A stretch of DNA of 64,000 nucleotides from Candidatus Woesearchaeota archaeon (GTDB lineage Archaea; Nanobdellota; Nanobdellia; Woesearchaeales; JABGUJ01). The notes under the pieces were generated by a model, which ran no database searches, was not told where the DNA came from, and saw only the letters and a list, made by a program, of their open reading frames with translations. The position numbers and the translations under genes are program-made. The stretch is taken from contig JABGUJ010000003.1 of assembly GCA_018646625.1 (NCBI GenBank), positions 142,355 through 206,354 on the forward strand. The letters are read 5' to 3'. Of this stretch, positions 1-64,000 are shown in pieces; position 1 is the stretch's first letter, and each line of letters begins with the position of its first letter.

Positions 1-1
1 A

Positions 2-295
2 CAAGAAGGTCTTGGAGAACATCTTAAAACATTAACCGTATCAAATTCTAAAGCAGTTGCAATCGACATGCCACTTAAAGCAGGAATGCATTATGCATTA
101 ATGGCAAACGGAGTAAATAGTTTAGCCGCACTCATTGTAGCATATGGTGGTGTTGCATTAATCCCCGCGACATTCAAACTAAGACATGACTTCAAAAACG
201 GATTATTTGGAAACCATAGCCCAACACTAGATGATATAATTGAACCCGCAAACGACACCGAAGATTTAAGCGGAAGAGCACACACAGGAGCTTAA
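2..295 (+). CDS. 3'-terminal fragment of a gene that begins upstream of the window (hydrophobic C-terminal region); function unknown
   Basis: The frame is open from nt 2 with no stop until 295. The track ORF 68..295 is the in-window part. The hydrophobic stretch AALIVAYGGVALIPA suggests a membrane protein. Confidence 0.3.
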   Translation, partial: QEGLGEHLKTLTVSNSKAVAIDMPLKAGMHYALMANGVNSLAALIVAYGGVALIPATFKLRHDFKNGLFGNHSPTLDDIIEPANDTEDLSGRAHTGA

Positions 296-385
296 ACACA
301 ATAATTCTCGAGTTTTTAAATAGTCACCGCGCAGTGATAAAAATAGAAACATTTATAAAGTACGGAAACGGTTAAGATAGATAAA

Positions 386-1423
386 ATGTATCAAGATCTA
401 GATGAACTTACAGCCAAAGTAAAGCGCTTTCTATTAAATTATGGTGTCTTAGATGGAGACCCCGTTTTTAATGAGATAAAAGCACAGATGACTTGCGTAA
501 ATTCTAAAGGAGAATGGGAAGAATATTACATGCAACCCCCTTTTTGGCAATTGGTTGATGTTGATACACACACTCAAAATTTTAACGCAACAGACTCAGA
601 CTTGGATAGAACCGACTACGAAGCAACCATGGAAGATCTGATAAATAGAGTTCCCGACTCAGAAGATACGGTAATAATAGACATAGGAAGTCATTATGGA
701 AACATAGGTGGCGGATATTTAGCAAAAGAAAAACCTAATTCAAAAGTAATATTAGTTTCAAAATCAGAACCCGATATTATCAAAGTATTTCCAAAATATT
801 TATTCTGGGTTCCACCAGGAACTAAACCTGATAGATTCAGACTGCTTTTCGATAGGGGACAAGAAATTGTTTCAAATGAAGCAGACATGGAAACTAGAGT
901 TAGAAAATTATACGAAGCTAATGGTATTAACAACATAAGATTTCACGAACACGCATTAGATCTAAAAGATGCAGACAGAGCAAAAGTACCTGAATTTCTT
1001 AAACAATACAGAGGAAAAAGAGTTTACATATTTACTCACAGAATTCCACGAGATATACCATTCATGGTTGGAAATTTATACAATGCAATGCACGCACAAG
1101 AAGCAATAATCAGTCCAACAGCACAAGGAAGAACAGAACCTTCATCATTCTCATGGGAAGTTATACAAAAGAACATGGGACTAAGTGATGAACAACTCAC
1201 AGGATTAATGCTCTCCACTCTAGATCCAAATGGTGGAGAAACAGAAAGATATCAATACGATAACGCAGGTAAGTACGAAGGTCAAAAAAGAGTTGGCGTA
1301 ATGATAAAACTAGGAATGGCTTTAGCACTTGCAAAAGAAATAGACGGACAAGTTTACAGAAACACAGAATTAAAAACATTAGGGTGGAACCAAATGGACC
1401 ACTACATAAAAGCAAGAAGATAA
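386..1423 (+). CDS. hypothetical protein, weak FkbM-like methyltransferase resemblance (VIIDIGSHYGNIGGGY)
   Basis: 345-aa ORF with clean coding composition. No motif is strong enough for a firm call. Confidence 0.5.
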   Translation: MYQDLDELTAKVKRFLLNYGVLDGDPVFNEIKAQMTCVNSKGEWEEYYMQPPFWQLVDVDTHTQNFNATDSDLDRTDYEATMEDLINRVPDSEDTVIIDIGSHYGNIGGGYLAKEKPNSKVILVSKSEPDIIKVFPKYLFWVPPGTKPDRFRLLFDRGQEIVSNEADMETRVRKLYEANGINNIRFHEHALDLKDADRAKVPEFLKQYRGKRVYIFTHRIPRDIPFMVGNLYNAMHAQEAIISPTAQGRTEPSSFSWEVIQKNMGLSDEQLTGLMLSTLDPNGGETERYQYDNAGKYEGQKRVGVMIKLGMALALAKEIDGQVYRNTELKTLGWNQMDHYIKARR

Positions 1424-1433
1424 AAAAAGAAAA

Positions 1434-1652
1434 CTAATTCTTAGATGCTAGCTTAACATCTCCTTCTTGAACAGTTTTCCTTCCAGAATGTTTAGCAATC
1501 CTTGATGCTTTTGTTGCAATATTCTCTGCAAATTCTTGAATTACATCTACCATTGCATCTACTGCATCCGCACTTACTCGTTTAGCACCCGCATCTAGAA
1601 TAATTCTAGCCACCGGAGCCTTTGGAACTACTCCAACTTTTCTCGTTGCCAT
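1434..1652 (-). CDS. archaeal histone (HMf-like histone fold)
   Basis: Internal Met start MATRKVGVVPKAPVARIILDAGAKRVSADAVDAM...KHSGRKTVQEGDV. The conserved GRKTV and L2/alpha3 motif match archaeal histones. The track ORF extends 26 codons further upstream, which is implausible for a 72-aa product. Confidence 0.8.
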   Translation of the reverse strand: MATRKVGVVPKAPVARIILDAGAKRVSADAVDAMVDVIQEFAENIATKASRIAKHSGRKTVQEGDVKLASKN

Positions 1653-1805
1653 GATAATACCCCCATAACGGTTGTAACCTTTACTAAACATCCAAGAAAC
1701 GCTCTTTATAAACTTTTCTGTGAGAAACAAGCTCTTTAGCCTCTAAAAAGCAAGAAAAGCAATAAACAAGCCCCAAAACAAAATTCAACAAAAAGAGTTA
1801 CAAAA

Positions 1806-1813
1806 ATTTATAT
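1806..1813 (+). promoter_or_regulatory. TATA-box-like element (tttatata) about 25 nt upstream of the gltX ATG, suggesting a near-leaderless archaeal promoter
   Basis: The archaeal TATA consensus TTTAWATA is seen directly in sequence. The spacing is consistent with a TSS at or near the start codon. Confidence 0.35.
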
Positions 1814-1837
1814 AAGAACTCTATAAAAGAAATCAAC

Positions 1838-3526
1838 ATGGTTTACAAAGATATCGTACGAAAATTCGCATTAGAAAACGCTTCAAAGTTCAACGGTAAA
1901 GCCAACCCTGGAAAAATTATTGGCAAAGTTATTGGAGAGAATCCAGAGTTTAAAGATAAACTAAAAGATATCAAACAAGATATTCTAGACATAGTAAACG
2001 AAGTAAACAAATTATCCGTAGAAGAACAAATTGAAGAACTAAAAAGAATCGCACCAGAACTACTAGAAAAGAAACCGGTAGAAAAGAAAACGGATCTTAA
2101 AGATTTAGAGAACGCAGAAGATGGTAAAGTAGTGATGCGTTTTGAGCCTTCTCCCTCAGGCCCAATGCACATAGGACATTCTTACGTATTTGGCTTAAAC
2201 TATCTTTATGCAAAAAAATACAACGGAAAATTAATCTTAAGAATATCAGATACTAATCCTGAGAATATTTACGAACCTTCTTACAACTTAATCAAAGAAG
2301 ATGGTGCTTGGTTAACCAACCACAGTATTACAGAGTTCATGATTCAATCAGAAAGGTTACAACTATACTACGATTACGCTTTAAAGTTAATAGAAGAAGG
2401 ACACGCATACATTTGTGAGTGTGACTCAGAAGAATTCAGATCATTAATACAGAAATGCGAGCCATGCCCTTGCAGAGAACTTCCGATAGAAGAACAATCA
2501 AAACGTTGGAGAAAAATGTTTGAGGGATACGCAGAAGGAGATGCAGTTTTTAGAATTAAAACCGACATCAAAGATAAGAATCCTGCAATGAGAGACTTCC
2601 CCGCATTAAGAATCAACGAATCAGAACATCCTAAACAAGGTAAAAAGTTTAGAGTTTGGCCTTTGATGAATTTCTCAGTAGCTATCGACGATGCAGAATC
2701 CGGCGTTACACACACACTAAGAGGTAAAGATCACGCAGACAATGCAAAAAGACAAGCAATTATACACGAATACCTTAATCACAAGACTCCAATTGCAATC
2801 TCAGTTGGAAGAATAAACTTCGAAGGATTTCCAGTTTCATGTTCAAAAACCAAACCATTAATTGAAGATGGCACATATTCTGGTTGGGATGACATTAGAA
2901 TTCCATTCTTACCTGCATTAAAACGCAGAGGCATACAACCTGAAGCACTATTAAGATACTGTATAGAAGTTGGTGTAACAAGAAACGATAAATCTGTACA
3001 TATTGATGAGTTCTTTAAAACAATTCACGCATTTAACAAAGAGATTATTGATCCTAACGCTAACAGATACTTCTTTGTTGCAGATCCTGTTAAAATAACA
3101 ATACAAGACGCACCAAATAAAACAGTAGAAATGGATCTACATCCTGACAATAAGAAAAGTGGTAGAACATTCAATTGTAAAGATTCATACTTCATAGCTA
3201 AAGAAGATTATAACTGTATACAAGATGGCGAAGAAGTAAGATTAAGAGATTGCTTAAACTTCAAGAAACAAGGAGAAGAGTTCATCTATACGTCATCCGA
3301 ACATGATAAATTCTCAGGAAAGAAGCTAATACATTGGATACCTGAAGAAGAAAACTATCATGAAGCAGAAGTATTAATGCACAACAACACAACTGTTAAA
3401 GGAATTGTAGAAAGAGAAATCGAGAAGCTCCAAGACGGCGGAGTTTGCCAATTTGAACGTTTCGGCTTTGTAAGATTAGATTCTTCTGATCAAAACCACT
3501 ACAAATTATGGTTTACCCATAAGTAA
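1838..3526 (+). CDS. gltX: glutamyl-tRNA synthetase, archaeal/eukaryal-type class I (GlxRS)
   Basis: HIGH motif in PSPSGPMHIGHS. The 562-aa length and overall architecture are typical of archaeal GluRS. The catalytic domain is followed by a long anticodon-binding extension. Confidence 0.9.
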   Translation: MVYKDIVRKFALENASKFNGKANPGKIIGKVIGENPEFKDKLKDIKQDILDIVNEVNKLSVEEQIEELKRIAPELLEKKPVEKKTDLKDLENAEDGKVVMRFEPSPSGPMHIGHSYVFGLNYLYAKKYNGKLILRISDTNPENIYEPSYNLIKEDGAWLTNHSITEFMIQSERLQLYYDYALKLIEEGHAYICECDSEEFRSLIQKCEPCPCRELPIEEQSKRWRKMFEGYAEGDAVFRIKTDIKDKNPAMRDFPALRINESEHPKQGKKFRVWPLMNFSVAIDDAESGVTHTLRGKDHADNAKRQAIIHEYLNHKTPIAISVGRINFEGFPVSCSKTKPLIEDGTYSGWDDIRIPFLPALKRRGIQPEALLRYCIEVGVTRNDKSVHIDEFFKTIHAFNKEIIDPNANRYFFVADPVKITIQDAPNKTVEMDLHPDNKKSGRTFNCKDSYFIAKEDYNCIQDGEEVRLRDCLNFKKQGEEFIYTSSEHDKFSGKKLIHWIPEEENYHEAEVLMHNNTTVKGIVEREIEKLQDGGVCQFERFGFVRLDSSDQNHYKLWFTHK

Positions 3527-3649
3527 CGAATTCTGGCATTTTAGCGCTTGAAACCCCTAAATTATAGAAAGGTTTATATAGTAGCAAATGGTTAAACAGG
3601 CCATACGCGTAATATTCATGCGTTATAGAAGATATGAGGTGGTTATACC

Positions 3650-4006
3650 ATGAGTTTAGTAGTAAAAGCAAAAATAAAAGACGTAGCAAAAGGCCATAAT
3701 GTTGCAGGAGACTTCGCAGAAGCACTTAGTGACAAAGTAAAGTCCTTAATTGATGACGCTGTTAAAAGAGCAGATGGAAACGGTAGAAGAACTGTAATGG
3801 CAAAAGATGTTGCACATTTCTTCGGTGCTGGTAAAGCTGCTGAAAACCTAGTTGTTAAAGCTGCAGTTAAAGATTCAATCAAAGGCGCAAATGTAGCTGG
3901 AGATCTTGCAGAAGCTCTAAATAACGTTGCAAACTGGCTTGTAAAAGTTGCTTGCGAAAGAGCAGACGCTAACGGCAGAAAAACTGTTATGGCTAAAGAC
4001 TTGTAA
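3650..4006 (+). CDS. single-chain tandem (doublet) histone-fold protein
   Basis: Two internal repeats of about 55 aa each end in NGRRTVMAKDV and NGRKTVMAKDL (histone R-T pair motif). A GAGGTGG Shine-Dalgarno lies 7 nt upstream. Confidence 0.55.
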   Translation: MSLVVKAKIKDVAKGHNVAGDFAEALSDKVKSLIDDAVKRADGNGRRTVMAKDVAHFFGAGKAAENLVVKAAVKDSIKGANVAGDLAEALNNVANWLVKVACERADANGRKTVMAKDL

Positions 4007-4012
4007 TTAAGT

Positions 4013-4046
4013 CTTTTTTTCTTTTCTTTTTTCTATTTCTTAAGAA
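4013..4046 (+). terminator. oligo-T tract (archaeal intrinsic terminator-like) after the doublet histone gene
   Basis: tctttttttcttttcttttttctatttctt immediately follows the TAA stop. Confidence 0.4.
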
Positions 4047-4101
4047 TTACTTGTTCTATCTAACAAAAACACATATAAACAATATTACAAAACCTAACAA
4101 C

Positions 4102-4620
4102 ATGAAAATACTTGTAGGTTCTAAGAATCCAGTAAAGATTGAATCTGTTAAGGAAGCATTTGCTAAATTATACGAGAATATAGAAGTAGAAGGCATTAGC
4201 GTCGAATCTAACGTTCCGGATCAACCGCTAAACAAAGAAACATTTGAAGGCGCAAGAAACAGAGCTTTAGAATTAAGAAAACTACAATCTGATGCAGACT
4301 TTTTCGTAGGCATAGAAGGCGGAATTGCAGATATCTGCGGAACATGGTTCTCATTCGGTGCAGTACACATCATAAATAAAGATGGAAAAGAAGGAAAAGG
4401 TACATCTCCGCACTTTCTACTACCAGATAAAGTAATCAAGAGACTTCAACAACGAGAAGAGCTAGGCATCATCATGGACGAGATCACTAAAGAATCTAAC
4501 ACCAAACAAAAAGGAGGAGCAATCGGATTCTTTACAAACGGGGTAATGACCAGAAAAGAGCTATATGTTGGCGGAATAATTACCGCATTAATCCCATTTC
4601 AACATCCAAACTTATTCTAG
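4102..4620 (+). CDS. inosine/xanthosine triphosphatase, YjjX family non-canonical NTPase
   Basis: Strong match to the E. coli YjjX pattern: MKILVGSKNPVKI, SVESNVPDQP, GARNRA, GGAIGFFT, ALIPF. Start taken at the internal MKIL rather than the track start. Confidence 0.8.
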   Translation: MKILVGSKNPVKIESVKEAFAKLYENIEVEGISVESNVPDQPLNKETFEGARNRALELRKLQSDADFFVGIEGGIADICGTWFSFGAVHIINKDGKEGKGTSPHFLLPDKVIKRLQQREELGIIMDEITKESNTKQKGGAIGFFTNGVMTRKELYVGGIITALIPFQHPNLF

Positions 4621-4644
4621 ACACTGGTCACTGGACAAACCCGT

Positions 4645-5805
4645 GTGAGCTTTTTAAACTATTTACACTCTCAATTCTATATGGACGTATTAGAAAAAGT
4701 AAAGATTCTAGGTGATGCAGGAAAATGGGATGCTTGTGCCAGTTCAGCATCAAATAGAAAAGTCACGACCAAAGACAGAATAGGAGATGCCTCCGCATGC
4801 GGTATCTGTCATTCATTCACAGAAAACGGAAGATGCATATCCTTATTCAAAACATTAATGACAAACAGTTGTAAATTCGATTGTAAATACTGCCAAAACT
4901 CAACACATTGCGAAAGAAAAAAAACCACACAATACAAACCTGAAGAACTCGCAAAAGTATTCATGAATCTTTACGTAAAGAATTACGTAGAAGGATTATT
5001 TCTATCATCAGGTATTGTAAAGAACCCAGATGAAACTACAGAAAACATGCTTGAAGCTATTAATCTTATAAGAAACAAATACAAATTTCAAGGCTATGTA
5101 CATTTCAAAGTATTACCTGGAACAAACCGAGACTTAATCAAACAAGCTAATGAAACAGCAGACAGATTATCAATAAACTTAGAAGCACCTAATCACTCTA
5201 GACTAAGCGAAATAAGCGACATTAAAGATTACAAAATTGACATTCTAAGAAGACAATCATACATTAAACATCTAAACCCCGTAGCTGGACAAACAACCCA
5301 ACTAGTAGTTGGAGGAAGTGATGAAACAGATTATGAAATTCTGAAAATGATAGACTGGGAATATGAAAATATGAAATTAAAACGAGCATACTATTCGGCC
5401 TTCACCCCAATTCAGAAAACCCCATTAGAATTCAAAGACAAGACCCCATTACAAAGAGAACACAAACTCTACCAAGTTGATTTCATGATGAGACAATACG
5501 ATATTAAACTTAGAGAATTCAGAGACATAATGGCAAACGGAGATTTACCAAAAGGCGATCCAAAAGTACATCTTGCAAGAGAACGGTTTGACAAACCAAT
5601 AGACATTAACGAAGCTTGCTACGAAGATGTAATCAGAATCCCAGGCATAGGACCGCAAGGGGCACAAAAGATAATGTCACTACAACATACAGGACAAAAA
5701 ATAACAAAAAGAATACAACTTCATTCTATGGGAATAGTGCTCAAGAGAGCAGAACCATTCATCAAAATAAACGGACATTCACAACAAACACTAACAGCAT
5801 ACTAA
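4645..5805 (+). CDS. radical SAM protein with C-terminal helix-hairpin-helix, putative DNA modification/repair radical SAM family
   Basis: CKFDCKYC is a CxxxCxxC radical-SAM cluster motif. The C-terminal IRIPGIGPQGAQKI is a HhH DNA-binding motif. The architecture matches the TIGR03916-type family. Confidence 0.7.
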   Translation: MSFLNYLHSQFYMDVLEKVKILGDAGKWDACASSASNRKVTTKDRIGDASACGICHSFTENGRCISLFKTLMTNSCKFDCKYCQNSTHCERKKTTQYKPEELAKVFMNLYVKNYVEGLFLSSGIVKNPDETTENMLEAINLIRNKYKFQGYVHFKVLPGTNRDLIKQANETADRLSINLEAPNHSRLSEISDIKDYKIDILRRQSYIKHLNPVAGQTTQLVVGGSDETDYEILKMIDWEYENMKLKRAYYSAFTPIQKTPLEFKDKTPLQREHKLYQVDFMMRQYDIKLREFRDIMANGDLPKGDPKVHLARERFDKPIDINEACYEDVIRIPGIGPQGAQKIMSLQHTGQKITKRIQLHSMGIVLKRAEPFIKINGHSQQTLTAY

Positions 5806-5806
5806 A

Positions 5807-6412
5807 ATGAAACATATTAATCCAAAAATCGCAGATCTATTCGATGCAGCACACAGACATAAAGAATATTCTCAAGAACTTCTAAGTTCAGTTATGCAAC
5901 AAGATTATAATCTAGTAAAAAACAATGCAACCCCTGAAGCCAAGAAGTTATTCAGAATGCAAAGCGGCGTACTAAAGTATTTTCACCTCAAAAGATGCTT
6001 CATGCGCTTAGAATTCTCAAAACACGGCATACTATATTGTAAGACAGAACTAGAACACAAAGTTGTTGACATGCTTCTTAGCTTCTTCCACAAACGATTT
6101 CCAATATTTCACATCGCAATCCAATACAAAGACAAAACCTATGTTATTAACACCAAAGGCCAAATGCAGATAGTAAAAGCCAATATGAATGATACAATAA
6201 AACAGTTAGAACGAAAACTACCACTTAATGATCTTCTCTCAGATCTAGATATGGAAGAAAGCCTATGGGAAGACTACTACAACTCTCAATATATTAAAGA
6301 AAGAAGAAATGTAAAACTAATGAATCAGATGATGCCTTTAAAATACAGAGATCAAGATCACATAGAATCAACAGTTGTTAAAAGATGTCAAAAACTCACA
6401 GACTTCATGTAA
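5807..6412 (+). CDS. hypothetical protein, possible DUF4130-type partner of the DNA-modification radical SAM protein
   Basis: Starts 2 nt after the radical SAM stop, indicating an operon. The call rests on this gene-neighbourhood inference and has no sequence-motif proof. Confidence 0.4.
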   Translation: MKHINPKIADLFDAAHRHKEYSQELLSSVMQQDYNLVKNNATPEAKKLFRMQSGVLKYFHLKRCFMRLEFSKHGILYCKTELEHKVVDMLLSFFHKRFPIFHIAIQYKDKTYVINTKGQMQIVKANMNDTIKQLERKLPLNDLLSDLDMEESLWEDYYNSQYIKERRNVKLMNQMMPLKYRDQDHIESTVVKRCQKLTDFM

Positions 6413-6436
6413 TAAGGTTAATTAAAAAAGAAAAAA

Positions 6437-7585
6437 TCAGATCTGTTCCCAGATCTCTTCACCGTCAGAATCAAAGTAGTGCAGTCCTAAAGATGACAGA
6501 ACATCGCCATTCTCATCAAAGCTAACAGTACCCGCAGCACCCTCCCAGTCTTCAACAGAGTAAAGAAAGTTCTTAAGGCACTCTACTTCATCTCCACTAC
6601 AACTTTCGATTGCATCTTTAATCAAATACAAAGCGTCATAGGAACTAGCCACAAAGAAGTAATCAGTTTGCGGATTCTGTTCATACTTTGTATTATATTC
6701 TTGAAGCATCTTCGCAGTTTGCCATCTTGCAGGATCAACATACGGCCCAACAGTAAATGCACCCGCAGACAATCCATTAGTTTCATCAAAAACCTTTTGG
6801 TTTGCACCAACAACGTTAGCTATAAGTTCATATTCATCTAACATTCCCAGTTCAGCCAATTGCCTATAGTACAAGATTGCATCATCCTCACCATGAGATG
6901 AAAAAAGTATTGCATCCACCCCACTCTCACTTATCTTCAACAATCTCGATCTAAAATCAGTCTCATCCGAATAATATGCCTGCACAGTCACAATCTCTCC
7001 GCCAAGGTCTTCAAAACTTTTTGCAAAAGATAGATACACAGACATTGGAAAGTCTAATTGCTCATAAACCACAGCAACACTCCGTACGCCCTTAACATTG
7101 TAAGCATACTCTGCTAATCTAAACGCATAGTAATCACTTGAAGGCATATTTCTAAAACTGTAATCTCCAGAGTCAGTAAAATCCTTCGAAGAAGTTATTG
7201 ATGCAAACTGTAAAATTTTATTATCATTTGCAATAGGCGCAATAGCTAAACTTTCAGTACTACAGTGCCCGCCAAGTATTACATTAACATCATCCATATG
7301 TATTAATTTATTAGCTGCGTTTGTTGCAAGCTTCGCGTTACATGCGCCATCTTCAACTATTAACTCAATCTGTCTACCCAATATGCCGCCTTCTGCATTA
7401 ATTTGTTCTGAAGCCATAATTGCTGCTTTAGCAGCAGGCAAACCATAAGTTGCTGCACTTCCAGTCATTGGACTAATAAAACCAATCTTAATCACATCTT
7501 CTTTTACAACTTCACCAGTCAATTGACCAGTACACCCAGTTAGTAAAATCACTAACAAAGCTACCGCTATAATCATCTTTTTCAT
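6437..7585 (-). CDS. ABC-type branched-chain amino acid (Leu/Ile/Val)-binding lipoprotein, LivJ/periplasmic binding protein type I family
   Basis: Signal peptide plus lipobox (LLTGCTGQ). Family-typical length of 382 aa and motifs, for example GYSSDT-like YYSDETDFRSRLLKI. Confidence 0.75.
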   Translation of the reverse strand: MKKMIIAVALLVILLTGCTGQLTGEVVKEDVIKIGFISPMTGSAATYGLPAAKAAIMASEQINAEGGILGRQIELIVEDGACNAKLATNAANKLIHMDDVNVILGGHCSTESLAIAPIANDNKILQFASITSSKDFTDSGDYSFRNMPSSDYYAFRLAEYAYNVKGVRSVAVVYEQLDFPMSVYLSFAKSFEDLGGEIVTVQAYYSDETDFRSRLLKISESGVDAILFSSHGEDDAILYYRQLAELGMLDEYELIANVVGANQKVFDETNGLSAGAFTVGPYVDPARWQTAKMLQEYNTKYEQNPQTDYFFVASSYDALYLIKDAIESCSGDEVECLKNFLYSVEDWEGAAGTVSFDENGDVLSSLGLHYFDSDGEEIWEQI

Positions 7586-7719
7586 TTTCTAGCCACCTCA
7601 TAATTAAAGTTTAATTCACTATATAGTGACTAATAGAGAAACCAGATAATAAAACCATTCACTAGTTTTTTACTCAAAATAACAAAGCTTTTAAATAAAA
7701 CAGAGATATAATAAACAAA

Positions 7720-8691
7720 ATGCATAAATTAGACGTTAAAGACCTCAAGATCATCAGAGAGCTAGAATTAGATGCAAGACAGCCCATATCACAAATTGCA
7801 AAGAATGTAGGGCTATCGAAAGAAGTTACAAACTACAGACTAAAACGAATTCTAAACAACAAAATAACAACAAGGCCTTTCGTGTTAGTAGATTTTGGAA
7901 AACTAGGCATTTCAACATACAGAATATATCTAAAACTTGAAAACGTAACACCAGAAAAAGAAAAAGAAATATTTGAATTTCTTAAAGAAGAACAGCCCGT
8001 ACAATGGATCGGATTCTACAACGGACCATGGGACATAATAATGCGACTAAGTGCAAGAAACAGCGTAGAACTGGAAAACACAATATCTCGCTGGTTAGAA
8101 AAATACGGACAATACATCGCAGCAAAAGAAATTGTACTTTCAACACACCATTCAGTACAACCAGCAACTTACCTTTATCCAGAATATAAACCAGAAAAAG
8201 CACCTCACTATAGATTCGAAGATGACAAACCAAAAGTACTAGACGAAAAAGACTTCAAAATTCTAAAGGAACTGGAAAATAATTCACGAACACCCACAAT
8301 AGAAATTGCAAAAAAAATAGGTTTATCCGCAAACGCAACTTCCGAAAGAATAAAACGACTAGAAAAAGAAGAAATAATCCGAAGATACTGTTGCTTCATC
8401 AATTCAAGAGCAATAGGTCACCAATACAATCACGTCCTATTCAAACTACACCTGGCAAACAAAACAAAGACACAATCATTGATCAATTACTGCCTGCAAC
8501 ACCCAAATGTCTTCGTCGTCGTCTCAGTAATCGGAGCATGGGATTTTGAACTAAGCATATCAACAAAAGACGCACAAGAATTCCATAAAGTAATGAGAGA
8601 AATAACAAAAGATTATTTTTCAGTAATAAAAGAATACCAATACGCGACTGAAGTTGAGAACTATCCTCGAAACCCTTTCAAGAATATCTAG
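7720..8691 (+). CDS. tandem-duplicated Lrp/AsnC-family transcriptional regulator (two HTH_AsnC-like modules in one chain)
   Basis: First module: LKIIRELELDARQPISQIAKNVGLSKEVTNYRLKRI. Second module: FKILKELENNSRTPTIEIAKKIGLSANATSERIKRLEKEEII. Confidence 0.7.
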   Translation: MHKLDVKDLKIIRELELDARQPISQIAKNVGLSKEVTNYRLKRILNNKITTRPFVLVDFGKLGISTYRIYLKLENVTPEKEKEIFEFLKEEQPVQWIGFYNGPWDIIMRLSARNSVELENTISRWLEKYGQYIAAKEIVLSTHHSVQPATYLYPEYKPEKAPHYRFEDDKPKVLDEKDFKILKELENNSRTPTIEIAKKIGLSANATSERIKRLEKEEIIRRYCCFINSRAIGHQYNHVLFKLHLANKTKTQSLINYCLQHPNVFVVVSVIGAWDFELSISTKDAQEFHKVMREITKDYFSVIKEYQYATEVENYPRNPFKNI

Positions 8692-8699
8692 AAGAATAA

Positions 8700-9170
8700 T
8701 TACTTACGTTTCTTAACATCCCTACTATGTATAGCAATCAAAGATTGAGTTTTCTCAACACCTTCAACTAATTGCAATTTACCTAACAGAATATCATCAA
8801 ACTCAGAAACATCTTTAACCCTAACAACTGCAACAATATCCGTTCCTCCAGAAACAATATCTACCCGTTCAACAAAATAGAATTTACGTAATTTCTCAGC
8901 AATATCATATTGAGTCTTCTTCTGCCGTTTCAAAACACCCAGATTAACAGAAACCAGAATATAAGATAAAAAACCTTTACCCACCTTAGAAGGATCAACA
9001 TCCACCGTAAACTTACGAATAATCCCTTCAGACTTTAATTTCCTAATCCTGTTGTGAATCGTAGTAGGAGGCAACAAAGTTTTCTTAGCAATCTGCCTAG
9101 TAGTATAATCCCCGTTTTCTTTCAATACATCCAATATAGCCAGATCCTTATCATCCATATCGTAAACCAT
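8700..9170 (-). CDS. asnC: Lrp/AsnC family transcriptional regulator
   Basis: HTH plus RAM-domain layout: DLAILDVLKENGDYTTRQIAKKTLLPPTTIHNRIRKLKSEGIIRKFTVDVDPSKVG. It lies divergent to asnA, as in E. coli. Confidence 0.8.
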   Translation of the reverse strand: MVYDMDDKDLAILDVLKENGDYTTRQIAKKTLLPPTTIHNRIRKLKSEGIIRKFTVDVDPSKVGKGFLSYILVSVNLGVLKRQKKTQYDIAEKLRKFYFVERVDIVSGGTDIVAVVRVKDVSEFDDILLGKLQLVEGVEKTQSLIAIHSRDVKKRK

Positions 9171-9278
9171 AATGGAACATATGTTCCAGATATTATATAA
9201 ATCTACCTATTTTTAGCAATAAACCCCATAACAATCAGAATAATAATATAAAGCAGCAACACCTAGATAATTCCAGGT

Positions 9279-9284
9279 TGGAGG
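9279..9284 (+). promoter_or_regulatory. Shine-Dalgarno (GGAGGT) for asnA
   Basis: ggaggt lies 8 nt upstream of the ATG at 9293. Confidence 0.5.
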
Positions 9285-9292
9285 TAGTAAAA

Positions 9293-10300
9293 ATGAAAAA
9301 ATCAAGTTTACCAAAAGAATACAAAACAGAATTAGGTTATCTAGAGACGCACAAAGCAATCAAACTTGCCAAAGATACATTTGAAAAAAAGCTAGCTGAA
9401 AAGCTAAGCCTGCATAGAGTATCCGCACCAAGATTTATTAGAACCGATAAAGGATTGCAAGATGATCTAGCAGGAACTCAAGTTCCAGTAGGTTTTGACA
9501 TAAAACATACAAAAGAAAGAGTCGAAGTAGTCCATAGTTTAGCAAAATGGAAAAGACACACATTAGGAAGGCACAAGTTCAAACATGGATCTGGAATCTA
9601 CACAGACATGGATGCAATTAGAAAAGATGAAGAACTAAGTCCAATACACAGCATCTACGTAGATCAGTGGGATTGGGAAAGAGTAATTGACAAAAAAGAA
9701 AGACATAGAGAGTTTCTAAAAAGTACAGTAAAGAAAATTTACAAAGCACTATTAGAAACAGAAGAAATCGTATCCACAGAATTTCCAAAATTAGAAAAAA
9801 GATTACCAAAGGACATCAAGTTCCTCCACACAGAAGAGCTTGAAGAACTCTACCCAGAATTAACCCCTAAAGAAAGAGAATATGAAGCTGCAAAAGAACA
9901 CAAAGCATTATTTTTAATAGGAATTGGTCACGCACTAAAATGCGGAGAACCTCACGACTTAAGAGCAGCTGACTATGACGACTGGCACCTATGCGGAGAT
10001 ATAATTGTATGGGACGATACAAGAAAAAAAGAAATAGAATTATCATCAATGGGAATAAGAGTTGATAAAGACGCATTGATTAAACAGCTAGAACTTGTAG
10101 GCCTGGGAGAAAGAAAAGAACTAGAATTCCATAAAGGAATACTAGAAGAAACAACACCACTAACTATAGGAGGAGGAATAGGACAATCAAGGCTATGCAT
10201 GTTATTACTCCATAAAGCCCACATTGGAGAAGTACATTCAAGCGTATGGCCAAAAGAGGTTGAGAAAGAATTTGAAGAAAAAGGAGTAGTAATGCTCTAG
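9293..10300 (+). CDS. asnA: aspartate--ammonia ligase (asparagine synthetase A)
   Basis: VVHSLAKWKRHTLGRHKF and SPIHSIYVDQWDWERVI match conserved AsnA blocks. ATG at 9293 with SD is preferred over the track's TTG at 9278. Confidence 0.85.
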   Translation: MKKSSLPKEYKTELGYLETHKAIKLAKDTFEKKLAEKLSLHRVSAPRFIRTDKGLQDDLAGTQVPVGFDIKHTKERVEVVHSLAKWKRHTLGRHKFKHGSGIYTDMDAIRKDEELSPIHSIYVDQWDWERVIDKKERHREFLKSTVKKIYKALLETEEIVSTEFPKLEKRLPKDIKFLHTEELEELYPELTPKEREYEAAKEHKALFLIGIGHALKCGEPHDLRAADYDDWHLCGDIIVWDDTRKKEIELSSMGIRVDKDALIKQLELVGLGERKELEFHKGILEETTPLTIGGGIGQSRLCMLLLHKAHIGEVHSSVWPKEVEKEFEEKGVVML

Positions 10301-11169
10301 ATTACTATTAGGAAAGCACCTGCAACCATTATCAAACATGCGACGGCTTTCCTAAACAAATTCTTTTCATGAAATAACTCACCACCTATTATCGTAACAA
10401 ACAGCGCAGCCATTCTCTTTATTGCAACAACCAATCCAACATAAGCCATACTAACTGCAACAATCTGAGATAATCTATAAGCAACAGTAAACACAGAAAC
10501 AAGTAATATCCACCAACCATACGTCTTAAGACCTGTCTTCACACCCTTGAGACCATCATGAAACAAAGTCATCATAATGATAAAATGAATAGACAAGAAA
10601 ATATGCACAAAGACAATATACGCTAAAGGATCCATTTCATACCTGACCATAATATATCTATCAACCAAACTACAGACCGCATAAAACAACAAAGCCAATA
10701 AAATGTAATGAATATATTTTGATTTCTTAAACTGCCTTATCGGCTCAAAAAGATCATGATGTCTTTTAGTTTCTAAAACATAAGAACCAACAATCAACAA
10801 AGATATCCCACCAATTTGCAAACCAGTTAATGCCTCACCCAAGAAAATGAAAGCAAACAAAGCAGTTATACCCGGTCCAATAACTAAAAGAGGAGAAGAC
10901 GTGCTCAACTCCATATGTCTAGTACTCTTTGCAACAAGCAAAAAAGCCACAGAACCTAGAATCGCACCAAAAAATAATATAACTAAAGCCTCAAAATGAA
11001 TTGCACTGTAATCAATCACCAACAAAAAAGGTAACGAAACAAGCAGATTTACCACAGCCAAAGTTGCAGAAAACTCCATAGCGTGCGCTTTCAACAAAGT
11101 TTTCTTCTGAATCAACGCAGAACCTGCTGTCAATAAAGCAGTAAGTAAAGCAAATATTAACCAACTCAT
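10297..11169 (-). CDS. EamA/DMT-family (drug/metabolite) transporter, 10 TM
   Basis: 290 aa with two EamA-like halves and hydrophobic helices throughout. Confidence 0.7.
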   Translation of the reverse strand: MSWLIFALLTALLTAGSALIQKKTLLKAHAMEFSATLAVVNLLVSLPFLLVIDYSAIHFEALVILFFGAILGSVAFLLVAKSTRHMELSTSSPLLVIGPGITALFAFIFLGEALTGLQIGGISLLIVGSYVLETKRHHDLFEPIRQFKKSKYIHYILLALLFYAVCSLVDRYIMVRYEMDPLAYIVFVHIFLSIHFIIMMTLFHDGLKGVKTGLKTYGWWILLVSVFTVAYRLSQIVAVSMAYVGLVVAIKRMAALFVTIIGGELFHEKNLFRKAVACLIMVAGAFLIVI

Positions 11170-11194
11170 ACATATTATCGAGAAAAAGTACTAT

Positions 11195-12310
11195 TTAATC
11201 CTTTTCATCCAAAACTAGTTCAACAACCGCCTCACTATGAGGCGTCTGAGGAAACAAATCAAACATAGCAGCACTCTCTACTTTATGCTTAAAGAACTTA
11301 TCTAACTCCTTAGCCAACTGAGCAACATTGCAAGAAACATAAATTATAACCTTGGGATTCAACTCATTCAATTGTGCAATAGTTTTCAAATGCATCCCGC
11401 ATCTAGGCGGATCAGTAATAACAAACAAAGGAGAAGGAACATCCAACTTACGCAGATTCTTCGCATCCATCACAACAGCAGAGCCATTAGTAATGTTATT
11501 CTCCTTAAGATTAATTTCAGCAGCATCAATACATTCTTTAACACTTTCTACAACAGTAACACCATTAAACAAGTCAGCATTCAACACACCAAAAGAACCC
11601 ACACCACCATAAAGATCAAGTAAATGTACGTTAGAAGTATCATATTTAGCAAGCAAATCATAAACATATTTTTTCATATTCTCAGCCATTTTATGATTAT
11701 TCTGAAAAAAGCCCTGCACAGAATAAACAAACTCTTTACCCAAATAATTCTCATGCAACATATCCTTACCTTTAACAACATAAAACTCTCCAGAAACACT
11801 AACATCAGTTTTTGAAGACACATAAGTTACCACAACATTGTTCACCGAACTTTTCTTTGCAAACTCCTCTATCTTCTCAGTAGCTTCAGTAATTCTTGAA
11901 GAATCTTCATTCAAAACAAAAGAGATTGAAGAATCATTCTGCGGAGTTCGTATAACAGCATACTTAAACGTACCCGAATGTTTTCTAACATCAAATGCGT
12001 CAACATCTGTAAAGAAGTCTCTAACTTCCTTTAACAAAACATTCAATTCAGCATTCGCTATCGCACAAGTTTCAACATCAACTATCCTATCCCATTTACC
12101 TCTTTGCCTTAATCCAACCCCAGTTTTATGAAAAACAAAATCCATTCTATTTCTATAGGCATACTCAGTACCAGAAAATGCCTTAACATCTTCAAAGTCT
12201 ATAGCTTGCACTAACTGTTTCTTTTTGTTTTCCAACTGGTCCGCATAATCCACATGCTGAGCAGTACATCCGCCGCATCTACCAAAATAAGGACATCTAC
12301 CTTTAACCAT
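11195..12310 (-). CDS. RNA (uracil-5-)-methyltransferase, TrmA/RlmD (RumA-like) family with N-terminal 4Fe-4S Cys cluster
   Basis: CPYFGRCGGC cluster motif, DPPRCG (motif IV) and catalytic YVSCN nucleophile motif. Start taken at the internal MVKGR, which removes the overlap with the racemase gene. Confidence 0.8.
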   Translation of the reverse strand: MVKGRCPYFGRCGGCTAQHVDYADQLENKKKQLVQAIDFEDVKAFSGTEYAYRNRMDFVFHKTGVGLRQRGKWDRIVDVETCAIANAELNVLLKEVRDFFTDVDAFDVRKHSGTFKYAVIRTPQNDSSISFVLNEDSSRITEATEKIEEFAKKSSVNNVVVTYVSSKTDVSVSGEFYVVKGKDMLHENYLGKEFVYSVQGFFQNNHKMAENMKKYVYDLLAKYDTSNVHLLDLYGGVGSFGVLNADLFNGVTVVESVKECIDAAEINLKENNITNGSAVVMDAKNLRKLDVPSPLFVITDPPRCGMHLKTIAQLNELNPKVIIYVSCNVAQLAKELDKFFKHKVESAAMFDLFPQTPHSEAVVELVLDEKD

Positions 12311-12329
12311 AAAGCAAGAATCCAACAAA

Positions 12330-13001
12330 TCATTTAATAATCTTGCTAATAACCGCCTCCACCAAGACATCTACTGTATTGATTGTCGGAATATTCGTAT
12401 TGTCAAGCATTAAAGCCAGCTCAGTGCACCCCAAGATCACAGTAGACGCACCATCCGCCAAATACTTTTCACAGATATTCTTCACAACACCAGTCTGTCC
12501 ATCCTTATCGCTAGCCATATTAAAATTAAACACAGCATCCGACAACAGTTTCAATTCAGAGTCCGAAGGAACAAAACCAACAATATCATCAAAAGCATAC
12601 AAACCTTTACGAACTGTCTGTGGTGTTCCAATTATCAAAGTTGATTTTATATTTTTCCCATCTAACTGTTGCTTAAGAAACAATCTCAGATCTACAATCG
12701 GAGTACTAACCAAAGATTGAAGTTCATCTCGAAACAAATGTATAGTATTGCAAATCATAACAATAAAATCAACCCCAATCTTATCTAGTTCCTTGACTCC
12801 ATCACAATACATCGCAAGATCATCACTACTAATCTCATCACGTATCAACTCAGGCGCAGGCACACTATTAATAAAGAGCTGCGGAAAATCCGCATTACTC
12901 TTAACATAACCTCGTTTCTGAAGACGATCAATAAGCTTAGAATAAAATTCACTTGTCGCTTCAGGACCTATACCACCTAAAACACCAACGCGTTTAATCA
13001 T
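12330..13001 (-). CDS. aspartate racemase (Asp/Glu/hydantoin racemase family)
   Basis: MIKRVGVLGGIGPEATSEFY N-terminus and paired catalytic Cys regions (MICNTIH, ILGCTEL). Confidence 0.8.
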   Translation of the reverse strand: MIKRVGVLGGIGPEATSEFYSKLIDRLQKRGYVKSNADFPQLFINSVPAPELIRDEISSDDLAMYCDGVKELDKIGVDFIVMICNTIHLFRDELQSLVSTPIVDLRLFLKQQLDGKNIKSTLIIGTPQTVRKGLYAFDDIVGFVPSDSELKLLSDAVFNFNMASDKDGQTGVVKNICEKYLADGASTVILGCTELALMLDNTNIPTINTVDVLVEAVISKIIK

Positions 13002-13803
13002 CTTGCATCACCCCCTTATAGGGTTCAACAATGTTCTGCATAACCAAACGAACTGTTGCTTTCTTTAGTTTTTTACCAATCAAGCCATCAATCTCATCAT
13101 CTTCCAGATAATCTTGACCCAACCTCTTTCCCGCAACAGATGCAACTTTAGCATAAGCTCTCAACGCTTGAATAGGCCCTTGATACAATTTATCTCGAGT
13201 TCTACGCGGATGATCACTCAACAACAATCGAACACCGCCAGCAGTATTAGAAGGCAAGTAATGTACAACCGGCTCCACATACTGCGTTCCAAATGCAAAC
13301 GCATCCATCAAGTAACCAAAATCGACACCAATAGCCAACTCACGCATCACTTCATCATATGCACGCTCCTTATTAGGACCTAGCTTAATTTGTATATCAA
13401 AATTGTCGCACAAATAATCCACACAAGTTATTTCATTTATAGCATACTTTAGAGCATCAGGACTATCCCTAAAGCGTTCAGGCACAGTTAATCTTAGCTT
13501 CTCCGCCAAATCCGAACCAAAAACTGCTCGCTCATTCTCCACACGCATTCCAGCATATTCGGATCCTCGCATAAAATCTGAACTCACCAAAATATTAGCG
13601 CGCACACCATAGATATCCATCAATGCAAAAAGCACAGACTTAGTCTTCTCAACACCCTCAACAACATCTCTCTCAGATTCACCATTAAAACGCAGAAACT
13701 CATCAACAAGCAACAAATGATAAGAACTAAATTCTTGACCCGCAAGTAAAATAGTTACAAAGTCTAAAGGTACACGATTACTCTCAAACCCCATACCCAA
13801 CAT
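12994..13803 (-). CDS. hypothetical protein (compositionally atypical, Ala/Arg/Gly-rich)
   Basis: 269-aa ORF overlapping the racemase gene by 8 nt, indicating an operon. It is visibly GC-richer than its neighbours. Confidence 0.5.
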   Translation of the reverse strand: MLGMGFESNRVPLDFVTILLAGQEFSSYHLLLVDEFLRFNGESERDVVEGVEKTKSVLFALMDIYGVRANILVSSDFMRGSEYAGMRVENERAVFGSDLAEKLRLTVPERFRDSPDALKYAINEITCVDYLCDNFDIQIKLGPNKERAYDEVMRELAIGVDFGYLMDAFAFGTQYVEPVVHYLPSNTAGGVRLLLSDHPRRTRDKLYQGPIQALRAYAKVASVAGKRLGQDYLEDDEIDGLIGKKLKKATVRLVMQNIVEPYKGVMQDD

Positions 13804-13932
13804 ACCTACTTTCCCAGTAAGATCAGCAGTCGCTTCTTCAACTAAACCGCCACGCTAACTGAGTTCTCCCAGCCACTTTAGTTTCCAAACTAACTTCTTT
13901 ATTCATTTTTCTTTCCTCCTCCAAATAACGGA

Positions 13933-14006
13933 TGGGGTTGCCGAGATTCGAACTCGGAGCCTTCGGTCTGGAGCCGAACATTTTAGCCAGGTTAAACTAC
14001 AACCCC
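13933..14006 (-). tRNA. tRNA-Trp (anticodon CCA), intron-less, no encoded 3' CCA
   Basis: Hand-folded cloverleaf. Acceptor GGGGTTG/CAACCCC. Anticodon stem TTCGG/CCGAA with loop CTCCAGA. T-arm CCGAG-TTCGAAT-CTCGG. GC-rich stems within AT-rich DNA. Confidence 0.8.
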
Positions 14007-14249
14007 AAAAACAAATACTACAATCCATAGAATAACAGGGCTAACGCCAACAACCAGTTGAACATCTAAACATATTTACATCTAAGAAAAAGGATTTACA
14101 CACGCCACGCATAATCACTTTGTATCATTGTAAATGAGCATACGCGCAACTAATATTTATAACTTTGGTTTTTCAAACAAAGAAATTCAATACAACGACG
14201 ATAAAATCCGGACAAAAGATTTATAAAAACTAACAAGATAGTAAAGAGA

Positions 14250-14630
14250 ATGAAAACGCAACTACATCACTTCGCATACACAATCCAACCAAACACACTA
14301 GAAACAGTAATAAAACTTCTAGAAAAACTAGGTTGCAAAGTATCATACAGAAAAGGACAAGAAAGATGGTGTATGATTTCTCAAGACAAGAACATCATCC
14401 AATTAATTGAAACAGAAGACACACCCATAAACATAGAAACAAAAACTAACACACACATAGCATTCATTTCGCAAACACCACAAGAAGACATTGAAAAAAT
14501 AAAACAATGGGCAAAAGAAAATAACATAGAATTTAGACAAGGCGAATGGTACGAAGGAGCATACTGGTTTGACTTACCAAAAATGTTCTCAAACTTCGTA
14601 ATAGAAATAATGGATACTAAATTACTCTAA
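14250..14630 (+). CDS. VOC (glyoxalase/bleomycin-resistance-like) superfamily protein
   Basis: HHFAYTI...HIAF pattern at metal-ligand-like positions in a 126-aa protein. Confidence 0.4.
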   Translation: MKTQLHHFAYTIQPNTLETVIKLLEKLGCKVSYRKGQERWCMISQDKNIIQLIETEDTPINIETKTNTHIAFISQTPQEDIEKIKQWAKENNIEFRQGEWYEGAYWFDLPKMFSNFVIEIMDTKLL

Positions 14631-15248
14631 ATCATCTAACTTTTTTTTCAACAAACCAATCTTTTTCTTCACTCGAGTTAGGTCAGTTTTAGGATGAGAC
14701 TTAGCACCTTCAAGAACATCTAAATGCAACTCAAGTTTCTTGATCCTCTTAGACAGCTCTTCAACTTCTTCAGCCTCTTCACCAACAGTTTTCCTAATCT
14801 TTTTCTCAAGAGCAATAATGCGTTTACCCATTCCAGCCTTCAATAAAGCATCAAGACGTTCCACACATTCAGAAACTTCACCAATCTTATGATCTCTCTC
14901 CCCAATAACACTTTCAAAATGATCTCTAAATTGAGAAAAGCGTTTATCAACATGAGAAATCTCTTTTTTTATAGTTAACAAAACTTTATCTTCTTCCACT
15001 TGATGTTGTTTCATCTCAGTTTCATCTTTCAAAGCGGTATCGATTTTTTTCCGCAATTCGTCCAACTCAGACACAACCGCGGTTTTAACCAATTTATTAG
15101 AATAAGGAAGACCCTTCACCTTCTTAATATGTTTTTCAACAGGTGCACTCTTTTTTCTTCGCGTATCAGCTTTCTTCTGAGCTTTAGCTAAAGCAGAAAG
15201 AAAACAACGAAACTTTGCAGAATCCAAAGAAGGATCACTTAACGCCAT
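14622..15248 (-). CDS. coiled-coil protein, Lys/Glu-rich
   Basis: Heptad-rich and highly charged 208-aa ORF lying 5 nt downstream of the Pro-rich protein gene. Confidence 0.5.
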   Translation of the reverse strand: MALSDPSLDSAKFRCFLSALAKAQKKADTRRKKSAPVEKHIKKVKGLPYSNKLVKTAVVSELDELRKKIDTALKDETEMKQHQVEEDKVLLTIKKEISHVDKRFSQFRDHFESVIGERDHKIGEVSECVERLDALLKAGMGKRIIALEKKIRKTVGEEAEEVEELSKRIKKLELHLDVLEGAKSHPKTDLTRVKKKIGLLKKKLDDLE

Positions 15249-15253
15249 ACTAT

Positions 15254-15946
15254 TTACCCAAACAATCCTTTCTTAGGTGGTGGCGGTGGTGGCGGCCCTA
15301 ACGGCGGCATACCTGGTGGAGCACCTGGTCCTCCTGTCGGAGGTGGAGGCATAGGCGGCGGTCCCGGAGGGGGAGCACCCATTCCTGGTGGCGGCGCACC
15401 AAATCCATCATCCGCACCTAGCGGAGGCAGTCCACCCATATCTCCCGGAGGAGGTGGCATTGGCGGAGGTCCACCCGGAGGCGGAGCACCAAAACCTGGT
15501 GGCGGCATTCCCGGTCCACTTGGAGGTGGAGGCGGCATACCTGGCGGCGGAAGAGGTGCAGGCGGAGGTGCAGAAGTTGTTGTAGTTTCTTCTGTTTCCT
15601 CTTCTTCTTTCGAAGAACCTTCTCTTACTAAATCAGCCACAGCCACAATACCTTTTGCAATCTTTTTATTTTGATCAACAACAGCATCTAATTTTTCAAT
15701 CACTTGCTTCAACATCGGTTTCAAATCACCAGATGACGCAGCAGGTGCCTCAGTCTTCATAGTTTTAGCTGCTTCCTTAAACAAATCCAACATAGAATTA
15801 ATTGATAAGTTCAAAGCATTCACACTGTTCAACAAATCGTGACCAGAAGCAGTTCCCGCAAGTGGATTTTTTCTCAAAGCCTCTACTTGCTCTTTCAGCC
15901 TCTCAACCTCTTGTTGAGGTACAAGAGCATAATCATCATCCTTCAT
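15254..15946 (-). CDS. coiled-coil protein with a roughly 100-aa Pro/Gly/Met-rich C-terminal tail
   Basis: N-terminal helical region followed by PPPGMPPPPPSGPGMPPPGFGAPPPGGPPPMPPPP... and ending ...PPPPPPPKKGLFG. Confidence 0.6.
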   Translation of the reverse strand: MKDDDYALVPQQEVERLKEQVEALRKNPLAGTASGHDLLNSVNALNLSINSMLDLFKEAAKTMKTEAPAASSGDLKPMLKQVIEKLDAVVDQNKKIAKGIVAVADLVREGSSKEEEETEETTTTSAPPPAPLPPPGMPPPPPSGPGMPPPGFGAPPPGGPPPMPPPPGDMGGLPPLGADDGFGAPPPGMGAPPPGPPPMPPPPTGGPGAPPGMPPLGPPPPPPPKKGLFG

Positions 15947-16106
15947 ATTATGCCACCTCTTTTTTATAATAAGGACTAGTAATACTAAAAAATCAAGTCT
16001 CGGCCCTATTTAAAGGTTTCTGTCAAAAGCAAATTTAAGAGCTTCTCAGAGCTAGTTGTAAAACAAATAGAAAGATTATTTAAACATAATCAAAGAATAA
16101 AAAAAT

Positions 16107-17312
16107 GTGAAGAGAAACAACATCACATCAACAGATCTAAAGAGATTACTAATTTCACATAATCTTCTAGTAGCAGGCAGAGTATTCTTTGAAATATTCA
16201 TCAACGTATTCATCTGGAAACAAACAGAAAACCTAAATCTTGTCGCATGGTTTAACATAGCATACCTTCTGATGCATACAGTATCATTCCACGCATTTGC
16301 AGGATTTGTAAAAAAAGGAAGAGTACATTTACCAAGACAAGCTGGATTAATTGGTTTTGCAGTTGTTTATTTCATAATCTATTTGTTGAAAGAAGAAGCA
16401 ATAAAATACATAATACCTATCGCAATATTAATTGGAATATGTAATGGAATGTATTGGATAAGTTATCAGATTCTAAGATTCGATCTGACAAACACCAAAA
16501 ACAGAGGCAATTATACAGGATTAGAAAATGGCACAAAGATTTTTGTGAACATCATCATGCCCTCATTAGGAGGAGCAATAGTAGTAGCTAACTGGTACAA
16601 CTGGGGATACTCAAGTTTATTTTTGCTGGGCGCAATATTGTTCTTGTGTTCATTCATAATAGGAAACGTAAAATTCAAAGTTAACAACACACCTCATTTT
16701 CATATCAGAAAAACATTTGCAATAATAATCAAAGACAAAGACATAATGAAGTCTATGTGGGGTCACGCATGCAGCAGTTTCAGTCGAGGAGGAACTATCG
16801 CAAGATTATTAATCCCCTTGTTAATTTATGACGTTCTTAAAAACGAATTCCACATGGGGGGTTGGCTTTCCGTGTTTTCAGTAATCGCAATCATCAGTTC
16901 AATCTCGTTTGGTAAACTAATTGATTACAAACATTATAAATTCTTACTAATCATAGGAGGACTGTCATACTTCCTGCTAATAATGTCAGTAATTACATTC
17001 CCAACATTCCTAACATACATATTATTCGGAATCTTAATTAAAATCGTAGACATATTGATCAGAGTTCCAAAACGAGTTATAAGTGAAAACTTGATTCTTT
17101 CTCTAAAGAAATTTAAGAACCACAGAATAGAATACATAGTAATAAGAGAATGGTTCAACATAGGTATTGGAAGAATCATGAGCTTTGTGGTATTACTAAC
17201 CGCAACAAACCTGGTAATGGAACAAATGAGAATTGCAATAGCAATCATGGCTTTTGCGGTCTTAGTAGAAATTGTACTTCTGACATCCATAAAGAAAGAA
17301 GTGCTGAATTAA
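16107..17312 (+). CDS. polytopic membrane protein, MFS-like transporter fold likely
   Basis: About 10-12 predicted hydrophobic helices in 401 aa. Confidence 0.5.
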   Translation: MKRNNITSTDLKRLLISHNLLVAGRVFFEIFINVFIWKQTENLNLVAWFNIAYLLMHTVSFHAFAGFVKKGRVHLPRQAGLIGFAVVYFIIYLLKEEAIKYIIPIAILIGICNGMYWISYQILRFDLTNTKNRGNYTGLENGTKIFVNIIMPSLGGAIVVANWYNWGYSSLFLLGAILFLCSFIIGNVKFKVNNTPHFHIRKTFAIIIKDKDIMKSMWGHACSSFSRGGTIARLLIPLLIYDVLKNEFHMGGWLSVFSVIAIISSISFGKLIDYKHYKFLLIIGGLSYFLLIMSVITFPTFLTYILFGILIKIVDILIRVPKRVISENLILSLKKFKNHRIEYIVIREWFNIGIGRIMSFVVLLTATNLVMEQMRIAIAIMAFAVLVEIVLLTSIKKEVLN

Positions 17313-17338
17313 AGAGGTACATCAAATGGAAAACAAGA
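17308..17338 (+). repeat. 31-nt exact direct repeat copy 1 (translation-initiation region, attaaagaggtacatcaaatggaaaacaaga)
   Basis: Identical 31-mer at 18561..18591. Both copies contain an SD-like aagagg and an ATG encoding MENK. Confidence 0.8.
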
Positions 17339-18537
17339 TAATCTTAATTTTGACATTAGCATTAATCCTCACACTGGTTGGCTGCAAACAGATTGAAGAA
17401 CAAAAAAGTGAAAATATAATAGAAACCCCAATACCAGAAATAAACAAAACCATACCTGAAAGAATACAAGAACCACTAATTAAAGAAGAAACAAAAGCAG
17501 AAGAAATAATTTCTAAAGCAACCACAATAAAAGAAATTCCTACAGAGATCGAAAACAACTGTATAGGTTTTCTGAGTGGAGATCCTGAAGAAACCATGAG
17601 AATTTCATCAACAGGAGGAGCATGGGTAAGACCACACATAGGAGCATTTGTATGGGGTTACATAGAAGAAAGAGGGTATTCAGAAACTGACAAGTGGGTA
17701 AAAGAATCACAAAAAAACAATGTCGCTATGCTGGCCACATTATGGCCTTATTATAATAAAGATCAAGAAACATGTCACAATAATTGCGATGTATCTAAAA
17801 AGGACGTCTTCTACCCGATGGATGGCCACGGATTACCAAGTTCAAGATGCGCCCCATGTAATTACGAAGATTACAAAACATTTCTTAAAGCACTTATCGA
17901 AAGATATGATGGAGATGGCATAAATGACATGCCAGATCTAGTAATACCAATCAAATACTGGGAAATCATGAATGAACCAGAAATGCAGAGTTCATCCTTA
18001 ACATTCTTCAAAGGAACACCAGAAGATTACATTGAAATTTTAAAAGTAAGTAAAGAAGTTATTAAAGAAGAATGTCCTACTTGCTTTATTGTACAAGGAG
18101 GGGCTGCCGGAAGCAGAGAGACACTCACATATTGGAGAAACATATTCGAATTAGGTGGAGATGCTTATTTTGATATTGCAAATAACCATTTTGTAAATCA
18201 TGGCGACCTAGAAACATTAAATGTACGAGAATACAAATCATTAATGGATGAATACAATATAGACAAACCACTATGGATCACCGAAGTCTCGTTTCGTCCC
18301 GAAAATCCGGTTGAAGTTGTTCAAGGTGCTTTAAATGCGGGGGCCTCAAGAATATTCTTTTCACAATTCCCTATAAGCGGCAAAGAATGGATAACCGATG
18401 AGAAACCACCAGTAATAGAGCACAAAGGGAAAAAAGAAAATGGAATTGATTATCAACATAAAAAAAATTTTGGAACAAAGAAACTTCCTGAAGAAGATCT
18501 CATAATATACAAAAAAATTATAGAACTATGCAAATAG
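17326..18537 (+). CDS. secreted lipoprotein, glycoside hydrolase family 5-like TIM-barrel
   Basis: Lipobox LTLVGCKQ. WEIMNEPE carries the GH5 'NEP' acid/base signature and WITEVSF the nucleophile-type 'TE' motif. Confidence 0.5.
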   Translation: MENKIILILTLALILTLVGCKQIEEQKSENIIETPIPEINKTIPERIQEPLIKEETKAEEIISKATTIKEIPTEIENNCIGFLSGDPEETMRISSTGGAWVRPHIGAFVWGYIEERGYSETDKWVKESQKNNVAMLATLWPYYNKDQETCHNNCDVSKKDVFYPMDGHGLPSSRCAPCNYEDYKTFLKALIERYDGDGINDMPDLVIPIKYWEIMNEPEMQSSSLTFFKGTPEDYIEILKVSKEVIKEECPTCFIVQGGAAGSRETLTYWRNIFELGGDAYFDIANNHFVNHGDLETLNVREYKSLMDEYNIDKPLWITEVSFRPENPVEVVQGALNAGASRIFFSQFPISGKEWITDEKPPVIEHKGKKENGIDYQHKKNFGTKKLPEEDLIIYKKIIELCK

Positions 18538-18560
18538 ACATCCGATAACAAAAAAATCAA

Positions 18561-18591
18561 ATTAAAGAGGTACATCAAATGGAAAACAAGA
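18561..18591 (+). repeat. 31-nt exact direct repeat copy 2
   Basis: Identical to 17308..17338. Confidence 0.8.
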
Positions 18592-18854
18592 AAGAGTTCA
18601 CCACAGAAGAAGCAAAAGAGATTGGAGAAAAACTAGATATAAAATGGGATAGATTTAATGTTGAACAATTCAAAAAAGGAATGAACGTTGAATTAGAACA
18701 CGGAAACATAGACACAGATACTAACGTATCCAATGATGATCCTCTAACAACTGGAAAAATTGCCTTAGCGCATCTTAACGAATTTCCAGACTACTACGAC
18801 AGATTAGAAAAAATGGAAGAAGAAGCAGAAGAATACTGGGATAAAAAAGAATAA
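18579..18854 (+). CDS. small acidic hypothetical protein
   Basis: 91 aa. Shares its start region (MENK) with the upstream gene via the 31-nt repeat. Confidence 0.45.
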   Translation: MENKKEFTTEEAKEIGEKLDIKWDRFNVEQFKKGMNVELEHGNIDTDTNVSNDDPLTTGKIALAHLNEFPDYYDRLEKMEEEAEEYWDKKE

Positions 18855-18856
18855 TC

Positions 18857-19732
18857 CTACATTTGAGAAATAATTGATTGATTTATCTGTTTAGCCATCT
18901 CTAAATTTTTAATCACAGTTAGTTTAACTTCAACCTTTCTACCTACTAAATCAGATAGTTCCTTCAAATTAAAATTCTTAATAGTCTTATTTCGCTTAAA
19001 GAATAAATCCAAATCCTTTACCAACTCATCAGGATACTGAGCTTGAATAATCAGATCACCATACGTTCCAACATAATAACTTTTATCAAATGATGAAGAA
19101 GAGGAACTTATCGTAACCTTCATTCCAATCTCTTTGTAAAAAGTTCTAATATTTCTATCTAAGGGAGTGTTCCCCGTACTCAGAATATAGGATCGGATTC
19201 TTTTCTTCTTTAACTGACCCATGAGCTCTTTCTCTCTATCGAGATGCAAAAGCCCCTCCCAAGTATGAGCTGCTTGATAACAATTAACATTATAATCACC
19301 TTTACGAAAATTCACATACCAATCCTCTATCAGATCTTGCCAGAATTTCATTAACTTATTGAGAGAACTAAAAGTAAAAACGGACACACCTTCACTAATA
19401 GAATGTATATTCTTTGGAGAAACAGGATTGCGATTAAGTTTTTTTGATAAATCATCCAATAATAACTTTGTCTCACTCACCCATTTTTTATTTATAGAAA
19501 AAGCATCATCTTTCTTAATCAAAACTGATTCAGATACCAACTCTAAAACTGCTTTTCTAACCGCTTGAAAAGTTACAGACCGGCCATATCGCTTCTTAAT
19601 ATAATTAGTCAATTGTATTATTCTCAAAGGGTACTCGCTACTTAAAATTGTAAAAACAAGATCCTTTACGCCATTCTTCTTACCGAAAGGTAAACTAGTT
19701 TTAAGAGCCATTAAACCTAATAGTTCAACCAA
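18857..19732 (-). CDS. hypothetical protein with possible N-terminal winged-helix domain
   Basis: 291-aa ORF with no diagnostic motifs. Confidence 0.45.
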   Translation of the reverse strand: MVELLGLMALKTSLPFGKKNGVKDLVFTILSSEYPLRIIQLTNYIKKRYGRSVTFQAVRKAVLELVSESVLIKKDDAFSINKKWVSETKLLLDDLSKKLNRNPVSPKNIHSISEGVSVFTFSSLNKLMKFWQDLIEDWYVNFRKGDYNVNCYQAAHTWEGLLHLDREKELMGQLKKKRIRSYILSTGNTPLDRNIRTFYKEIGMKVTISSSSSSFDKSYYVGTYGDLIIQAQYPDELVKDLDLFFKRNKTIKNFNLKELSDLVGRKVEVKLTVIKNLEMAKQINQSIISQM

Positions 19733-19802
19733 ATACTTAAACCTTTTGGTTCAATAATAATTGAACCACACATTATTAGACCACAATTGACCTTACCATC
19801 AA

Positions 19803-20528
19803 ATGGTAAAAACACAATTAGTGGTTATTTCAGGAGTTACAGGATCTCTAGGTCAGGCATATGCTACACATTACCATGCCCAAGATTGTAAAGTTGTAGG
19901 ACTCTCAAGACAACCCGCATCACAAAAACTTGAATCAGTTGACCACCTAGTCGCAGACCTATTAGATAAAAAAACCACCACAGAAACAATTAACAGAATA
20001 TCGCTCGAAAATATCACAAATATTTTAGTGATTCATCCAGTAGGGAGATTCATATTTGAAAATGAATTCAGAGAAATAGACCCAAAGATATATGCCTCAA
20101 ACGTTGAAACCTTTAAGAATGTAGCAAGACCATTAATAAGAAGTCAAATACCCGCCACATTAGTTGGATTTGGTTCGATAAGCGACAAATACAACATTCC
20201 ATTCTGGGGATCATACTCGAGATCAAAAAGAGCTTTAAGAGAATACATGCAAACCTTAGCATACAACAATGATAACATCAGAAGTGTATTTCTCAATTTA
20301 AGCTCAGTAAAAACATTAAATGAATCAAGACTAAGACCCTTTGCAGATACAAGTTACTGGCTCACACCTGAAGAAATAATAGAACGTTCAGTACACGAAT
20401 TAACATTCAGAGGAAAATGGAAAGAAGTTGATATATTCAATCTATCTCCAGATTTCTCTCCAGAGATATACACAGATCATCAAAGACTTAAAGAGAGATG
20501 GTTAAAAGAAATGTATGGAGAGATATGA
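19803..20528 (+). CDS. short-chain dehydrogenase/reductase (SDR) family oxidoreductase
   Basis: N-terminal Rossmann motif VISGVTGSLGQ and YSRSK (catalytic Tyr-x3-Lys). Confidence 0.65.
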   Translation: MVKTQLVVISGVTGSLGQAYATHYHAQDCKVVGLSRQPASQKLESVDHLVADLLDKKTTTETINRISLENITNILVIHPVGRFIFENEFREIDPKIYASNVETFKNVARPLIRSQIPATLVGFGSISDKYNIPFWGSYSRSKRALREYMQTLAYNNDNIRSVFLNLSSVKTLNESRLRPFADTSYWLTPEEIIERSVHELTFRGKWKEVDIFNLSPDFSPEIYTDHQRLKERWLKEMYGEI

Positions 20529-20576
20529 ATCGATTATTTCGAAAGCATTATTAATCAACAAGAGTTAAATCAACCA

Positions 20577-21320
20577 ATGCCGGAGATATTCACATTAATT
20601 ACTGTTTTCTTGATAGGAATCGCAGCCAGTTACATAGGAGCAATAGCGGGCGGCGGAGGATTAATCTCAATACCCTTTCTAATATTCACAGGATTACCAC
20701 CCCACGTTGCAATAGCCACAAACAAATTAGGGGCACTAGGATTAAACATAGCAGTCATTCCAAAATTCTGGAAAGAAAAACAAATAGTTTGGAAGTATGT
20801 ATTACCTTTCACAATCATAGGCATATTCGGCGCATTCATCGGTGCAAGCCTACTAATACAAATAAACAAAGACGCAATCACAAAAGTTGTTGGAATTCTA
20901 ATATTACTATTACTTCCATTATTTTTCTTAAAAAAAGAACTAGGAACTAAAAGAATCAAAGTTGGCAAAGTAAAACTATTCTTTGGCTACATAGCTTACA
21001 CCCTATTAATGATCTTCGGCGGATTCTTTGGAGCAGCAGGAGCAATAAGATCCTTCATCTTAATGTATTTCTTTGGCGTTACAATCATAGAATCTAATGC
21101 AACACACAGAATACCTTGGCTAATTGGAACAATCATCGCACTCTCCGTTTTCATGTATAATGGAATTGTGAATTATTCTTCAGGTATCGCATTATGCCTC
21201 GGAATGGCGATTGGTGGTTATCTTGGAGCACACACCGCAGTTAAAAAAGGAAATCAGTGGGTAAAAGCGTTCTTCACTGTAATTGTAATAATATCTGCAA
21301 TCAAAATATTATTCTTTTAA
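20577..21320 (+). CDS. TauE/SafE-family (DUF81) sulfite/anion exporter
   Basis: 247 aa with about 8 TM and paired Gly-rich helices (AIAGGGGLISIP). Confidence 0.7.
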   Translation: MPEIFTLITVFLIGIAASYIGAIAGGGGLISIPFLIFTGLPPHVAIATNKLGALGLNIAVIPKFWKEKQIVWKYVLPFTIIGIFGAFIGASLLIQINKDAITKVVGILILLLLPLFFLKKELGTKRIKVGKVKLFFGYIAYTLLMIFGGFFGAAGAIRSFILMYFFGVTIIESNATHRIPWLIGTIIALSVFMYNGIVNYSSGIALCLGMAIGGYLGAHTAVKKGNQWVKAFFTVIVIISAIKILFF

Positions 21321-21402
21321 GAACAACATAAACATTTAAAACTTCAAACCAATTCAAAGTCAAAGAAAAGTAATTATATAGTTAAGAAACGGAGGTTAAA
21401 AA

Positions 21403-21603
21403 ATGAAAAAAATAATCATTGGTGTTATGGTAATAATAATATTATTAGTCACATTAACAGGATGTACAGATCCAGCAGTGTGTGGAAACAATCGCGTAGA
21501 ATCTGGAGAAGGTTGCGACAATTCACAATGTCCATCAGGAAGTATTTGTGAAAATTGCAGATGCAATTCATTACCACAACCACCAGCATTACCGGAGGAA
21601 TAA
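21403..21603 (+). CDS. small secreted Cys-rich lipoprotein
   Basis: MKKIIIGVMVIIILLVTLTGC lipobox followed by 8 Cys in 45 aa. Confidence 0.45.
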   Translation: MKKIIIGVMVIIILLVTLTGCTDPAVCGNNRVESGEGCDNSQCPSGSICENCRCNSLPQPPALPEE

Positions 21604-21606
21604 AAG

Positions 21607-22920
21607 ATGAAGAAAATTATCATACTATTAGGAATAATGATATTATGTTCTACTTTAGTATTGGCAGCCTATACAGACTATGAAAACTTAGGATCATCAG
21701 GCGACTATAAAGTAACATATACAGAAGTAATCAACAAAGGATGGAACTTATTACCTGCAGATTACGGCGCATGGTCCATAACTAGCGAAATGTCTGAAGC
21801 AAATATCGCAAAAATAAAAGCATATTACATGTACTTCCCAGTACACAAGGAATATGTTCTAGCATTAAGCGGATTTAGCGGACAAGATCTTCAGAAACTA
21901 CAATCTAATCAAAACTATTTACAATCGTCTGCAGCATGGTTCTATGTAACTGAACCGTTCACTCTTAGTTATGTCGCAGAAAATGGTGGAGGAATGCCTG
22001 AACTATACAAAGGCTGGAACTTCTTAACCATAGGTCCTGAACTAACAGTGCTTAACAAAGATGTAAAAAACAGCAATAAGTTCCCAACAGGGGATTGTGA
22101 AGTTCAAAAGATGCACTTTTGGGATAGCTCCAAACAAAACTGGGACAACCCGTTTGGCTCAAACAACATACAAGATAATTTAGATGAATTGGCAGATGAC
22201 GATGCAGTGGGTGCTGGAATCGTAATAAAAGTCAAAGAGTCCTGCCAATTAGGTGTTAACGGCGCCACAATGGGTCCACCACCTTTGCCGGATTCAGACA
22301 ATACTGAAACCGAAGCAGACACATCTACAGAATCATCAGAGAAAACATGTACAGATACAGATGATAATGGCCCTTACAATGATGACCCTAATAGAAACAA
22401 AGTAAAGGGAACCACTACAGGCTACTGGAAAATACTGCCAAACGACTATAAGAAAACCAAAAATGGAAAGGTTGCCTATGAAAGCGTAACTGATTATTGT
22501 TTAGGTGAAGATGAATGGCAAGCAGGAAAACTGATTGAAACATATTGTGCAGGAAACGACGTTGCAACATACATAGTAACATCTTGTAGTGACGGTACAT
22601 ACTGTAAAAAAGGCGCATGTACTTCATGTTCAGGTAATTCCTGTCCAGACTGTTATGATTCAGATGATAGTATTGAAGAATTCTCATCAGGAACTACAAC
22701 AGGTTTAAGCCAGAACAACATCTTCATAACAAGATCAGATGAATGTATTAATCTGGGAGGAACAGAATTCGCCAACGGTCAAGTGATTGTTGGATCAAGT
22801 GCAGTTACAGAATATAGCTGTAATAACGAAGTTGTTGGTGCAAGCCAAATAACTTGTGAATTCGGATGTAACTCAGGAAGATGTATGGATGAAGACGAAA
22901 CTAACTCATGGTTGAGTTAG
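21607..22920 (+). CDS. secreted protein with Cys-rich C-terminal domain
   Basis: Signal peptide MKKIIILLGIMILCSTLVLAA. GGAGGA SD. Acidic linker and many Cys in the last 150 aa. Confidence 0.55.
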   Translation: MKKIIILLGIMILCSTLVLAAYTDYENLGSSGDYKVTYTEVINKGWNLLPADYGAWSITSEMSEANIAKIKAYYMYFPVHKEYVLALSGFSGQDLQKLQSNQNYLQSSAAWFYVTEPFTLSYVAENGGGMPELYKGWNFLTIGPELTVLNKDVKNSNKFPTGDCEVQKMHFWDSSKQNWDNPFGSNNIQDNLDELADDDAVGAGIVIKVKESCQLGVNGATMGPPPLPDSDNTETEADTSTESSEKTCTDTDDNGPYNDDPNRNKVKGTTTGYWKILPNDYKKTKNGKVAYESVTDYCLGEDEWQAGKLIETYCAGNDVATYIVTSCSDGTYCKKGACTSCSGNSCPDCYDSDDSIEEFSSGTTTGLSQNNIFITRSDECINLGGTEFANGQVIVGSSAVTEYSCNNEVVGASQITCEFGCNSGRCMDEDETNSWLS

Positions 22921-22944
22921 ATTTTTTTATTTTTTCTTTTTCTA
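22921..22944 (+). terminator. oligo-T tract following the secreted-protein gene
   Basis: atttttttattttttctttttc lies directly after the TAG stop. Confidence 0.4.
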
Positions 22945-22999
22945 AAGAAGATCATTTTCTTAGAAATCTTTATATACAACACAAACCCTATATCGCAAC

Positions 23000-23821
23000 A
23001 TGAACTATAGATTAAAGAATATTTGTGAAGTGAACAACGAGTTAAAAATACAACTAAAAAAGTTAAATGCACAATCCGAAGAATTAAGTAATACAATTCA
23101 TAAAATTAGTGTGTCCGATGAAGGCCTAGAGAAGACTCTTAAAGTTGAATCCGAGATTATGACCGCCATAACTACTAAAGCAAAGCTTTTACCTAATAAT
23201 CGAAACCAACTCGTGCATTCATTTTCACAAATAATACAATTCGTTATTGATCAGATAGATAGTAACAAGATTACAAACAACACAGTTGAGAAAGATCAAC
23301 TATTATTCAACAAGATTGCGGATCTAAGTTACCGTTTTGAATCATTTTACAAAGATAATAAAGAACAGTTTATGTTATTTGAAAACATAAGAAATTTATT
23401 GAGAAATTTGGCAGGAATTCTTCTTGGAGATAAATACATAAAATACAATCAAATGACTGTTCCCGCATTCCATATAACTTTCGATTTTAAAACACAAGAT
23501 AGAAATAAAATCACGAATAAAGACTTCATTAAAGATTTCATAATTAAGACAATAAAAGCACTTGATATGAATATCCTTCACGGACCTAACTTGATGGAAG
23601 GTGGCCCAAAGAATCCAGGCATTACCGGCTTTGCCGTTATAGACTTTTCTCATATCGCCATTCATACGTTCCTATTACCGCACAGCATAGAAAATGAAGT
23701 TTTTATGGACATTTTTTCGTGTAAACCATACAATAAAGAAAAAGTTGTTGAATCTATTGAACAAGAATTTAATGTAGAAAATCACAAAGTAAATTACGAA
23801 GTTCTTTCATTCGGAGAATAA
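23000..23821 (+). CDS. protein with C-terminal SpeH-like (class 1B, pyruvoyl-dependent) S-adenosylmethionine decarboxylase domain and N-terminal coiled-coil extension
   Basis: GFAVIDFSHIAIHTF...DIFSCK aligns with the SpeH blocks ...ESHLSIHTWPE...DIFTCG. The cleavage-site Glu-Ser is Phe-Ser here. Confidence 0.45.
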   Translation: MNYRLKNICEVNNELKIQLKKLNAQSEELSNTIHKISVSDEGLEKTLKVESEIMTAITTKAKLLPNNRNQLVHSFSQIIQFVIDQIDSNKITNNTVEKDQLLFNKIADLSYRFESFYKDNKEQFMLFENIRNLLRNLAGILLGDKYIKYNQMTVPAFHITFDFKTQDRNKITNKDFIKDFIIKTIKALDMNILHGPNLMEGGPKNPGITGFAVIDFSHIAIHTFLLPHSIENEVFMDIFSCKPYNKEKVVESIEQEFNVENHKVNYEVLSFGE

Positions 23822-23879
23822 AAAAACACCACCAATTCTAAGAATCATCATAGCAACTCCAGTCGCAAGTTCAATTCAG

Positions 23880-24566
23880 TCATAAAATCAATACTCGCCC
23901 TTGATACCATATAATATACAAACCAGCCAGCACTACTATCACACCACCAACTCGATTCAAATAAGGCATGACTTTACTAACAGAAGAACGAAGAAAATCT
24001 TTTGCAAAGACAGCAAGAAGATAGAAAACCAACATGAACATACTCATACCTACAGCATAAGAAACAAAATAAGAGAGTCCAACAACAAATGATCCCGATT
24101 GTAATGCAGAAGTTGCAACAACTAAAAAAAGCGGAAACAAGCAAGCCAGAGATCCAATACCATAACTCACACCGAACAAATAGCTTTCAATCAGAAGGTT
24201 CTTAGATTTTGTTCTAGAACCATGAAAAGAGAAACTCAAAGCCTTACCTTTAATCATAAACAAACCAAGAACTACAATAACAACGCCCAAGATAACTCCT
24301 AAGTACACAATAACTTTCTTTACAACACTTGCAAAAAGCATAATTGCGAAACTAGCTATACCATACACTGATGCTATTCCTAAAATAGTTAAAAAAGAAA
24401 GAAGAAGAGCTCTCTTAAGGAGCCGTCCTTTAGTTTGCTCACCCTTATCTAGATTCCTAGCTACGAATGCTGACAAGTAACCCGGAAGCAACGCTACCGC
24501 GCAAGGCGCAAAGAAAGCAAGCACCCCTTGTACAAAGGAAAAGCCTAGTAAGACCGAGTCAATCAT
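23880..24566 (-). CDS. ccdA: cytochrome c-type biogenesis / thiol-disulfide transporter CcdA (DsbD transmembrane domain family)
   Basis: Two conserved Cys in FAPCAVALLP and GSLACLFP. 6 TM. Confidence 0.8.
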   Translation of the reverse strand: MIDSVLLGFSFVQGVLAFFAPCAVALLPGYLSAFVARNLDKGEQTKGRLLKRALLLSFLTILGIASVYGIASFAIMLFASVVKKVIVYLGVILGVVIVVLGLFMIKGKALSFSFHGSRTKSKNLLIESYLFGVSYGIGSLACLFPLFLVVATSALQSGSFVVGLSYFVSYAVGMSMFMLVFYLLAVFAKDFLRSSVSKVMPYLNRVGGVIVVLAGLYIIWYQGRVLIL

Positions 24567-24568
24567 TT

Positions 24569-25114
24569 TTACAGTTGCTCAAAAAAAGCCCTCCACCCAT
24601 CATCAGTCAATGCACCATCATGCCTACTTACGACTTTTCCTGTTTCATCAATCGCAAACTTCGCAGTCTGTTTTTTCACACCATACTTAATAGCCAACTG
24701 AGGATTACCAGGAGACATATCAAAAATAATGTTTCTATCTTCACGCAAGTCTTTAAGTACATCAACCGTATCAGTTGGATCTACCGAAACCGCAACAAAA
24801 TTAACCTTGTTTTTGTAGTCAGGATATACATCATTCAACGCAGCCCAGTTTTTTGCACAAGTAGAACAGGTACTTGACATGAAGTACAAAACCGTAGGCA
24901 AACCTTGATTCTTATTTTCAGTCAAGCTCACAGTATCACCATCTATAGTCTCAATTGAGAATTCATATGCCTCAGCCAAATCAACAGTTTCCTTAACAAG
25001 ATTTCCTTCGATACTTGCAATGTTTGATCCATAGCCTCCAACACTCATTCCACTGAAGAAAGAGAGCAGACCAACAACCACCACTGCAGTAATCCAATAA
25101 ATAGTTTTATTCAT
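24569..25114 (-). CDS. membrane-anchored thioredoxin-fold thiol:disulfide oxidoreductase (TlpA/ResA-like)
   Basis: N-terminal TM helix. CxxC active site within SSTCSTCAK. Lies 3 nt upstream of ccdA. Confidence 0.75.
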   Translation of the reverse strand: MNKTIYWITAVVVVGLLSFFSGMSVGGYGSNIASIEGNLVKETVDLAEAYEFSIETIDGDTVSLTENKNQGLPTVLYFMSSTCSTCAKNWAALNDVYPDYKNKVNFVAVSVDPTDTVDVLKDLREDRNIIFDMSPGNPQLAIKYGVKKQTAKFAIDETGKVVSRHDGALTDDGWRAFFEQL

Positions 25115-25216
25115 TTTAGTTTACCTCACAAAAATTAATCAAATTTGTAGAAATATAGAGCCGAATCAGAGATATAAATAAATATTAAAAACAGTTAAAA
25201 AATAGTTAAAGAACAG

Positions 25217-26284
25217 TTAAAAATCAACTTTAGACGTCAGATTTACTAGCTTATCCCTTCCATCCTTTTCAAGCTCAATATATCCTTTTTCTTTCAAAAT
25301 CTTAATTCTTGAAATGGCTGTTGGATGAGTAATATCCAAGCTTTTCCTTATATCCGTCATAGTGGTTTTTCGTTTTTTAAGCGCATTATTCTTAACTAAG
25401 TTAATTACATCAAGATGCTCCTGTTTTAGCAGCTTAGACTCAATACTAGTTCTTTCAGCGGGTTTTCTATTTGCTACCGCCTCAACCACACTAAATACAT
25501 TATTAAGATTGGTTTGTAAATCTGAGATCTCGGATATATCTTCAGAAGACTTAATTCGTATCTTAAAATTCCCATCTACAAAAGTATCAATCTTATCAAT
25601 CATCTCGCGAATCGGTTTAACAAGCACCAAGCTGAAACTTCTGATTCTAAACAGCAACACAACCAAGAAAATCACTATCAAAGCAAACAGAAAGAAAAAA
25701 TAAACCCGTGATTGAAACAATAACTTTGTTCTCAAAACCTTGTTTCTTTTATCTACATTATCTACAATATCAGTAAATTTGTTAACTGCTTCTCTAAAAA
25801 GAGTCCCATGTTCATCAAGCAACGCATTCTTCTCTAAAGTTAGATTTTCGTTCGTTGCCAACTCTTTTTTATGCAAAATAAGCAACTTATTTCTTGCCGC
25901 TTCGACATCATGATGTAGCTCATTAGCTAGACCATACTGATCAATAGTATTCTGATCTGAGATAACACCAAGCACAATCAAAGTTTGCAAATCATCTTCA
26001 ACCCTTGCACACCTCAAATCAGATATCTCAACCTCTTTATCATAATCGAGCGCTTCATTATAATTCTGCGTATTAAGATAATCTAACAATAAAATATTAT
26101 CCTGATACACATCCAAAAGCATATGATCCATCGCTTTCAAAGTTGGTTCCGCTTCATTTATCAAAGAATTAAGCGACACATTAAATCTAAAGAAAGTAAA
26201 TGTAACCAACAAAATTATCACAGCAAATATTACCACAAATGTTACAAGATCCGCAGTTAATTTATGCTTAAGTTTCATACTCAA
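25217..26284 (-). CDS. membrane-anchored protein with C-terminal winged-helix (MarR/TrmB-like) DNA-binding domain
   Basis: TM helices at the N-terminus and mid-protein. C-terminal TMTDIRKSLDITHPTAISRIKILKEKGYIE resembles an HTH. Confidence 0.5.
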   Translation of the reverse strand: MSMKLKHKLTADLVTFVVIFAVIILLVTFTFFRFNVSLNSLINEAEPTLKAMDHMLLDVYQDNILLLDYLNTQNYNEALDYDKEVEISDLRCARVEDDLQTLIVLGVISDQNTIDQYGLANELHHDVEAARNKLLILHKKELATNENLTLEKNALLDEHGTLFREAVNKFTDIVDNVDKRNKVLRTKLLFQSRVYFFFLFALIVIFLVVLLFRIRSFSLVLVKPIREMIDKIDTFVDGNFKIRIKSSEDISEISDLQTNLNNVFSVVEAVANRKPAERTSIESKLLKQEHLDVINLVKNNALKKRKTTMTDIRKSLDITHPTAISRIKILKEKGYIELEKDGRDKLVNLTSKVDF

Positions 26285-26288
26285 AAAA

Positions 26289-27926
26289 CTACATCATACC
26301 AGGAGGCATACCACCCATTCCGCCAGGAGGCATAGGAGGTTCTTGACCACCGCCAGTAGATGCAATCACATCATCAATTCTAAGAATCATTATGGCAACT
26401 TCGGTTGCGGAGTTAACTGCCTGAGTCTTAATCTTCAAGGGTTCAATAATTCCTTTTGACCAAGCATCTATAACCTTGCCGCTGAAAACATCAATACCCG
26501 CCCAGATTCTTTTATTGTCGTGCGCAGATTTTAACTCAGTCACAACATCAATAGGATCTAATCCTCCGTTCTCAGCAAGAGTTCTTGGTATAACTTCAAC
26601 AGCATTTGCAAAAGCCAAAACAGCTAATTGTTCTCTACCGCTCAAACTATTAGAGTATTTTCTCAATCTCTTACCCAGTTCAATCTCAGGAGAACCAGCG
26701 CCAGCAACAACCTTTCCAAGCTGTAATGCTGCAACTATATCACCAATTGCATCTTCCATTGCTCTTTTAACTTCATCAATAACGTGCTCAGATCCGCCTC
26801 GCACAAGAATTGTTACAGATTTAGGATTTCTACATTCTTCAACATAAGTCATTTCTTCATCGCCGACTTTTCTTGCAGCAACGTCACCAGCATAACCTAA
26901 CTCTTTTGCAGTCAAATTATCAAGATTAGTAACAATTGAAGCATTGGTTGCCTTTGCTAAAGCTTCCATGTCAGATTTTTTAACTCTTCTAACAGCATAG
27001 ATTCCTTTCTTTGCTAAAAAATGTTGAGCTAAATCATCAATACCTTTCTGACAAAACAAAATAGTTGCACCAGAAGCAGCCACTTTCTCCACCATTTGCT
27101 TAAGCATATTCTCTTCTTGATCTAAGAAAGCCTGCATCTGTGAAGGATCAGTAATCTGAATCTTCGCATCAATCTCCGTATTTTTAATTTCTAATGCGGA
27201 ATCAACCAATGCAATCTTCGCCTTCTCAATACAAGCAGGCATTCCAGAATGTACTCGTTCTTTATCAATAATAAGTCCTTTAACAATCTGAGTATCCTCT
27301 AGCTTGCCACCAACTTTCTTTTCTATCTTAATGTCATCTCTAACAAAGAACTCTTCATTTGCTTTAGCTAGTTGCTTAACAGCTCCAACCACCAAACCTG
27401 CAAATAAATCTTTAGCAGACTCAGCGCCTTTACCAGTCATAGCAGTAACTGCGATCTTTTTCAACACATCAGAATTTTTAATATCAATTTTAACAGAAAT
27501 ATCATCTAAGATATCTAGTGCTTTTTTGTTTGCTAATCTGAATCCTTTTGCAATAACAGTTGGATGAATATTTTTATCAAGCAATTCCTCAGCATTCTTC
27601 AACAATTCACCTGCAAAAACAACAGCAGTAGTAGTTCCATCACCAACCTCATCTTCTTGAGTCTTAGCAATTTCAACAATCATTTTAGCAGCTGGATGTT
27701 CAACACCCATTTCTTCTAAAATTGTAACACCATCATTAGTTACCACAACATCACCCAGACTATCCACTAACATCTTATCCATTCCTTTAGGACCTAGAGT
27801 AGTTCTAACAGTCTCAGCCACTAATTTAGCAGCCATTATGTTGTTTCGTTGAGCACTTTTACCAGTAGTTCTTTGAGAACCTTCAGGCAGAATAAAAATT
27901 GGTTGAACATTTTGATTATTTGTCAT
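26289..27926 (-). CDS. ths: thermosome subunit (group II chaperonin)
   Basis: Conserved [23 protein letters not shown] blocks and a C-terminal GGM-type tail ([16 protein letters not shown]). Confidence 0.95.
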
Positions 27927-28073
27927 AATTTACACCCCATAGACATCGTTTTCAATAATTATGATAAACCCATCTGAAAAGATGGTGATATTTAAACGTT
28001 ACGATTGGCAAAATCCCATAATTAGGGCCTCTAAGGAGTAAGCTTTATAAGGGCACCAATCTCTTAAAATTCA

Positions 28074-30206
28074 ATGGATGCAACGATAGGAACAGACATA
28101 ACTTTAGGCAAGAGCGAATGCATATTTCCGCTTGAAAACCTAAAGAAACACTTCATCGCACTAGGTTCAAGTGGATCTGGAAAAACCGTTATGTGTAAAG
28201 TCTTAATCGAGGAAGCAATCTTAAACAACATCCCGGCCATCATCGTAGATCCGCAAGGTGACCTGGCAAGCTTAACACAAATGGATCTTAAAGAAGTAAA
28301 GAAAGTAAAAGACCTAAACACAATAAACAAACTCGAAAGCATAAGAAACGCCAAGATCACAATATTTACTCCAACATCATCCAAAGGAATTCCTTTAAGC
28401 ATCAATCCATTAAAACTTCCAAAAACAAAATTAGATCATGAAGAACTCATAAGCATCATAAATCAGATTGCATCTTCTATATGTAAATTAATAGGATACA
28501 AAGAAGATGATAATGGCAAATCGGCCCAAGCATTACTATATCTAGCACTTAATCATGCATACAAGAAGAAAAAAGATCTAAACACATTCAATAACTTAAT
28601 CAAACTTCTAGACAACTTACCGTGGAGCATAAAACGAGAAGCAAAATCATTCATCAAGATAAAAGACGAATTAACAAGAAAACTAAAATTTCTAACAATA
28701 GGAGAAAAAGAATTGTTGTTCCAATTTGGAGTCCCACTAGATATTGAGATGTTATTAGGGAAAAACAACGATGAAGATACAACCCAAATAAGTATAATAT
28801 ATCTAAACACACTAGAAAATCCTAAAGACAAAGAATTCTTTGTTTCAATACTAGCAACAAACATGTATCAATGGATGTTATCTAACCCTAGCAAAGATCT
28901 TCAAGCACTTTTCTTCATAGACGAAGTCGCACCCTACATTCCTGCAGGTAGTCTAAAGCCAATAACAAAACCAATCCTAAAATTAATATACAAACAAGCA
29001 AGAAAATACGGTGTTGGATGCATAGCCAGCACCCAAAACCCAGGAGATATCGATTACACTTGCTTCTCACAATTTGGAACTTGGGCTATTGGAAGATTAA
29101 CCACAAAACAAGATAAACAAAAAATAAAAGATACTCTCGAGTCGGTAGCCGGCTCAGAGATTAAAGAAATAACTGAAACATTGCCAAAACTAAAGCCAGG
29201 AGAATTTTTCATTTTCTCACCAGATGCATATCAAGAAATTAAAAATGTTAAGGTCAGAAGATTATATACTAAACACATCACATTAACTGAAGAAGATGTT
29301 AAGAAAAACACCACAGATCTTCAAAGATCAGAATACAACATAATCCAACCAATAAGCTTAAGAGAAGACACAGAAGACGATCTTATCGAAGAAATAGAAG
29401 AACCAGAAGAAGAAATTGTACCAGAACCTAAAAAGAAAGGAAAAAGACAAAAAAAGTCAGAAGACTTCTCATTTAACATACTATACTTCCCAATCCAAGT
29501 TCGCGAAGATGAAATAAACGAACTTTCCGAAAAACTTCAGAAAAGGACCTTAATCACAAGAAAACCTACTGAAGAAATTGTTGCAAAGAACCTAAACTTC
29601 GAACCAGTTCTTAGAGCAAGAATCAAAGTAAGAGAAAGAGCAACCCTAGGTTTAAAGAAAGAAACATTAGAATATGTAGTTTTCTTTGACGGTGAAAACG
29701 GCCACCTGCTGAAATTCGATTCTAGAAACAACTTTAAATCATTTCCTGGATTCTCAAGATTAATAAAATACAACAGAGAAAAACTAGAAACGTTCAAAAC
29801 ACTATACGAACGAAAAGAACCATACACACATTCATATTTAGCAAGTCTTGTTAATCTTGATTCAAAGAAAGTTAAGAAACACCTTAAAGAACTACAAAAA
29901 GATGCTCTAGCTCTCTATAACCAACAATACGAAAAGTGGGTTGCAGCAGATAATGTAGTAATTCCTAGCACAATAGGAAAGATCTCATCACCGTCAATAG
30001 TTTTCTCAAGAGAAGACATGAAAGGCAGTATAATAGAATCCACAGTTGATGAGAAAAACCTAAAGAACGTAATAGAGCTCTGGTTTAACAACACAGAGAA
30101 TATAGAAATTGACACAGTTTATTACCCGATATATGAGCTAGTGTATAAATCAAGAAACAACAAACGCTTTGTTAAAATAAGCGCAGTAAATGGGAAGATA
30201 CTCTAA
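28074..30206 (+). CDS. HerA/FtsK-like (DUF87-type) P-loop ATPase with a roughly 300-aa C-terminal extension of unknown function
   Basis: Walker A GSSGSGKT followed by IIVDPQGD, Walker B FFIDEVAPY, and a TQNPGDID motif. There is no HAS-barrel N-terminal to the P-loop. Confidence 0.7.
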   Translation: MDATIGTDITLGKSECIFPLENLKKHFIALGSSGSGKTVMCKVLIEEAILNNIPAIIVDPQGDLASLTQMDLKEVKKVKDLNTINKLESIRNAKITIFTPTSSKGIPLSINPLKLPKTKLDHEELISIINQIASSICKLIGYKEDDNGKSAQALLYLALNHAYKKKKDLNTFNNLIKLLDNLPWSIKREAKSFIKIKDELTRKLKFLTIGEKELLFQFGVPLDIEMLLGKNNDEDTTQISIIYLNTLENPKDKEFFVSILATNMYQWMLSNPSKDLQALFFIDEVAPYIPAGSLKPITKPILKLIYKQARKYGVGCIASTQNPGDIDYTCFSQFGTWAIGRLTTKQDKQKIKDTLESVAGSEIKEITETLPKLKPGEFFIFSPDAYQEIKNVKVRRLYTKHITLTEEDVKKNTTDLQRSEYNIIQPISLREDTEDDLIEEIEEPEEEIVPEPKKKGKRQKKSEDFSFNILYFPIQVREDEINELSEKLQKRTLITRKPTEEIVAKNLNFEPVLRARIKVRERATLGLKKETLEYVVFFDGENGHLLKFDSRNNFKSFPGFSRLIKYNREKLETFKTLYERKEPYTHSYLASLVNLDSKKVKKHLKELQKDALALYNQQYEKWVAADNVVIPSTIGKISSPSIVFSREDMKGSIIESTVDEKNLKNVIELWFNNTENIEIDTVYYPIYELVYKSRNNKRFVKISAVNGKIL

Positions 30207-30207
30207 A

Positions 30208-30816
30208 ATGGCAGAAGTACATGTATTAGCAATAGGAAATCATTCAATGAATGAAGACAAGACTCTAGACATTGGTTCTACAGTTACTTTAATCAAGAGT
30301 AATAAGAAGATAATAGTCGACACAGGGTCATTCAAAGATCAAGATCGTATCATAAGTAGTCTAAAAGATCACAACCTCACACCCGAAGATATTGACATAG
30401 TAATTCTAACTCATTTACATTTAGATCACACAGTTAATACACACTTATTCAAAAACGCACAAATAATGTGTAAGTTCAGAGGTGGAGATTACCCTGGCCA
30501 GATGCACACACCAAGTAAAGGAAATCTTCAAAGAGCAGATTTATCAGATGGTAATGAGATTGCAGAAAACGTTTTCATAATGCACACTCCAGGCCATACT
30601 GAAGACATGATATCTGTAAGAGTAAACACAGACAAAGGATCTGTAGTTATTGCAGGAGATGCAATACCAAGCAAAGAGTACATGAGCATAGAAAAACAAC
30701 CTAATCCTGTGTTAATGGATGTTGAAGAATTTAACAAAAGCAGAAACAAGATTCTAGAAGTCGCAGATTACATCGTACCAGGTCACGGCGATATTTTCAA
30801 AGTTGAAAAGAACTAA
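30208..30816 (+). CDS. metallo-beta-lactamase-fold hydrolase
   Basis: HLHLDH (HxHxDH) plus HTPGHT motifs. The ATG lies 1 nt after the stop of the upstream ATPase gene. Confidence 0.75.
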   Translation: MAEVHVLAIGNHSMNEDKTLDIGSTVTLIKSNKKIIVDTGSFKDQDRIISSLKDHNLTPEDIDIVILTHLHLDHTVNTHLFKNAQIMCKFRGGDYPGQMHTPSKGNLQRADLSDGNEIAENVFIMHTPGHTEDMISVRVNTDKGSVVIAGDAIPSKEYMSIEKQPNPVLMDVEEFNKSRNKILEVADYIVPGHGDIFKVEKN

Positions 30817-31169
30817 TTCTGAATAGACAACTCTCCAGTTATCTTATCAATATCTGTAACAGAAGCAGGACCTATAGCACCACAGGTTACTGTACCAGGA
30901 GCAACAACAGTTCTACCAGCATCAGTTATAACAGAAGTAGTCAAACCCAAATCTTTAGCTTGCTGAATATGTTTATACAAATCTGCTTGATCTTTTACTT
31001 TAACAACTATCTTCATCATTCCTTCATTTCTCCAAGAACTCAATACAGATTTATCAGCTTTCAAAACAGCATCAACTGAAGCATGAGCTACTTGAGCCGC
31101 CATCTTACCTTTAGGCAACTTTAGATCTTCTCGAACCATAACAATTTGTTTATATTTTTCGTCGCTCAT
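30813..31169 (-). CDS. pth2: peptidyl-tRNA hydrolase, archaeal type (PTH2)
   Basis: KGKMAAQVAHASV is the PTH2 signature. Start taken at the internal MSDEKY, giving 119 aa. Confidence 0.85.
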   Translation of the reverse strand: MSDEKYKQIVMVREDLKLPKGKMAAQVAHASVDAVLKADKSVLSSWRNEGMMKIVVKVKDQADLYKHIQQAKDLGLTTSVITDAGRTVVAPGTVTCGAIGPASVTDIDKITGELSIQN

Positions 31170-31234
31170 TTTTGAAAACAGTTTTGAAATAAAACCCATA
31201 CAAAACAATACAAGAAGACGCTATTTAAAGCTTT

Positions 31235-32284
31235 CTAAACATCTCTATCAATCAGATAACTAGCAAACTCACCAACCAACGTCTTAGCAGAAGATTCAGG
31301 ATATTTATTCGAAACTTCCAACCAAGATTCTTCAACTAAATCTTTAGCAAACTTATTTACAAACTCAACAGAATCATACTTCAAGATTATCTCAATTGCT
31401 TCATTTATCAAAGAGACATCCTTGGTGTGCAGTCCCAATATTTCTAACAAACGAGATTTATCTGTATCCGAAGCCACATCTAATGTTCTAATCACCAACA
31501 AAGACATCTTACCTTCAGTTATATCATCCCCTCGATCCTTGCCCCATTTATCGGATGGTTTAATATTAAGAATATCATCTTTTATCTGAAAAGCAACACC
31601 CACTCTCTCAGCAAATTTACTCAAAACGTTTTGATCTTCAACAGAACCATTAGCTAAGACAACGCCCAACTTTGCGGACAACCTCGCCAAAGTACCAGTC
31701 TTAAATGCACACATTTGACAATACTGATCGACAGAAACATTATTCTTACTAGTTTTGTGCCACCAAATATCTAACGCCTGTCCAGAATGAAGTTTCATCA
31801 TTTCAGTAGAAATTAATTCATAAATTTTATTCTTTGTAGAATCATCCAAGTCAGATTTCAACACAACATCAAAAGGTAAGAAATACATACTATTGCCTGC
31901 ATTTATTGCAACATCCACTCCAAAACTCTTGTGCACACACGGTTTTCCCCGTCTTAACTCAGAACTATCTTCTATATCGTCCACTAGCAAAGTTCCATTA
32001 TGAAGTATTTCAGGAATAACTGTATACTTCAACACATCATCCTTTCCACCAAGTAATTCATAGAACAACAACATCAAAGCAGGTCTCCATCTTTTTCCGC
32101 CCCTATCTAACAGATCCCAGATAGGATCACAAAGAGCTTTACTCAAACTCTCAACATCGTACTCAAATGAAACAGAACCATGAAATCTATCTAAACTTTT
32201 AGAATCAAATTCATGAGGCAGAAATTTAGCCAACTCTTCATCTACTAACTTTTTCTTCTTAGCTAAATACTCATTAAACTTCAT
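31235..32284 (-). CDS. idsA: polyprenyl (geranylgeranyl) diphosphate synthase
   Basis: First Asp-rich motif LLVDDIEDSSELRRGKP and second motif FQIKDDILN. Confidence 0.85.
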   Translation of the reverse strand: MKFNEYLAKKKKLVDEELAKFLPHEFDSKSLDRFHGSVSFEYDVESLSKALCDPIWDLLDRGGKRWRPALMLLFYELLGGKDDVLKYTVIPEILHNGTLLVDDIEDSSELRRGKPCVHKSFGVDVAINAGNSMYFLPFDVVLKSDLDDSTKNKIYELISTEMMKLHSGQALDIWWHKTSKNNVSVDQYCQMCAFKTGTLARLSAKLGVVLANGSVEDQNVLSKFAERVGVAFQIKDDILNIKPSDKWGKDRGDDITEGKMSLLVIRTLDVASDTDKSRLLEILGLHTKDVSLINEAIEIILKYDSVEFVNKFAKDLVEESWLEVSNKYPESSAKTLVGEFASYLIDRDV

Positions 32285-32322
32285 AAAGAAATAATCTACA
32301 CATTAGATATTAATGACTTTCG

Positions 32323-32796
32323 CTATTCTGGATGCAAATGTCGATAAAAAGCCTCGCCACCGCCTTTCACACCATCAGGAAAACGAGGAACTATTTGCCT
32401 ATGATATTGCCGAACCATTTGACCGGCCTTAGCACCATGATTCTCAAAGACATTTCCTGCACCATCAAAAGTACCTTGCTCAAGATCCTCAAGAATCACT
32501 TCAATTCTAGAAGCACAAGGCAATTTAGCATTTAAAGCCTCATCACTCGCCCATTTACGATACAAATCAATAAAATATCCAGGAGTTGCACGAATCATAT
32601 GACTAAGAACATCAAAAGCTTGTTCCTTAGCACGAGCAAAATGCCAAAGTTCTTCGGGAGTCATATCTGATTCCCTATAAACATCAGGTCTAACAGGAAT
32701 AACTAAAGAATGACCAAAGGCACTTGGCACAACATTCAAAGCCACAAAAGCATGCTCTCTAGAAACAATACATCCCCCTCTTTGGAATCCACCCAC
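32323..32796 (-). CDS. HIT-like superfamily protein with degenerate histidine triad (compositionally atypical)
   Basis: SAFGHSLVIPVRP and GAKAGQMVRQYHRQIVP align with HIT blocks, but the triad is H-R-Q. The gene is GC-richer than its neighbours. Confidence 0.35.
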   Translation of the reverse strand: MGGFQRGGCIVSREHAFVALNVVPSAFGHSLVIPVRPDVYRESDMTPEELWHFARAKEQAFDVLSHMIRATPGYFIDLYRKWASDEALNAKLPCASRIEVILEDLEQGTFDGAGNVFENHGAKAGQMVRQYHRQIVPRFPDGVKGGGEAFYRHLHPE

Positions 32797-32869
32797 GCCT
32801 CTAATGGCTTTATTTCAAAAAAGTTATCTAACATAGAAACAAAAAAAAATTAATAATTTATAAGCCTTA

Positions 32870-33961
32870 CTAGATCAATAATTTGCCCTTATCCATCACT
32901 TTAATGGAATTATCAACGATAATGGTAGGATTATTCAAAACCTGATCCAAATGAATAATGGCATAAATATCTCCACCAAACCAAGCATTAGAACCAATTG
33001 CAAAATGACAAGTACCTAATGTTTTCTCATCAATCATAGTACTCCCCATAATCTTAGCACGAGGATTCAAACCAACACCCAACTCACCAATTCTACGAAT
33101 ACCCCAAGGATGTTTTGCTTTACTCTCCGCCCAGACTAAACTTTCTTCTAACGCTTGAGCCTCTCGACCTCCAAGAATCTTGACAATAATTCCATTATCA
33201 ATCTCCAAGACAACAGGATCATCAACTATAATAGTATCATTTCTTGTACGCACACTACCATCAATCACAATCCGCCCATTGACCGCTCGTTTACTACAAG
33301 GAATATACACTTCACCTATTGGAAGATTTCCACCTGAAGCAGGAGTTTGAAACGCCCCATCATTACGCACCGCTTTCATATCCTCAACACCGTACATAAC
33401 ATTTGTTCCGGCCTCAGTGAAAACATGTATCATCTTAGCACCACTAAATATTTTTTCAAGTTTATCATAAACATCCAAGTAATCATCATCATCAATATTG
33501 TATGCATCAACAAACTCATCAATCATATCTGTAGACAAATAACCCAAACTGGTAGTAGAAACAAATCTATGTCCACGAGATCTACAAAACTTTCTAATAC
33601 TTTTACCCACTAACTCAGACTTACCAAACTTATCAGAAAGATTCATCACCACAACACTTTCTTCAGGCAAATCAAATAACTTCTTATCAACATCAGGATC
33701 AACACTATCTCCTCTAAACTTAACACCCTCCATTACAAAATCTACATCTAAACTAAGCTCTTGAGCAGCAAAATAATAAGCCGCAGAAATTATAGGAGAA
33801 ATTCGTTTATTCCTAAATCCAGTATCACCAATTATTAAGATCTTCTCATTAGACACACCCAGATGTCTTTCGATAACTAACTTAAACAAATCCACATATT
33901 TCTTAGAATCTTCATAAAGATCATTCGCCTTCAGCCAATCTAGAATACCGGTTACATTCAT
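32870..33961 (-). CDS. aminopeptidase, M29 (AmpS/PepS) family-like
   Basis: Start taken at the internal MNVTGILDW. C-terminal GxNxxA...H.AIG...H.D-type blocks are present (GVGLNPRA, HFAIGSN, IIHLD). The family assignment is tentative. Confidence 0.45.
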   Translation of the reverse strand: MNVTGILDWLKANDLYEDSKKYVDLFKLVIERHLGVSNEKILIIGDTGFRNKRISPIISAAYYFAAQELSLDVDFVMEGVKFRGDSVDPDVDKKLFDLPEESVVVMNLSDKFGKSELVGKSIRKFCRSRGHRFVSTTSLGYLSTDMIDEFVDAYNIDDDDYLDVYDKLEKIFSGAKMIHVFTEAGTNVMYGVEDMKAVRNDGAFQTPASGGNLPIGEVYIPCSKRAVNGRIVIDGSVRTRNDTIIVDDPVVLEIDNGIIVKILGGREAQALEESLVWAESKAKHPWGIRRIGELGVGLNPRAKIMGSTMIDEKTLGTCHFAIGSNAWFGGDIYAIIHLDQVLNNPTIIVDNSIKVMDKGKLLI

Positions 33962-34048
33962 ACATAAACAACTAAGAGAACAACATTTAAACCTTTCTCT
34001 TCCAAGTGATAAACAAAGTTTATATAGCAAAAAACAGAAAAAAACACA

Positions 34049-34987
34049 ATGATAACTAGCGTATCCGTTTCTAGCGGCAAAATTAAGAGATATAAGAAGA
34101 TAGAGCACTCTAATCACACATGGATTGATGCTTTAAATCCCACGCCGGAAGAACTTAACAAAATATCAAAAGAATTTGGAATTTCGAGATATCGCTTAGA
34201 TAGAAGCCTTGATGAACAAGAAAGATCAAGAGTAGTAAACCTTGAAGACGGAATATATGTTGCATATCAAGCACCTTATTTCAAGAAAGACGAAGTAATA
34301 ACCCTTTCATTCGCAATATTCATAAAAAAAAATACAATATTAACATTAAGAAATCACAAAATAGTATCATTGAATCAAATAGCAAGCCTTCCCGACACTA
34401 AACTTAACGAACTTCTGTCAAAAGGCGCATGGAATTTCCTTCATTACATCTTAGATGAAGTTAATGACAACTACTTTGCAGTTTCTGAACAAATAACTAG
34501 CAAAATAAATGAGCTAGAAGATAGTGCAGTAGATGAAGAACAAGCAGAAAGCATGGAAAATTTCTTCTCAATAAAGAAAACACTCATCTACCTACACAAA
34601 TCATTAAGTGCAAACAGAGATGTACTTGCAAGAGTAGATAAAGAAGAAATAAAAGAACTAAAACCAGAAACAAGAAATAGATTCAGAGACATTTACGTTG
34701 ATACTATCCAGTTAATGGATATGATAAATACAAACAGAGAAATTCTAACAACGATTGCAGAAATTCACGCATCAAATGTATCTAACGATCTAAACAAAGT
34801 TATGAAAAAATTAACAGTATACGCATCACTTGTTATGGTACCAACCTTAATCTCAGGAATATACGGTATGAACTTCAGACAGATGCCCGAACTTTATTGG
34901 GTATACGGATATCCGTTCGCAATAGGATTAATGCTACTATCTGTATTAATGTTATACATATTGTTTAAGCTAAAAAAGTGGATCTAG
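34049..34987 (+). CDS. corA: magnesium/cobalt transporter CorA
   Basis: GIYGMNF (GMN motif) precedes two C-terminal TM helices. 312 aa. Confidence 0.85.
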   Translation: MITSVSVSSGKIKRYKKIEHSNHTWIDALNPTPEELNKISKEFGISRYRLDRSLDEQERSRVVNLEDGIYVAYQAPYFKKDEVITLSFAIFIKKNTILTLRNHKIVSLNQIASLPDTKLNELLSKGAWNFLHYILDEVNDNYFAVSEQITSKINELEDSAVDEEQAESMENFFSIKKTLIYLHKSLSANRDVLARVDKEEIKELKPETRNRFRDIYVDTIQLMDMINTNREILTTIAEIHASNVSNDLNKVMKKLTVYASLVMVPTLISGIYGMNFRQMPELYWVYGYPFAIGLMLLSVLMLYILFKLKKWI

Positions 34988-35105
34988 CGCCCGAAAGCAA
35001 CGAATTCTTCAAAACAAACCATCAGAAAGACTTATAAATAACACGAATCTCCAGCAGCTATAAACACAATAAAAGGCCTGAAAGGGTCGTATTTAGGTGG
35101 TAATT

Positions 35106-35276
35106 ATGGAAAACACTCAATGCTCATCATGCAAAAAGAATATCGCAAACGACAGCGGCACAACTAGATTTCCGTGTCCTGAATGTGGTAAGACTGAGAT
35201 TATAAGATGCAGTCACTGCAGAAACATCGTTTCGAAGTACAAATGTTCTGAATGCGGATTTGAAGGACCAAACTAA
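35106..35276 (+). CDS. small Zn-ribbon protein (4x CxxC) of the type conserved upstream of archaeal EF-1beta
   Basis: MENTQCSSCKKNIANDSGTTRFPCPECGKTEIIRCSHCRNIVSKYKCSECGFEGPN. 56 aa, so below the track cut-off. Lies 16 nt upstream of ef1b. Confidence 0.6.
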   Translation: MENTQCSSCKKNIANDSGTTRFPCPECGKTEIIRCSHCRNIVSKYKCSECGFEGPN

Positions 35277-35292
35277 AAGAGGAAAATAACAA

Positions 35293-35568
35293 ATGGCAGA
35301 CGCAATAATAACATTAAAAATCATGCCTGAAAGTCCAGAAGAGGATTTAGAAGCAATAAATACAAACGCAAAACAAATCATAAGTGAATTCGGTGGAGAA
35401 GTTGGAAAAGAAAACATCGAACCAGTTGCATTTGGACTAAAAGCAGTAATTCTTACATACGTCGCAGACGAAAAACTTGGCGGAACAGACGAATTAGAAG
35501 AAAAAATAGGAAACGTCGCAGGCGTTGCCGGCGTCGAAGTTACTGACGTAAGAAGAGCAATCGGATAA
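35293..35568 (+). CDS. ef1b: translation elongation factor aEF-1 beta
   Basis: MADAIITLKIMPESPEEDLEAI...EPVAFGLKAV...VEVTDVRRAIG matches the archaeal EF-1beta family end to end. The antisense track ORF 35127..35582 is spurious. Confidence 0.85.
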   Translation: MADAIITLKIMPESPEEDLEAINTNAKQIISEFGGEVGKENIEPVAFGLKAVILTYVADEKLGGTDELEEKIGNVAGVAGVEVTDVRRAIG

Positions 35569-35593
35569 ATTACTTTATCCAATCTTTTTTCTT

Positions 35594-35728
35594 TTAACTT
35601 AAAATAGGATTTCTGAAAAATCGATCTCTCTTCTTGAATCTCATATAAACTCTTTCTCCTCGAGTTTCAACTTGTCTCCATTGCAAGAAACCGTTGTCCA
35701 TTTTCATAAAATTGTATTTCATTTACCT
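35594..35728 (-). CDS. candidate small basic protein (about 44 aa, MKYNFMKMDNGFLQWRQVETRGERVYMRFKKRDRFFRNPILS)
   Basis: Hand-translated. A GGTGAAAGG SD-like element lies 7-8 nt upstream of the ATG. Not in the ORF track because it is under 60 aa. Confidence 0.25.
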
Positions 35729-36056
35729 TTCACCCCCGTGATAAAAAATCTAATAGTCCCCATCCTTGACCAAATGATGATAAAATTACTGAAGCTACTA
35801 TAACACCTACAAATAATCCTAAATGAAACCCTCCACCGTAAAACGTGAAAAAAATTAACCAGTAAAAGGGCATTGAGGTGAGAAATAACACCCTCTTACC
35901 AAGGTTAATAAAGGTTTGATTAGGTGAGCAAAATACATACTCGTTCCATCTACAAAAAACTGTCATTGACCCCCCAACATAAGGTAAAAAAAGGAGGCTG
36001 TCGGTAAGACAACCTGCCTTGATTGTTTTAAACCACTCCCCAAAAAATGAAGTGAA

Positions 36057-37289
36057 CTAAGCAGCTCTTTCTAAAGCTTGAACATATTCTCGCGGCACTC
36101 CCGCCGCACTCTCCATATACGCAGTACGATCGGCACCCTTAACACCATCTTCAGTTAATTCCTGATACAACTCAGAAACTCGCAACACATCCGCCGCATT
36201 AAAATCCTCACCAGCCATAAGACAAGGACCTAAGTTCCCAAAACCAGAATGGTGAACACCTACAAGACTTCCGATTTGTCGCACTCTAGGCAAGCTTTTG
36301 AAATCACTCAATAATCTTGCACCTCGTTCTGCATGACGATACACATCATGATTTACCCTATCAGAAGGCAAAGTTACATTTTTGCCTACCAATCCAAAAT
36401 CATGTAAACTACACGCCAAGAGAAGAGATTGAACTTCTTCATCAGGTAACCCTATAGATCTCGCCAAACCATAAGCCACCTCAGCAACATTTTCTGAATG
36501 ATTATTAATTTTAGGATCCTCACCAACAATAGCTTTGAGTCCATCTAAAACATGATTCTCAATTCGTTTTGCAGAACAAACAATACCTGCCGCATACGCA
36601 AAAACTTTTGCAATCGCCAAATCATAGTTTGTCACTACACCTGGTGCAGAATGATTTGTATAATTCATCACACCTTCTGATGATATTGCCCCCTCAAAAA
36701 CCGAAACAACAGGTACAACCAAAGATTGTGCAGAATATCTACGACCTTGACGACTTCCTTTCAAAACCTTCATCTCGCCAGAATCATATGCCCTTCGCAT
36801 AGGAGTATTACTACCAGGATTTATTCGCAAATCTACAAACGCCTGAGGAGTATTTTCACCCAAACGAAAAACAAGTTGATCTGCAGAATTCGGAACAAAC
36901 AAAGATGCACTATCTACAGGTATAAATTCCTGTGATGCACTCATTGCCGCTTCCAAAGCACGATCAAGAGTCACAGGTTGATGAAGAAGAGAAAGCACCC
37001 CCTTTAAAGCTTCTTCTTCGCCAGTACCAAAAAGTTTTCTTGCCTGTGCGTCATTAAAATAAGAAGACAAACTCAAAAATCTTCTTTGAAGATCATTAAT
37101 AGATTCACCATAACTAGCAACTAGCCGACCATAAAGTTCTTTAACCTCAATAGGATCTGCTTGTTTAGGTTTACGTGCAGGTTTAGCTTCACCAGTAAAA
37201 AGAGTAGGACCTTGCCCAGATTTACCAAACGACCACACCCTTGCAGCCACATCCAATGCTTTTTCTAATCCACCTTTCATAGTTCTCAC
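36057..37289 (-). CDS. HD-domain (HD-GYP-like) phosphohydrolase with N-terminal sensor-like region (compositionally atypical)
   Basis: LLLACSLHDFGLVGK and HHSGFGN are HD-superfamily metal-ligand blocks. The protein is Ala/Gly/Arg-rich and the DNA is GC-richer than the flanks. Confidence 0.55.
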   Translation of the reverse strand: MRTMKGGLEKALDVAARVWSFGKSGQGPTLFTGEAKPARKPKQADPIEVKELYGRLVASYGESINDLQRRFLSLSSYFNDAQARKLFGTGEEEALKGVLSLLHQPVTLDRALEAAMSASQEFIPVDSASLFVPNSADQLVFRLGENTPQAFVDLRINPGSNTPMRRAYDSGEMKVLKGSRQGRRYSAQSLVVPVVSVFEGAISSEGVMNYTNHSAPGVVTNYDLAIAKVFAYAAGIVCSAKRIENHVLDGLKAIVGEDPKINNHSENVAEVAYGLARSIGLPDEEVQSLLLACSLHDFGLVGKNVTLPSDRVNHDVYRHAERGARLLSDFKSLPRVRQIGSLVGVHHSGFGNLGPCLMAGEDFNAADVLRVSELYQELTEDGVKGADRTAYMESAAGVPREYVQALERAA

Positions 37290-37549
37290 CTATGTTTAAT
37301 TATAACTTAATTGGAAACTAAAACTTCAACTCACCTTCGTCAAAGTATTCCATCAATCCACTAATTACACTTTTATCAATTGCCAAAGTTGTCACCTCTT
37401 TTTCCTCAACAATTATTTCACATTCCATTTTATATTAAACAAATATCACAAACAAAGTTCAAGAGAGCTCAAGCTAATTAGCTAGCTTGAGCTTTTGTAT
37501 TAGGCTTCCTCTGCTTTCTTCCGAACCCCCACAGTTCGGCCCCCCTGCA

Positions 37550-38731
37550 TTACAAACTATCTCTCAATAGTTTGATCGCCTTATTCTTTAAAGCGCCGTC
37601 TATTACAACAGCAATTTTTCTGGTTTTCTTGCCTTCGTCACTTAACCAACCCACTTCGCTCTGAATCAACCCCAAATCAGTTAGGCTTACAACGAAGCTT
37701 CTAACTCGTCTTTCAGATAACGGTTTTATGTTGTAAGATTCGCAAGTTTGTAAGTAGTATTTGTAAACATCAGATCCACCCTGAATGTTTTTGATATTCT
37801 TTAAAATACCAAGATAAACTAACTTTTGATGTTTTGTTAATGTTGCAGCTATATTCAAAATCTGATCTCTTTCTAAACTCGAATCTGCTTCATCAACTAA
37901 ATCTAAAGAGATCTTATCTCTTTTCTTTGCCAAAGCAATCTTGGCACAACTATCCAACATCTCAAGAGCTCTTCTTGCATCGCCGTTTCTTTGTGCTTCA
38001 ATTTCTGCAATCTTTCTCACTACCGCATCAGCAACAACACTTTTTTCAAAAGCAACTTTTGCTCTGTCTTTTAGTATATCATAAAGTTCATCTTCGGCAT
38101 AAGGAGCAAAAATAACTTTAACTCTACCAATACTTGATTGTGTTCTTGGTTTAATATAATCTGAAACTCTAATATCGTTAGATATAATCAAAGTAGAAAC
38201 ACTTGCCTTAGTGTTTGAATTAATTCTACTCAATCTGTAAAGTATGTCATCTCCTTCTTCTCTAAGTACGTAATCAACCTCATCAAGCACGATAAGAACT
38301 TGAGAATTTGTACCACTCATGATTTTATTAAATTCAGATATGGCTTTTGCTCTTGTCCAACCCATTCTTGGATATTCTTTAGCAGAATTAACTGAATTCA
38401 ATATTTCAAGTAAAATCGCAGTCTCTGTTCGATTCTCCGAACAATTAACATAAATCGTTCTAAGGTCAACTTCGCTATTTTCCGCCTCTGTTTGCAATTC
38501 ATCCATAAGCTCATGAACCAATCCAGTTTTACCAGTACCAGGATTACCATAAACAAATATGCAAGAAACTGCACTTGACATTAGAATAGGAGAAAGTTCC
38601 ATGATAAGGTCATTTTTTTGCTCAACCCTGTGCAAAAAACCATTTGGCGGAACAAGAGAATATAGAACGTCTCTTTTCTTGAAGATCTTGTTCTTGATTA
38701 CGCCTGCAAATGTTAGTCCTTTTTTCATCAA
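37550..38731 (-). CDS. cdc6: Orc1/Cdc6 replication initiator
   Basis: Walker A VYGNPGTGKT, Walker B VLIVLDEVD, and a C-terminal winged helix. 393 aa. Confidence 0.9.
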   Translation of the reverse strand: MMKKGLTFAGVIKNKIFKKRDVLYSLVPPNGFLHRVEQKNDLIMELSPILMSSAVSCIFVYGNPGTGKTGLVHELMDELQTEAENSEVDLRTIYVNCSENRTETAILLEILNSVNSAKEYPRMGWTRAKAISEFNKIMSGTNSQVLIVLDEVDYVLREEGDDILYRLSRINSNTKASVSTLIISNDIRVSDYIKPRTQSSIGRVKVIFAPYAEDELYDILKDRAKVAFEKSVVADAVVRKIAEIEAQRNGDARRALEMLDSCAKIALAKKRDKISLDLVDEADSSLERDQILNIAATLTKHQKLVYLGILKNIKNIQGGSDVYKYYLQTCESYNIKPLSERRVRSFVVSLTDLGLIQSEVGWLSDEGKKTRKIAVVIDGALKNKAIKLLRDSL

Positions 38732-38770
38732 TTCTCACCAATAACTTAACATATCCAATGCTTCCACTAG

Positions 38771-38780
38771 TATATAAACC
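38771..38780 (-). promoter_or_regulatory. TATA-like element (tttatata on the minus strand) about 45 nt upstream of the cdc6 ATG
   Basis: The sequence motif is present, but the call is based on position alone. A GGTGA SD lies 8 nt upstream of the ATG. Confidence 0.25.
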
Positions 38781-38908
38781 TTCCGATCAGAAATTCATTT
38801 CCCTTATTTCCTTTACTGAATTTCTTACCTCTCAAGCCCCCTGGCAAGATAATCAACACATTCTAAAAGCTAGAAAAGTATATAAAGCTAAACTAATTTA
38901 ATCCAAAA

Positions 38909-39496
38909 ATGTCACTATTTGAGGTATTGAGGGATAGAGCAGCAATTAACATTCTAAAGGTTCTATACGATAATAGTCAGCAATCCAAAAGCAAACATAC
39001 GATGCTATTTAGAGACATAGTAAAGAAAATACCCTTTAAAGTACCAACTGAAGCAATATTCATATTAACAAAGCACAAACTAATACAGTCAGACATAGTA
39101 GAAAAGGAATACATAGTATCCCTATCCTCAAAAGGAAAAGAATTCATACAAATATTAGATGAGCTAAAAGAGATCCTTGTCGGTAAAAAAGAAAAAAAGC
39201 ACAATGCACACATAAATTACTCATTAACCGAGTCAGAAAAAAGAATTCTAGTCATGATAAAAAGGATCTCAAACGAAATAGGACCTAACAATATAACATT
39301 AAAGAGTCTCACAGTAGAATTATTTCCTCACGAAGTATACGAGAAGAAATCTAGACTAGTTACAAGATACATAACAAAACTACAACAACTTAAACTAGTA
39401 GAAAGATCAAGAAAAGGACGAGAAAGCGCAATTAAACTCACAGAATCAGGAGAAAGAACCATAAAAAATCAATTTCTTATGGGTATTGCTAGATGA
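38909..39496 (+). CDS. hypothetical DNA-binding protein with two winged-helix-like repeats
   Basis: 195 aa. Overlaps the downstream HAD gene by 4 nt (ATGA). Confidence 0.4.
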   Translation: MSLFEVLRDRAAINILKVLYDNSQQSKSKHTMLFRDIVKKIPFKVPTEAIFILTKHKLIQSDIVEKEYIVSLSSKGKEFIQILDELKEILVGKKEKKHNAHINYSLTESEKRILVMIKRISNEIGPNNITLKSLTVELFPHEVYEKKSRLVTRYITKLQQLKLVERSRKGRESAIKLTESGERTIKNQFLMGIAR

Positions 39497-40173
39497 AACT
39501 TAAAATCAAACAAGTAATCTTCGACTACAACGGCACAATAACTAACGATGCAGAGATTGGATTTCGTGCAACAAATATTCTACTAAAACATTACAAAGCC
39601 CCTGAAATCGATATGCAAAGATTCAAAGACACATTTCGACTACCATGGCAAGAGTTTTTCATCGAAAACGGAGTAAAAGAAGAACAAATCAATATTATAA
39701 CACATCAAGACATATACAGAGAATCTCACAAGATGCTATCAAAAGAATTTCTTAAGCTACAACAACACACCAAAGAAACACTTGAATTTTTAAGAAATAA
39801 AGGAATAAAAATAGGATTATTAACAGTAAGAAACAAAAAAGATCTAACAGAAGAACTAAACAGTCTAGGAATAACAGAACTATTCCATTCAATTAGTTGC
39901 GGAAACAGCCTATACCAAGATGGAACCAAATGCGAAAAAAACACCGAAAAGATAGTAAAAGAGTTAAACATCACCAACCCAGAAGAAGTATTAATGGCGG
40001 GAGATATGTTAATAGACATCAAAACCGCAAGAGAGAATAATTTCATCTCTGTAGCAATCCCAAATGGATGGCAATCAGCAGAAAGACTTGCTAACGCATC
40101 TCCAGACTATCTTTTAGACGACATTCAACAAATTCAAGAGCTAGTAAAATGCAATTCCAATACACAGACATAG
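39493..40173 (+). CDS. HAD-superfamily hydrolase
   Basis: N-terminal motif I variant VIFDYNGTIT and C-terminal AGDMLID (motif IV). Confidence 0.55.
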   Translation: MKLKIKQVIFDYNGTITNDAEIGFRATNILLKHYKAPEIDMQRFKDTFRLPWQEFFIENGVKEEQINIITHQDIYRESHKMLSKEFLKLQQHTKETLEFLRNKGIKIGLLTVRNKKDLTEELNSLGITELFHSISCGNSLYQDGTKCEKNTEKIVKELNITNPEEVLMAGDMLIDIKTARENNFISVAIPNGWQSAERLANASPDYLLDDIQQIQELVKCNSNTQT

Positions 40174-40757
40174 TTGAAGAAAAGCAAGATCAACTAAAAC
40201 GAGAGAAGAAACCAAAACCTAAAATCAATTTTCTCGATCTCGCATTCAAATACTGGTACATACCCGTTGCTCTAATAGTTATCCTAGTTCTTGGAAAAAG
40301 AGTTGCACTGCTAGGAACACTAGCATTCATGGTTCTAACCACACTTCTTGTTGCAACATTAAGATATAGAACAGAAATCAATTTAGGGCTAGAATTAATT
40401 ACATTCTACTCAGTCATGCTCTCTATAGCATTTAACCCGTTTGCAGGCGCACTATTTGCAGCAACAATGATTTTAATTTCAGAATCAATAAATGGAAGAA
40501 TCTGTGCATTTTTAATAATTAAACTAGCCATTCACGTCGGACTTTGCTTCATCGCACCACTAATTCTGATGCTGGGACACACATGGTTCGTAGTAATAAT
40601 GGCCAGTGCAAGAAGCGTAATTCTTTCAAACATTACATACTTTACAAACAAAGAAAGATTCTTCAGAGACATACCTGGAGCAACAATAAACTTATTTCTA
40701 AACGCATTCTTATTTGGTCAAGTTACTAAAACAGCACTAGCACTACTCGCAATATAA
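40149..40757 (+). CDS. membrane protein, hypothetical
   Basis: 5-6 hydrophobic helices. Overlaps the HAD gene by 25 nt. Confidence 0.4.
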   Translation: MQFQYTDIVEEKQDQLKREKKPKPKINFLDLAFKYWYIPVALIVILVLGKRVALLGTLAFMVLTTLLVATLRYRTEINLGLELITFYSVMLSIAFNPFAGALFAATMILISESINGRICAFLIIKLAIHVGLCFIAPLILMLGHTWFVVIMASARSVILSNITYFTNKERFFRDIPGATINLFLNAFLFGQVTKTALALLAI

Positions 40758-40928
40758 AAAAGAATTAACGTTGAAGAACACGCTTTTCAGTTTCCCAAGC
40801 ATCATTTGTAGCAACTTTCATACTACATTCTTTCTTTCGCTCCCAGAAAACCCAACAAGACTTACCAAACTCATCAAATTTAAGACAACCATTACATGCA
40901 TGATCCTCACATAAATCGTTCTCCATTC

Positions 40929-41249
40929 TCAAATATCTCTATTCTCAATAAACTTCTGATCACCAGTGATCAAAGCTTTTGAACCTGAAACTTGAATTTT
41001 GATACCCTTAAGATCATTAATAACTATATCATTACCTTCAAGATAATAAGACATGTTAAGCCCCAATATGCGCACTTTCTCCATATTAGGAAATTCTAGA
41101 ACCTTCGTAGGAAACTCACCAGTCTTATGAGGATTATTAACATCAAAAAATGATACTGAAAGAGTCTTAAACTCACCATCATTAGCTCTTGGCTTTCTGC
41201 CAATCATTACGGACTTAGCCGTTACCTCATATACCTTAGATTCCATCAT
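40929..41249 (-). CDS. hypothetical small protein
   Basis: 106-aa ORF with no motifs. Confidence 0.35.
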   Translation of the reverse strand: MMESKVYEVTAKSVMIGRKPRANDGEFKTLSVSFFDVNNPHKTGEFPTKVLEFPNMEKVRILGLNMSYYLEGNDIVINDLKGIKIQVSGSKALITGDQKFIENRDI

Positions 41250-41319
41250 TTTAACACACTTGAGAGTAGATATTATTTAAAGTTTACTCAGCCAGAACCA
41301 CAATAACTTTATAAACTCC

Positions 41320-42249
41320 ATGCTAAAAAACATAATTAAGATGGGATTGCAATCAATAGAAGAAGTTTTTACGTTCAATAGAGACTATGAAGCAAAAGTT
41401 GCAGAGACAGCAGACCACATAAGAGCACAACTTGGATCTCTCAGACCAGAATTTGGAATAACTCTAGGCTCAGGACTGGGAGACATTGCAGATGCCATAG
41501 AAGATGCAACTACAATCTCATATGCAGACATTCCTAATTTTCTTGTACCAACAGTAGAAGGACACGAAGGTAATCTCATATTTGGAAATCTAGAAGGTAT
41601 TCCTGTAATAGGACTATCTGGAAGAACACATTACTACGAATATGGAGATCTACCATTCAACTATGGTATGTTAAGAACAACGTTCGCAGTTAATGTCTTA
41701 GCAGACTTAGGAATTGCAAACTACTTTGTTACAAACGCCGCAGGCGGTCTAAATCAGAAATTCAAAGTGGGAGATATGATGGTACTACACTCACACATTC
41801 ATAATCAGCCAAACCCATTACTTGGCGAACATAGACAATTCAAAAGAGTGGACAATGGAGAAAGAGTTGAAAGATTCCCACCAGTCAGTCCAACTTACGA
41901 TCCAGAATTAAGAAAAGTACTCCATGCAGCGGGTCAAGAGCACAGAGACCATCTTCACCAAGGAGTTTACATGGGAGTCACAGGACCAACATACGAAGCA
42001 GAAGCAGAAGCAAGATCATTCAGAGATAATGCAGACGCAGTTGGTATGTCAACAACTGGAGAAGTCATAGTAGCCAGAGGAAGAGGAATGAGAGCAGTCG
42101 GTATGTCATGCATAACCAACGAGATCTCGGCATCAGGAGACAATCCTGCAAATCACGACGAGGTTAAAAGAATATTAGAATCACCAGAGGTAAGACAGAG
42201 ATTAACATCAACAGTACAAGAATTCTTCAGACTATACAGAGCTAGTTAA
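41320..42249 (+). CDS. purine nucleoside phosphorylase / MTA phosphorylase family (PNP-I)
   Basis: ITLGSGLG, VTNAAGGLN and GMSTTGEV blocks are typical of trimeric PNP/MTAP. Compositionally GC/Ala/Gly-richer than its neighbours. Confidence 0.8.
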   Translation: MLKNIIKMGLQSIEEVFTFNRDYEAKVAETADHIRAQLGSLRPEFGITLGSGLGDIADAIEDATTISYADIPNFLVPTVEGHEGNLIFGNLEGIPVIGLSGRTHYYEYGDLPFNYGMLRTTFAVNVLADLGIANYFVTNAAGGLNQKFKVGDMMVLHSHIHNQPNPLLGEHRQFKRVDNGERVERFPPVSPTYDPELRKVLHAAGQEHRDHLHQGVYMGVTGPTYEAEAEARSFRDNADAVGMSTTGEVIVARGRGMRAVGMSCITNEISASGDNPANHDEVKRILESPEVRQRLTSTVQEFFRLYRAS

Positions 42250-44182
42250 CAATCTCTACAGCCACCACGTCACTAATATTCCTTATTTTAATCACCAACT
42301 GTTCAGGTTCAAGATTCTCGGGAAGTCTTAAAGCAAATGTAACAGAAACCCTCTCCTTGTGAGTATTGGAGTTAATAGAACAAACACTAATGCCATCTTG
42401 AGAAATCATTCCCAAAATCTCACTTAATATTCCTACCCTATCATCAATCATAGCTCTAATCTTAACTATGCCTTCATCCCCCTTAAGTCTCCAACTAACT
42501 TCAACCTTTTTATTCTCATCTAACGCATGAATATTGGGGCAATCCGCTTTATGCACAGTAACCTTACCATCTTTAGTATAAAATGCAACAATATCATCAC
42601 CATGCACAGGACCACAACACTTAGAAAGCTTCATCTGAGATTTTTTTTTAACATCCGTTTTAATTAAATCTAAGAGTGCTGCCTCAGACATTTCATTATC
42701 ATCCAACTCAGATTTCCTTGCAGCTTTGTGATCATGATCATACTCAATATTCAGTGCTTTCCTAATCTTACTCCTTGATTTACTTGTTTTAATGAACTTC
42801 AACCACTGTCTTGAAGGCGATGCATTATTCTGAGTAACCACATTAACTATATCCCCACTCTGCAACAAAGTATCTAAAGGAACCATCTTACCATTAATCT
42901 CAGTCTTAGAACAATGTAAACCAACATTAGTATGCACTTCAAACGCAAAGTCAACTGGAGTCGATCCTTCAGGCAGAGAAATAGGTGTCCCTTTTGGAGT
43001 GAACACAACAATTTCCTTCTCAAACAAATCAATCTTCAAAGTTTCAATGAAATCTTTTGCATTCGCATCAGATTTCCATTGCAACAGTTGCTTCAACCAT
43101 TCAATCTTTTTATCAAACTTCTTATCTCTTTCAACATTATGGTATCTCCAATGCGCAGCCACACCTTCCTCTGCAAGATGTTCCATATCCTCAGATCTAA
43201 TCTGCACCTCAAGAACCTTTCCATGGTTTCCGACGACTGAGGTATGCAATGACTGATATCCATTAGCTTTAGGAACAGAAACATAATCTTTAAACCTGCC
43301 AGGCATTGGCTTAAACAAATCATGTACAACACCTAATGCGGTATAACATTCTGGAATTGTTTTAACAATTATTCGTATAGCAATTAAATCATAAATTTCA
43401 TTAAAATCTTTACTATCTCTCTTCATCTTACGATAAATACTATAGAAATACTTCGCCCGACCATAAACTTCAGCATCAACATTGTGCTGAGAAAGATTAG
43501 TTTTAATTATATCAATAAATTCAGTTGTAGCGTGCTCTCTCGCACCTCGTTTTGTATCAATATTATTTTTTAATGCCTCATACTCTTTCGGCAGAATAAA
43601 TTTCATACTCAAATCTTCCAATTCCCCTTTGAAAGTAGGTATCCCCAACTTATGCGCAATAGGTGCATAGATATTCATAGTTTCTTCAGCAATAAGTTTC
43701 TGTTTTTCAGGAGATTTAAACTTCAACGTTCTCATGTTATGCAATCTATCTGCCAACTTAACCAACATAACCCTAATATCTTTAGTAGTCGCAAAAAGAA
43801 CTTTTCTCAAATTCTCCGCAGTATAATCATCTCTAGATTCAAAATGAATACTTTCAATCTTAGTTAGCCCTTCAACTAACCCAGCAACCTCTTCACCGAA
43901 CTGTTCTTTTATTTCCTCAATTGAAACATTCGTATCTTCAACAACATCATGAAGCAAAGCCGCACAAATAGTTGCAGAATCAGCATTTAATTGCGTAAGC
44001 AAGCCAGCAACTTGAACAGGATGAAGAAAATAAGGCTCACCGGAAGCTCTTTTCTGCTCTTTATGCATTTCACTTGCAAAATCATAAGCTTCCTCTATCA
44101 ATTTGATATCAGCATTAGGGTTATAACCATTAATAGCCTCTATAAGTTCATTTTTCGGTATTACGCTACCTTCTTTACTCAT
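42242..44182 (-). CDS. bifunctional (p)ppGpp synthetase/hydrolase, long RelA/SpoT homologue (HD - synthetase - TGS - ACT)
   Basis: Hydrolase HD block FLHPVQVAGLL...HDVVEDT. Synthetase block YQSLHTSVVG...EVQIRSEDMEHLAEEGVAAHWRYH. TGS (IVVFTPKGTPISLPEGSTPVDFAFEVH) and C-terminal ACT. Start taken at the internal MSKEGS. Confidence 0.85.
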   Translation of the reverse strand: MSKEGSVIPKNELIEAINGYNPNADIKLIEEAYDFASEMHKEQKRASGEPYFLHPVQVAGLLTQLNADSATICAALLHDVVEDTNVSIEEIKEQFGEEVAGLVEGLTKIESIHFESRDDYTAENLRKVLFATTKDIRVMLVKLADRLHNMRTLKFKSPEKQKLIAEETMNIYAPIAHKLGIPTFKGELEDLSMKFILPKEYEALKNNIDTKRGAREHATTEFIDIIKTNLSQHNVDAEVYGRAKYFYSIYRKMKRDSKDFNEIYDLIAIRIIVKTIPECYTALGVVHDLFKPMPGRFKDYVSVPKANGYQSLHTSVVGNHGKVLEVQIRSEDMEHLAEEGVAAHWRYHNVERDKKFDKKIEWLKQLLQWKSDANAKDFIETLKIDLFEKEIVVFTPKGTPISLPEGSTPVDFAFEVHTNVGLHCSKTEINGKMVPLDTLLQSGDIVNVVTQNNASPSRQWLKFIKTSKSRSKIRKALNIEYDHDHKAARKSELDDNEMSEAALLDLIKTDVKKKSQMKLSKCCGPVHGDDIVAFYTKDGKVTVHKADCPNIHALDENKKVEVSWRLKGDEGIVKIRAMIDDRVGILSEILGMISQDGISVCSINSNTHKERVSVTFALRLPENLEPEQLVIKIRNISDVVAVEIVN

Positions 44183-44259
44183 ATTTCGTGCCTCACATAA
44201 ACAAAGACTAATCACTAAAGTTTAAATATAATATATATAGTTTTTCCTAACCAAAGGCA

Positions 44260-45255
44260 TTGAAAATGATAGTATTAGGTATTGAAAGCACAGCACATAC
44301 ATTCGGAGCTGCAATAATTAAGGACAGAGACGTACTTTCTAATGAGAGAGACCTCTTTACTACAGAAGAAGGCGGAATGAAGCCTTTTGAAGTTGCACAA
44401 CACCATGTTGCATGCTGTGATGAAATCATCAAAAAAGCTTTAGACAAGGCTAACGTATCAATCAAAAATGTTGATCTAATTAGTTATTCTTCTTCTCCAG
44501 GCATTGGACACACATTAAGAATAGGAAACATGGTTGCTAAATCACTACATGCACTACACAACATTCCTTTTGTCGGAGTTAATCATTGCATAGCACATTT
44601 AGAAATTGGTGACATGACTACAGGCTCAAAAGATCCTGTATTACTATACTGCTCCGGCGCAAACACGCAAGTAATCGCATACGATGGTGGAAAGTATAGA
44701 ATTTTCGGAGAAACACTAGATATCGGCATAGGAAATTTCATTGATTCATTCGCCAGATACATTAAACTAGGATTTCCTGGCGGACCAAAGATAGAAAAAC
44801 TAGCTCTAGAAGGAAATAAAGAAGAATTAATTGACTTACCTTACTGTGTTAAAGGAATGGATGTTGTTTTTGGAGGAATATTAACCAATCTGAAAACAAA
44901 ATACAACTCAAAAGAATACAAGGTTGAAGATTTATGTTACTCACTACAAGAAACTGTTTTTGCGATGATGATTGAAACAGCAGAAAGAGCCATGGCACAT
45001 TGCGATAAAAATGAACTTCTTCTAGGTGGAGGAGTCGCATGTAATAAAAGATTACAAGAAATGGCCAGAACAATGTGCGAAGAACGTGGTGCAAAATTGT
45101 TTGTTCCAGAAAACCAGTTTTTAGTTGACAATGCAGCAATGATCGCATGGCAAGGTTTAATTGAATTTCAAGCTGGACGAAAATCTGACGAAGCAGAAAC
45201 TGCAACAATACAACCTTACTTAAGAACAGACGAAGTAGAAGTTCTATGGAGATAA
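44260..45255 (+). CDS. kae1: tRNA N6-adenosine threonylcarbamoyltransferase Kae1
   Basis: MIVLGIESTAHTFGAAII N-terminus and HCIAHLEIG metal-binding block. 331 aa with no fused Bud32. Confidence 0.9.
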   Translation: MKMIVLGIESTAHTFGAAIIKDRDVLSNERDLFTTEEGGMKPFEVAQHHVACCDEIIKKALDKANVSIKNVDLISYSSSPGIGHTLRIGNMVAKSLHALHNIPFVGVNHCIAHLEIGDMTTGSKDPVLLYCSGANTQVIAYDGGKYRIFGETLDIGIGNFIDSFARYIKLGFPGGPKIEKLALEGNKEELIDLPYCVKGMDVVFGGILTNLKTKYNSKEYKVEDLCYSLQETVFAMMIETAERAMAHCDKNELLLGGGVACNKRLQEMARTMCEERGAKLFVPENQFLVDNAAMIAWQGLIEFQAGRKSDEAETATIQPYLRTDEVEVLWR

Positions 45256-45726
45256 TTTCTTTAACGCTTCTTTAGCATAACATTTAACATCATCTCTCAC
45301 ACCATACTTAGGATCATCTAATTCTTCTGAAGTAAACCATTTACAATCATCAGTCACCTCAGTTTCCGAGAGCTCAAGATTAGCAGAATCTGAAGTTGCA
45401 AAGAAAATAAATGCAACATGCTCATGAGTATCATTAATTCTATGACGAGAAACAAATTGAGGATTCGTCAACAAAGTCTGATGTTCATCATTAAGAAAAG
45501 AGTAATCATGATCAGAATATAGTTTTACATCTAAACCAACTTCTTCTTTAACTTCTCTTACAGCAGCTTCATCAGGATCTTCTCCTAATTCAATATGACC
45601 ACCAACACTAAGCCAAATACCTAGTTTATCATGTTTTCTCAATAAGACTTTACCGCCATTAACTACAAACACTTCAGAACAAAAATCAACTGCATCATGT
45701 ATGTGTGGCATACAAGAAAGAAACAA
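45244..45726 (-). CDS. NUDIX hydrolase
   Basis: Nudix box GGHIELGEDPDEAAVREVKEEVGL. Confidence 0.75.
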   Translation of the reverse strand: MFLSCMPHIHDAVDFCSEVFVVNGGKVLLRKHDKLGIWLSVGGHIELGEDPDEAAVREVKEEVGLDVKLYSDHDYSFLNDEHQTLLTNPQFVSRHRINDTHEHVAFIFFATSDSANLELSETEVTDDCKWFTSEELDDPKYGVRDDVKCYAKEALKKLSP

Positions 45727-45753
45727 GAGAAGTATAATAAATATTTTTATTCA

Positions 45754-46902
45754 CTAATGAAGTAAAACAAACTCCCCATCGTGAACCAATTTCATATCAT
45801 ACTTCTCATCGACCAAATCACCATACTCATCGATAGTAATCCAGTTTGAGGCTCCGGGAAAGTTCCGAATAGAGTAAAGAGAATTCATCACACAATCAGT
45901 ATCCGTACAACCTCTCATCCCTTCTACCAGAACCAACAAAGCATCAAAACCTTTAGCACCATAGATCTCAGCAGATTCATCATACAATTCCCTGTACTTC
46001 TCAGCATACTTTTGAGCAACCGCGTTATCTAAATCTAAACTAAAGTAAGAGAACTCGTGTCCTTCAGCATATTCACCTGCAACACGCAAAACATCAGCAG
46101 ATTGAGATCCAGTAGTACCAACAATTTGCAAACCAATCTCAAGTTCACCGGCATGTTTCAAGATAGAACCAATCTCGGCATAAGATACCACCACAATCAA
46201 CTCAACATCTGCAGATAACATCTTCACCAGATGTGATTGAAAGTTCGTTTCACCTTGATCAAAACTATCGTCCACAACTCTTCCAGGAAAAACACTCACG
46301 AACTCATTCTTCTGCGCCAATCCGTAATCATTATTTACCCACAACAAACCAACATTAGAAACATTAATCTCATCTACTAAATACTCAGACAAAAATCTCA
46401 TCTGCAACTCACCAGGTCCAGACACCCTAAACAAATAATCATCTTTAGTATGACAAGCAGGAATTAAACACACTGCCTCCAGTTGAACAATCTTTTTTTC
46501 ATTAGCATAAGGCATAACCGCCAAAGTAGAAGACGCACCACCAAAAGTTATCAATGCATCCACTTTATTTATCTCAACTAATTTCCTCGCAGCATTTATT
46601 GCCAACTTCGGATTAAACTGATTATCTTCATACAACAATTCGACTTTTTTACCATCAACACCACCTTCGGCATTAACTTTCTCTAAAGCCAACTCTAATC
46701 CTCTCATAGCATACTCACCATACAAAGAATTTTCACCTGACAATCCGGTTATCACACCAATCTTAACATTATCAACTGCTGCTCTAGAAACTACTTCACC
46801 AGTTATCACATCACCATCAATCATCCTACAACCTTGCAAAAGCAAAGCTAACAACAAAAAACACACTGCCAACAATACCCATATCTGCTTTCGCGACATC
46901 AT
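45754..46902 (-). CDS. ABC-type branched-chain amino acid-binding lipoprotein (LivJ-like), paralogue of 6437..7585
   Basis: Signal peptide plus LLQGCR lipobox. Type I periplasmic binding protein fold length and blocks. Confidence 0.75.
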   Translation of the reverse strand: MMSRKQIWVLLAVCFLLLALLLQGCRMIDGDVITGEVVSRAAVDNVKIGVITGLSGENSLYGEYAMRGLELALEKVNAEGGVDGKKVELLYEDNQFNPKLAINAARKLVEINKVDALITFGGASSTLAVMPYANEKKIVQLEAVCLIPACHTKDDYLFRVSGPGELQMRFLSEYLVDEINVSNVGLLWVNNDYGLAQKNEFVSVFPGRVVDDSFDQGETNFQSHLVKMLSADVELIVVVSYAEIGSILKHAGELEIGLQIVGTTGSQSADVLRVAGEYAEGHEFSYFSLDLDNAVAQKYAEKYRELYDESAEIYGAKGFDALLVLVEGMRGCTDTDCVMNSLYSIRNFPGASNWITIDEYGDLVDEKYDMKLVHDGEFVLLH

Positions 46903-47000
46903 TCTAAACCACCAATAACACCAAACACGAAAACATATTTAAGAATAAGTTGTCACATAATATGACAACATTTATATAGCAAAACAGCAATAAAAGCCCC

Positions 47001-47705
47001 ATGATAGAGAAATTACAGCAAATTGGCCTCTCAGAAAAAGAGTCACACATATATTTAGCTCTTGCAAAAACAGGCGAAGCTACGGCCAACACCATAGCTA
47101 AAAGAACTAACTCAAACAGAACTGCAACATACAACATCCTACAACAGTTATCAGAGAAAAGTTTAGTCACATACATCAATAAAGAAAAGAAAAGATACTA
47201 TTCAATATCAAAACCAGACTCTTTGCTTAGCGAAATAAAAGAAAAAGAACTCATAGCTAAAGATCTAATAAAAGAAATCAACAAAATTAACATCAACCCA
47301 ATAACTGAAAAAAGAATTGAGATATTTGAAGGTAGCGATGGAATAAGATTCGTACATGATGAATTAAGAAAAACAAAAGACTTTAGAGCAATAAACGCAA
47401 CAGGATTCATATATGAATTCTTACCATTTAGCGGAAAACACATTGTAAAAGAAATTTCTCAAAGTCCAAATGCAAAGATCATAGCCACACAATCCGCAAA
47501 GAAAACTCCTCTAGCTAAATTCAAAAAATTCAAGATAAAGTACCTTCCCGAAGAAGCAGAAAACTGTGCAACAACATTCATCTTTGATGACATAGTAGTT
47601 ATTCAGGTGCTAAAAGGACCAAATCCATTCGCAATAAAAATAGCCAGTAAAGAAATATACGAAGGATACAAAAAAGACTTTGACGTTCTCTGGGAAAAAC
47701 TTTAG
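47001..47705 (+). CDS. TrmB-family transcriptional regulator
   Basis: N-terminal HTH_TrmB: IEKLQQIGLSEKESHIYLALAKTGEATANTIAKRTNSNRTATYNILQQL. The overlapping minus-strand ORF 46904..47179 is rejected. Confidence 0.7.
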   Translation: MIEKLQQIGLSEKESHIYLALAKTGEATANTIAKRTNSNRTATYNILQQLSEKSLVTYINKEKKRYYSISKPDSLLSEIKEKELIAKDLIKEINKININPITEKRIEIFEGSDGIRFVHDELRKTKDFRAINATGFIYEFLPFSGKHIVKEISQSPNAKIIATQSAKKTPLAKFKKFKIKYLPEEAENCATTFIFDDIVVIQVLKGPNPFAIKIASKEIYEGYKKDFDVLWEKL

Positions 47706-47707
47706 AA

Positions 47708-48343
47708 TTATTTACTCTTAAACAAGTAAGCCAGCCAACCAATTAAAACAAAGAAACCTATAGCAACAACAGCAATCGCAATCCTAGTAGCATTATTCAT
47801 AGGACCAGACACACCCTCACCATCCTTGAACACATCAACACCAAAGAAAGTTTTCACAGTCAGATTTTTCTTATCTTCCTCTTCTTCAGTAACTACTTCT
47901 GTTTCCGCCTCATCCTCTTCATCTTCAACAACAGACTCATCATCATCTTCAGCAGTATCAATCTCAATTTCCAGACCGTCATCCGCATCTGTTTCATCTT
48001 CAAGCTCTTCTTCATCTTCATCCTCAGAAGCCTCATAAGTAAACTCACAATCATTAGAGATTGGTTTTCTTATTATCTCTTTACCTAACTTAACAATAAC
48101 ACAAACGCCGTTATAGCCAGCATCATGCGCCTCATCCATATACTCACCAGACTTAGTGTTAGTAGCAGCTAACCACTCATGACCTTCAACTAAACAAGAC
48201 TCATAGTAGTCAGCATCCTCACAATCCGCATCACAGTTACAATAATCTTCAGAATCAGGTATATCAATATCAAAATCCGCAGCACAAACTACAAAAGAAC
48301 AAAGAACAATCAACAACCCAATAAAAAATACCTTACTACTCAC
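47708..48343 (-). CDS. secreted, C-terminally membrane-anchored acidic protein
   Basis: Signal peptide, Cys-containing N-terminal domain, poly-Glu/Asp tract and C-terminal TM IAIAVVAIGFFVLIGWLAYLF. Confidence 0.5.
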   Translation of the reverse strand: MSSKVFFIGLLIVLCSFVVCAADFDIDIPDSEDYCNCDADCEDADYYESCLVEGHEWLAATNTKSGEYMDEAHDAGYNGVCVIVKLGKEIIRKPISNDCEFTYEASEDEDEEELEDETDADDGLEIEIDTAEDDDESVVEDEEDEAETEVVTEEEEDKKNLTVKTFFGVDVFKDGEGVSGPMNNATRIAIAVVAIGFFVLIGWLAYLFKSK

Positions 48344-48344
48344 T

Positions 48345-50237
48345 TTAAATACCGTTAGCTTTCAAAATCTGACGATAGATCTTCTGATTACCTTTCCAGT
48401 CTAATGCTACTTTAAGCACTTCAACTATATTAGTTACCGGAACCAGTTTAATCTTCTTTAAATCATCTTTATCAATCACAATATCAGCCATATTAGATTT
48501 AGGAACAATAACTATCTCAATACCAGCATCAATTGCCGCATCAACTTTAGCACTCACACCACCTACAGGTAAAACTTCTCCTCTAACAGATAAACTACCA
48601 GTCATAGCAATGTTCTGCTTAATTGGAATATTCTTAAAGGCAGAAATAACTGTAGTAGCAATTGCCACCGATGCCGAATCACCTTCAACACCTTCATAAG
48701 TCTGCAAGAACTGAACATAAATATCATATTTTTCTTTAATATCTTCACCAAAGTATTTCTTAATAATTGCAGAAACATTTGTAACCGCTTCTTTAGCAAT
48801 GTCCCCTAATTTACCTGTAGCAATAATATTATTTTCTTTACCACCAGGCGCAACCGCAGATTCAATAGGTAACAATATTCCTGAAAATGCACTTCCACCA
48901 CCAATAACGGCCAATCCATTAACTCTACCAACCTTATGACCTTTAGTAACAATAACTTCATACTCTTTTTTTCGTTCAATATGTTTATCAGCAATTTGCT
49001 GTTCCAATGGTCGAGCAATCTTTTTTGCTTTAATCACATGCTCCTTCTCAACCAACTTAGCATTCATTTCTTTTGCAACATCTCCCGCAGCTCTAACCAA
49101 ACCACCCAGCTCTCTCAATCTAACAGTTAAATGTTTTTTACGATTAGCCATTTTTTGTGCTTGAATAATCATATACTCTACTGCTGCTCGACTGAAATGA
49201 GGAGTTTTTTTGTCTTTATTAACTTCCTGCGCTACAAAAACCGCAATTTTATAACGATTCTCAAGAGTGTCCTTCATAGTTTCATTCATGAAAACTTCAT
49301 AACCATATCCTCTGATTCTAGATCTCAAAGCAGGATGCATATGTTTTATTGTTTCAATATTACCTGCCGCAACCATAACAAAACTACAAGGCACCGGTTC
49401 AGTTCTAACCATTGCACCAGCACTTCTCTCACTCTGACCAGTAATAGAATATTTCCCTTCTTGCAACGCAGTCAGTAACTCTTGTTGAGTATGCGGTTGT
49501 AAAGTTGCAATTTCATCTACAAACAATACACCCATATGCGCTTTATGAATCATTCCTGCAACTACCCTTTCATTCGCAGGCGTACCCAAACCACCAGATT
49601 GAAATGGATCGTGCAAAACATCACCTAACAATGCACCAGCATGAGCACCGGTTGCATCTAAAAACGGAATTTTATCCTTCTTAAAATTATCAACAATGGA
49701 TTTTGGCGCATTTACCTTAGTATTGCTCATCTTCTTACCAAAGTTCAAAAACAGCATGAATCCAACAATAAACACCATGCCAGTTATCATTGACGCAGCA
49801 TAAATAACATCAGAAAACGCTCCAGTTTTCCAAAAATAATAAGGCAATAAAGTCACAGCAACTGCAACAATTATTAAGAAAATAGTTTGATTTTTGAAAC
49901 TTGCCATTGATTGCATTTTAGCATTTGCAACCAGCTCCCTACCTTTACCTGCAGGCACAGATCTTATCAATGGTTGGTTTTCATCATTAGGATTAGGAAA
50001 TGAAACTAAGTCTACTAATTTTTCTTTAGGCAACAAATCTGCAAGAGCCAAACCCAACATACTTTTACCAGTACCAGGTTCACCAATCAACAACACATGC
50101 CTTCTTTGCAATGCAGCTTTTTTAACTATCTCGACTGCAGATTCTTGGCCAATCACTTGCCCAATAATCTTATCTGCAACTTTAATCTGAGAAGTATCCT
50201 TAAACTTGTGCCTACCAAACATACTAAAATAACACAC
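48345..50237 (-). CDS. lonB: archaeal membrane-bound ATP-dependent Lon protease (LonB)
   Basis: Walker [13 protein letters not shown], two TM helices inserted in the AAA+ domain, and a C-terminal Lon proteolytic domain with the Ser-Lys dyad region (MTGSLS...). Confidence 0.9.
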
Positions 50238-50338
50238 CTATCACTTTTTAAAGGTTTCGACTAAAAGAAACAAAGATATAATCAATTAAAACTAAAAACA
50301 ATGTTTATAAACTTACCCCCGTTTAGTAAACATTCAAG

Positions 50339-52156
50339 ATGGTTGCTCAAGACCAAAAAGAGGTGGTCCGTGTAAAAGAGCTACTTTACATCTTCTTAAC
50401 AATATTAATTATCATCGCAATTCTTTTTGGAGTTCTCGTTCTATATGATAAAGCAAGAGATATTTTTCAAGGCTCAGAACAAGAAAACTCAGCGGACAGC
50501 GAAAGTGGAAAAGCATTTCCTGACGAAAAAGCCAAAGAATACTATGACAAAGAAAGCAAAGAAACTTTCTATTATGATGAAAAAAGTGGACTATACTACA
50601 ACAAAGAAGGTAAATCAATAGATATTGAAGACATAAAACAACAGCTTGTAGAAACAGAAGGGGAAGTACTCGGTACGACTACTACTTCAACACCTGGAAC
50701 AACAGATACACCAGGAACTGCTGCCGCTTCAACACTCGGAGCACCTTCTAATCCCGACACACCTGGGACAACGGACACACCAGAAGCAACACCTCCTGGT
50801 CCAGACACACCTGAAACAAGTGATGCGCCAGGCACACACGAAGATCCCCTTCCAGACACTCCAGCTCCTGATGCAGATCCAGAACCCGGAGTATCAGCAG
50901 AAGAAACACCGGATACAGAAACAGAATGCACAGACAGTATAGATAATGATGAAGATGGATTACTCGACACAATAGATGATGATTGTAGAGGCCAATATTG
51001 CGATACAGGAAAAGTATGGATTTGGAGTCACATAGCAGGAGAAGATTACGATACCGCACCTCCTGAAAATGAAGATGAAGAAAGAAGAATTGGGTGTTGT
51101 GAAGTCAATGAATGTATTACAGCATCAGGAACATGTTATCCTTTCGATATGCCACTCAGCCCTGGTTGGATTTGTGGAAGCTTTAACAGATGGAAAGAAT
51201 GTACAAGTTCTAAAATAAACTCAGTAAGCGACGGTGGAGACTATTTGTGTACAGGATCCCAATGGACTTCTTATGAAGATACTGAAACTCAATGTGATGA
51301 TAATTTAGACAATGATAATGATGGCGAAATTGATGAAATAGATTCCGACTGCAGAGGCACGCAATGCAGTAAAACTGGAAAAACTTGGATCTGGAGTTAC
51401 TTACCAGGTCAAAATCAAGATTTACCACCGCCCGCCACAGGAAGCGACAGAAGAATTGGATGTTGCAGTAACGATGAATGTGTAAACATTGATGGAGAAT
51501 GTGTAGATTATGATACAGAATACTCAGACACATACATCTGTGGTAACAACAACAACTGGGACGTTTGTTCAATAAAAACACCAAATAAAGATAGCGACGG
51601 AGGAAGTTTTGTATGTCGAGGCAACCCTGCAAGATGGGGCGTACAAGAACAATTCTTCGAAACAAGCTGCGACGATAACTTTGATAACGATGGAGATGGA
51701 GGAGCAGATGAATACGATGGAGATTGCGTAGGAGAAACATGCGCTCCAGGAAAAGTATGGACTTGGAGTTATCTTTTCAGATACAATCCATCATACAATC
51801 AATGGTGGCAAGACAGCGGAGAAGGAGATTCAGGCACATCTTACCAAATGTCAACCCTCACAAGACATTATTATCCACCACAAGAATCTGGCGGAGACAG
51901 AAGAATAGCATGTTGTGAACCAGATGAATGTGTAAACCTCGATGGTGAGTGCAAACCAGCATTCAGCACATACTTCGACAATCCGTCATGGTTATGTCGA
52001 GACTACTCTAAAGGCAACCATTGGTTCAAATGCGATCTAGGATCAAATACTGAAACATTCGAAGGTCAAAGAGGATCTTTCGATGCAACAGCACACTGTG
52101 TATCAAACACCTGGGGAACAGAAACCGAATGGGAATTTGGACTTGCAATGCCTTAA
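50339..52156 (+). CDS. membrane-anchored extracellular protein with Thr/Pro-rich linker and three tandem Cys/Asp-rich modules of about 120 aa
   Basis: N-terminal TM, (TPGTTDTPGT)n linker, then three repeats of C-[DT]D-x-[IL]DND-x-DG-x-D-x-D-x-DC-x-G...GK-x-W-x-WS...RRI[GA]CC...EC[VI]N-x-DGEC. Confidence 0.6.
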   Translation: MVAQDQKEVVRVKELLYIFLTILIIIAILFGVLVLYDKARDIFQGSEQENSADSESGKAFPDEKAKEYYDKESKETFYYDEKSGLYYNKEGKSIDIEDIKQQLVETEGEVLGTTTTSTPGTTDTPGTAAASTLGAPSNPDTPGTTDTPEATPPGPDTPETSDAPGTHEDPLPDTPAPDADPEPGVSAEETPDTETECTDSIDNDEDGLLDTIDDDCRGQYCDTGKVWIWSHIAGEDYDTAPPENEDEERRIGCCEVNECITASGTCYPFDMPLSPGWICGSFNRWKECTSSKINSVSDGGDYLCTGSQWTSYEDTETQCDDNLDNDNDGEIDEIDSDCRGTQCSKTGKTWIWSYLPGQNQDLPPPATGSDRRIGCCSNDECVNIDGECVDYDTEYSDTYICGNNNNWDVCSIKTPNKDSDGGSFVCRGNPARWGVQEQFFETSCDDNFDNDGDGGADEYDGDCVGETCAPGKVWTWSYLFRYNPSYNQWWQDSGEGDSGTSYQMSTLTRHYYPPQESGGDRRIACCEPDECVNLDGECKPAFSTYFDNPSWLCRDYSKGNHWFKCDLGSNTETFEGQRGSFDATAHCVSNTWGTETEWEFGLAMP

Positions 52157-52230
52157 TTATCCGAGAATTCTAGAAACTTTTCGAAAACTAACGAAATAAT
52201 AATTTATAGACAAAACCACTATAAAGATTA

Positions 52231-52575
52231 ATGCAAGAAAAGACCTTGTTAAGAATCTCATTAATAACTACAGCAGTAGGCATTCTCTTACTATACATAT
52301 TATCGCAATACTCTCAACCAGAACTAGTACAACCATACACTCTAACAAATAGTGACTTAGGAAACAAAGTTTTAGTTCAAGGAAATATAGGATCAGTAAA
52401 ACAATACGGCAACACAACCATAATTAAAGTATCAACAAATGATCAAATTCAAGTTGTACACTTTCAACCATTAAAATTTTCATTAAACAAAAACGAACAA
52501 ATAGAGGTCATAGGCACAGTACAAAAACACAAAGGAGAATATCAACTAATAAGCGATGAAATACGCATAATATAG
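52231..52575 (+). CDS. membrane-anchored OB-fold-like protein, hypothetical
   Basis: N-terminal TM followed by a beta-rich segment resembling tRNA_anti-like OB folds. Weak call. Confidence 0.4.
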   Translation: MQEKTLLRISLITTAVGILLLYILSQYSQPELVQPYTLTNSDLGNKVLVQGNIGSVKQYGNTTIIKVSTNDQIQVVHFQPLKFSLNKNEQIEVIGTVQKHKGEYQLISDEIRII

Positions 52576-52650
52576 CCATACAGAGCTTGAAAACAAACAC
52601 AAAGCAAGTAGAAAACTTTATAAAGGACCCCAAAATCCATCATTCTGAAA

Positions 52651-52908
52651 ATGGAAGGCACAATAGTAAACTTTAGATCAAGCGTAACACGCCAAACAGG
52701 CAACCAGATGATAGTTTCAGTACCTGGCATAGAAAGCAGAGAAAAAGCTACTGGACTTGTAGGTAAAAATGTTGTATGGACAACTCCTGCAAAGAAAGAG
52801 ATCAAAGGCGAAGTTAGATCTGCACATGGCAATAAAGGTGCTTTAAGAATTCTTTTCGAAAAAGGAATGCCTGGTCAAGCAATTGGACAGAAAGTCAAAT
52901 TCGCTTAA
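52651..52908 (+). CDS. rpl35ae: 50S ribosomal protein L35Ae
   Basis: 85-aa protein. GNQMIVSVPGIES...GKNVVWTTPAKKEIKGEV...HGNKGALRILFEKGMPGQAIGQKV fits the L35Ae family throughout. Confidence 0.8.
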   Translation: MEGTIVNFRSSVTRQTGNQMIVSVPGIESREKATGLVGKNVVWTTPAKKEIKGEVRSAHGNKGALRILFEKGMPGQAIGQKVKFA

Positions 52909-53218
52909 ACTTAACGATTTTTACAATCGTATTCTTATTTACTTCAGCACTATAATATTTAGAATAAGCCTCGTACATTTCATCATCAGATTCAAACTTC
53001 TCATGACCTTCCCAATCATCATCAGTTAAATCCCTAAACGCAACTTCCCTAATCGCAACAATCTCCGCATTTGCAAATTCCTTACCATCTTGTTTGCAAA
53101 TAAAAGTTAACTTATCACCTTGTTGCAAATCTTTATCATCAAACAATCTCCAAGTTGTTGTCTTGGAACCATCAAGAACTAAAGGGACTAAATTCTCAAA
53201 AAATTTCAAAGTCTTCAT
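52895..53218 (-). CDS. ASCH-domain (PUA-like fold) protein
   Basis: N-terminal MKTLKFFENLVPLVLDGSKTTTWR matches the ASCH N-terminal beta-strands with a GxKxxExR-like motif. Confidence 0.5.
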   Translation of the reverse strand: MKTLKFFENLVPLVLDGSKTTTWRLFDDKDLQQGDKLTFICKQDGKEFANAEIVAIREVAFRDLTDDDWEGHEKFESDDEMYEAYSKYYSAEVNKNTIVKIVKFKRI

Positions 53219-53874
53219 CTTTTAACACCATCACCCATTGCATTAGCAAAAGAGTCCGTTTCCCTCCTAACTTCAGTTTCTTCTTTCAATTCTTCAGAAT
53301 GCAACGCTTTTTCTTTCTTAATCAAACCAGCCACTTCAATATCAACATGTTTCTTCTTAGAAAAATGAGATATTTTATCATGTAACAATTTACCATACTC
53401 ATCACAAGAATTTGCAAACTTTGTTAACACAGAAGCATCCGCATTAAATTCCGGCCGCGCAACCATTTGCAACATCGTTCTCAATAAAGACTCTTGCATA
53501 TCCAAATCTTTTTTAATATGTAAATCACAATCAATTTCTTCTTTAGTATCAGTAATAAGTTTTTCCTCTACATGCTCTTCAGCTCTCTCAGTATTCAAAA
53601 CTCTCCCTTCATCTTTAAGTTCTCTACCAAATTCTACTCTTATCAGTTCACCAACTCTGGTCTTATCTCTCTGTTCAGCAGCTTCCTCTCTCAACAACTC
53701 GTTAACAGCTTTTTCTCTAGTATGAATTAACTTACCTTCATGCTTTGCAATCTTTTTACGCAAACCTTCAAGTTTTTTCTCAGAATCAACAGTCTTAGCG
53801 ATAATTAAACTTTGTGCTCTAATTATATTTAACAAGTACTCAACAACAGATTTAACCTTGGCTACATCGATCAA
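53215..53874 (-). CDS. coiled-coil protein, last gene of the giant-protein gene block
   Basis: 219 aa, highly charged and heptad-rich. Its start overlaps the upstream gene's stop by 4 nt. Confidence 0.5.
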   Translation of the reverse strand: MIDVAKVKSVVEYLLNIIRAQSLIIAKTVDSEKKLEGLRKKIAKHEGKLIHTREKAVNELLREEAAEQRDKTRVGELIRVEFGRELKDEGRVLNTERAEEHVEEKLITDTKEEIDCDLHIKKDLDMQESLLRTMLQMVARPEFNADASVLTKFANSCDEYGKLLHDKISHFSKKKHVDIEVAGLIKKEKALHSEELKEETEVRRETDSFANAMGDGVKR

Positions 53875-54983
53875 GCACGCGCACCTCGCATACCGTGTGC
53901 CAAATTAATTGCATCAATTAAATCTCTTTGACTATGTATCTCAGAATTTCTAAACTCTTTTTGTACATCAGGTAGTCTTGCAACCTCATCAATTGCCTGT
54001 ATAGCTTGGGCCTTAGGCATATGACTAATTAGCTGAGCCAGATCTCTATACCCGTTCTCAGAAAGATCGTCTCTAAGTTGTGCGGCTCTTGACTGAAGAC
54101 GATTAGCCACATCACGATCAATATTCAAATGTTCCGGACCACCTTTTGCTTGCGCCCTTGCCACATCACTTATCCTATGCAAATAATCATAAGCTTTTCT
54201 TTCGCCCGGCAAATACTTTTCAAACCATCTATCCTTTTCAATATTGTTTAATTGATGTTTGTCAACTAAATCTTCATAATTACCAACATTTTTTTCTTCT
54301 TTCGCCGCTGACCCTTCTTTAAACCTTAATTTACTTAAAGTATTTCCAATCTTCGCTCTCTCACCTTTTGCTTGCCTAATACTAAATTTACCAAGACCTC
54401 TAACTAAAGTAATAACTCCAATTATCAAGAACACAATTGCAAATGCAAACAAAGCAGGAGTATCCGTCAACACAGCAGTAGCCGCAGAAGCAAACGCCGT
54501 CGCTAAGAAAGTTTTCTTCAGATCTCCTTTAAAATATTTATACATCCATAATGCAAACAAAACCACTAAACAACTTGCGAATAAATAAGCATAATCTCCC
54601 AGAAAAGGTTTCATGATTCCAGCAACAGTCTTATCTCTATTAGAATATCCAAATCCTAACACCGCCAACATAGAAACTGACACAGCCAACATCTTACCAT
54701 AGCCACTAAGTCCCATCGCCCCGCCACCTTGGAACATCTTTATTTTAGAAATTGCCGAAGCAAGTATAGCATAAAGAATAAGATACATAAAAATTATTAA
54801 CAAAAAGAATGCAACCCATTGATTAGTCAAAACATCATGGATCATACCAGAGAAACCTTTCATCCCGTCAGCAAAACCATCCCAACTAGGAATAAAACCT
54901 ACTTGATCGCTAAGGGCAACTACACCAGGTAACCCTAAAAGAAACAGAACTACTAAAACCAAACACCTCTTTTTCTCTAACAT
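53871..54983 (-). CDS. polytopic membrane protein (signal/anchor plus 5-6 TM) with C-terminal soluble helical domain
   Basis: 370-aa ORF. The hydrophobic N-terminal two-thirds is followed by a charged helical tail. Confidence 0.55.
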   Translation of the reverse strand: MLEKKRCLVLVVLFLLGLPGVVALSDQVGFIPSWDGFADGMKGFSGMIHDVLTNQWVAFFLLIIFMYLILYAILASAISKIKMFQGGGAMGLSGYGKMLAVSVSMLAVLGFGYSNRDKTVAGIMKPFLGDYAYLFASCLVVLFALWMYKYFKGDLKKTFLATAFASAATAVLTDTPALFAFAIVFLIIGVITLVRGLGKFSIRQAKGERAKIGNTLSKLRFKEGSAAKEEKNVGNYEDLVDKHQLNNIEKDRWFEKYLPGERKAYDYLHRISDVARAQAKGGPEHLNIDRDVANRLQSRAAQLRDDLSENGYRDLAQLISHMPKAQAIQAIDEVARLPDVQKEFRNSEIHSQRDLIDAINLAHGMRGARA

Positions 54984-55034
54984 TTGACGCCTTAAAAAAG
55001 TATAAAATAAAGAAAATAAAAAAAGAAAAGGAAA

Positions 55035-55976
55035 TTACCTTTTCGCTTGTCTTTCTTCTCTCCTCATGATCTGCTCATAAGTATGAGTGTTTTGTTTAAC
55101 TTCGTGCAACTTACCATCAAGTTGTTTTAAGATATCGTCAGGGAACCCTTGATGCCCCAAACCTTTAAGCACGTCACCAGCTTCTTTCAACATACCTTTA
55201 TGTTTAAAGTGAGCACTCGTTGCATAAACAAACAGCTTATACAAAGCATCGAACACATAAGTAACATCTTCTTTCAATTTCTTAGCAACAGTCAACAAAT
55301 CAGTAAGCTCTTTCTGCAATTCAGTAAAGTCTTGAGTAGATAGCTCTTTTTTCTTCAGAGTTGCTTGTAGTGCTTGAACATCTTTTGCCATATCAGCCTC
55401 AAGATCTCTCTCAATTTTTGCACCTTGTCTAACTTCCCTAGCAGCTTTCCTCTCCTTCATCTCACCTTGAATGTTATACTGAGCTAACCTTGCAGAAACA
55501 CCTTCCCAACCCATCTTTGCTTGCCATGCAAGACCATAGATCTTCTGGATTTTTTCTTTACAAACATTATGAGCTTCATCTAATGCGACCTTTACTGCCT
55601 TAGCTTTCGCCACCAGATCTTTTTTATGATTAGCATCTAGACCTTTATGCCCTTCTAGCATTTTGTTTAATTTTCCATCAAAGGCTTCATCGTCTTCAAT
55701 ATCATGAAGAAATCTGTTTTCAATAACAGCCATATTTTCTTCACTTTCAAAATCAAACTTAAACAATTTATCAAGATCTTTCTCAAGAGCATCAACATCT
55801 GCCTGAACCTTAACCACACTACCAATTTGAGTATCGGCTTTCAGTTGAGCAATCTGTTCTTTATACTCTCGTTCAATATCTTGCTTAGCTTCAACAATCT
55901 TAAGAATTCTATTACCTAAATTCTTAGATGAAGCAAACATATGAGAAACTTTTGCTTTGAATAAATCTAATACCAT
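55035..55976 (-). CDS. coiled-coil protein, possibly PspA/ESCRT-III-like
   Basis: 313 aa. The N-terminus MVLDLFKAKVSHMFASSKNLGNRIL loosely resembles the PspA/Vipp1 N-terminal amphipathic helix. The rest is long heptad helices. Confidence 0.5.
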   Translation of the reverse strand: MVLDLFKAKVSHMFASSKNLGNRILKIVEAKQDIEREYKEQIAQLKADTQIGSVVKVQADVDALEKDLDKLFKFDFESEENMAVIENRFLHDIEDDEAFDGKLNKMLEGHKGLDANHKKDLVAKAKAVKVALDEAHNVCKEKIQKIYGLAWQAKMGWEGVSARLAQYNIQGEMKERKAAREVRQGAKIERDLEADMAKDVQALQATLKKKELSTQDFTELQKELTDLLTVAKKLKEDVTYVFDALYKLFVYATSAHFKHKGMLKEAGDVLKGLGHQGFPDDILKQLDGKLHEVKQNTHTYEQIMRREERQAKR

Positions 55977-56077
55977 CTCTACTCACCTTCTTTTCCTATT
56001 TAATTAACCTAATCAACCTCTTTTTCCCATTAAAGTGCTTATGAGCATATATAAGCTTTGTGGTGTCAGTATTTAAG

Positions 56078-59000
56078 CTACCTACCAACCGCAGCTCTTG
56101 TTTGAGGAGGCGGAGGAGGTGGAGACCCGCCACCTTTGGTTCTTTCCATCTCTTCAATCAACCTATCTATCTGCGAAACATTATCACCAAGATCTTCTCC
56201 AGTTGCTTCAGTAATAACTCTACGATATCTTGAATCTCCCGCACCAACCATGCCATCTAATTTAGGAATCTTACCTATCAAATCATAAAGCGCTAAGTGA
56301 ATCTCTTTCAACTTAGTTGCAGTAACCGCATGTTCAATATTTCCTTTAGCTTCATTTATTAGTCTCCTAACTGATTTCTTAACTCCACCTTTGTTAGATT
56401 TATTAGCCTTAATCAACTGATCAGCAAACACGAGTAATCTATCTTTATAATGGCGCAATCTATCTGCTTTAGCACTTGAATCACGGCCTCTTTTTTTAGA
56501 CCTGGCTTCCCTCTCGAAATCTCTCTCAGTATTTAAAGAATCTTCAGCAGCATTGATATGTTCAATCAGACCAGAAGCCCATTGATCTTCCTGAACCCGC
56601 CTGTTAAGCTCCTCACCTTGAGGAAAACTAGCTAAATGTTCGCGGAGTTTCTGTCGCTCTTTTCTGTAAGCTTCAGCTATCTGGAAAGCCTTTAATTGAT
56701 TTTCATGCCAAAGCTGTGCTTGACTTGCTTCCCATTCAGCAAGTTCATCATCTCTTTCAGGAGCAGCCATAGGTTTTCCGCTATTAGTACCGCTACCGAC
56801 GACAGTTTGTCCTTTGAAATAACCAGGTATTGCACCTATCAAGTCAAAGATCATCATCTTACATTCAACAAAATCTTTGTTTCTTTGAACATTGTCCACT
56901 TTAGCCTTCAACTCATTAAGATGTGAATGCACATCACTCGATGAACACTCACCCTTACCAGGTAATCTCCAACCAGTTGCTTTTCTTCTAACAGCAATAT
57001 CTAAATTCTTTTGTAACTGATCTATCTGAATTCTTAAAAGAGCAGCTTGTCGATTCAAATCCATCTTTCGGTGCGAAGATTTGTTATCAATTTTCTGTCT
57101 TCGATCATCCCTTTCGATATCTCTTACAGATTTAATTGATTCAGGATTTAGTTCAACATCTCGTATATAATCAACAAGATCATCAAGTTTTGCTTCAGCT
57201 TTTGCAAGTGCTTCGAACTCAGCAAAACCATCGTCATGACCTTTTTTATCATCATGCATATGTTTAACTTTCTCTTGTTCTTTTGCGATAGTATCAGCAA
57301 TCTCTCGAGTAATTCTTTGATATTCTTCCCATTCCCAGTTAATTTGATCCCAAACTTCTTTATTCTCTTGAGCAGTCTCGCCTTCTTTAGGTAACTTCAC
57401 CCTCTTAGCAGCACCAGCACCAACAGGAACCTGTCCCTTGAAATAACCAGGTATTAAACAGATTAAATCAAATATCAACAATTTACAGTAAACAAATTGA
57501 GAAGGTTTTGCAACTTTTGGAATAAGAACCTTTAGCTCAGCAAGTTTTTTGTCAATTGCCTTATTATCCATCTTAGCCTTATTTCTTCTAGCCAAGCCAT
57601 AATTCTTAGTCAATTGATCAAATTGAATTTTCAACTGTTCTCTCTGTTGAGAAAAGCGATTATGTCTTTTGCTCTTCTCAATATCATTAGATCTTTGACG
57701 CTTCAGATAAGCTTCTTCTCTCTCAGCCTTTTCAACAGATGCATCCCAGCCAGAAGGTACGTGTCGTTTATCCTCTTCAAATAAACCAGAAGATTCCATC
57801 TCAACCATATGATTGTAAAGTTTCTCTACTTCAAGCATTTTCGAGATTAACTCTCTCAATACTCTTCTAGGGCCTCTCATGTAACCATGTTGAAGTAATC
57901 CAGTATCTTTATCAAACTCCTCATGGAAAAACTTCTCACCTAATTTCCAAAGAGGAAGAGCATAAGCTGAAGTAAACCAATCTTCTTTTAATTTCTGAAC
58001 CCATTTACCATGAACAGGTTCAGAAACACCAGCCACCAAACCAACAATATCATAGTGAATAAAATAATTAGTAATATACGCAGGGTCCTTTCCAATTTTA
58101 CCAGCCATTCCTGATTTAGGATTTTTCAACTCACGAGCATATCTCTCAAAGATTAATTGTAAATGCTTAACAATCCAACCAGCCTCTAAATTAGATTTGA
58201 ACTCAATATTAATTTCTTTCAACAGCTTAGTAAATTTATCATATGCCTTATCAAATTCTTGCACTCTTTCTGGATAAAGTACATCGGCTGCTTGATCGAC
58301 TTCAATTTTAATTGCACGCAGTCTCGACCTCAATGCAGGTTGACCTTCCGAACCCCACATAAGAGCTTGATATCTTACTTGTACTAAAGACAAAGGATAT
58401 CTCTTAACATTATTGTAAAGTAATCCCCAATCATAACTCCAAGCACCACTTACATGATCCGCATGTTTAACAGGGCTTAACTGATAACATGCTTTAATCA
58501 AAGCCATAGCTACATTAATATCTTCTTCAGGTTTCTGCAACAATGCAAGTGCCTGTTCTAATGAATTTACTTCACCTAAATCAATCTTATCTAACTTATC
58601 TATTATGACTATGTGGAAATTTAATTTATCAGCACCTTGTTTACTTTGATCAGACAACTCAATACTATAATTTCCAGGTTCTAACTTAGCCAGTTCTTCA
58701 GGAGTAAAGAATGTATGTTCAAAACTATAAGGAGGTAACTGCCCTTCAAAAGACGAAACAAAATCTCCTGAACCAATATGAGCACTCAGCATACGTGTCT
58801 TCAAGGGCAAATTCTTTGGTGCTTTCAACTCCCACAACACTTTGCTATCAGGAGGGAAACTAGTCATTGCACCTTCAAGAGTTAAACCATCTTTACCCTT
58901 CAACAACAAAAAGGTGTGTTTTTCTCTAAGATCTTTATCTTCAGGTATTGCTTTACCATTTATGGTTAAGATTGTAAGATTATGTTCACCAGCAGTCAAC

Positions 59001-62000
59001 TTAGGCCTATCAGGTATTCTAGGTAACTCTTTTGGTTTAGTTGGACCCGGAGGTAGAATATTCTTAATAGGAGGTGCTTTATCCTGAATAAAACTAGATG
59101 AAAGACGATAAGTAAACGGAGGCATACGAGTTATTACATTTTCTTTAACAGCAATATTAACAACATGATCTGGATGTAACAAGAATCCTTTACCACCATA
59201 CTTTACAGATTTATCTTGAACTGCGATAGAATAATCTCCCGCTTCCAACTCAATAGTCACGTTAAATGGTTGATTATTATCAGAATCAAATGGCGCAAAT
59301 GATTTTAAAGTTGTAACATCACCAGACGCCTTATTAGTCGCAATTAAAGTTACATCAGCAATAGGTATCTGAACCGCAGCATTGTCTTTACCATGCTCAT
59401 AACTACTACTACCTACAACACCAATCAAGTGTCCAGTCTTCTTAGGAACAGGAGCTTCTGATTTTCTAACAAAGTGGAAATTTTTATAGAAAGATAAATC
59501 ATGATACTCTCCTTGCGAAGTGCCATCAGTTTCTTTCAAAGTAAAAGAAGTCGCACCCATAGCATGGAACAATCTCCGTTCATAATCAACTTTAACTCTC
59601 AGAGGATCAAAAGCTAAGATTTTAATTAAATAATTATATTCGGTACCATCAGGAGTCTTAGACCAAGTAGCATTAGGTTGCTGAGAAGCACCTTCTCTCC
59701 ACCTACCAACAGGCGGAACACCACCCACATGTTTCATTAACTTGACTTTAACACCATTATGAGCTAAAGGTTTAATATGACCTTCATCAGTAATAGACAC
59801 TTTACCCCACACAGTCACCATTCTCTGTCTTTCAAACTCAAAGTTAAGAGGATGCATACTTTGTGGTTTCAAATCAATATCTTTATGCTCTCCTTCTTGA
59901 GGCATAATTAGTAAATGTAAATTTTTCTGAGCATCTTCGTAGTATATCTTACCATCAATCTCAACTAACGAACTACTTTCATCAACATTCAACTTAATAG
60001 AATACTTACCAGGCCAAACCTCGTTGAAAACGTAGTTCATATAGTCTTTCCAACCATTCTCGTCAATCAAGTGTTCAGGTACAGGCATACTACCGTCAGT
60101 AGTTTCAGTTGTTCGTACAACCGTGTCTCCTCTGCAAAGATCAAGTTTCAATCCAGGAATTGGAGTTAACTTACCATCACCGCCTTTAATACCAACAGTA
60201 CCAAAAATATGACCTTTAATCGCTTCAAACTCAAAATCAATTGCAAGTTCTTTTGTCGCCTCTTTAAACATCACAGACGCCTTGTCAGGCGTTCCGTGAG
60301 TTAACCTAAACCTATCACTAACCCCAGTATCATATTCAATAACTACTTGCGCATGTTGATCTATTAGATTCCAATAATGTCCTCTTAAATTAAATTCATA
60401 ATTCTCATCACCAACCACCTCAAAATTCATCAGTGGTTCTGTTTCCGCAATAGTTCTATACTTACCACCTTCTTCAAGAACCTCTATACGTAATTTGATA
60501 GTTTTACCTTCCTCGCTACCAAGAGGACTTTGCACGCCTTCTTCATCTATATAGAATACTTTACCATACAATCTCAAAGCGTCAGTTGCATCTAAAGGTA
60601 CAACAACCGTTGCCATTCTAACTGCTTGGAATGCTTTCTTTCTAGCTTGAATATCATCAACTTTTAATTTATCAATCAAAGCCTGTCTTCTACCATCATA
60701 GTTTGCAGTAACACCAATCAGATTACCTGCTTCATCTCTAACATCTTTAAGACCTAATTTAACATTTCCTTCAATTAATCTTACACAATCTTCTCTTACT
60801 AATCTAATAAATGCAATTCTCTTACCTTTGTGCTCAACCACATTACCTGCATCATCAAGAACAGGATCACTCCCACCATTTCTACCATCACTACCATGAG
60901 GATCAGTATGCTTGCCAACTTTCCCGGGATCGTTTGCTCTAAAAGCCCAGATTTCAATATCAACATTAAGAGGCAAATCCTCTAACCTAAATACACCATC
61001 TTTTGTAACACTATCAGCAACAGCATTATTCTCAGCATAAGCTCGAACGTTAACTAGATCGTCTTTTACTAAATCAAAATTAGTAGTATCAAATACAACA
61101 CCTTCAACAATACCCAACAGCTCAGGAACTTCTTGAATAGTAAACGGAACATCTGCAACTTTAGCCATAATAAGACGACCATTATGTCGAGTAGTAATTG
61201 CAAATCTGGCCTTGTACGTTGTTCCAGGCTTAAGTGATCCACCAATTCTTGCAGGAATAAAAATTTTGCAAGGGTCGTTTTGATCAGCCTTCAAAGATAT
61301 TGGCTTACCATTTTTGTCTTTAACATAAACTCCACCTTCATCAAGCAAAAACCAATCTACCCTCTCAGCTAAAGGATAAATATTATCTTTAACATTCTGA
61401 AGAGTTCTTTCTTCTCCATTAATCGTTCCCTTCCACTTCCACTGATTTCTCGTTTGTTCATCAACATATTCGCCGTTCTTAACTGCATTACTCAACTCAG
61501 TGGGATCAGCAGGAGGTTTTATCTTCTGAGGTTTAAGAATATTAATTTTAAGAGGAAACCTAACATAAACATCAATATTATCGTGATCTAAATCAGTTCC
61601 AGAAATTTCAACTACTAACGGATCAGGAGCATTAGGATCATGTCTAGAAGAACCCTCACCACAACCATAAGATCCTTTAACTATAAATCTACCAGCAGGA
61701 ACTTTCTCGAGTTTATATTTACCTTCCTTATCGGCTTTATGACCATCAGATTTTTTGAAGCCTCTTATCTCATGACCGTCCTCATCCTCTAACCAAACAG
61801 TCGACTCAGGCAACGGACGCAACTCGCCTTCTTGATGTAATTCTTCATAAACAGTACCCGCAATAGATCCTTTTCCAACTACTTCATATTCAAAATTAGG
61901 ACCAAACACCGGACGATCTTCTCTAATCAATTCTTTAGTATCAAGTGTAACAACATAAGAATCAGGATCTCTACCCGAAACAGCATGAGGAACATTACCA

Positions 62001-64000
62001 ACCATTCTGCCAGCTTCGTCATACATTACAGTTTCTTTAAACTCATAAATTGTTCCCCCTCTATTAACATGGAACCTAGGAACTTGAATTTCATACTGAG
62101 TTTCATAGAAACCAAACAACTTATAATTTGCAAACACGTTAGGAATAACCCATGCTTTTGACTTTTCAAACACAGACTTCGTTTTCCAATGCAACTCATT
62201 GTTCTCATACAACTCTACCTGTACGTCACCGAGACAATCATATGCCATGAAATCTCGTTCAGTAGGATTAAGTTTAGTGAAAGTCGCACCAATAACCAAC
62301 GCCTTTGATGTAGAACCATACAAATCAATATACACAACAATCTTTCTAGATACAGAAGCAATGTCACGTTTAAAAATATCTAGAGTTTTATCAAGGATTT
62401 TAACATTTTGTTGATCAAACTCACCCAAAGACATATCTTCGCCAAGTCTATGAACTCCTTTGTTACTTGTATGAACAACCTTCACAGCCCCATCTTTGAA
62501 CGGCAAAGGAATTCCTTCCATTACAAAGTGACCATCCATAAATCTAGGATGCTCATAAGACTCATGGAAATGCACATCCTTACCATATGGACTAGCCACG
62601 TCTTTAGGCACAAAACCAGAAACTTCAACATTCACAGTACCTTCAAATCCTTCAAACGGATAAACCTCGGCACCATGTTCTTTGATCAACTTCTGAAGTG
62701 CTTCTCTAAACAAACCTTTATTTTTTAGATCTTTAACATAATTATGCAGTTTTTTTGAATCAACATTAGTAGGCTTTTGTGCATTGTAATCAGCCATCAA
62801 TTTTCGACCATCATAACCACAAACTGCAACCTCTACCTTACCACCAACAACAGGAACTTTAACTTGCTCCCTATCCTCCGCACCAGTTGGTTCAGCCTTG
62901 AGAACAATCTTATTAGGACCATCTAAAGTCCCATTAATATCCCCACCAGAACCATTTTTAGATGTGTGTCTTGCATCTTCCTCAGTTGCATTACCATCAT
63001 CATCTTCACCAAAATAATCTTTATGCTTAGCACAAACTGTTAATTTCTTAGGGTCATCACCAACTAAAGTAACCGGTAATTTTCTAATTTTCCAAGTTCT
63101 TTTATTATTAATGCCCGCACCACTATGAGATGCCTTACCAAGTCTTTTATCGTGACCATCCAACGTAACATACATCTCAGTAACCCTGTCACTCACATCC
63201 CAGGCTTTAACCGAATCATCAGAAGATTGTATTTCAATATCCACATCAACAGAACCAGCATAAACTGGAACAACCATACCCGTCACATCTAAAGTAATCC
63301 AAGGATACGGTATAAACCATAGTTTTTTACGACTCCCTTCAATCCAATCTTTGCCGCCATTACCGTCATTACCATTAAAAGGCTCTCTGTGATTACCTTC
63401 AAAAACATAAACATCTCTATCTTTAATCCTAGCAACAATTTCTAAAGGACGATCTTTAGGCAAATCTTCAACTAAAAAATCCCAAGTAGGAGGCGTATTA
63501 GGAGCTGCCGCTTGATAATTAGAAAGACTGCTTTCGCCATACTCTTGACCTTTCTTGTCTCTAGCAAAAACTTTAACATTATCAGTTTGCATATCTTCAT
63601 CATCAAAACCATAACCAACAATCTTACCTGCAGCTTTACCTTTGCCCTCAAGAACCTTAAGTCTCTCAGTAGAATAATACACAAACCGCGAACCAAGAAC
63701 TTCAGCATCTATGAAAACATCCAAAACACCTGCACGATTTAGAGGAATAGAACTAACTAAACTTTTCTTTCTAGAAAGTTGTTTAATGTACTCATCATAA
63801 TCAATTTCAAAAGTCGCATCTACAACGCTATCTTCTTTAGTAAAATTAAGGCTGCCTTTTAGATAATCAAATATTTTTATTTTGGGATCTTCGGGCCTGG
63901 TTTTGTCAGCAGGTACTTTGCTTTGCCCTCTAAACGAAGCAACCAAGGCCAACTTGAAATCTTTCTCTCTCTTTTTAGTAAACTTAGAATTGTTAGGTAA
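56078..64000 (-). CDS. giant protein (at least 2624 aa, 5' end probably beyond the window) with beta-sandwich (carboxypeptidase-regulatory-like) repeats, a duplicated alpha-helical C-terminal module and a poly-Pro tail
   Basis: Uninterrupted frame from the window edge. The track 'start' at 63952 is a TTG and the frame stays open to nt 64000. G/V/Y/D-rich beta repeats include GTVYEELH...GKYKL and GHIFGTVGIKGGDGK...GKYSIKL. Three copies of a ...CK[LM][LM]IFDLI..IPGYFKGQ..VG.G module. C-terminus ...GGGSPPPPPPQTRAAVGR. Confidence 0.8.
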   Translation of the reverse strand, partial: LPNNSKFTKKREKDFKLALVASFRGQSKVPADKTRPEDPKIKIFDYLKGSLNFTKEDSVVDATFEIDYDEYIKQLSRKKSLVSSIPLNRAGVLDVFIDAEVLGSRFVYYSTERLKVLEGKGKAAGKIVGYGFDDEDMQTDNVKVFARDKKGQEYGESSLSNYQAAAPNTPPTWDFLVEDLPKDRPLEIVARIKDRDVYVFEGNHREPFNGNDGNGGKDWIEGSRKKLWFIPYPWITLDVTGMVVPVYAGSVDVDIEIQSSDDSVKAWDVSDRVTEMYVTLDGHDKRLGKASHSGAGINNKRTWKIRKLPVTLVGDDPKKLTVCAKHKDYFGEDDDGNATEEDARHTSKNGSGGDINGTLDGPNKIVLKAEPTGAEDREQVKVPVVGGKVEVAVCGYDGRKLMADYNAQKPTNVDSKKLHNYVKDLKNKGLFREALQKLIKEHGAEVYPFEGFEGTVNVEVSGFVPKDVASPYGKDVHFHESYEHPRFMDGHFVMEGIPLPFKDGAVKVVHTSNKGVHRLGEDMSLGEFDQQNVKILDKTLDIFKRDIASVSRKIVVYIDLYGSTSKALVIGATFTKLNPTERDFMAYDCLGDVQVELYENNELHWKTKSVFEKSKAWVIPNVFANYKLFGFYETQYEIQVPRFHVNRGGTIYEFKETVMYDEAGRMVGNVPHAVSGRDPDSYVVTLDTKELIREDRPVFGPNFEYEVVGKGSIAGTVYEELHQEGELRPLPESTVWLEDEDGHEIRGFKKSDGHKADKEGKYKLEKVPAGRFIVKGSYGCGEGSSRHDPNAPDPLVVEISGTDLDHDNIDVYVRFPLKINILKPQKIKPPADPTELSNAVKNGEYVDEQTRNQWKWKGTINGEERTLQNVKDNIYPLAERVDWFLLDEGGVYVKDKNGKPISLKADQNDPCKIFIPARIGGSLKPGTTYKARFAITTRHNGRLIMAKVADVPFTIQEVPELLGIVEGVVFDTTNFDLVKDDLVNVRAYAENNAVADSVTKDGVFRLEDLPLNVDIEIWAFRANDPGKVGKHTDPHGSDGRNGGSDPVLDDAGNVVEHKGKRIAFIRLVREDCVRLIEGNVKLGLKDVRDEAGNLIGVTANYDGRRQALIDKLKVDDIQARKKAFQAVRMATVVVPLDATDALRLYGKVFYIDEEGVQSPLGSEEGKTIKLRIEVLEEGGKYRTIAETEPLMNFEVVGDENYEFNLRGHYWNLIDQHAQVVIEYDTGVSDRFRLTHGTPDKASVMFKEATKELAIDFEFEAIKGHIFGTVGIKGGDGKLTPIPGLKLDLCRGDTVVRTTETTDGSMPVPEHLIDENGWKDYMNYVFNEVWPGKYSIKLNVDESSSLVEIDGKIYYEDAQKNLHLLIMPQEGEHKDIDLKPQSMHPLNFEFERQRMVTVWGKVSITDEGHIKPLAHNGVKVKLMKHVGGVPPVGRWREGASQQPNATWSKTPDGTEYNYLIKILAFDPLRVKVDYERRLFHAMGATSFTLKETDGTSQGEYHDLSFYKNFHFVRKSEAPVPKKTGHLIGVVGSSSYEHGKDNAAVQIPIADVTLIATNKASGDVTTLKSFAPFDSDNNQPFNVTIELEAGDYSIAVQDKSVKYGGKGFLLHPDHVVNIAVKENVITRMPPFTYRLSSSFIQDKAPPIKNILPPGPTKPKELPRIPDRPKLTAGEHNLTILTINGKAIPEDKDLREKHTFLLLKGKDGLTLEGAMTSFPPDSKVLWELKAPKNLPLKTRMLSAHIGSGDFVSSFEGQLPPYSFEHTFFTPEELAKLEPGNYSIELSDQSKQGADKLNFHIVIIDKLDKIDLGEVNSLEQALALLQKPEEDINVAMALIKACYQLSPVKHADHVSGAWSYDWGLLYNNVKRYPLSLVQVRYQALMWGSEGQPALRSRLRAIKIEVDQAADVLYPERVQEFDKAYDKFTKLLKEINIEFKSNLEAGWIVKHLQLIFERYARELKNPKSGMAGKIGKDPAYITNYFIHYDIVGLVAGVSEPVHGKWVQKLKEDWFTSAYALPLWKLGEKFFHEEFDKDTGLLQHGYMRGPRRVLRELISKMLEVEKLYNHMVEMESSGLFEEDKRHVPSGWDASVEKAEREEAYLKRQRSNDIEKSKRHNRFSQQREQLKIQFDQLTKNYGLARRNKAKMDNKAIDKKLAELKVLIPKVAKPSQFVYCKLLIFDLICLIPGYFKGQVPVGAGAAKRVKLPKEGETAQENKEVWDQINWEWEEYQRITREIADTIAKEQEKVKHMHDDKKGHDDGFAEFEALAKAEAKLDDLVDYIRDVELNPESIKSVRDIERDDRRQKIDNKSSHRKMDLNRQAALLRIQIDQLQKNLDIAVRRKATGWRLPGKGECSSSDVHSHLNELKAKVDNVQRNKDFVECKMMIFDLIGAIPGYFKGQTVVGSGTNSGKPMAAPERDDELAEWEASQAQLWHENQLKAFQIAEAYRKERQKLREHLASFPQGEELNRRVQEDQWASGLIEHINAAEDSLNTERDFEREARSKKRGRDSSAKADRLRHYKDRLLVFADQLIKANKSNKGGVKKSVRRLINEAKGNIEHAVTATKLKEIHLALYDLIGKIPKLDGMVGAGDSRYRRVITEATGEDLGDNVSQIDRLIEEMERTKGGGSPPPPPPQTRAAVGR

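Follow-up and report, generated by a model that had tools for sequence, protein, structure and literature searches.

The gene under study lies on a 64,000-nucleotide stretch of contig JABGUJ010000003.1 from Candidatus Woesearchaeota archaeon (the whole stretch is called the window), and encodes a long, Rel-type RelA/SpoT homologue (RSH) between the genes for a purine-nucleoside phosphorylase (PNP) and Kae1 (Table 1). The whole protein scores 699.7 bits against the NCBIfam model TIGR00691 (spoT_relA; cutoff, 499.2 bits). The minus-strand open reading frame 42242..44215 would encode 657 aa if read from the GTG at 44215, but the true start is probably the ATG at 44182, because it is preceded by a GAGG motif at a distance of ~10 nt and by a TATA-like box at ~45–60 nt, and because the resulting 646-aa protein is identical to NCBI entries (MBT3406902.1 and others). 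The two upstream motifs are putative ribosome-binding and promoter elements of the RSH gene, respectively. The gene itself is not new; NCBI already annotates the exact protein as a bifunctional (p)ppGpp synthetase/hydrolase. In the 646-aa protein, the HDVVEDT motif corresponds to residues 78–84 and IRSEDMEHLAEEGVAAHWRY to residues 328–347. The GC content (0.358) and GC3 (0.289) of the gene equal the window average, and Lys, Asn, and Ile make up 23% of the protein, confirming the host-like composition described in an earlier note on this DNA. The 8-nt tail-to-tail overlap with the PNP gene is also confirmed, the RSH stop codon TAG being at 42244–42242 and the PNP stop codon TAA at 42247–42249.

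Table 1. Features of the RSH locus (window coordinates; residues numbered in the 646-aa protein)
Feature	Position	Strand	Details
Purine-nucleoside phosphorylase (PunA type)	41320..42249	+	NF006054, 264 bits; convergent with RSH
Long RSH (Rel-type) CDS	42242..44182	-	646 aa + stop; TIGR00691; NCBI-identical protein
ACT/RRM domain	42254..42466	-	Residues 573-643; Pfam ACT_4, 1.9e-08
Zinc-finger/RIS domain	42488..42634	-	Residues 517-565; precomputed PF28438 RelA_RIS
AH linker remnant	42635..42832	-	Residues 451-516; a conserved helix follows TGS, then a low-confidence stretch
TGS domain	42833..43012	-	Residues 391-450; Pfam TGS, 6.5e-16
Synthetase domain RelA_SpoT	43136..43462	-	Residues 241-349; Pfam PF04607, 9e-41
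HD (p)ppGpp hydrolase domain	43640..44089	-	Residues 32-181; Pfam HD_4, 1e-50
RSH/Kae1 divergent intergenic region	44183..44259		Putative AT-rich TATA-like box and putative ribosome-binding GAGG of the RSH gene
Kae1 (archaeal t6A synthase, standalone)	44260..45255	+	TIGR03722 arch_KAE1, 428.8 bits; divergent from RSH

The Pfam domains HD_4, RelA_SpoT, TGS, and ACT_4 were each detected above their cutoffs, so that the four Rel domains recognized in the earlier note, together with the motifs quoted there, are indeed present; its wording "full-length" does not fully apply, because the alpha-helical (AH) linker is missing, as described below. The HD domain carries Arg45, His54, His78, Asp79, Glu82, Asp83, Asp145, and Asn149. 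In Streptococcus equisimilis RelSeq, the metal-binding and catalytic residues of this domain are reportedly His53, His77, Asp78, Glu81, Asp82, Asp144, and Asn148, an assignment said to be that of Hogg et al. 2004, and every member of this set is present in the window RSH and nearly invariant in the archaeal-type clade. The synthetase domain carries Arg242, Lys244, Lys252, Asp265, Arg270, Lys305, Asn307, Tyr309, His313, Glu325, Gln327, and Arg329, among which Asp265, Glu325, Arg242, Lys244, Lys252, Tyr309, and His313 are presumably equivalent to RelSeq Asp264, Glu323, Arg241, Lys243, Lys251, Tyr308, and His312. The motif Arg296–Phe–Lys298–Asp299 is of the RxKD type and not the ExDD type, as is typical of the bifunctional Rel subtype; the meaning of RxKD in bifunctional Rel is reportedly treated by Hogg et al. 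2004 and Sajish et al. 2007. None of the 24 catalytic and substrate-binding positions that were checked is altered in the window RSH, and across 126 archaeal-type sequences 19 of the 24 are invariant and five vary. The inspection of catalytic residues that the earlier note had proposed thus finds both the hydrolase and the synthetase sites complete and nearly invariant in the homologues.

The C-terminal modules are likewise well conserved. Phe394–Thr395–Pro396 and His417 of the TGS domain occupy invariant columns in the alignment of the archaeal-type clade, and their equivalents in Escherichia coli RelA (Phe409–Pro411 and His432) contact the CCA end of tRNA (PMC5291266). Cys522, Cys523, His544, and Cys548 of the zinc-finger/RIS domain are invariant in the clade as well, the roles of the equivalent RelA residues being described in the same study. 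The ACT/RRM domain shows a beta-alpha-beta-beta-alpha-beta secondary structure in the predicted model of the protein (pLDDT, 82.6; pTM, 0.77). The best structural matches of this model are RelA–70S complexes, Rel, and SpoT, and its catalytic half superposes on Thermus thermophilus Rel (PDB ID: 6s2u) with a TM score of 0.85.

The AH linker of ~85 aa between the TGS domain and the zinc finger is absent in all 126 archaeal-type sequences, the archaeal label of the forms with 52–62-aa linkers being based on the named and context-checked subset. The distance from TGS to ACT is ~95 aa in these sequences versus ~180 aa in 70 bacterial ones, and that from TGS to the CC motif is 61 aa in the window RSH versus 115–145 aa in typical bacteria. 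The Pfam model PF19296 (RelA_AH_RIS) scores 18.0 bits on the window RSH, below its cutoff of 23.8, and aligns over profile positions 73–182 only, i.e., the RIS half, whereas for a bacterial control the score is 49.7 bits and the aligned profile positions are 3–178; none of the archaeal-type RSH matches carries a PF19296 annotation. Within the linker remnant, residues 482–497 have pLDDT values below 50. The shortening is not unique to archaea, an interpretation that we discarded, as four bacterial Rels (P0277, P0261, P0272, and P0264) in clearly bacterial loci have TGS-to-CC spacings of 67–86 aa. In these proteins, too, the match to RelA_AH_RIS is limited to its RIS half, and each aligns with the window RSH in one stretch. 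Their shortening is however milder than in the archaeal-type proteins, with which they group in 4 of 100 bootstraps, and their genomic contexts (HU, SecDF, flagellar hook genes, bL27, DnaE, and an ECF sigma factor; P0277 in a SecDF–apt–rel–dtd locus) differ from the archaeal one of the window RSH.

Compared with the known long RSHs, the window protein has the same domain order, HD–SYNTH–TGS–ZFD/RIS–ACT, as Bacillus subtilis Rel (PDB ID: 6yxa), RelSeq (1vj7), and Mycobacterium smegmatis Rel (8fr8). Its similarity to the B. subtilis enzyme is high (E-value, 9e-150 by sequence; 44% identity in Foldseek). Catalytic residues, the RxKD motif, and the TGS residues for CCA binding are shared with the bifunctional Rels of Bacillota and Actinomycetota, from which it differs by the lack of the ~85-aa AH linker and by a host whose ribosome and RNA polymerase are archaeal; furthermore, the window RSH is divergent to Kae1 instead of lying in the apt–rel–dtd operon context of bacteria. 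Among the E. coli RelA–70S complexes (5iqr, 5kpv, and 5l3p), 5iqr is the top structural match overall (E-value, 2.6e-41). In these complexes, the TGS, ZFD, and ACT modules, all kept in the window RSH, contact the tRNA CCA end, H38/uS19, and uL16 (PMC5291266). E. coli RelA, the HD domain of which is degenerate, is monofunctional and acts as a synthetase, while the HD domain of the window RSH is intact. The five-helix AH linker of bacterial RelA, which folds around the acceptor arm of the tRNA in the A-site (A/R-tRNA) and spaces TGS from ZFD/ACT (PMC5291266), has no counterpart in the window RSH.

Hundreds of RSH homologues from Woesearchaeota and Nanoarchaeota were found in the database search. 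The presence of RelA/SpoT in Woesearchaeota has already been reported briefly by Li et al. 2021 (mSystems, PMC8407392), the accessible part of which gives a frequency of 41.7% in Woesearchaeota and 69% in Diapherotrites, and predicts that the DPANN proteins were acquired from Bacteria. The family and the archaeal groups are the same as those of the window RSH; in that part of the article, the subject takes up one presence/absence sentence and a supplementary tree, and neither catalytic residues nor domain loss nor synteny is analysed. The statement in the earlier note that long RSHs are rare in archaea therefore holds for cultured archaea but not for Woesearchaeota. Nearly all bacteria have long RSHs, and the surveyed non-DPANN archaea lack them (PMC3153485); those of archaea are not discussed in the accessible main text of Jimmy et al. 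2020.

The phylogeny, which consists of distance-based NJ trees only, recovered the archaeal-type bipartition in 72 of 100 bootstraps, and in 50 of 100 once deep members were included, giving moderate to weak support to the monophyly of the clade. The mean distance is 0.60 among members of the clade and 1.03 between these and bacteria; identities within the clade fall to 39–49%, approaching the distance to bacteria, and the 7154 representatives at E ≤ 1e-30 reveal a much larger bacterial diversity around the archaeal-type group. A pattern-seeded scan of GTDB species genomes, in which the sampling is biased by the peptide seeds, gave the best bacterial matches in Coriobacteriia/Actinomycetota and Bacillota (47–53% identity), whereas an unbiased search of representatives gave Mitsuokella, Ca. 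Fimadaptatus, and MAGs of Deltaproteobacteria/Pseudomonadota (43–47%). In the NJ tree, five bacterial-type proteins of intermediate length were placed as sister to the archaeal clade with a bootstrap of 4/100. No donor lineage is therefore claimed.

The RSH gene is flanked in the window by genes for Kae1, LonB (TIGR00764, archaeal), thermosome, Orc1/Cdc6, and an archaeal GluRS. At least 24 independently assembled contigs from different samples, the longest being 843 kb, carry this identical gene and its neighbours, so that it is not chimeric; together with the archaeal-type flanking genes, this excludes the bacterial contamination or chimera considered in the earlier note. Kae1 and/or LonB are located beside or near RSH in 8 of 14 archaeal genomes (the window counted), with identities across relatives in this block of 52–64% for RSH, 62–67% for Kae1, and 69–73% for LonB. 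Based on the host-like codon composition, the LonB–Kae1–RSH synteny, and the deep archaeal-type clade, the RSH is a stable, old gene of this archaeal lineage and is vertically inherited, as the note had envisaged in calling it either ancient or long ameliorated. The PNP gene, which had been said to look foreign, proved not to be so, because its relatives at 50–62% identity are also from Woesearchaeota and Nanoarchaeota; its GC3 (0.268) is host-like, and it resides on the same 843-kb contig, annotated as Candidatus Woesearchaeota archaeon. Adjacency of PNP and RSH is confined to contigs with the identical RSH protein, and no PNP gene is found next to RSH in five loci of relatives (L084 and L086–L089). 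A functional link between the two genes through conserved adjacency was thereby rejected.

We consider it likely that the window RSH is a bifunctional, catalytically competent Rel that derives from an ancient bacterial transfer, has been inherited vertically since, and lacks the AH linker, its regulation possibly being altered. In such an enzyme, the synthetase domain would transfer pyrophosphate from ATP to the 3'-OH of GDP or GTP, and the HD domain would hydrolyze (p)ppGpp to GDP/GTP and PPi. The archaeal-type clade (Woesearchaeota/Nanoarchaeota, DPANN) would have arisen when a bacterial Rel was transferred to it in the distant past, and then have been passed on vertically in the LonB–Kae1–RSH block, with a C-terminal region that retained TGS, zinc-finger/RIS, and ACT/RRM and lost the five-helix linker. 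The protein is predicted to switch between hydrolase-on and synthetase-on states upon a starvation cue, for which uncharged tRNA is the best candidate. Since the loss of the AH linker may block docking in the bacterial style, activation by uncharged tRNA, such as deacylated tRNA in the ribosomal A-site, is uncertain, the predicted CCA contacts of TGS being kept but the AH linker absent and the ribosome archaeal. The docking geometry would have to differ from that of the bacterial ribosome complex, and the enzyme may be regulated otherwise than by the bacterial mode of docking to the ribosome. Putative targets of (p)ppGpp are conserved GTP/GDP-binding proteins, such as translational GTPases and purine-salvage enzymes, rather than a bacterial-type RNA polymerase. 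Whereas the domain content, the intact catalytic residues and their conservation across the clade, the archaeal context, the age, and the AH loss are observed, activity, trigger, and targets are inferred, and the literature search found no biochemical or physiological study of any archaeal long RSH.

Two other histories of the gene were weighed against an ancient bacterial transfer. A recent horizontal acquisition, or a binning or assembly artefact from a bacterium, might be suspected from the overwhelmingly bacterial distribution of the family and from bacterial relatives that still reach 43–53% identity, but it conflicts with the many independent contigs carrying the same archaeal neighbours, the GC and GC3 equal to the window average, the Kae1/LonB synteny across relatives, and the distinct clade with its common domain loss; this reading is exceedingly improbable and effectively already refuted. 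The reverse possibility, that long RSH goes back to the ancestor of the archaeal lineage or that bacteria received it from DPANN, is very unlikely. The depth and low within-clade identity of the archaeal-type group would agree with it, as would the failure of the searches and the NJ tree to identify a bacterial donor. It is opposed by the near-universal occurrence of long RSH in bacteria and its absence from the surveyed non-DPANN archaea, and by the archaeal-type proteins being a single AH-deleted form amid the 7154 representatives; a bacterial origin is also inferred in the accessible part of Li et al. 2021.

As to function, the enzyme, whose hydrolase site is intact, could instead act mainly as a SpoT-like hydrolase or nucleotide scavenger, by which a DPANN symbiont lacking de novo purine synthesis would degrade (p)ppGpp acquired from, or made around, bacterial partners and feed the GDP/GTP into salvage together with the nearby PNP, NUDIX, and HAD hydrolases, the synthetase being weak or vestigial. 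In the window, PNP, NUDIX, and HAD hydrolase genes are no more than 3 kb from RSH, a HAD hydrolase gene is convergent with RSH in L084, and without the AH linker the enzyme could be uncoupled from ribosomal activation; many DPANN archaea lack de novo nucleotide synthesis, as stated in the accessible part of the same article (PMC8407392). This scavenging role is nevertheless unlikely, because all synthetase residues (Asp265, Glu325, Arg242, Lys244, Lys252, Tyr309, His313, and others) are invariant or nearly so in the 126 sequences, which suggests selection on synthesis, and the PNP adjacency is not kept beyond contigs with the identical RSH. A pseudoenzyme, or a protein put to another use, such as a regulator that binds tRNA or the ribosome and is devoid of nucleotide chemistry, or the maker of another nucleotide such as (pp)pApp, is a highly improbable reading. 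Such a change would fit the altered regulatory architecture and the alarmone being undetected in the archaea tested so far (2023 review), but both active sites are complete, with a guanine-stacking Tyr309 and an RxKD motif as in bifunctional Rels that make (p)ppGpp. With regard to the scavenger, we also know of no route for ppGpp uptake.

Building on the preferred reading of a competent, bifunctional Rel, it is conceivable, though on balance doubtful, that the DPANN long RSHs constitute a functional, native archaeal alarmone system that is widespread and vertically inherited, has shed the AH linker to suit the archaeal ribosome or a ribosome-independent control, and throttles translation GTPases and purine salvage through (p)ppGpp in nutrient-dependent symbionts. 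According to a 2023 review, model archaea make no (p)ppGpp and the alarmone is judged unimportant in the domain; such a system, if real, would overturn this view and make the AH-less long RSHs a new regulatory class. Since databases and one comparative-genomics paper already contain the gene, it is follow-up rather than gene discovery that is of value: the question of a stringent response in archaea has stood open since the 1990s, and the DPANN clade, large, catalytically intact, and under clear purifying selection, provides a clonable candidate for archaeal alarmone signalling. The consistent loss of the AH linker, in turn, provides a natural experiment in the coupling of tRNA/ribosome sensing to catalysis by the C-terminal domains of Rel.

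The gene for the long RelA/SpoT homologue (RSH) probably starts at ATG 44182, giving a 646-aa product; on reading of the sequence, GAGG lies ~10 nt and an AT-rich TATA-like box ~45–60 nt before this codon, so that GTG 44215 would fall outside the transcript. A 646-aa protein identical to the window RSH is deposited in NCBI, JGI, and ENA, with the annotation bifunctional (p)ppGpp synthetase/hydrolase. Pfam detected HD_4, RelA_SpoT, TGS, and ACT_4, all well over their gathering scores, and NCBIfam TIGR00691 (spoT_relA) matched with 699.7 bits (cutoff, 499.2). All four domains claimed in the earlier note (HD, synthetase, TGS, and ACT) were thus recovered, both motifs it quoted are present, and its 8-nt overlap with the convergent purine-nucleoside phosphorylase gene (PNP) is exact. 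Its term "full-length" holds for these four domains but not for the α-helical linker (AH) between TGS and the zinc-finger domain (ZFD), whose absence had been overlooked.

Features of the window and of one related locus
Feature	Coordinates	Strand	Description
RSH ORF	42242..44215	-	657 aa counted from GTG
LonB-Kae1-RSH block	44260..45255; 48345..50237	+; -	Also at relatives' loci L002, L003, L078, L084, L087, L088
Pro/Gly-rich ORF	15254..15946	-	230 aa; GC 0.51 (window ~0.36)
HerA/VirB4/CedD-like ATPase	28074..30206	+	710 aa; DUF87, HerA_C, TrwB matches
HD-domain protein	36057..37289	-	410 aa; C-terminal HD (PF01966); GC 0.41
Repeat protein	50339..52156	+	605 aa; acidic double-disulfide repeats (NF033662); GC 0.416
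Giant ORF	56078..63952	-	2624 aa
LonB of L087	7080..10522 (in L087)		Called as two genes

Judged from its sequence, RSH is a real and intact Rel of bacterial type that has long resided in a Woesearchaeota genome. The window encodes archaeal Kae1 (TIGR03722), archaeal-type LonB (TIGR00764), a thermosome subunit, and Orc1/Cdc6, the flanks already cited against contamination, and an archaeal GluRS besides; the PNP beside RSH, which belongs to the same 843-kb contig, carries the label Candidatus Woesearchaeota archaeon. The identical RSH protein occurs on at least 24 contigs of independent assemblies from different samples, where the order of genes is unchanged (LonB, TrmB, a binding protein, NUDIX, Kae1, RSH, PNP, HAD, and Cdc6). 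GC content is flat throughout the window, and RSH itself (GC, 0.358; GC3, 0.289; Lys/Asn/Ile, 23%) is typical of the neighbouring genes, in agreement with the host-like composition noted earlier. Contamination or chimerism of the contig is therefore excluded. No long RSHs were found in archaea by Atkinson et al. 2011 (PMC3153485), whereas Li et al. 2021 give RelA/SpoT frequencies of 69% in Diapherotrites, 41.7% in Woesearchaeota, 21.3% in Pacearchaeota, and 19% in Nanoarchaeota, and predict acquisition of the DPANN genes from Bacteria (PMC8407392). Hence, the existence of the gene was already known, and correctly annotated, from database annotation and this one published sentence. Our literature search found no paper analysing archaeal long RSHs biochemically, structurally, or at the level of domains, and in the literature searched neither the loss of AH across the clade, nor the conserved state of both active sites, nor the LonB-Kae1-RSH synteny seems to have been described.

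RSH aligns with Bacillus subtilis Rel (6yxa; E, 9e-150), and also with the Rel proteins of M. smegmatis, S. aureus, S. equisimilis, and T. thermophilus. From an alignment of 64 clade sequences, AlphaFold2 gave a confident model (mean pLDDT, 82.6; pTM, 0.77), with ribosome-bound RelA, B. subtilis Rel, and full-length SpoT as the best structural matches, and its catalytic half superposed on T. thermophilus Rel (6s2u) with a TM score of 0.85. We mapped the hydrolase and synthetase residues of S. equisimilis Rel (whose numbering is used), reportedly listed by Hogg et al. in 2004: Arg44, His53, His77, Asp78, Glu81, Asp82, Asp144, and Asn148 of the hydrolase, and Arg241, Lys243, Lys251, Asp264, Arg269, the RxKD motif, Lys304, Asn306, Tyr308, Gln309, His312, Glu323, Gln325, and Arg327 of the synthetase. 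All are present in the window RSH, none being degenerate, and all are invariant or nearly so among 126 aligned sequences of the Woesearchaeota/Nanoarchaeota-like group (archaeal type); a pseudoenzyme is very unlikely. The RxKD motif and the intact HD domain, both differences from RelA, point to a bifunctional Rel.

When the 126 archaeal-type sequences were aligned with 70 bacterial long RSHs, the stretch from TGS to the zinc-finger/ACT region measured ~95 aa in the former versus ~180 aa in the latter, all other domains being of equal length. What is deleted is the helical linker, together with its conserved "DLxAxxGxG" block; ACT and the CC...H...C zinc-finger domain remain. Pfam RelA_AH_RIS (PF19296) reached only 18.0 bits on RSH (profile positions 73–182; cutoff, 23.8) versus 49.7 bits on the control, Alkalibacillus Rel (positions 3–178). 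PF19296 is missing from the precomputed annotations of all 120 best archaeal-type homologues; in a second homologue search, it was present in every protein of at least 689 aa and in none of 653 aa or fewer. Residues 482–497, the AH remnant, form the sole long low-confidence segment of the model. In ribosome-bound E. coli RelA, the linker comprises five helices and wraps the acceptor arm of the A-site tRNA, and TGS holds the CCA end through His432 and Phe409–Pro411 (PMC5291266). The equivalents of these TGS residues in RSH (Phe394, Thr395, Pro396, and His417) vary little or not at all in the clade. The protein has thus kept its tRNA-sensing and ribosome-anchoring modules and lost the spacer between them.

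AH loss could have been an archaea-only trait. Among 1.84 billion representatives, searched exhaustively, 7154 proteins matched at E ≤ 1e-30; the TGS-to-CC spacing was 115–145 aa in typical bacteria, 52–62 aa in the archaeal type, and 66–89 aa in an intermediate class of 13 representatives. For four of these 13, the genomic setting is unmistakably bacterial: one is in a classic SecDF-apt-rel-dtd operon with HU, the others adjoin flagellar hook genes, bL27, or DnaE and an ECF sigma factor. When PF19296 was run directly on two of the four, both matched its RIS half only. AH reduction therefore occurs in bacteria too, which rules out a strictly archaeal trait; the named and context-checked members of the 52–62-aa class have so far solely archaeal names and contexts. 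The four bacterial proteins (P0277, P0261, P0272, and P0264, at L090–L093, respectively) are 670–675 aa long with spacings of 67–86 aa.

RSH has hundreds of homologues at 52–61% identity, which, where named, belong to Woesearchaeota, Nanoarchaeota, or Nanoarchaeia. In a neighbour-joining (NJ) tree (110 taxa, 634 columns), the phylogenetic check proposed in the earlier note, archaeal-type sequences formed one bipartition (bootstrap, 72/100; 50/100 once deep representatives of 39–49% identity were included), with mean distances of 0.60 inside the clade and 1.03 to bacteria. Because the apparent bacterial sister group had a bootstrap of 4/100, no donor lineage is claimed. Kae1 is divergently adjacent to RSH or one gene off, and/or LonB is near, in 8 of 14 archaeal genomes (window counted; two more loci were of insufficient length to be assessed), the syntenic pairs sharing 52–64% (RSH), 62–67% (Kae1), and 69–73% (LonB) identity. 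The RSH contexts of relatives are all archaeal, with neighbours including split RNA polymerase B, eIF6, prefoldin, and deoxyhypusine synthase. This pattern fits a single ancient acquisition followed by vertical descent, and the earlier view of RSH as ancient or long ameliorated is borne out. Kae1 is standalone, without a Bud32 kinase fusion (it matches only positions 1–326 of a 535-position bifunctional model). L002 (CAYNHV010000045.1) and L003 (CAZRZZ010000024.1) are MAGs titled 'uncultured Methanosarcinales archaeon' with Woesearchaeota-type RSH, Kae1, and LonB, 57–69% identical to the window proteins; this label may be wrong. At L087, the upstream of the two LonB genes beside RSH has a weak intein-splicing match (PF14890), and this LonB may be intein-containing or split.

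Two complete active sites, TGS with its CCA-contact residues, ZFD, and ACT are under purifying selection in an archaeal lineage. RSH would make and degrade (p)ppGpp, its C-terminal domains presumably switching it between synthesis and degradation, with uncharged tRNA as the most plausible cue. Given the missing spacer and an archaeal ribosome, docking would have to differ from the bacterial mode, or regulation may be ribosome-independent; the AH loss merits experimental follow-up. By analogy with bacterial systems, (p)ppGpp would probably act on conserved GTP-binding proteins and on enzymes of purine salvage, not on RNA polymerase.

PNP, a PunA-type enzyme, had been thought foreign. Its Gly/Ala/Arg/Pro content is above average, but it has a host-like GC3 of 0.268, and its relatives at 50–62% identity are from Woesearchaeota and Nanoarchaeota; by these measures, it appears no more foreign than RSH. 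Among the relatives' loci compared, PNP-RSH adjacency is not conserved beyond contigs with the identical RSH protein, and no functional coupling is therefore inferred. The HD-domain protein, encoded next to Orc1/Cdc6 and ~5 kb from RSH, also on other contigs with the identical RSH, weakly matches a NosR-family c-di-GMP phosphodiesterase model and could be another nucleotide-signal hydrolase. The giant ORF matches no Pfam family at E ≤ 0.001, and its product may be a large surface protein of the kind that DPANN genomes commonly encode; acidic repeats and a HerA-like ATPase mark two other products (table). The Pro/Gly-rich ORF, without a Pfam match, has a helical-looking N-terminal part and a C-terminal 100-aa extreme Pro/Gly-rich tract (PPPP runs, 'GMPPPPP') that recalls the proline-rich regions of formin FH1 or WASP type.

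Follow-up and report, generated by a model that had tools for sequence, protein, structure and literature searches.

A giant orphan protein and four paralogous membrane proteins in a two-part, lineage-restricted gene cluster of a marine Woesearchaeota archaeon

The window analysed here, a 64,000-nt stretch of the genome of a marine Candidatus Woesearchaeota (DPANN) archaeon, ends in a block of minus-strand genes encoding a 219-aa leaderless protein (53215..53874), a 370-aa membrane protein (TM370; 53871..54983), a 313-aa leaderless helical, coiled-coil-like protein (55035..55976) and a giant protein (56078..64000) whose frame is still open at base 64000; in this order the first two genes overlap by 4 nt, and gaps of 51 nt and 101 nt separate the rest. 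The 219-aa gene also overlaps by 4 nt a 107-aa ASCH-domain gene (52895..53218, minus strand; Pfam ASCH, E 1e-11), which keeps its position in all contigs and is probably a housekeeping passenger closing the transcription unit. Beyond base 64000, eight further co-directional genes belong to the same cluster. The sequence-only reading therefore described the ORFs, strand and spacing of its four-gene block correctly but incompletely, leaving out the ASCH gene and the eight genes on the upstream side, and the block is the distal third of a ~21-kb, 13-gene chromosomal cluster that is lineage-restricted and built in two parts. In the order of the public contig L006, part 1 encodes a small basic protein of 53 aa, TM296, p210, an 854-aa protein made of a papain-like peptidase, a PKD domain and a coiled coil, TM311, and a helical protein of 627 aa (cc627), while part 2 encodes a small basic protein of 58 aa, TM653, the 2,753-aa giant, the helical 313-aa protein, TM370, the charged 219-aa protein and the ASCH protein. 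Coupling is tight: TM653 and the giant gene are 2 nt apart, and 4-nt overlaps occur elsewhere in the cluster.

The 313-aa gene, whose ATG is directly preceded by GGTGA, is flanked by two candidate signals. A TATA-box-like motif (TTATATAT; 56047..56054, minus strand), read from the sequence, lies 71 nt ahead of the gene within the 101-nt gap and may act as a TATA element, and a hairpin followed by a long T-run (55005..55044, minus strand; terminator-like site 55044-55025; T-run likewise read by eye) is a possible terminator after the gene. The TATA-like motif and the T-run hint at transcription in several units instead of a single operon.

Identical public contigs (L001:1638-9899 and L006:10001-18262) carry the full giant gene of 2,753 aa, confirming that the window truncates it at the 5′ end: the window holds 2,640 codons, residues 114-2753, plus the stop codon, and therefore lacks 113 residues, which are encoded outside the window end at L006:10001-10339. 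The true N-terminus (MADDPHKQYRS; MADDPHKQYRSAELRYKNKK...) is hydrophilic and therefore contains no signal peptide, just as none had been seen in the truncated frame, and hydropathy revealed no TM helix, the sole hydrophobic peak (residues 2282-2300) being weak. Assemblies in NCBI, ENA and Logan, which came from different assemblers and samples, yielded the exact protein on 11 contigs, so that it was independently assembled at least 11 times; the 313-aa gene was present on at least 23 contigs. An orthologue of 2,760 aa (P0002) shared 89% identity, was free of stop codons and gave a dN/dS of 0.15 over its whole length, and the giant is therefore a real gene under purifying selection. The 11 identical contigs and the intact orthologue rule out an assembly or gene-calling artefact, a reading of negligible probability for which no supporting point was found.

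On the sequence comparisons made, the giant is an orphan protein. It gave no significant match in Pfam, NCBIfam, PHROGs, PADLOC or the PDB, a k-mer search of 5.8 billion clusters returned only the 2,760-aa orthologue, and when the last 1,200 aa were run exhaustively with HMMER against 1.84 billion representatives, only the protein itself was recovered. Most of the giant is a non-repetitive, probably beta-rich N-terminal region, the window part of which (58640..64000, minus strand) spans residues 114 to ~1900. This region had been read as many carboxypeptidase-regulatory-like repeats, which the analysis did not bear out: three matches to transthyretin-type beta-sandwiches (residues 826-888, 1422-1466 and 1880-1897), to the families CarboxypepD_reg (E 0.017-0.027; 15-16 bits against a cut-off of 32.3), NOMO_6th and PEGA, all stayed below threshold. 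Several G-x-V-x-G...G-x-Y-x-l units were visible by eye, but an HMM built from five of them recovered only its own seeds, and neither tile BLASTP nor this HMM detected a significant internal repeat in the region. AlphaFold2 gave mostly strand for residues 560-1720, but at a pLDDT of 27.2 the model was unusable.

The C-terminal part, by contrast with the N-terminal one, is repetitive, with a real duplication that turned out to comprise three copies of a module rather than two. In tile BLASTP, copy 1 (57260..57739; residues 2201-2360) and copy 2 (56642..57130; residues 2404-2566) shared 41% identity (E 3.5e-19), and the more diverged copy 3 (56144..56539; residues ~2601-2732) shared 25-28% identity with both (E ~1e-5), all three lying on the minus strand. 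Copy 1 contains the hydrophobic helix FVYCKLLIFDLICLIPGYF with the peak at 2282-2300, and heptad-like stretches occur at residues 2220-2254 in copy 1 and 2464-2501 in copy 2. Copy 3 is followed by the Pro-rich tail that had been noted before, which is real (PPPPPP at 2740) though not conserved, its last 18 residues being just 28% identical in P0002.

TM370 has a signal-peptide-like N-terminus (...VVA|LS), followed by ~5 TM helices and then a charged, helical tail of 165 aa, in agreement with its earlier description as polytopic; this rests on hydropathy and on AlphaFold2 helices of low confidence, from a model unusable as a whole (pLDDT 48.7). Helix count would place the tail on the cytoplasmic side. 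TM370, TM296, TM311 and TM653 are four paralogues (phmmer E 1e-12 to 1e-69 across the family, and 1e-12 to 9e-7 between TM370 and the other three) with the common columns F84/G87/G96-K97/A100-V101/Y148/F151, and none matched a holin family. All four have a signal-peptide-like N-terminus and ~5 TM helices. Every paralogue sits directly upstream of leaderless helix-tailed or helix-rich proteins. Signal peptides are absent from all seven soluble cluster proteins, whereas those of the TM proteins are canonical.

Helical or coiled-coil regions, scored for heptad periodicity with a home-made heuristic, occur in the 313-aa protein and cc627 and at the C-termini of the giant and the peptidase, with no detectable sequence similarity among the helical proteins. 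The coiled coil of the 313-aa protein was upheld, heptad-like periodicity covering 48% of its length (residues 13-89, 208-250 and 280-310) against a shuffle maximum of 22%, but its supposed PspA/ESCRT-III-like N-terminus found no PspA_IM30 or Snf7 match even at E <= 10. A coiled coil in the 219-aa protein was not borne out by the same heuristic, which gave no heptad signal; the protein is highly charged (40% of residues) and matched no family or PDB entry. Among the remaining domains, Pfam identified PKD in the papain-like peptidase (E 7.6e-10) and a sub-threshold Big_1 match (33.3 bits against a cut-off of 34.9), and Ser/Thr/Pro-rich linkers are present among the cluster proteins.

A sister population at ~90% nucleotide identity and dS 0.3-0.5 retains the gene order, and its 313-aa protein is 99.4% identical. 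The dN/dS values (giant 0.14-0.15, TM370 0.19, 219-aa protein 0.07, TM653 0.13, cc627 0.20) are 2-5 times those of housekeeping neighbours (0.02-0.06), and show that the cluster consists of real genes on which purifying selection acts. The four block proteins have no detectable relative outside the sister population, and their arrangement is therefore conserved there but no further. In other Woesearchaeota the only part to reappear is the pair of p210 and peptidase, possibly along with its membrane protein, at related loci in three lineages (GCA_016929255.1 JAFGJH010000007.1, which is L012/L013, and the metagenome loci L015 and L016). These loci likewise adjoin PAC2. Their p210-like protein (E 1e-20 to 1e-31) and their C1 peptidase, which lacks a prodomain (E 1e-19 to 1e-70), are immediately preceded by a polytopic membrane protein that hhalign matched collinearly to the TM family (E 8.7e-4, probability 23%), and each locus also encodes a single very large protein besides several helical ones. 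However, the giant's place is taken by a non-homologous protein of 1,668-1,683 aa in which FHA domains (E 1.2e-14) follow N-terminal TM helices and a coiled coil of ~1,000 aa, the helical proteins are unrelated to those of 313, 219 and 627 aa, and the TM family is not quadruplicated.

Known systems offer partial parallels. The SPEARE proteins of Nanohaloarchaeota, proposed to mediate host contact, combine serine-protease, laminin-G/adhesion and cytoplasmic type III restriction-enzyme domains with a TM helix (PMC6642349). Like them, the giant is a very large, lineage-restricted DPANN protein whose gene occupies a noticeable part of a small genome, but it has no SPEARE domain in Pfam, no TM helix and no similarity in the libraries searched. 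Its three weak matches and units seen by eye recall tandem transthyretin-like/CarboxypepD_reg proteins (NOMO, bacterial surface proteins), although the matches are far below Pfam cut-offs, no internal repeat is detectable and the AlphaFold2 model of the fold was unusable. The Mycoplasma attachment-organelle cytoskeleton comprises HMW1, HMW2 and HMW3 together with membrane adhesins; it too has large leaderless coiled-coil and Pro-rich proteins encoded with membrane proteins in a small-genome, host-attached organism, but it is bacterial rather than archaeal and is not known to be homologous. Large clostridial toxins are released via the holin-like TcdE, and here too a leaderless ~2,700-aa protein is encoded beside a small polytopic membrane protein, which could similarly allow Sec-independent release, but the giant lacks TcdA/TcdB/TcdE homology and glucosyltransferase, protease and CROPs domains, and the TM proteins matched no holin family.

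Several explanations of the cluster compete. A purely cytoplasmic, membrane-tethered cortical scaffold, cytoskeleton-like and with a role in cell shape, division or polarity and not in surface adhesion, is somewhat unlikely. Such a scaffold, comparable in principle to the Mycoplasma attachment-organelle core, would fit the leaderless soluble proteins, giant included, beside TM proteins with canonical signal peptides, the predicted cytoplasmic tail of TM370, the lack of enrichment in N-glycosylation sequons (0.44 per 100 aa for the giant, with none at all for the 313-, 219- and 370-aa proteins) and the cytoplasmic-type FHA domains of the related loci. However, the FHA protein is non-homologous to the giant, and the PKD, Big_1-like and transthyretin-like domains, as well as the Ser/Thr/Pro-rich linkers, are characteristic of proteins that archaea expose outside the cell. 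We consider it unlikely that there is no dedicated machine and that fast-evolving, lineage-specific genes, neighbours by descent, act independently, their co-direction and overlaps being incidental. Every block protein is indeed an orphan, dN/dS is higher than in the housekeeping neighbours, the related loci carry different large and helical proteins, and a similar overlap involves the unrelated ASCH gene; yet the regular interleaving of four TM paralogues with leaderless partners is hard to obtain by chance, and gene order is intact in the sister population despite its dS.

It is very improbable that the cluster is left over from an integrated mobile element such as a virus or plasmid, with the giant in a structural or entry module. 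Ribbon-helix-helix regulators are common in archaeal mobile elements, and both cluster parts start with a small basic helical protein that looks ribbon-helix-helix-like by eye, in a wholly orphan gene content, but Pfam did not confirm this guess. Moreover, no cluster gene matched an integrase, replication, capsid or ATPase family (Pfam, PHROGs, PADLOC), no tRNA gene was found nearby, the G+C of the cluster matches that of its flanks, the locus adjoins PAC2 in four lineages, the giant had no match by tblastn in 50,697 phage and 72,556 plasmid records, and three IMG/VR scans gave no hit.

The earlier idea of a dedicated machine with a membrane partner is supported in that the genes are real, their order is kept in the sister population and each TM paralogue lies upstream of helix-rich proteins, but not in conservation of the arrangement beyond that population. 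The repeated layout of anchor and partner is the look expected of a dedicated membrane-associated assembly, and a complex is further supported by the related loci, where a very large coiled-coil protein anchored in the membrane again accompanies a polytopic TM protein, p210 and a C1 peptidase. The absence of signal peptides from the soluble proteins speaks against an external structure, and the PKD and Big_1-type domains speak against one that is purely internal. Taking these observations together, we tentatively propose that the cluster encodes a lineage-specific, membrane-anchored multiprotein structure, in which the four paralogous TM proteins would serve as anchors or docking platforms, each tethering one or two of the leaderless helical or coiled-coil proteins encoded next to it, just downstream. 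The giant would add a long, non-repetitive, probably beta-rich arm of ~1,900 aa on an 850-aa helical base, whose three tandem C-terminal modules may bind partners. We infer that the cluster proteins physically associate; the complex might lie on either face of the membrane and may act in cell-cell or host contact.

The sequence-only reading had described four minus-strand ORFs joined by short overlaps or gaps, and these are present as claimed: a 219-aa protein (53215-53874), a 370-aa protein (TM370; 53871-54983), a 313-aa protein (55035-55976) and a giant frame whose stop lies at 56078 and which stays open through base 64000 (2,640 codons uninterrupted), the first two overlapping by 4 nt and the next two intervals measuring 51 and 101 nt. 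The giant ORF was rightly taken to be truncated by the window end; the full gene (L006:10001-18262) encodes 2,753 aa and was recovered from L006, a public contig identical to this region, on which position 10340 is the first base of the window's reverse complement. Its true N-terminus, MADDPHKQYRSAELRYKNKKHV, is hydrophilic and carries no signal peptide either, as had been proposed from the truncated frame. An assembly or gene-calling artefact, the reading that would have dissolved the giant, has a vanishingly small probability, because the exact protein occurs on 11 contigs from different assemblies and because P0002, a 2,760-aa orthologue from another metagenome, shares 89% identity with it, contains no stop codons and gives a dN/dS of 0.15. 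All 250-codon windows of this comparison fall within 0.06-0.21, save the final 18-residue tail and codons 1990-2239, where the two sequences are identical, making the ratio not calculable there.

Public contigs with the gene for the 313-aa protein number at least 23, among them a 238-kb ENA scaffold and the 843-kb contig JABGRW010000006.1 (GCA_018648045.1, Candidatus Woesearchaeota archaeon). Genes around the block encode L35Ae, LonB, a thermosome subunit, Orc1/Cdc6, GluRS and HerA, and the G+C content is ~36%, placing the block on an archaeal chromosome. A TATA-like TTATATAT lies 71 nt upstream of the 313-aa gene and a hairpin followed by a T-run lies downstream of it, so the block may comprise three transcription units. 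The 219-aa gene shares 4 nt, in all contigs, with a minus-strand gene for a 107-aa ASCH-domain protein (52895-53218; Pfam E 1e-11), which is therefore coupled like the block genes; the ASCH protein is unrelated to the other cluster proteins. Elsewhere in the window, a 710-aa HerA/DUF87-type ATPase with a weak TrwB-like match (28074-30206, plus strand) lies away from the cluster, and a 657-aa long RelA/SpoT homologue (42242-44215, minus strand) contains HD_4 (E 1e-50), RelA_SpoT (E 9e-41), TGS and ACT domains, bacterial-type (p)ppGpp enzymes being unusual among archaea. A 605-aa protein with acidic double-disulfide repeats (50339-52156, plus strand; NCBIfam NF033662, E 8e-12), whose sister-population counterpart has 637 aa, 87% identity and a dN/dS of 0.14, is probably a variable surface protein.

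The block belongs to a larger same-strand cluster, with further genes upstream of the giant. Its first part is headed by a 53-aa basic protein (L006:522-683), followed by the membrane protein TM296 (L006:667-1557), p210 (L006:1559-2191), an 854-aa papain-like peptidase (L006:2194-4758), the membrane protein TM311 (L006:4758-5693) and a 627-aa helical protein, cc627 (L006:5697-7580). After a 283-nt gap, a 58-aa basic protein (L006:7864-8040) heads the second part and is followed by the membrane protein TM653 (L006:8037-9998), the giant start codon lying 2 nt past its end. By eye, both small basic proteins resemble ribbon-helix-helix regulators, and a Pfam match is absent. TM296, TM311, TM653 and TM370 are paralogous (phmmer E 1e-12 to 1e-69), sharing a signal-like N-terminus and motifs that include F-K-G-G-x-x-G-L-N-K-x-G-K-[IL]-V-A-V and Y-K-G-F; the C-terminal region of TM653 additionally gives a near-threshold Big_1 match (33.3 bits versus 34.9). 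With each paralogue preceding leaderless proteins, the cluster reads as four successive units, in each of which a membrane paralogue leads one or two leaderless proteins containing helical stretches. A k-mer search with the TM-family profile retrieved same-species sequences only, and neither GTDB representatives nor IMG/VR yielded a relative to this profile; PDB searches with it and with the p210 profile found nothing.

The 854-aa protein scores 30.7 bits against the Peptidase_C1 profile (cut-off 20.7), and an alignment with P0016, its distant relative from a Zodletone Woesearchaeota MAG, shows the Gln/Cys/His/Asn catalytic residues (Q29, C35, H224 and N249) to be conserved, a combination that identifies it as a papain-like (C1) peptidase. 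It lacks a signal peptide and a prodomain; a PKD domain (E 7.6e-10) comes after the peptidase domain, and a coiled coil forms the C-terminus, in which a single weak PADLOC match (E 0.0014) falls. The conserved p210 (~210 aa) always precedes the C1 peptidase, the pair occurring here (L006:1559-4758) and in three other Woesearchaeota lineages; we speculate that p210 might serve the peptidase as its own inhibitor or chaperone.

Searches of all cluster proteins against Pfam, NCBIfam, PHROGs and PADLOC returned nothing significant for the giant or its three partners, and a known anti-phage defence system was discarded as an identity for the block, its four proteins having no PADLOC match. The 370-aa partner, described earlier as a polytopic membrane protein, has a signal-peptide-like N-terminus ending VVA|LS, ~five TM helices in agreement with that description, and a 165-aa charged helical tail, the topology being drawn from hydropathy and an AlphaFold2 model (pLDDT 48.7) that served for topology only. 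Over 48% of its length the 313-aa protein shows heptad-like periodicity by a home-made heuristic, compared with a maximum of 22% in shuffles, from which it is inferred to be helix-rich. Its supposed PspA/ESCRT-III-like N-terminus found no counterpart, since PspA_IM30 and Snf7 profiles gave no match up to E ≤ 10, and membership in that group was rejected at the profile level; PDB sequences gave no match to this protein. The 219-aa protein, 40% of whose residues are charged, matched no family or PDB entry and gave no heptad signal with the same heuristic, leaving its former coiled-coil label without backing. The block was thus largely described correctly by the sequence-only reading, while several of the domain labels attached to it are unsupported.

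For the giant itself, Pfam searches with the whole protein and ten overlapping 300-aa tiles yielded sub-threshold matches only, each of the best covering a single stretch: CarboxypepD_reg at 15-16 bits (best 15.9, cut-off 32.3), the NOMO transthyretin-like family NOMO_6th at 16.4 (27) and PEGA at 12.5 (20.8). At the profile level, a CarboxypepD_reg/transthyretin-like repeat protein was accordingly rejected, with no match above the gathering score and no multiple copies. Tile-versus-self BLASTP found no significant internal repeats in residues 1-1900, an HMM built from five beta units chosen by eye recovered those five seeds only, and an AlphaFold2 model of residues 560-1720 from a two-sequence alignment, although mostly assigned as strand, was unreliable (mean pLDDT 27.2). 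Because the Pfam matches are sub-threshold, no significant repeats emerged in residues 1-1900 and the model is unusable, the many carboxypeptidase-regulatory-like repeats once attributed to the giant are a plausible guess rather than an established feature. The duplicated C-terminal module is real and turned out to be a triplicate: residues 2201-2360 and 2404-2566 share 41% identity (E 3.5e-19), and a third copy at ~2601-2732 is 25-28% identical to both (E ~1e-5), each copy carrying the motif F-V-x-C-K-[LM]-[LM]-I-F-D-L-I-x-x-I-P-G-Y-F-K-G, in diverged form in copy 3. The reported Pro-rich tail is also present, and P0002 has a different sequence in its place (the last 18 residues share 28% identity).

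No match to the giant was obtained in NCBIfam, PHROGs, PADLOC or PDB sequences; a k-mer-seeded search of 5.8 billion clusters returned itself and P0002 only, and when residues 1554-2753 were compared exhaustively by phmmer with 1.84 billion representatives, the giant alone came back. Phage and plasmid collections searched by tblastn likewise yielded nothing, as did IMG/VR, and the giant is, at the level of sequence, an orphan protein.

A sister population (L009, L014 and L018) preserves both gene content and gene order at ~90% nucleotide identity. Between the populations, dN/dS is 0.04 for the 313-aa protein, 0.07 for the 219-aa protein, 0.13 for TM653, 0.14 for the giant, 0.19 for TM370 and 0.20 for cc627, compared with 0.02-0.06 for the neighbours L35Ae, LonB, ASCH and OB-fold, indicating that the cluster genes are constrained, yet evolve several-fold faster than their neighbours. 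Three blocks are nonetheless 100% or near-100% identical amid this ~10% divergence: giant residues ~1740-2239 (window 57626-59122), the giant's last 372 residues with the 313-aa gene (L018:2-2163), and ~10 kb upstream (L014:1-9300). A hypervariable island between identical flanks was considered and dropped, as synonymous divergence in the sister population proved just as high in housekeeping genes (dS 0.26-0.44); for the same reason, the identical blocks indicate recent, mosaic recombination or chimeric metagenome assembly.

Beyond this population, distant relatives were found via the peptidase only, namely P0016 (L012/L013) and the metagenome loci L015 and L016. These related Woesearchaeota loci encode, in order, helical proteins of 299 and 362 aa, a 1,668-1,683-aa protein, a 764-794-aa polytopic membrane protein, a p210-like protein (E 1e-20 to 1e-31) and a C1 peptidase (E 1e-19 to 1e-70), then four more small proteins and PAC2, forming a well-conserved cluster; PAC2 flanks the giant's cluster as well. 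Their membrane protein aligns with the TM family collinearly but weakly (hhalign E 8.7e-4, probability 23%). The large protein (~1,680 aa; L015:1875-6917, L012:2019-7025) has N-terminal TM helices, a coiled coil of ~1,000 aa and C-terminal FHA domains (E 1.2e-14), and this conserved architecture fills the "large protein" slot there. By hhalign, no relationship was found between the giant and the ~1,670-aa protein, between p210 and the giant, or between the 313-, 219- and 627-aa proteins and the related-locus helical families. Because the large and helical proteins of these loci are non-homologous to those of the cluster, what is conserved across Woesearchaeota is the p210/peptidase core, possibly with the membrane protein, together with a very large protein of one kind or another, whereas the giant and its three partners are not conserved in other Woesearchaeota.

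Among described systems, the closest conceptual precedent for the giant is the SPEARE proteins of Nanohaloarchaeota, in which a cytoplasmic type III restriction-enzyme (ResIII/helicase) domain is the most conserved part, accompanied by laminin-G/adhesion domains, a serine-protease domain and a TM anchor near one end (PMC6642349). By contrast, the giant contains no ResIII/helicase domain (Pfam, whole protein and ten 300-aa tiles), no laminin-G/adhesion or serine-protease domains (Pfam, NCBIfam) and no TM anchor, its sole hydropathy peak (residues 2282-2300) being weak and including Asp and Lys. RTX/Bap-like adhesins, substrates of type I secretion, differ in having arrays of near-identical Ig-like repeats and adjacent ABC transporter and membrane-fusion genes; a repeat-type adhesin was rejected, residues 1-1900 of the giant having no significant repeats and the cluster no transporter genes. 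Looser analogies are the Mycoplasma attachment organelle, for the cluster, and the holin-assisted release of large clostridial toxins, for the giant with its membrane protein.

The block and its cluster constitute a real, selected, lineage-restricted protein set organised around a quadruplicated membrane protein. In the best-supported reading, which we hold tentatively and at somewhat less than even probability, the cluster proteins form a membrane-anchored multiprotein structure, in which the TM paralogues would tether the leaderless helix-tailed proteins and the giant would supply an extended arm as well as a helical base built of three modules. The dedicated machine suggested from the window alone is strengthened as a hypothesis by the paralogous-anchor pattern, with conservation stopping at the sister population; that these fast-evolving orphan genes are mere neighbours we regard as unlikely. 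A remnant of a mobile element is very unlikely, given that the cluster has no integrase, replication or capsid gene (Pfam, PHROGs), no att/tRNA junction, no tRNA gene and no compositional shift, and that tblastn of the giant and three IMG/VR scans revealed no phage, plasmid or IMG/VR similarity.

As to the side of the membrane that the soluble components would occupy, the evidence points both ways. Canonical signal peptides are present on the TM proteins but on none of the seven soluble cluster proteins, N-glycosylation sequons show no enrichment, and FHA domains occur in the related loci, all pointing to the cytoplasmic side, but the PKD, Big_1-like and transthyretin-like domains and Ser/Thr/Pro-rich linkers point to the surface, where the leaderless proteins would require a Sec-independent route. 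A purely internal, cytoplasmic scaffold is, in our judgement, rather unlikely. It is decidedly improbable that the cluster is a new archaeal envelope apparatus, in which the five-helix membrane family would anchor, and possibly export Sec-independently, leaderless proteins with extracellular-type domains (the papain-like peptidase-PKD protein and the giant beta-rich protein), the whole structure serving this Woesearchaeota lineage to attach to or feed on a host cell.

Giant lineage-specific proteins have repeatedly been proposed as host-contact tools of DPANN archaea and, to our knowledge, the partner set is known for almost none of them. Here, the giant sits within a defined genetic pattern that recurs along the cluster, in which leaderless helix-tailed partners come after a paralogous membrane anchor, and a comparable locus in other Woesearchaeota carries a different large protein in the same slot. 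Because its last 1,200 residues have no detectable relative among 1.84 billion representatives, the giant offers a stringent test for structure prediction and remote homology. The cluster is a clean, well-delimited orphan system of an uncultured DPANN archaeon, of moderate interest, and provides a testable unit for how giant proteins reach or attach to the membrane and why the large component is swapped between lineages.
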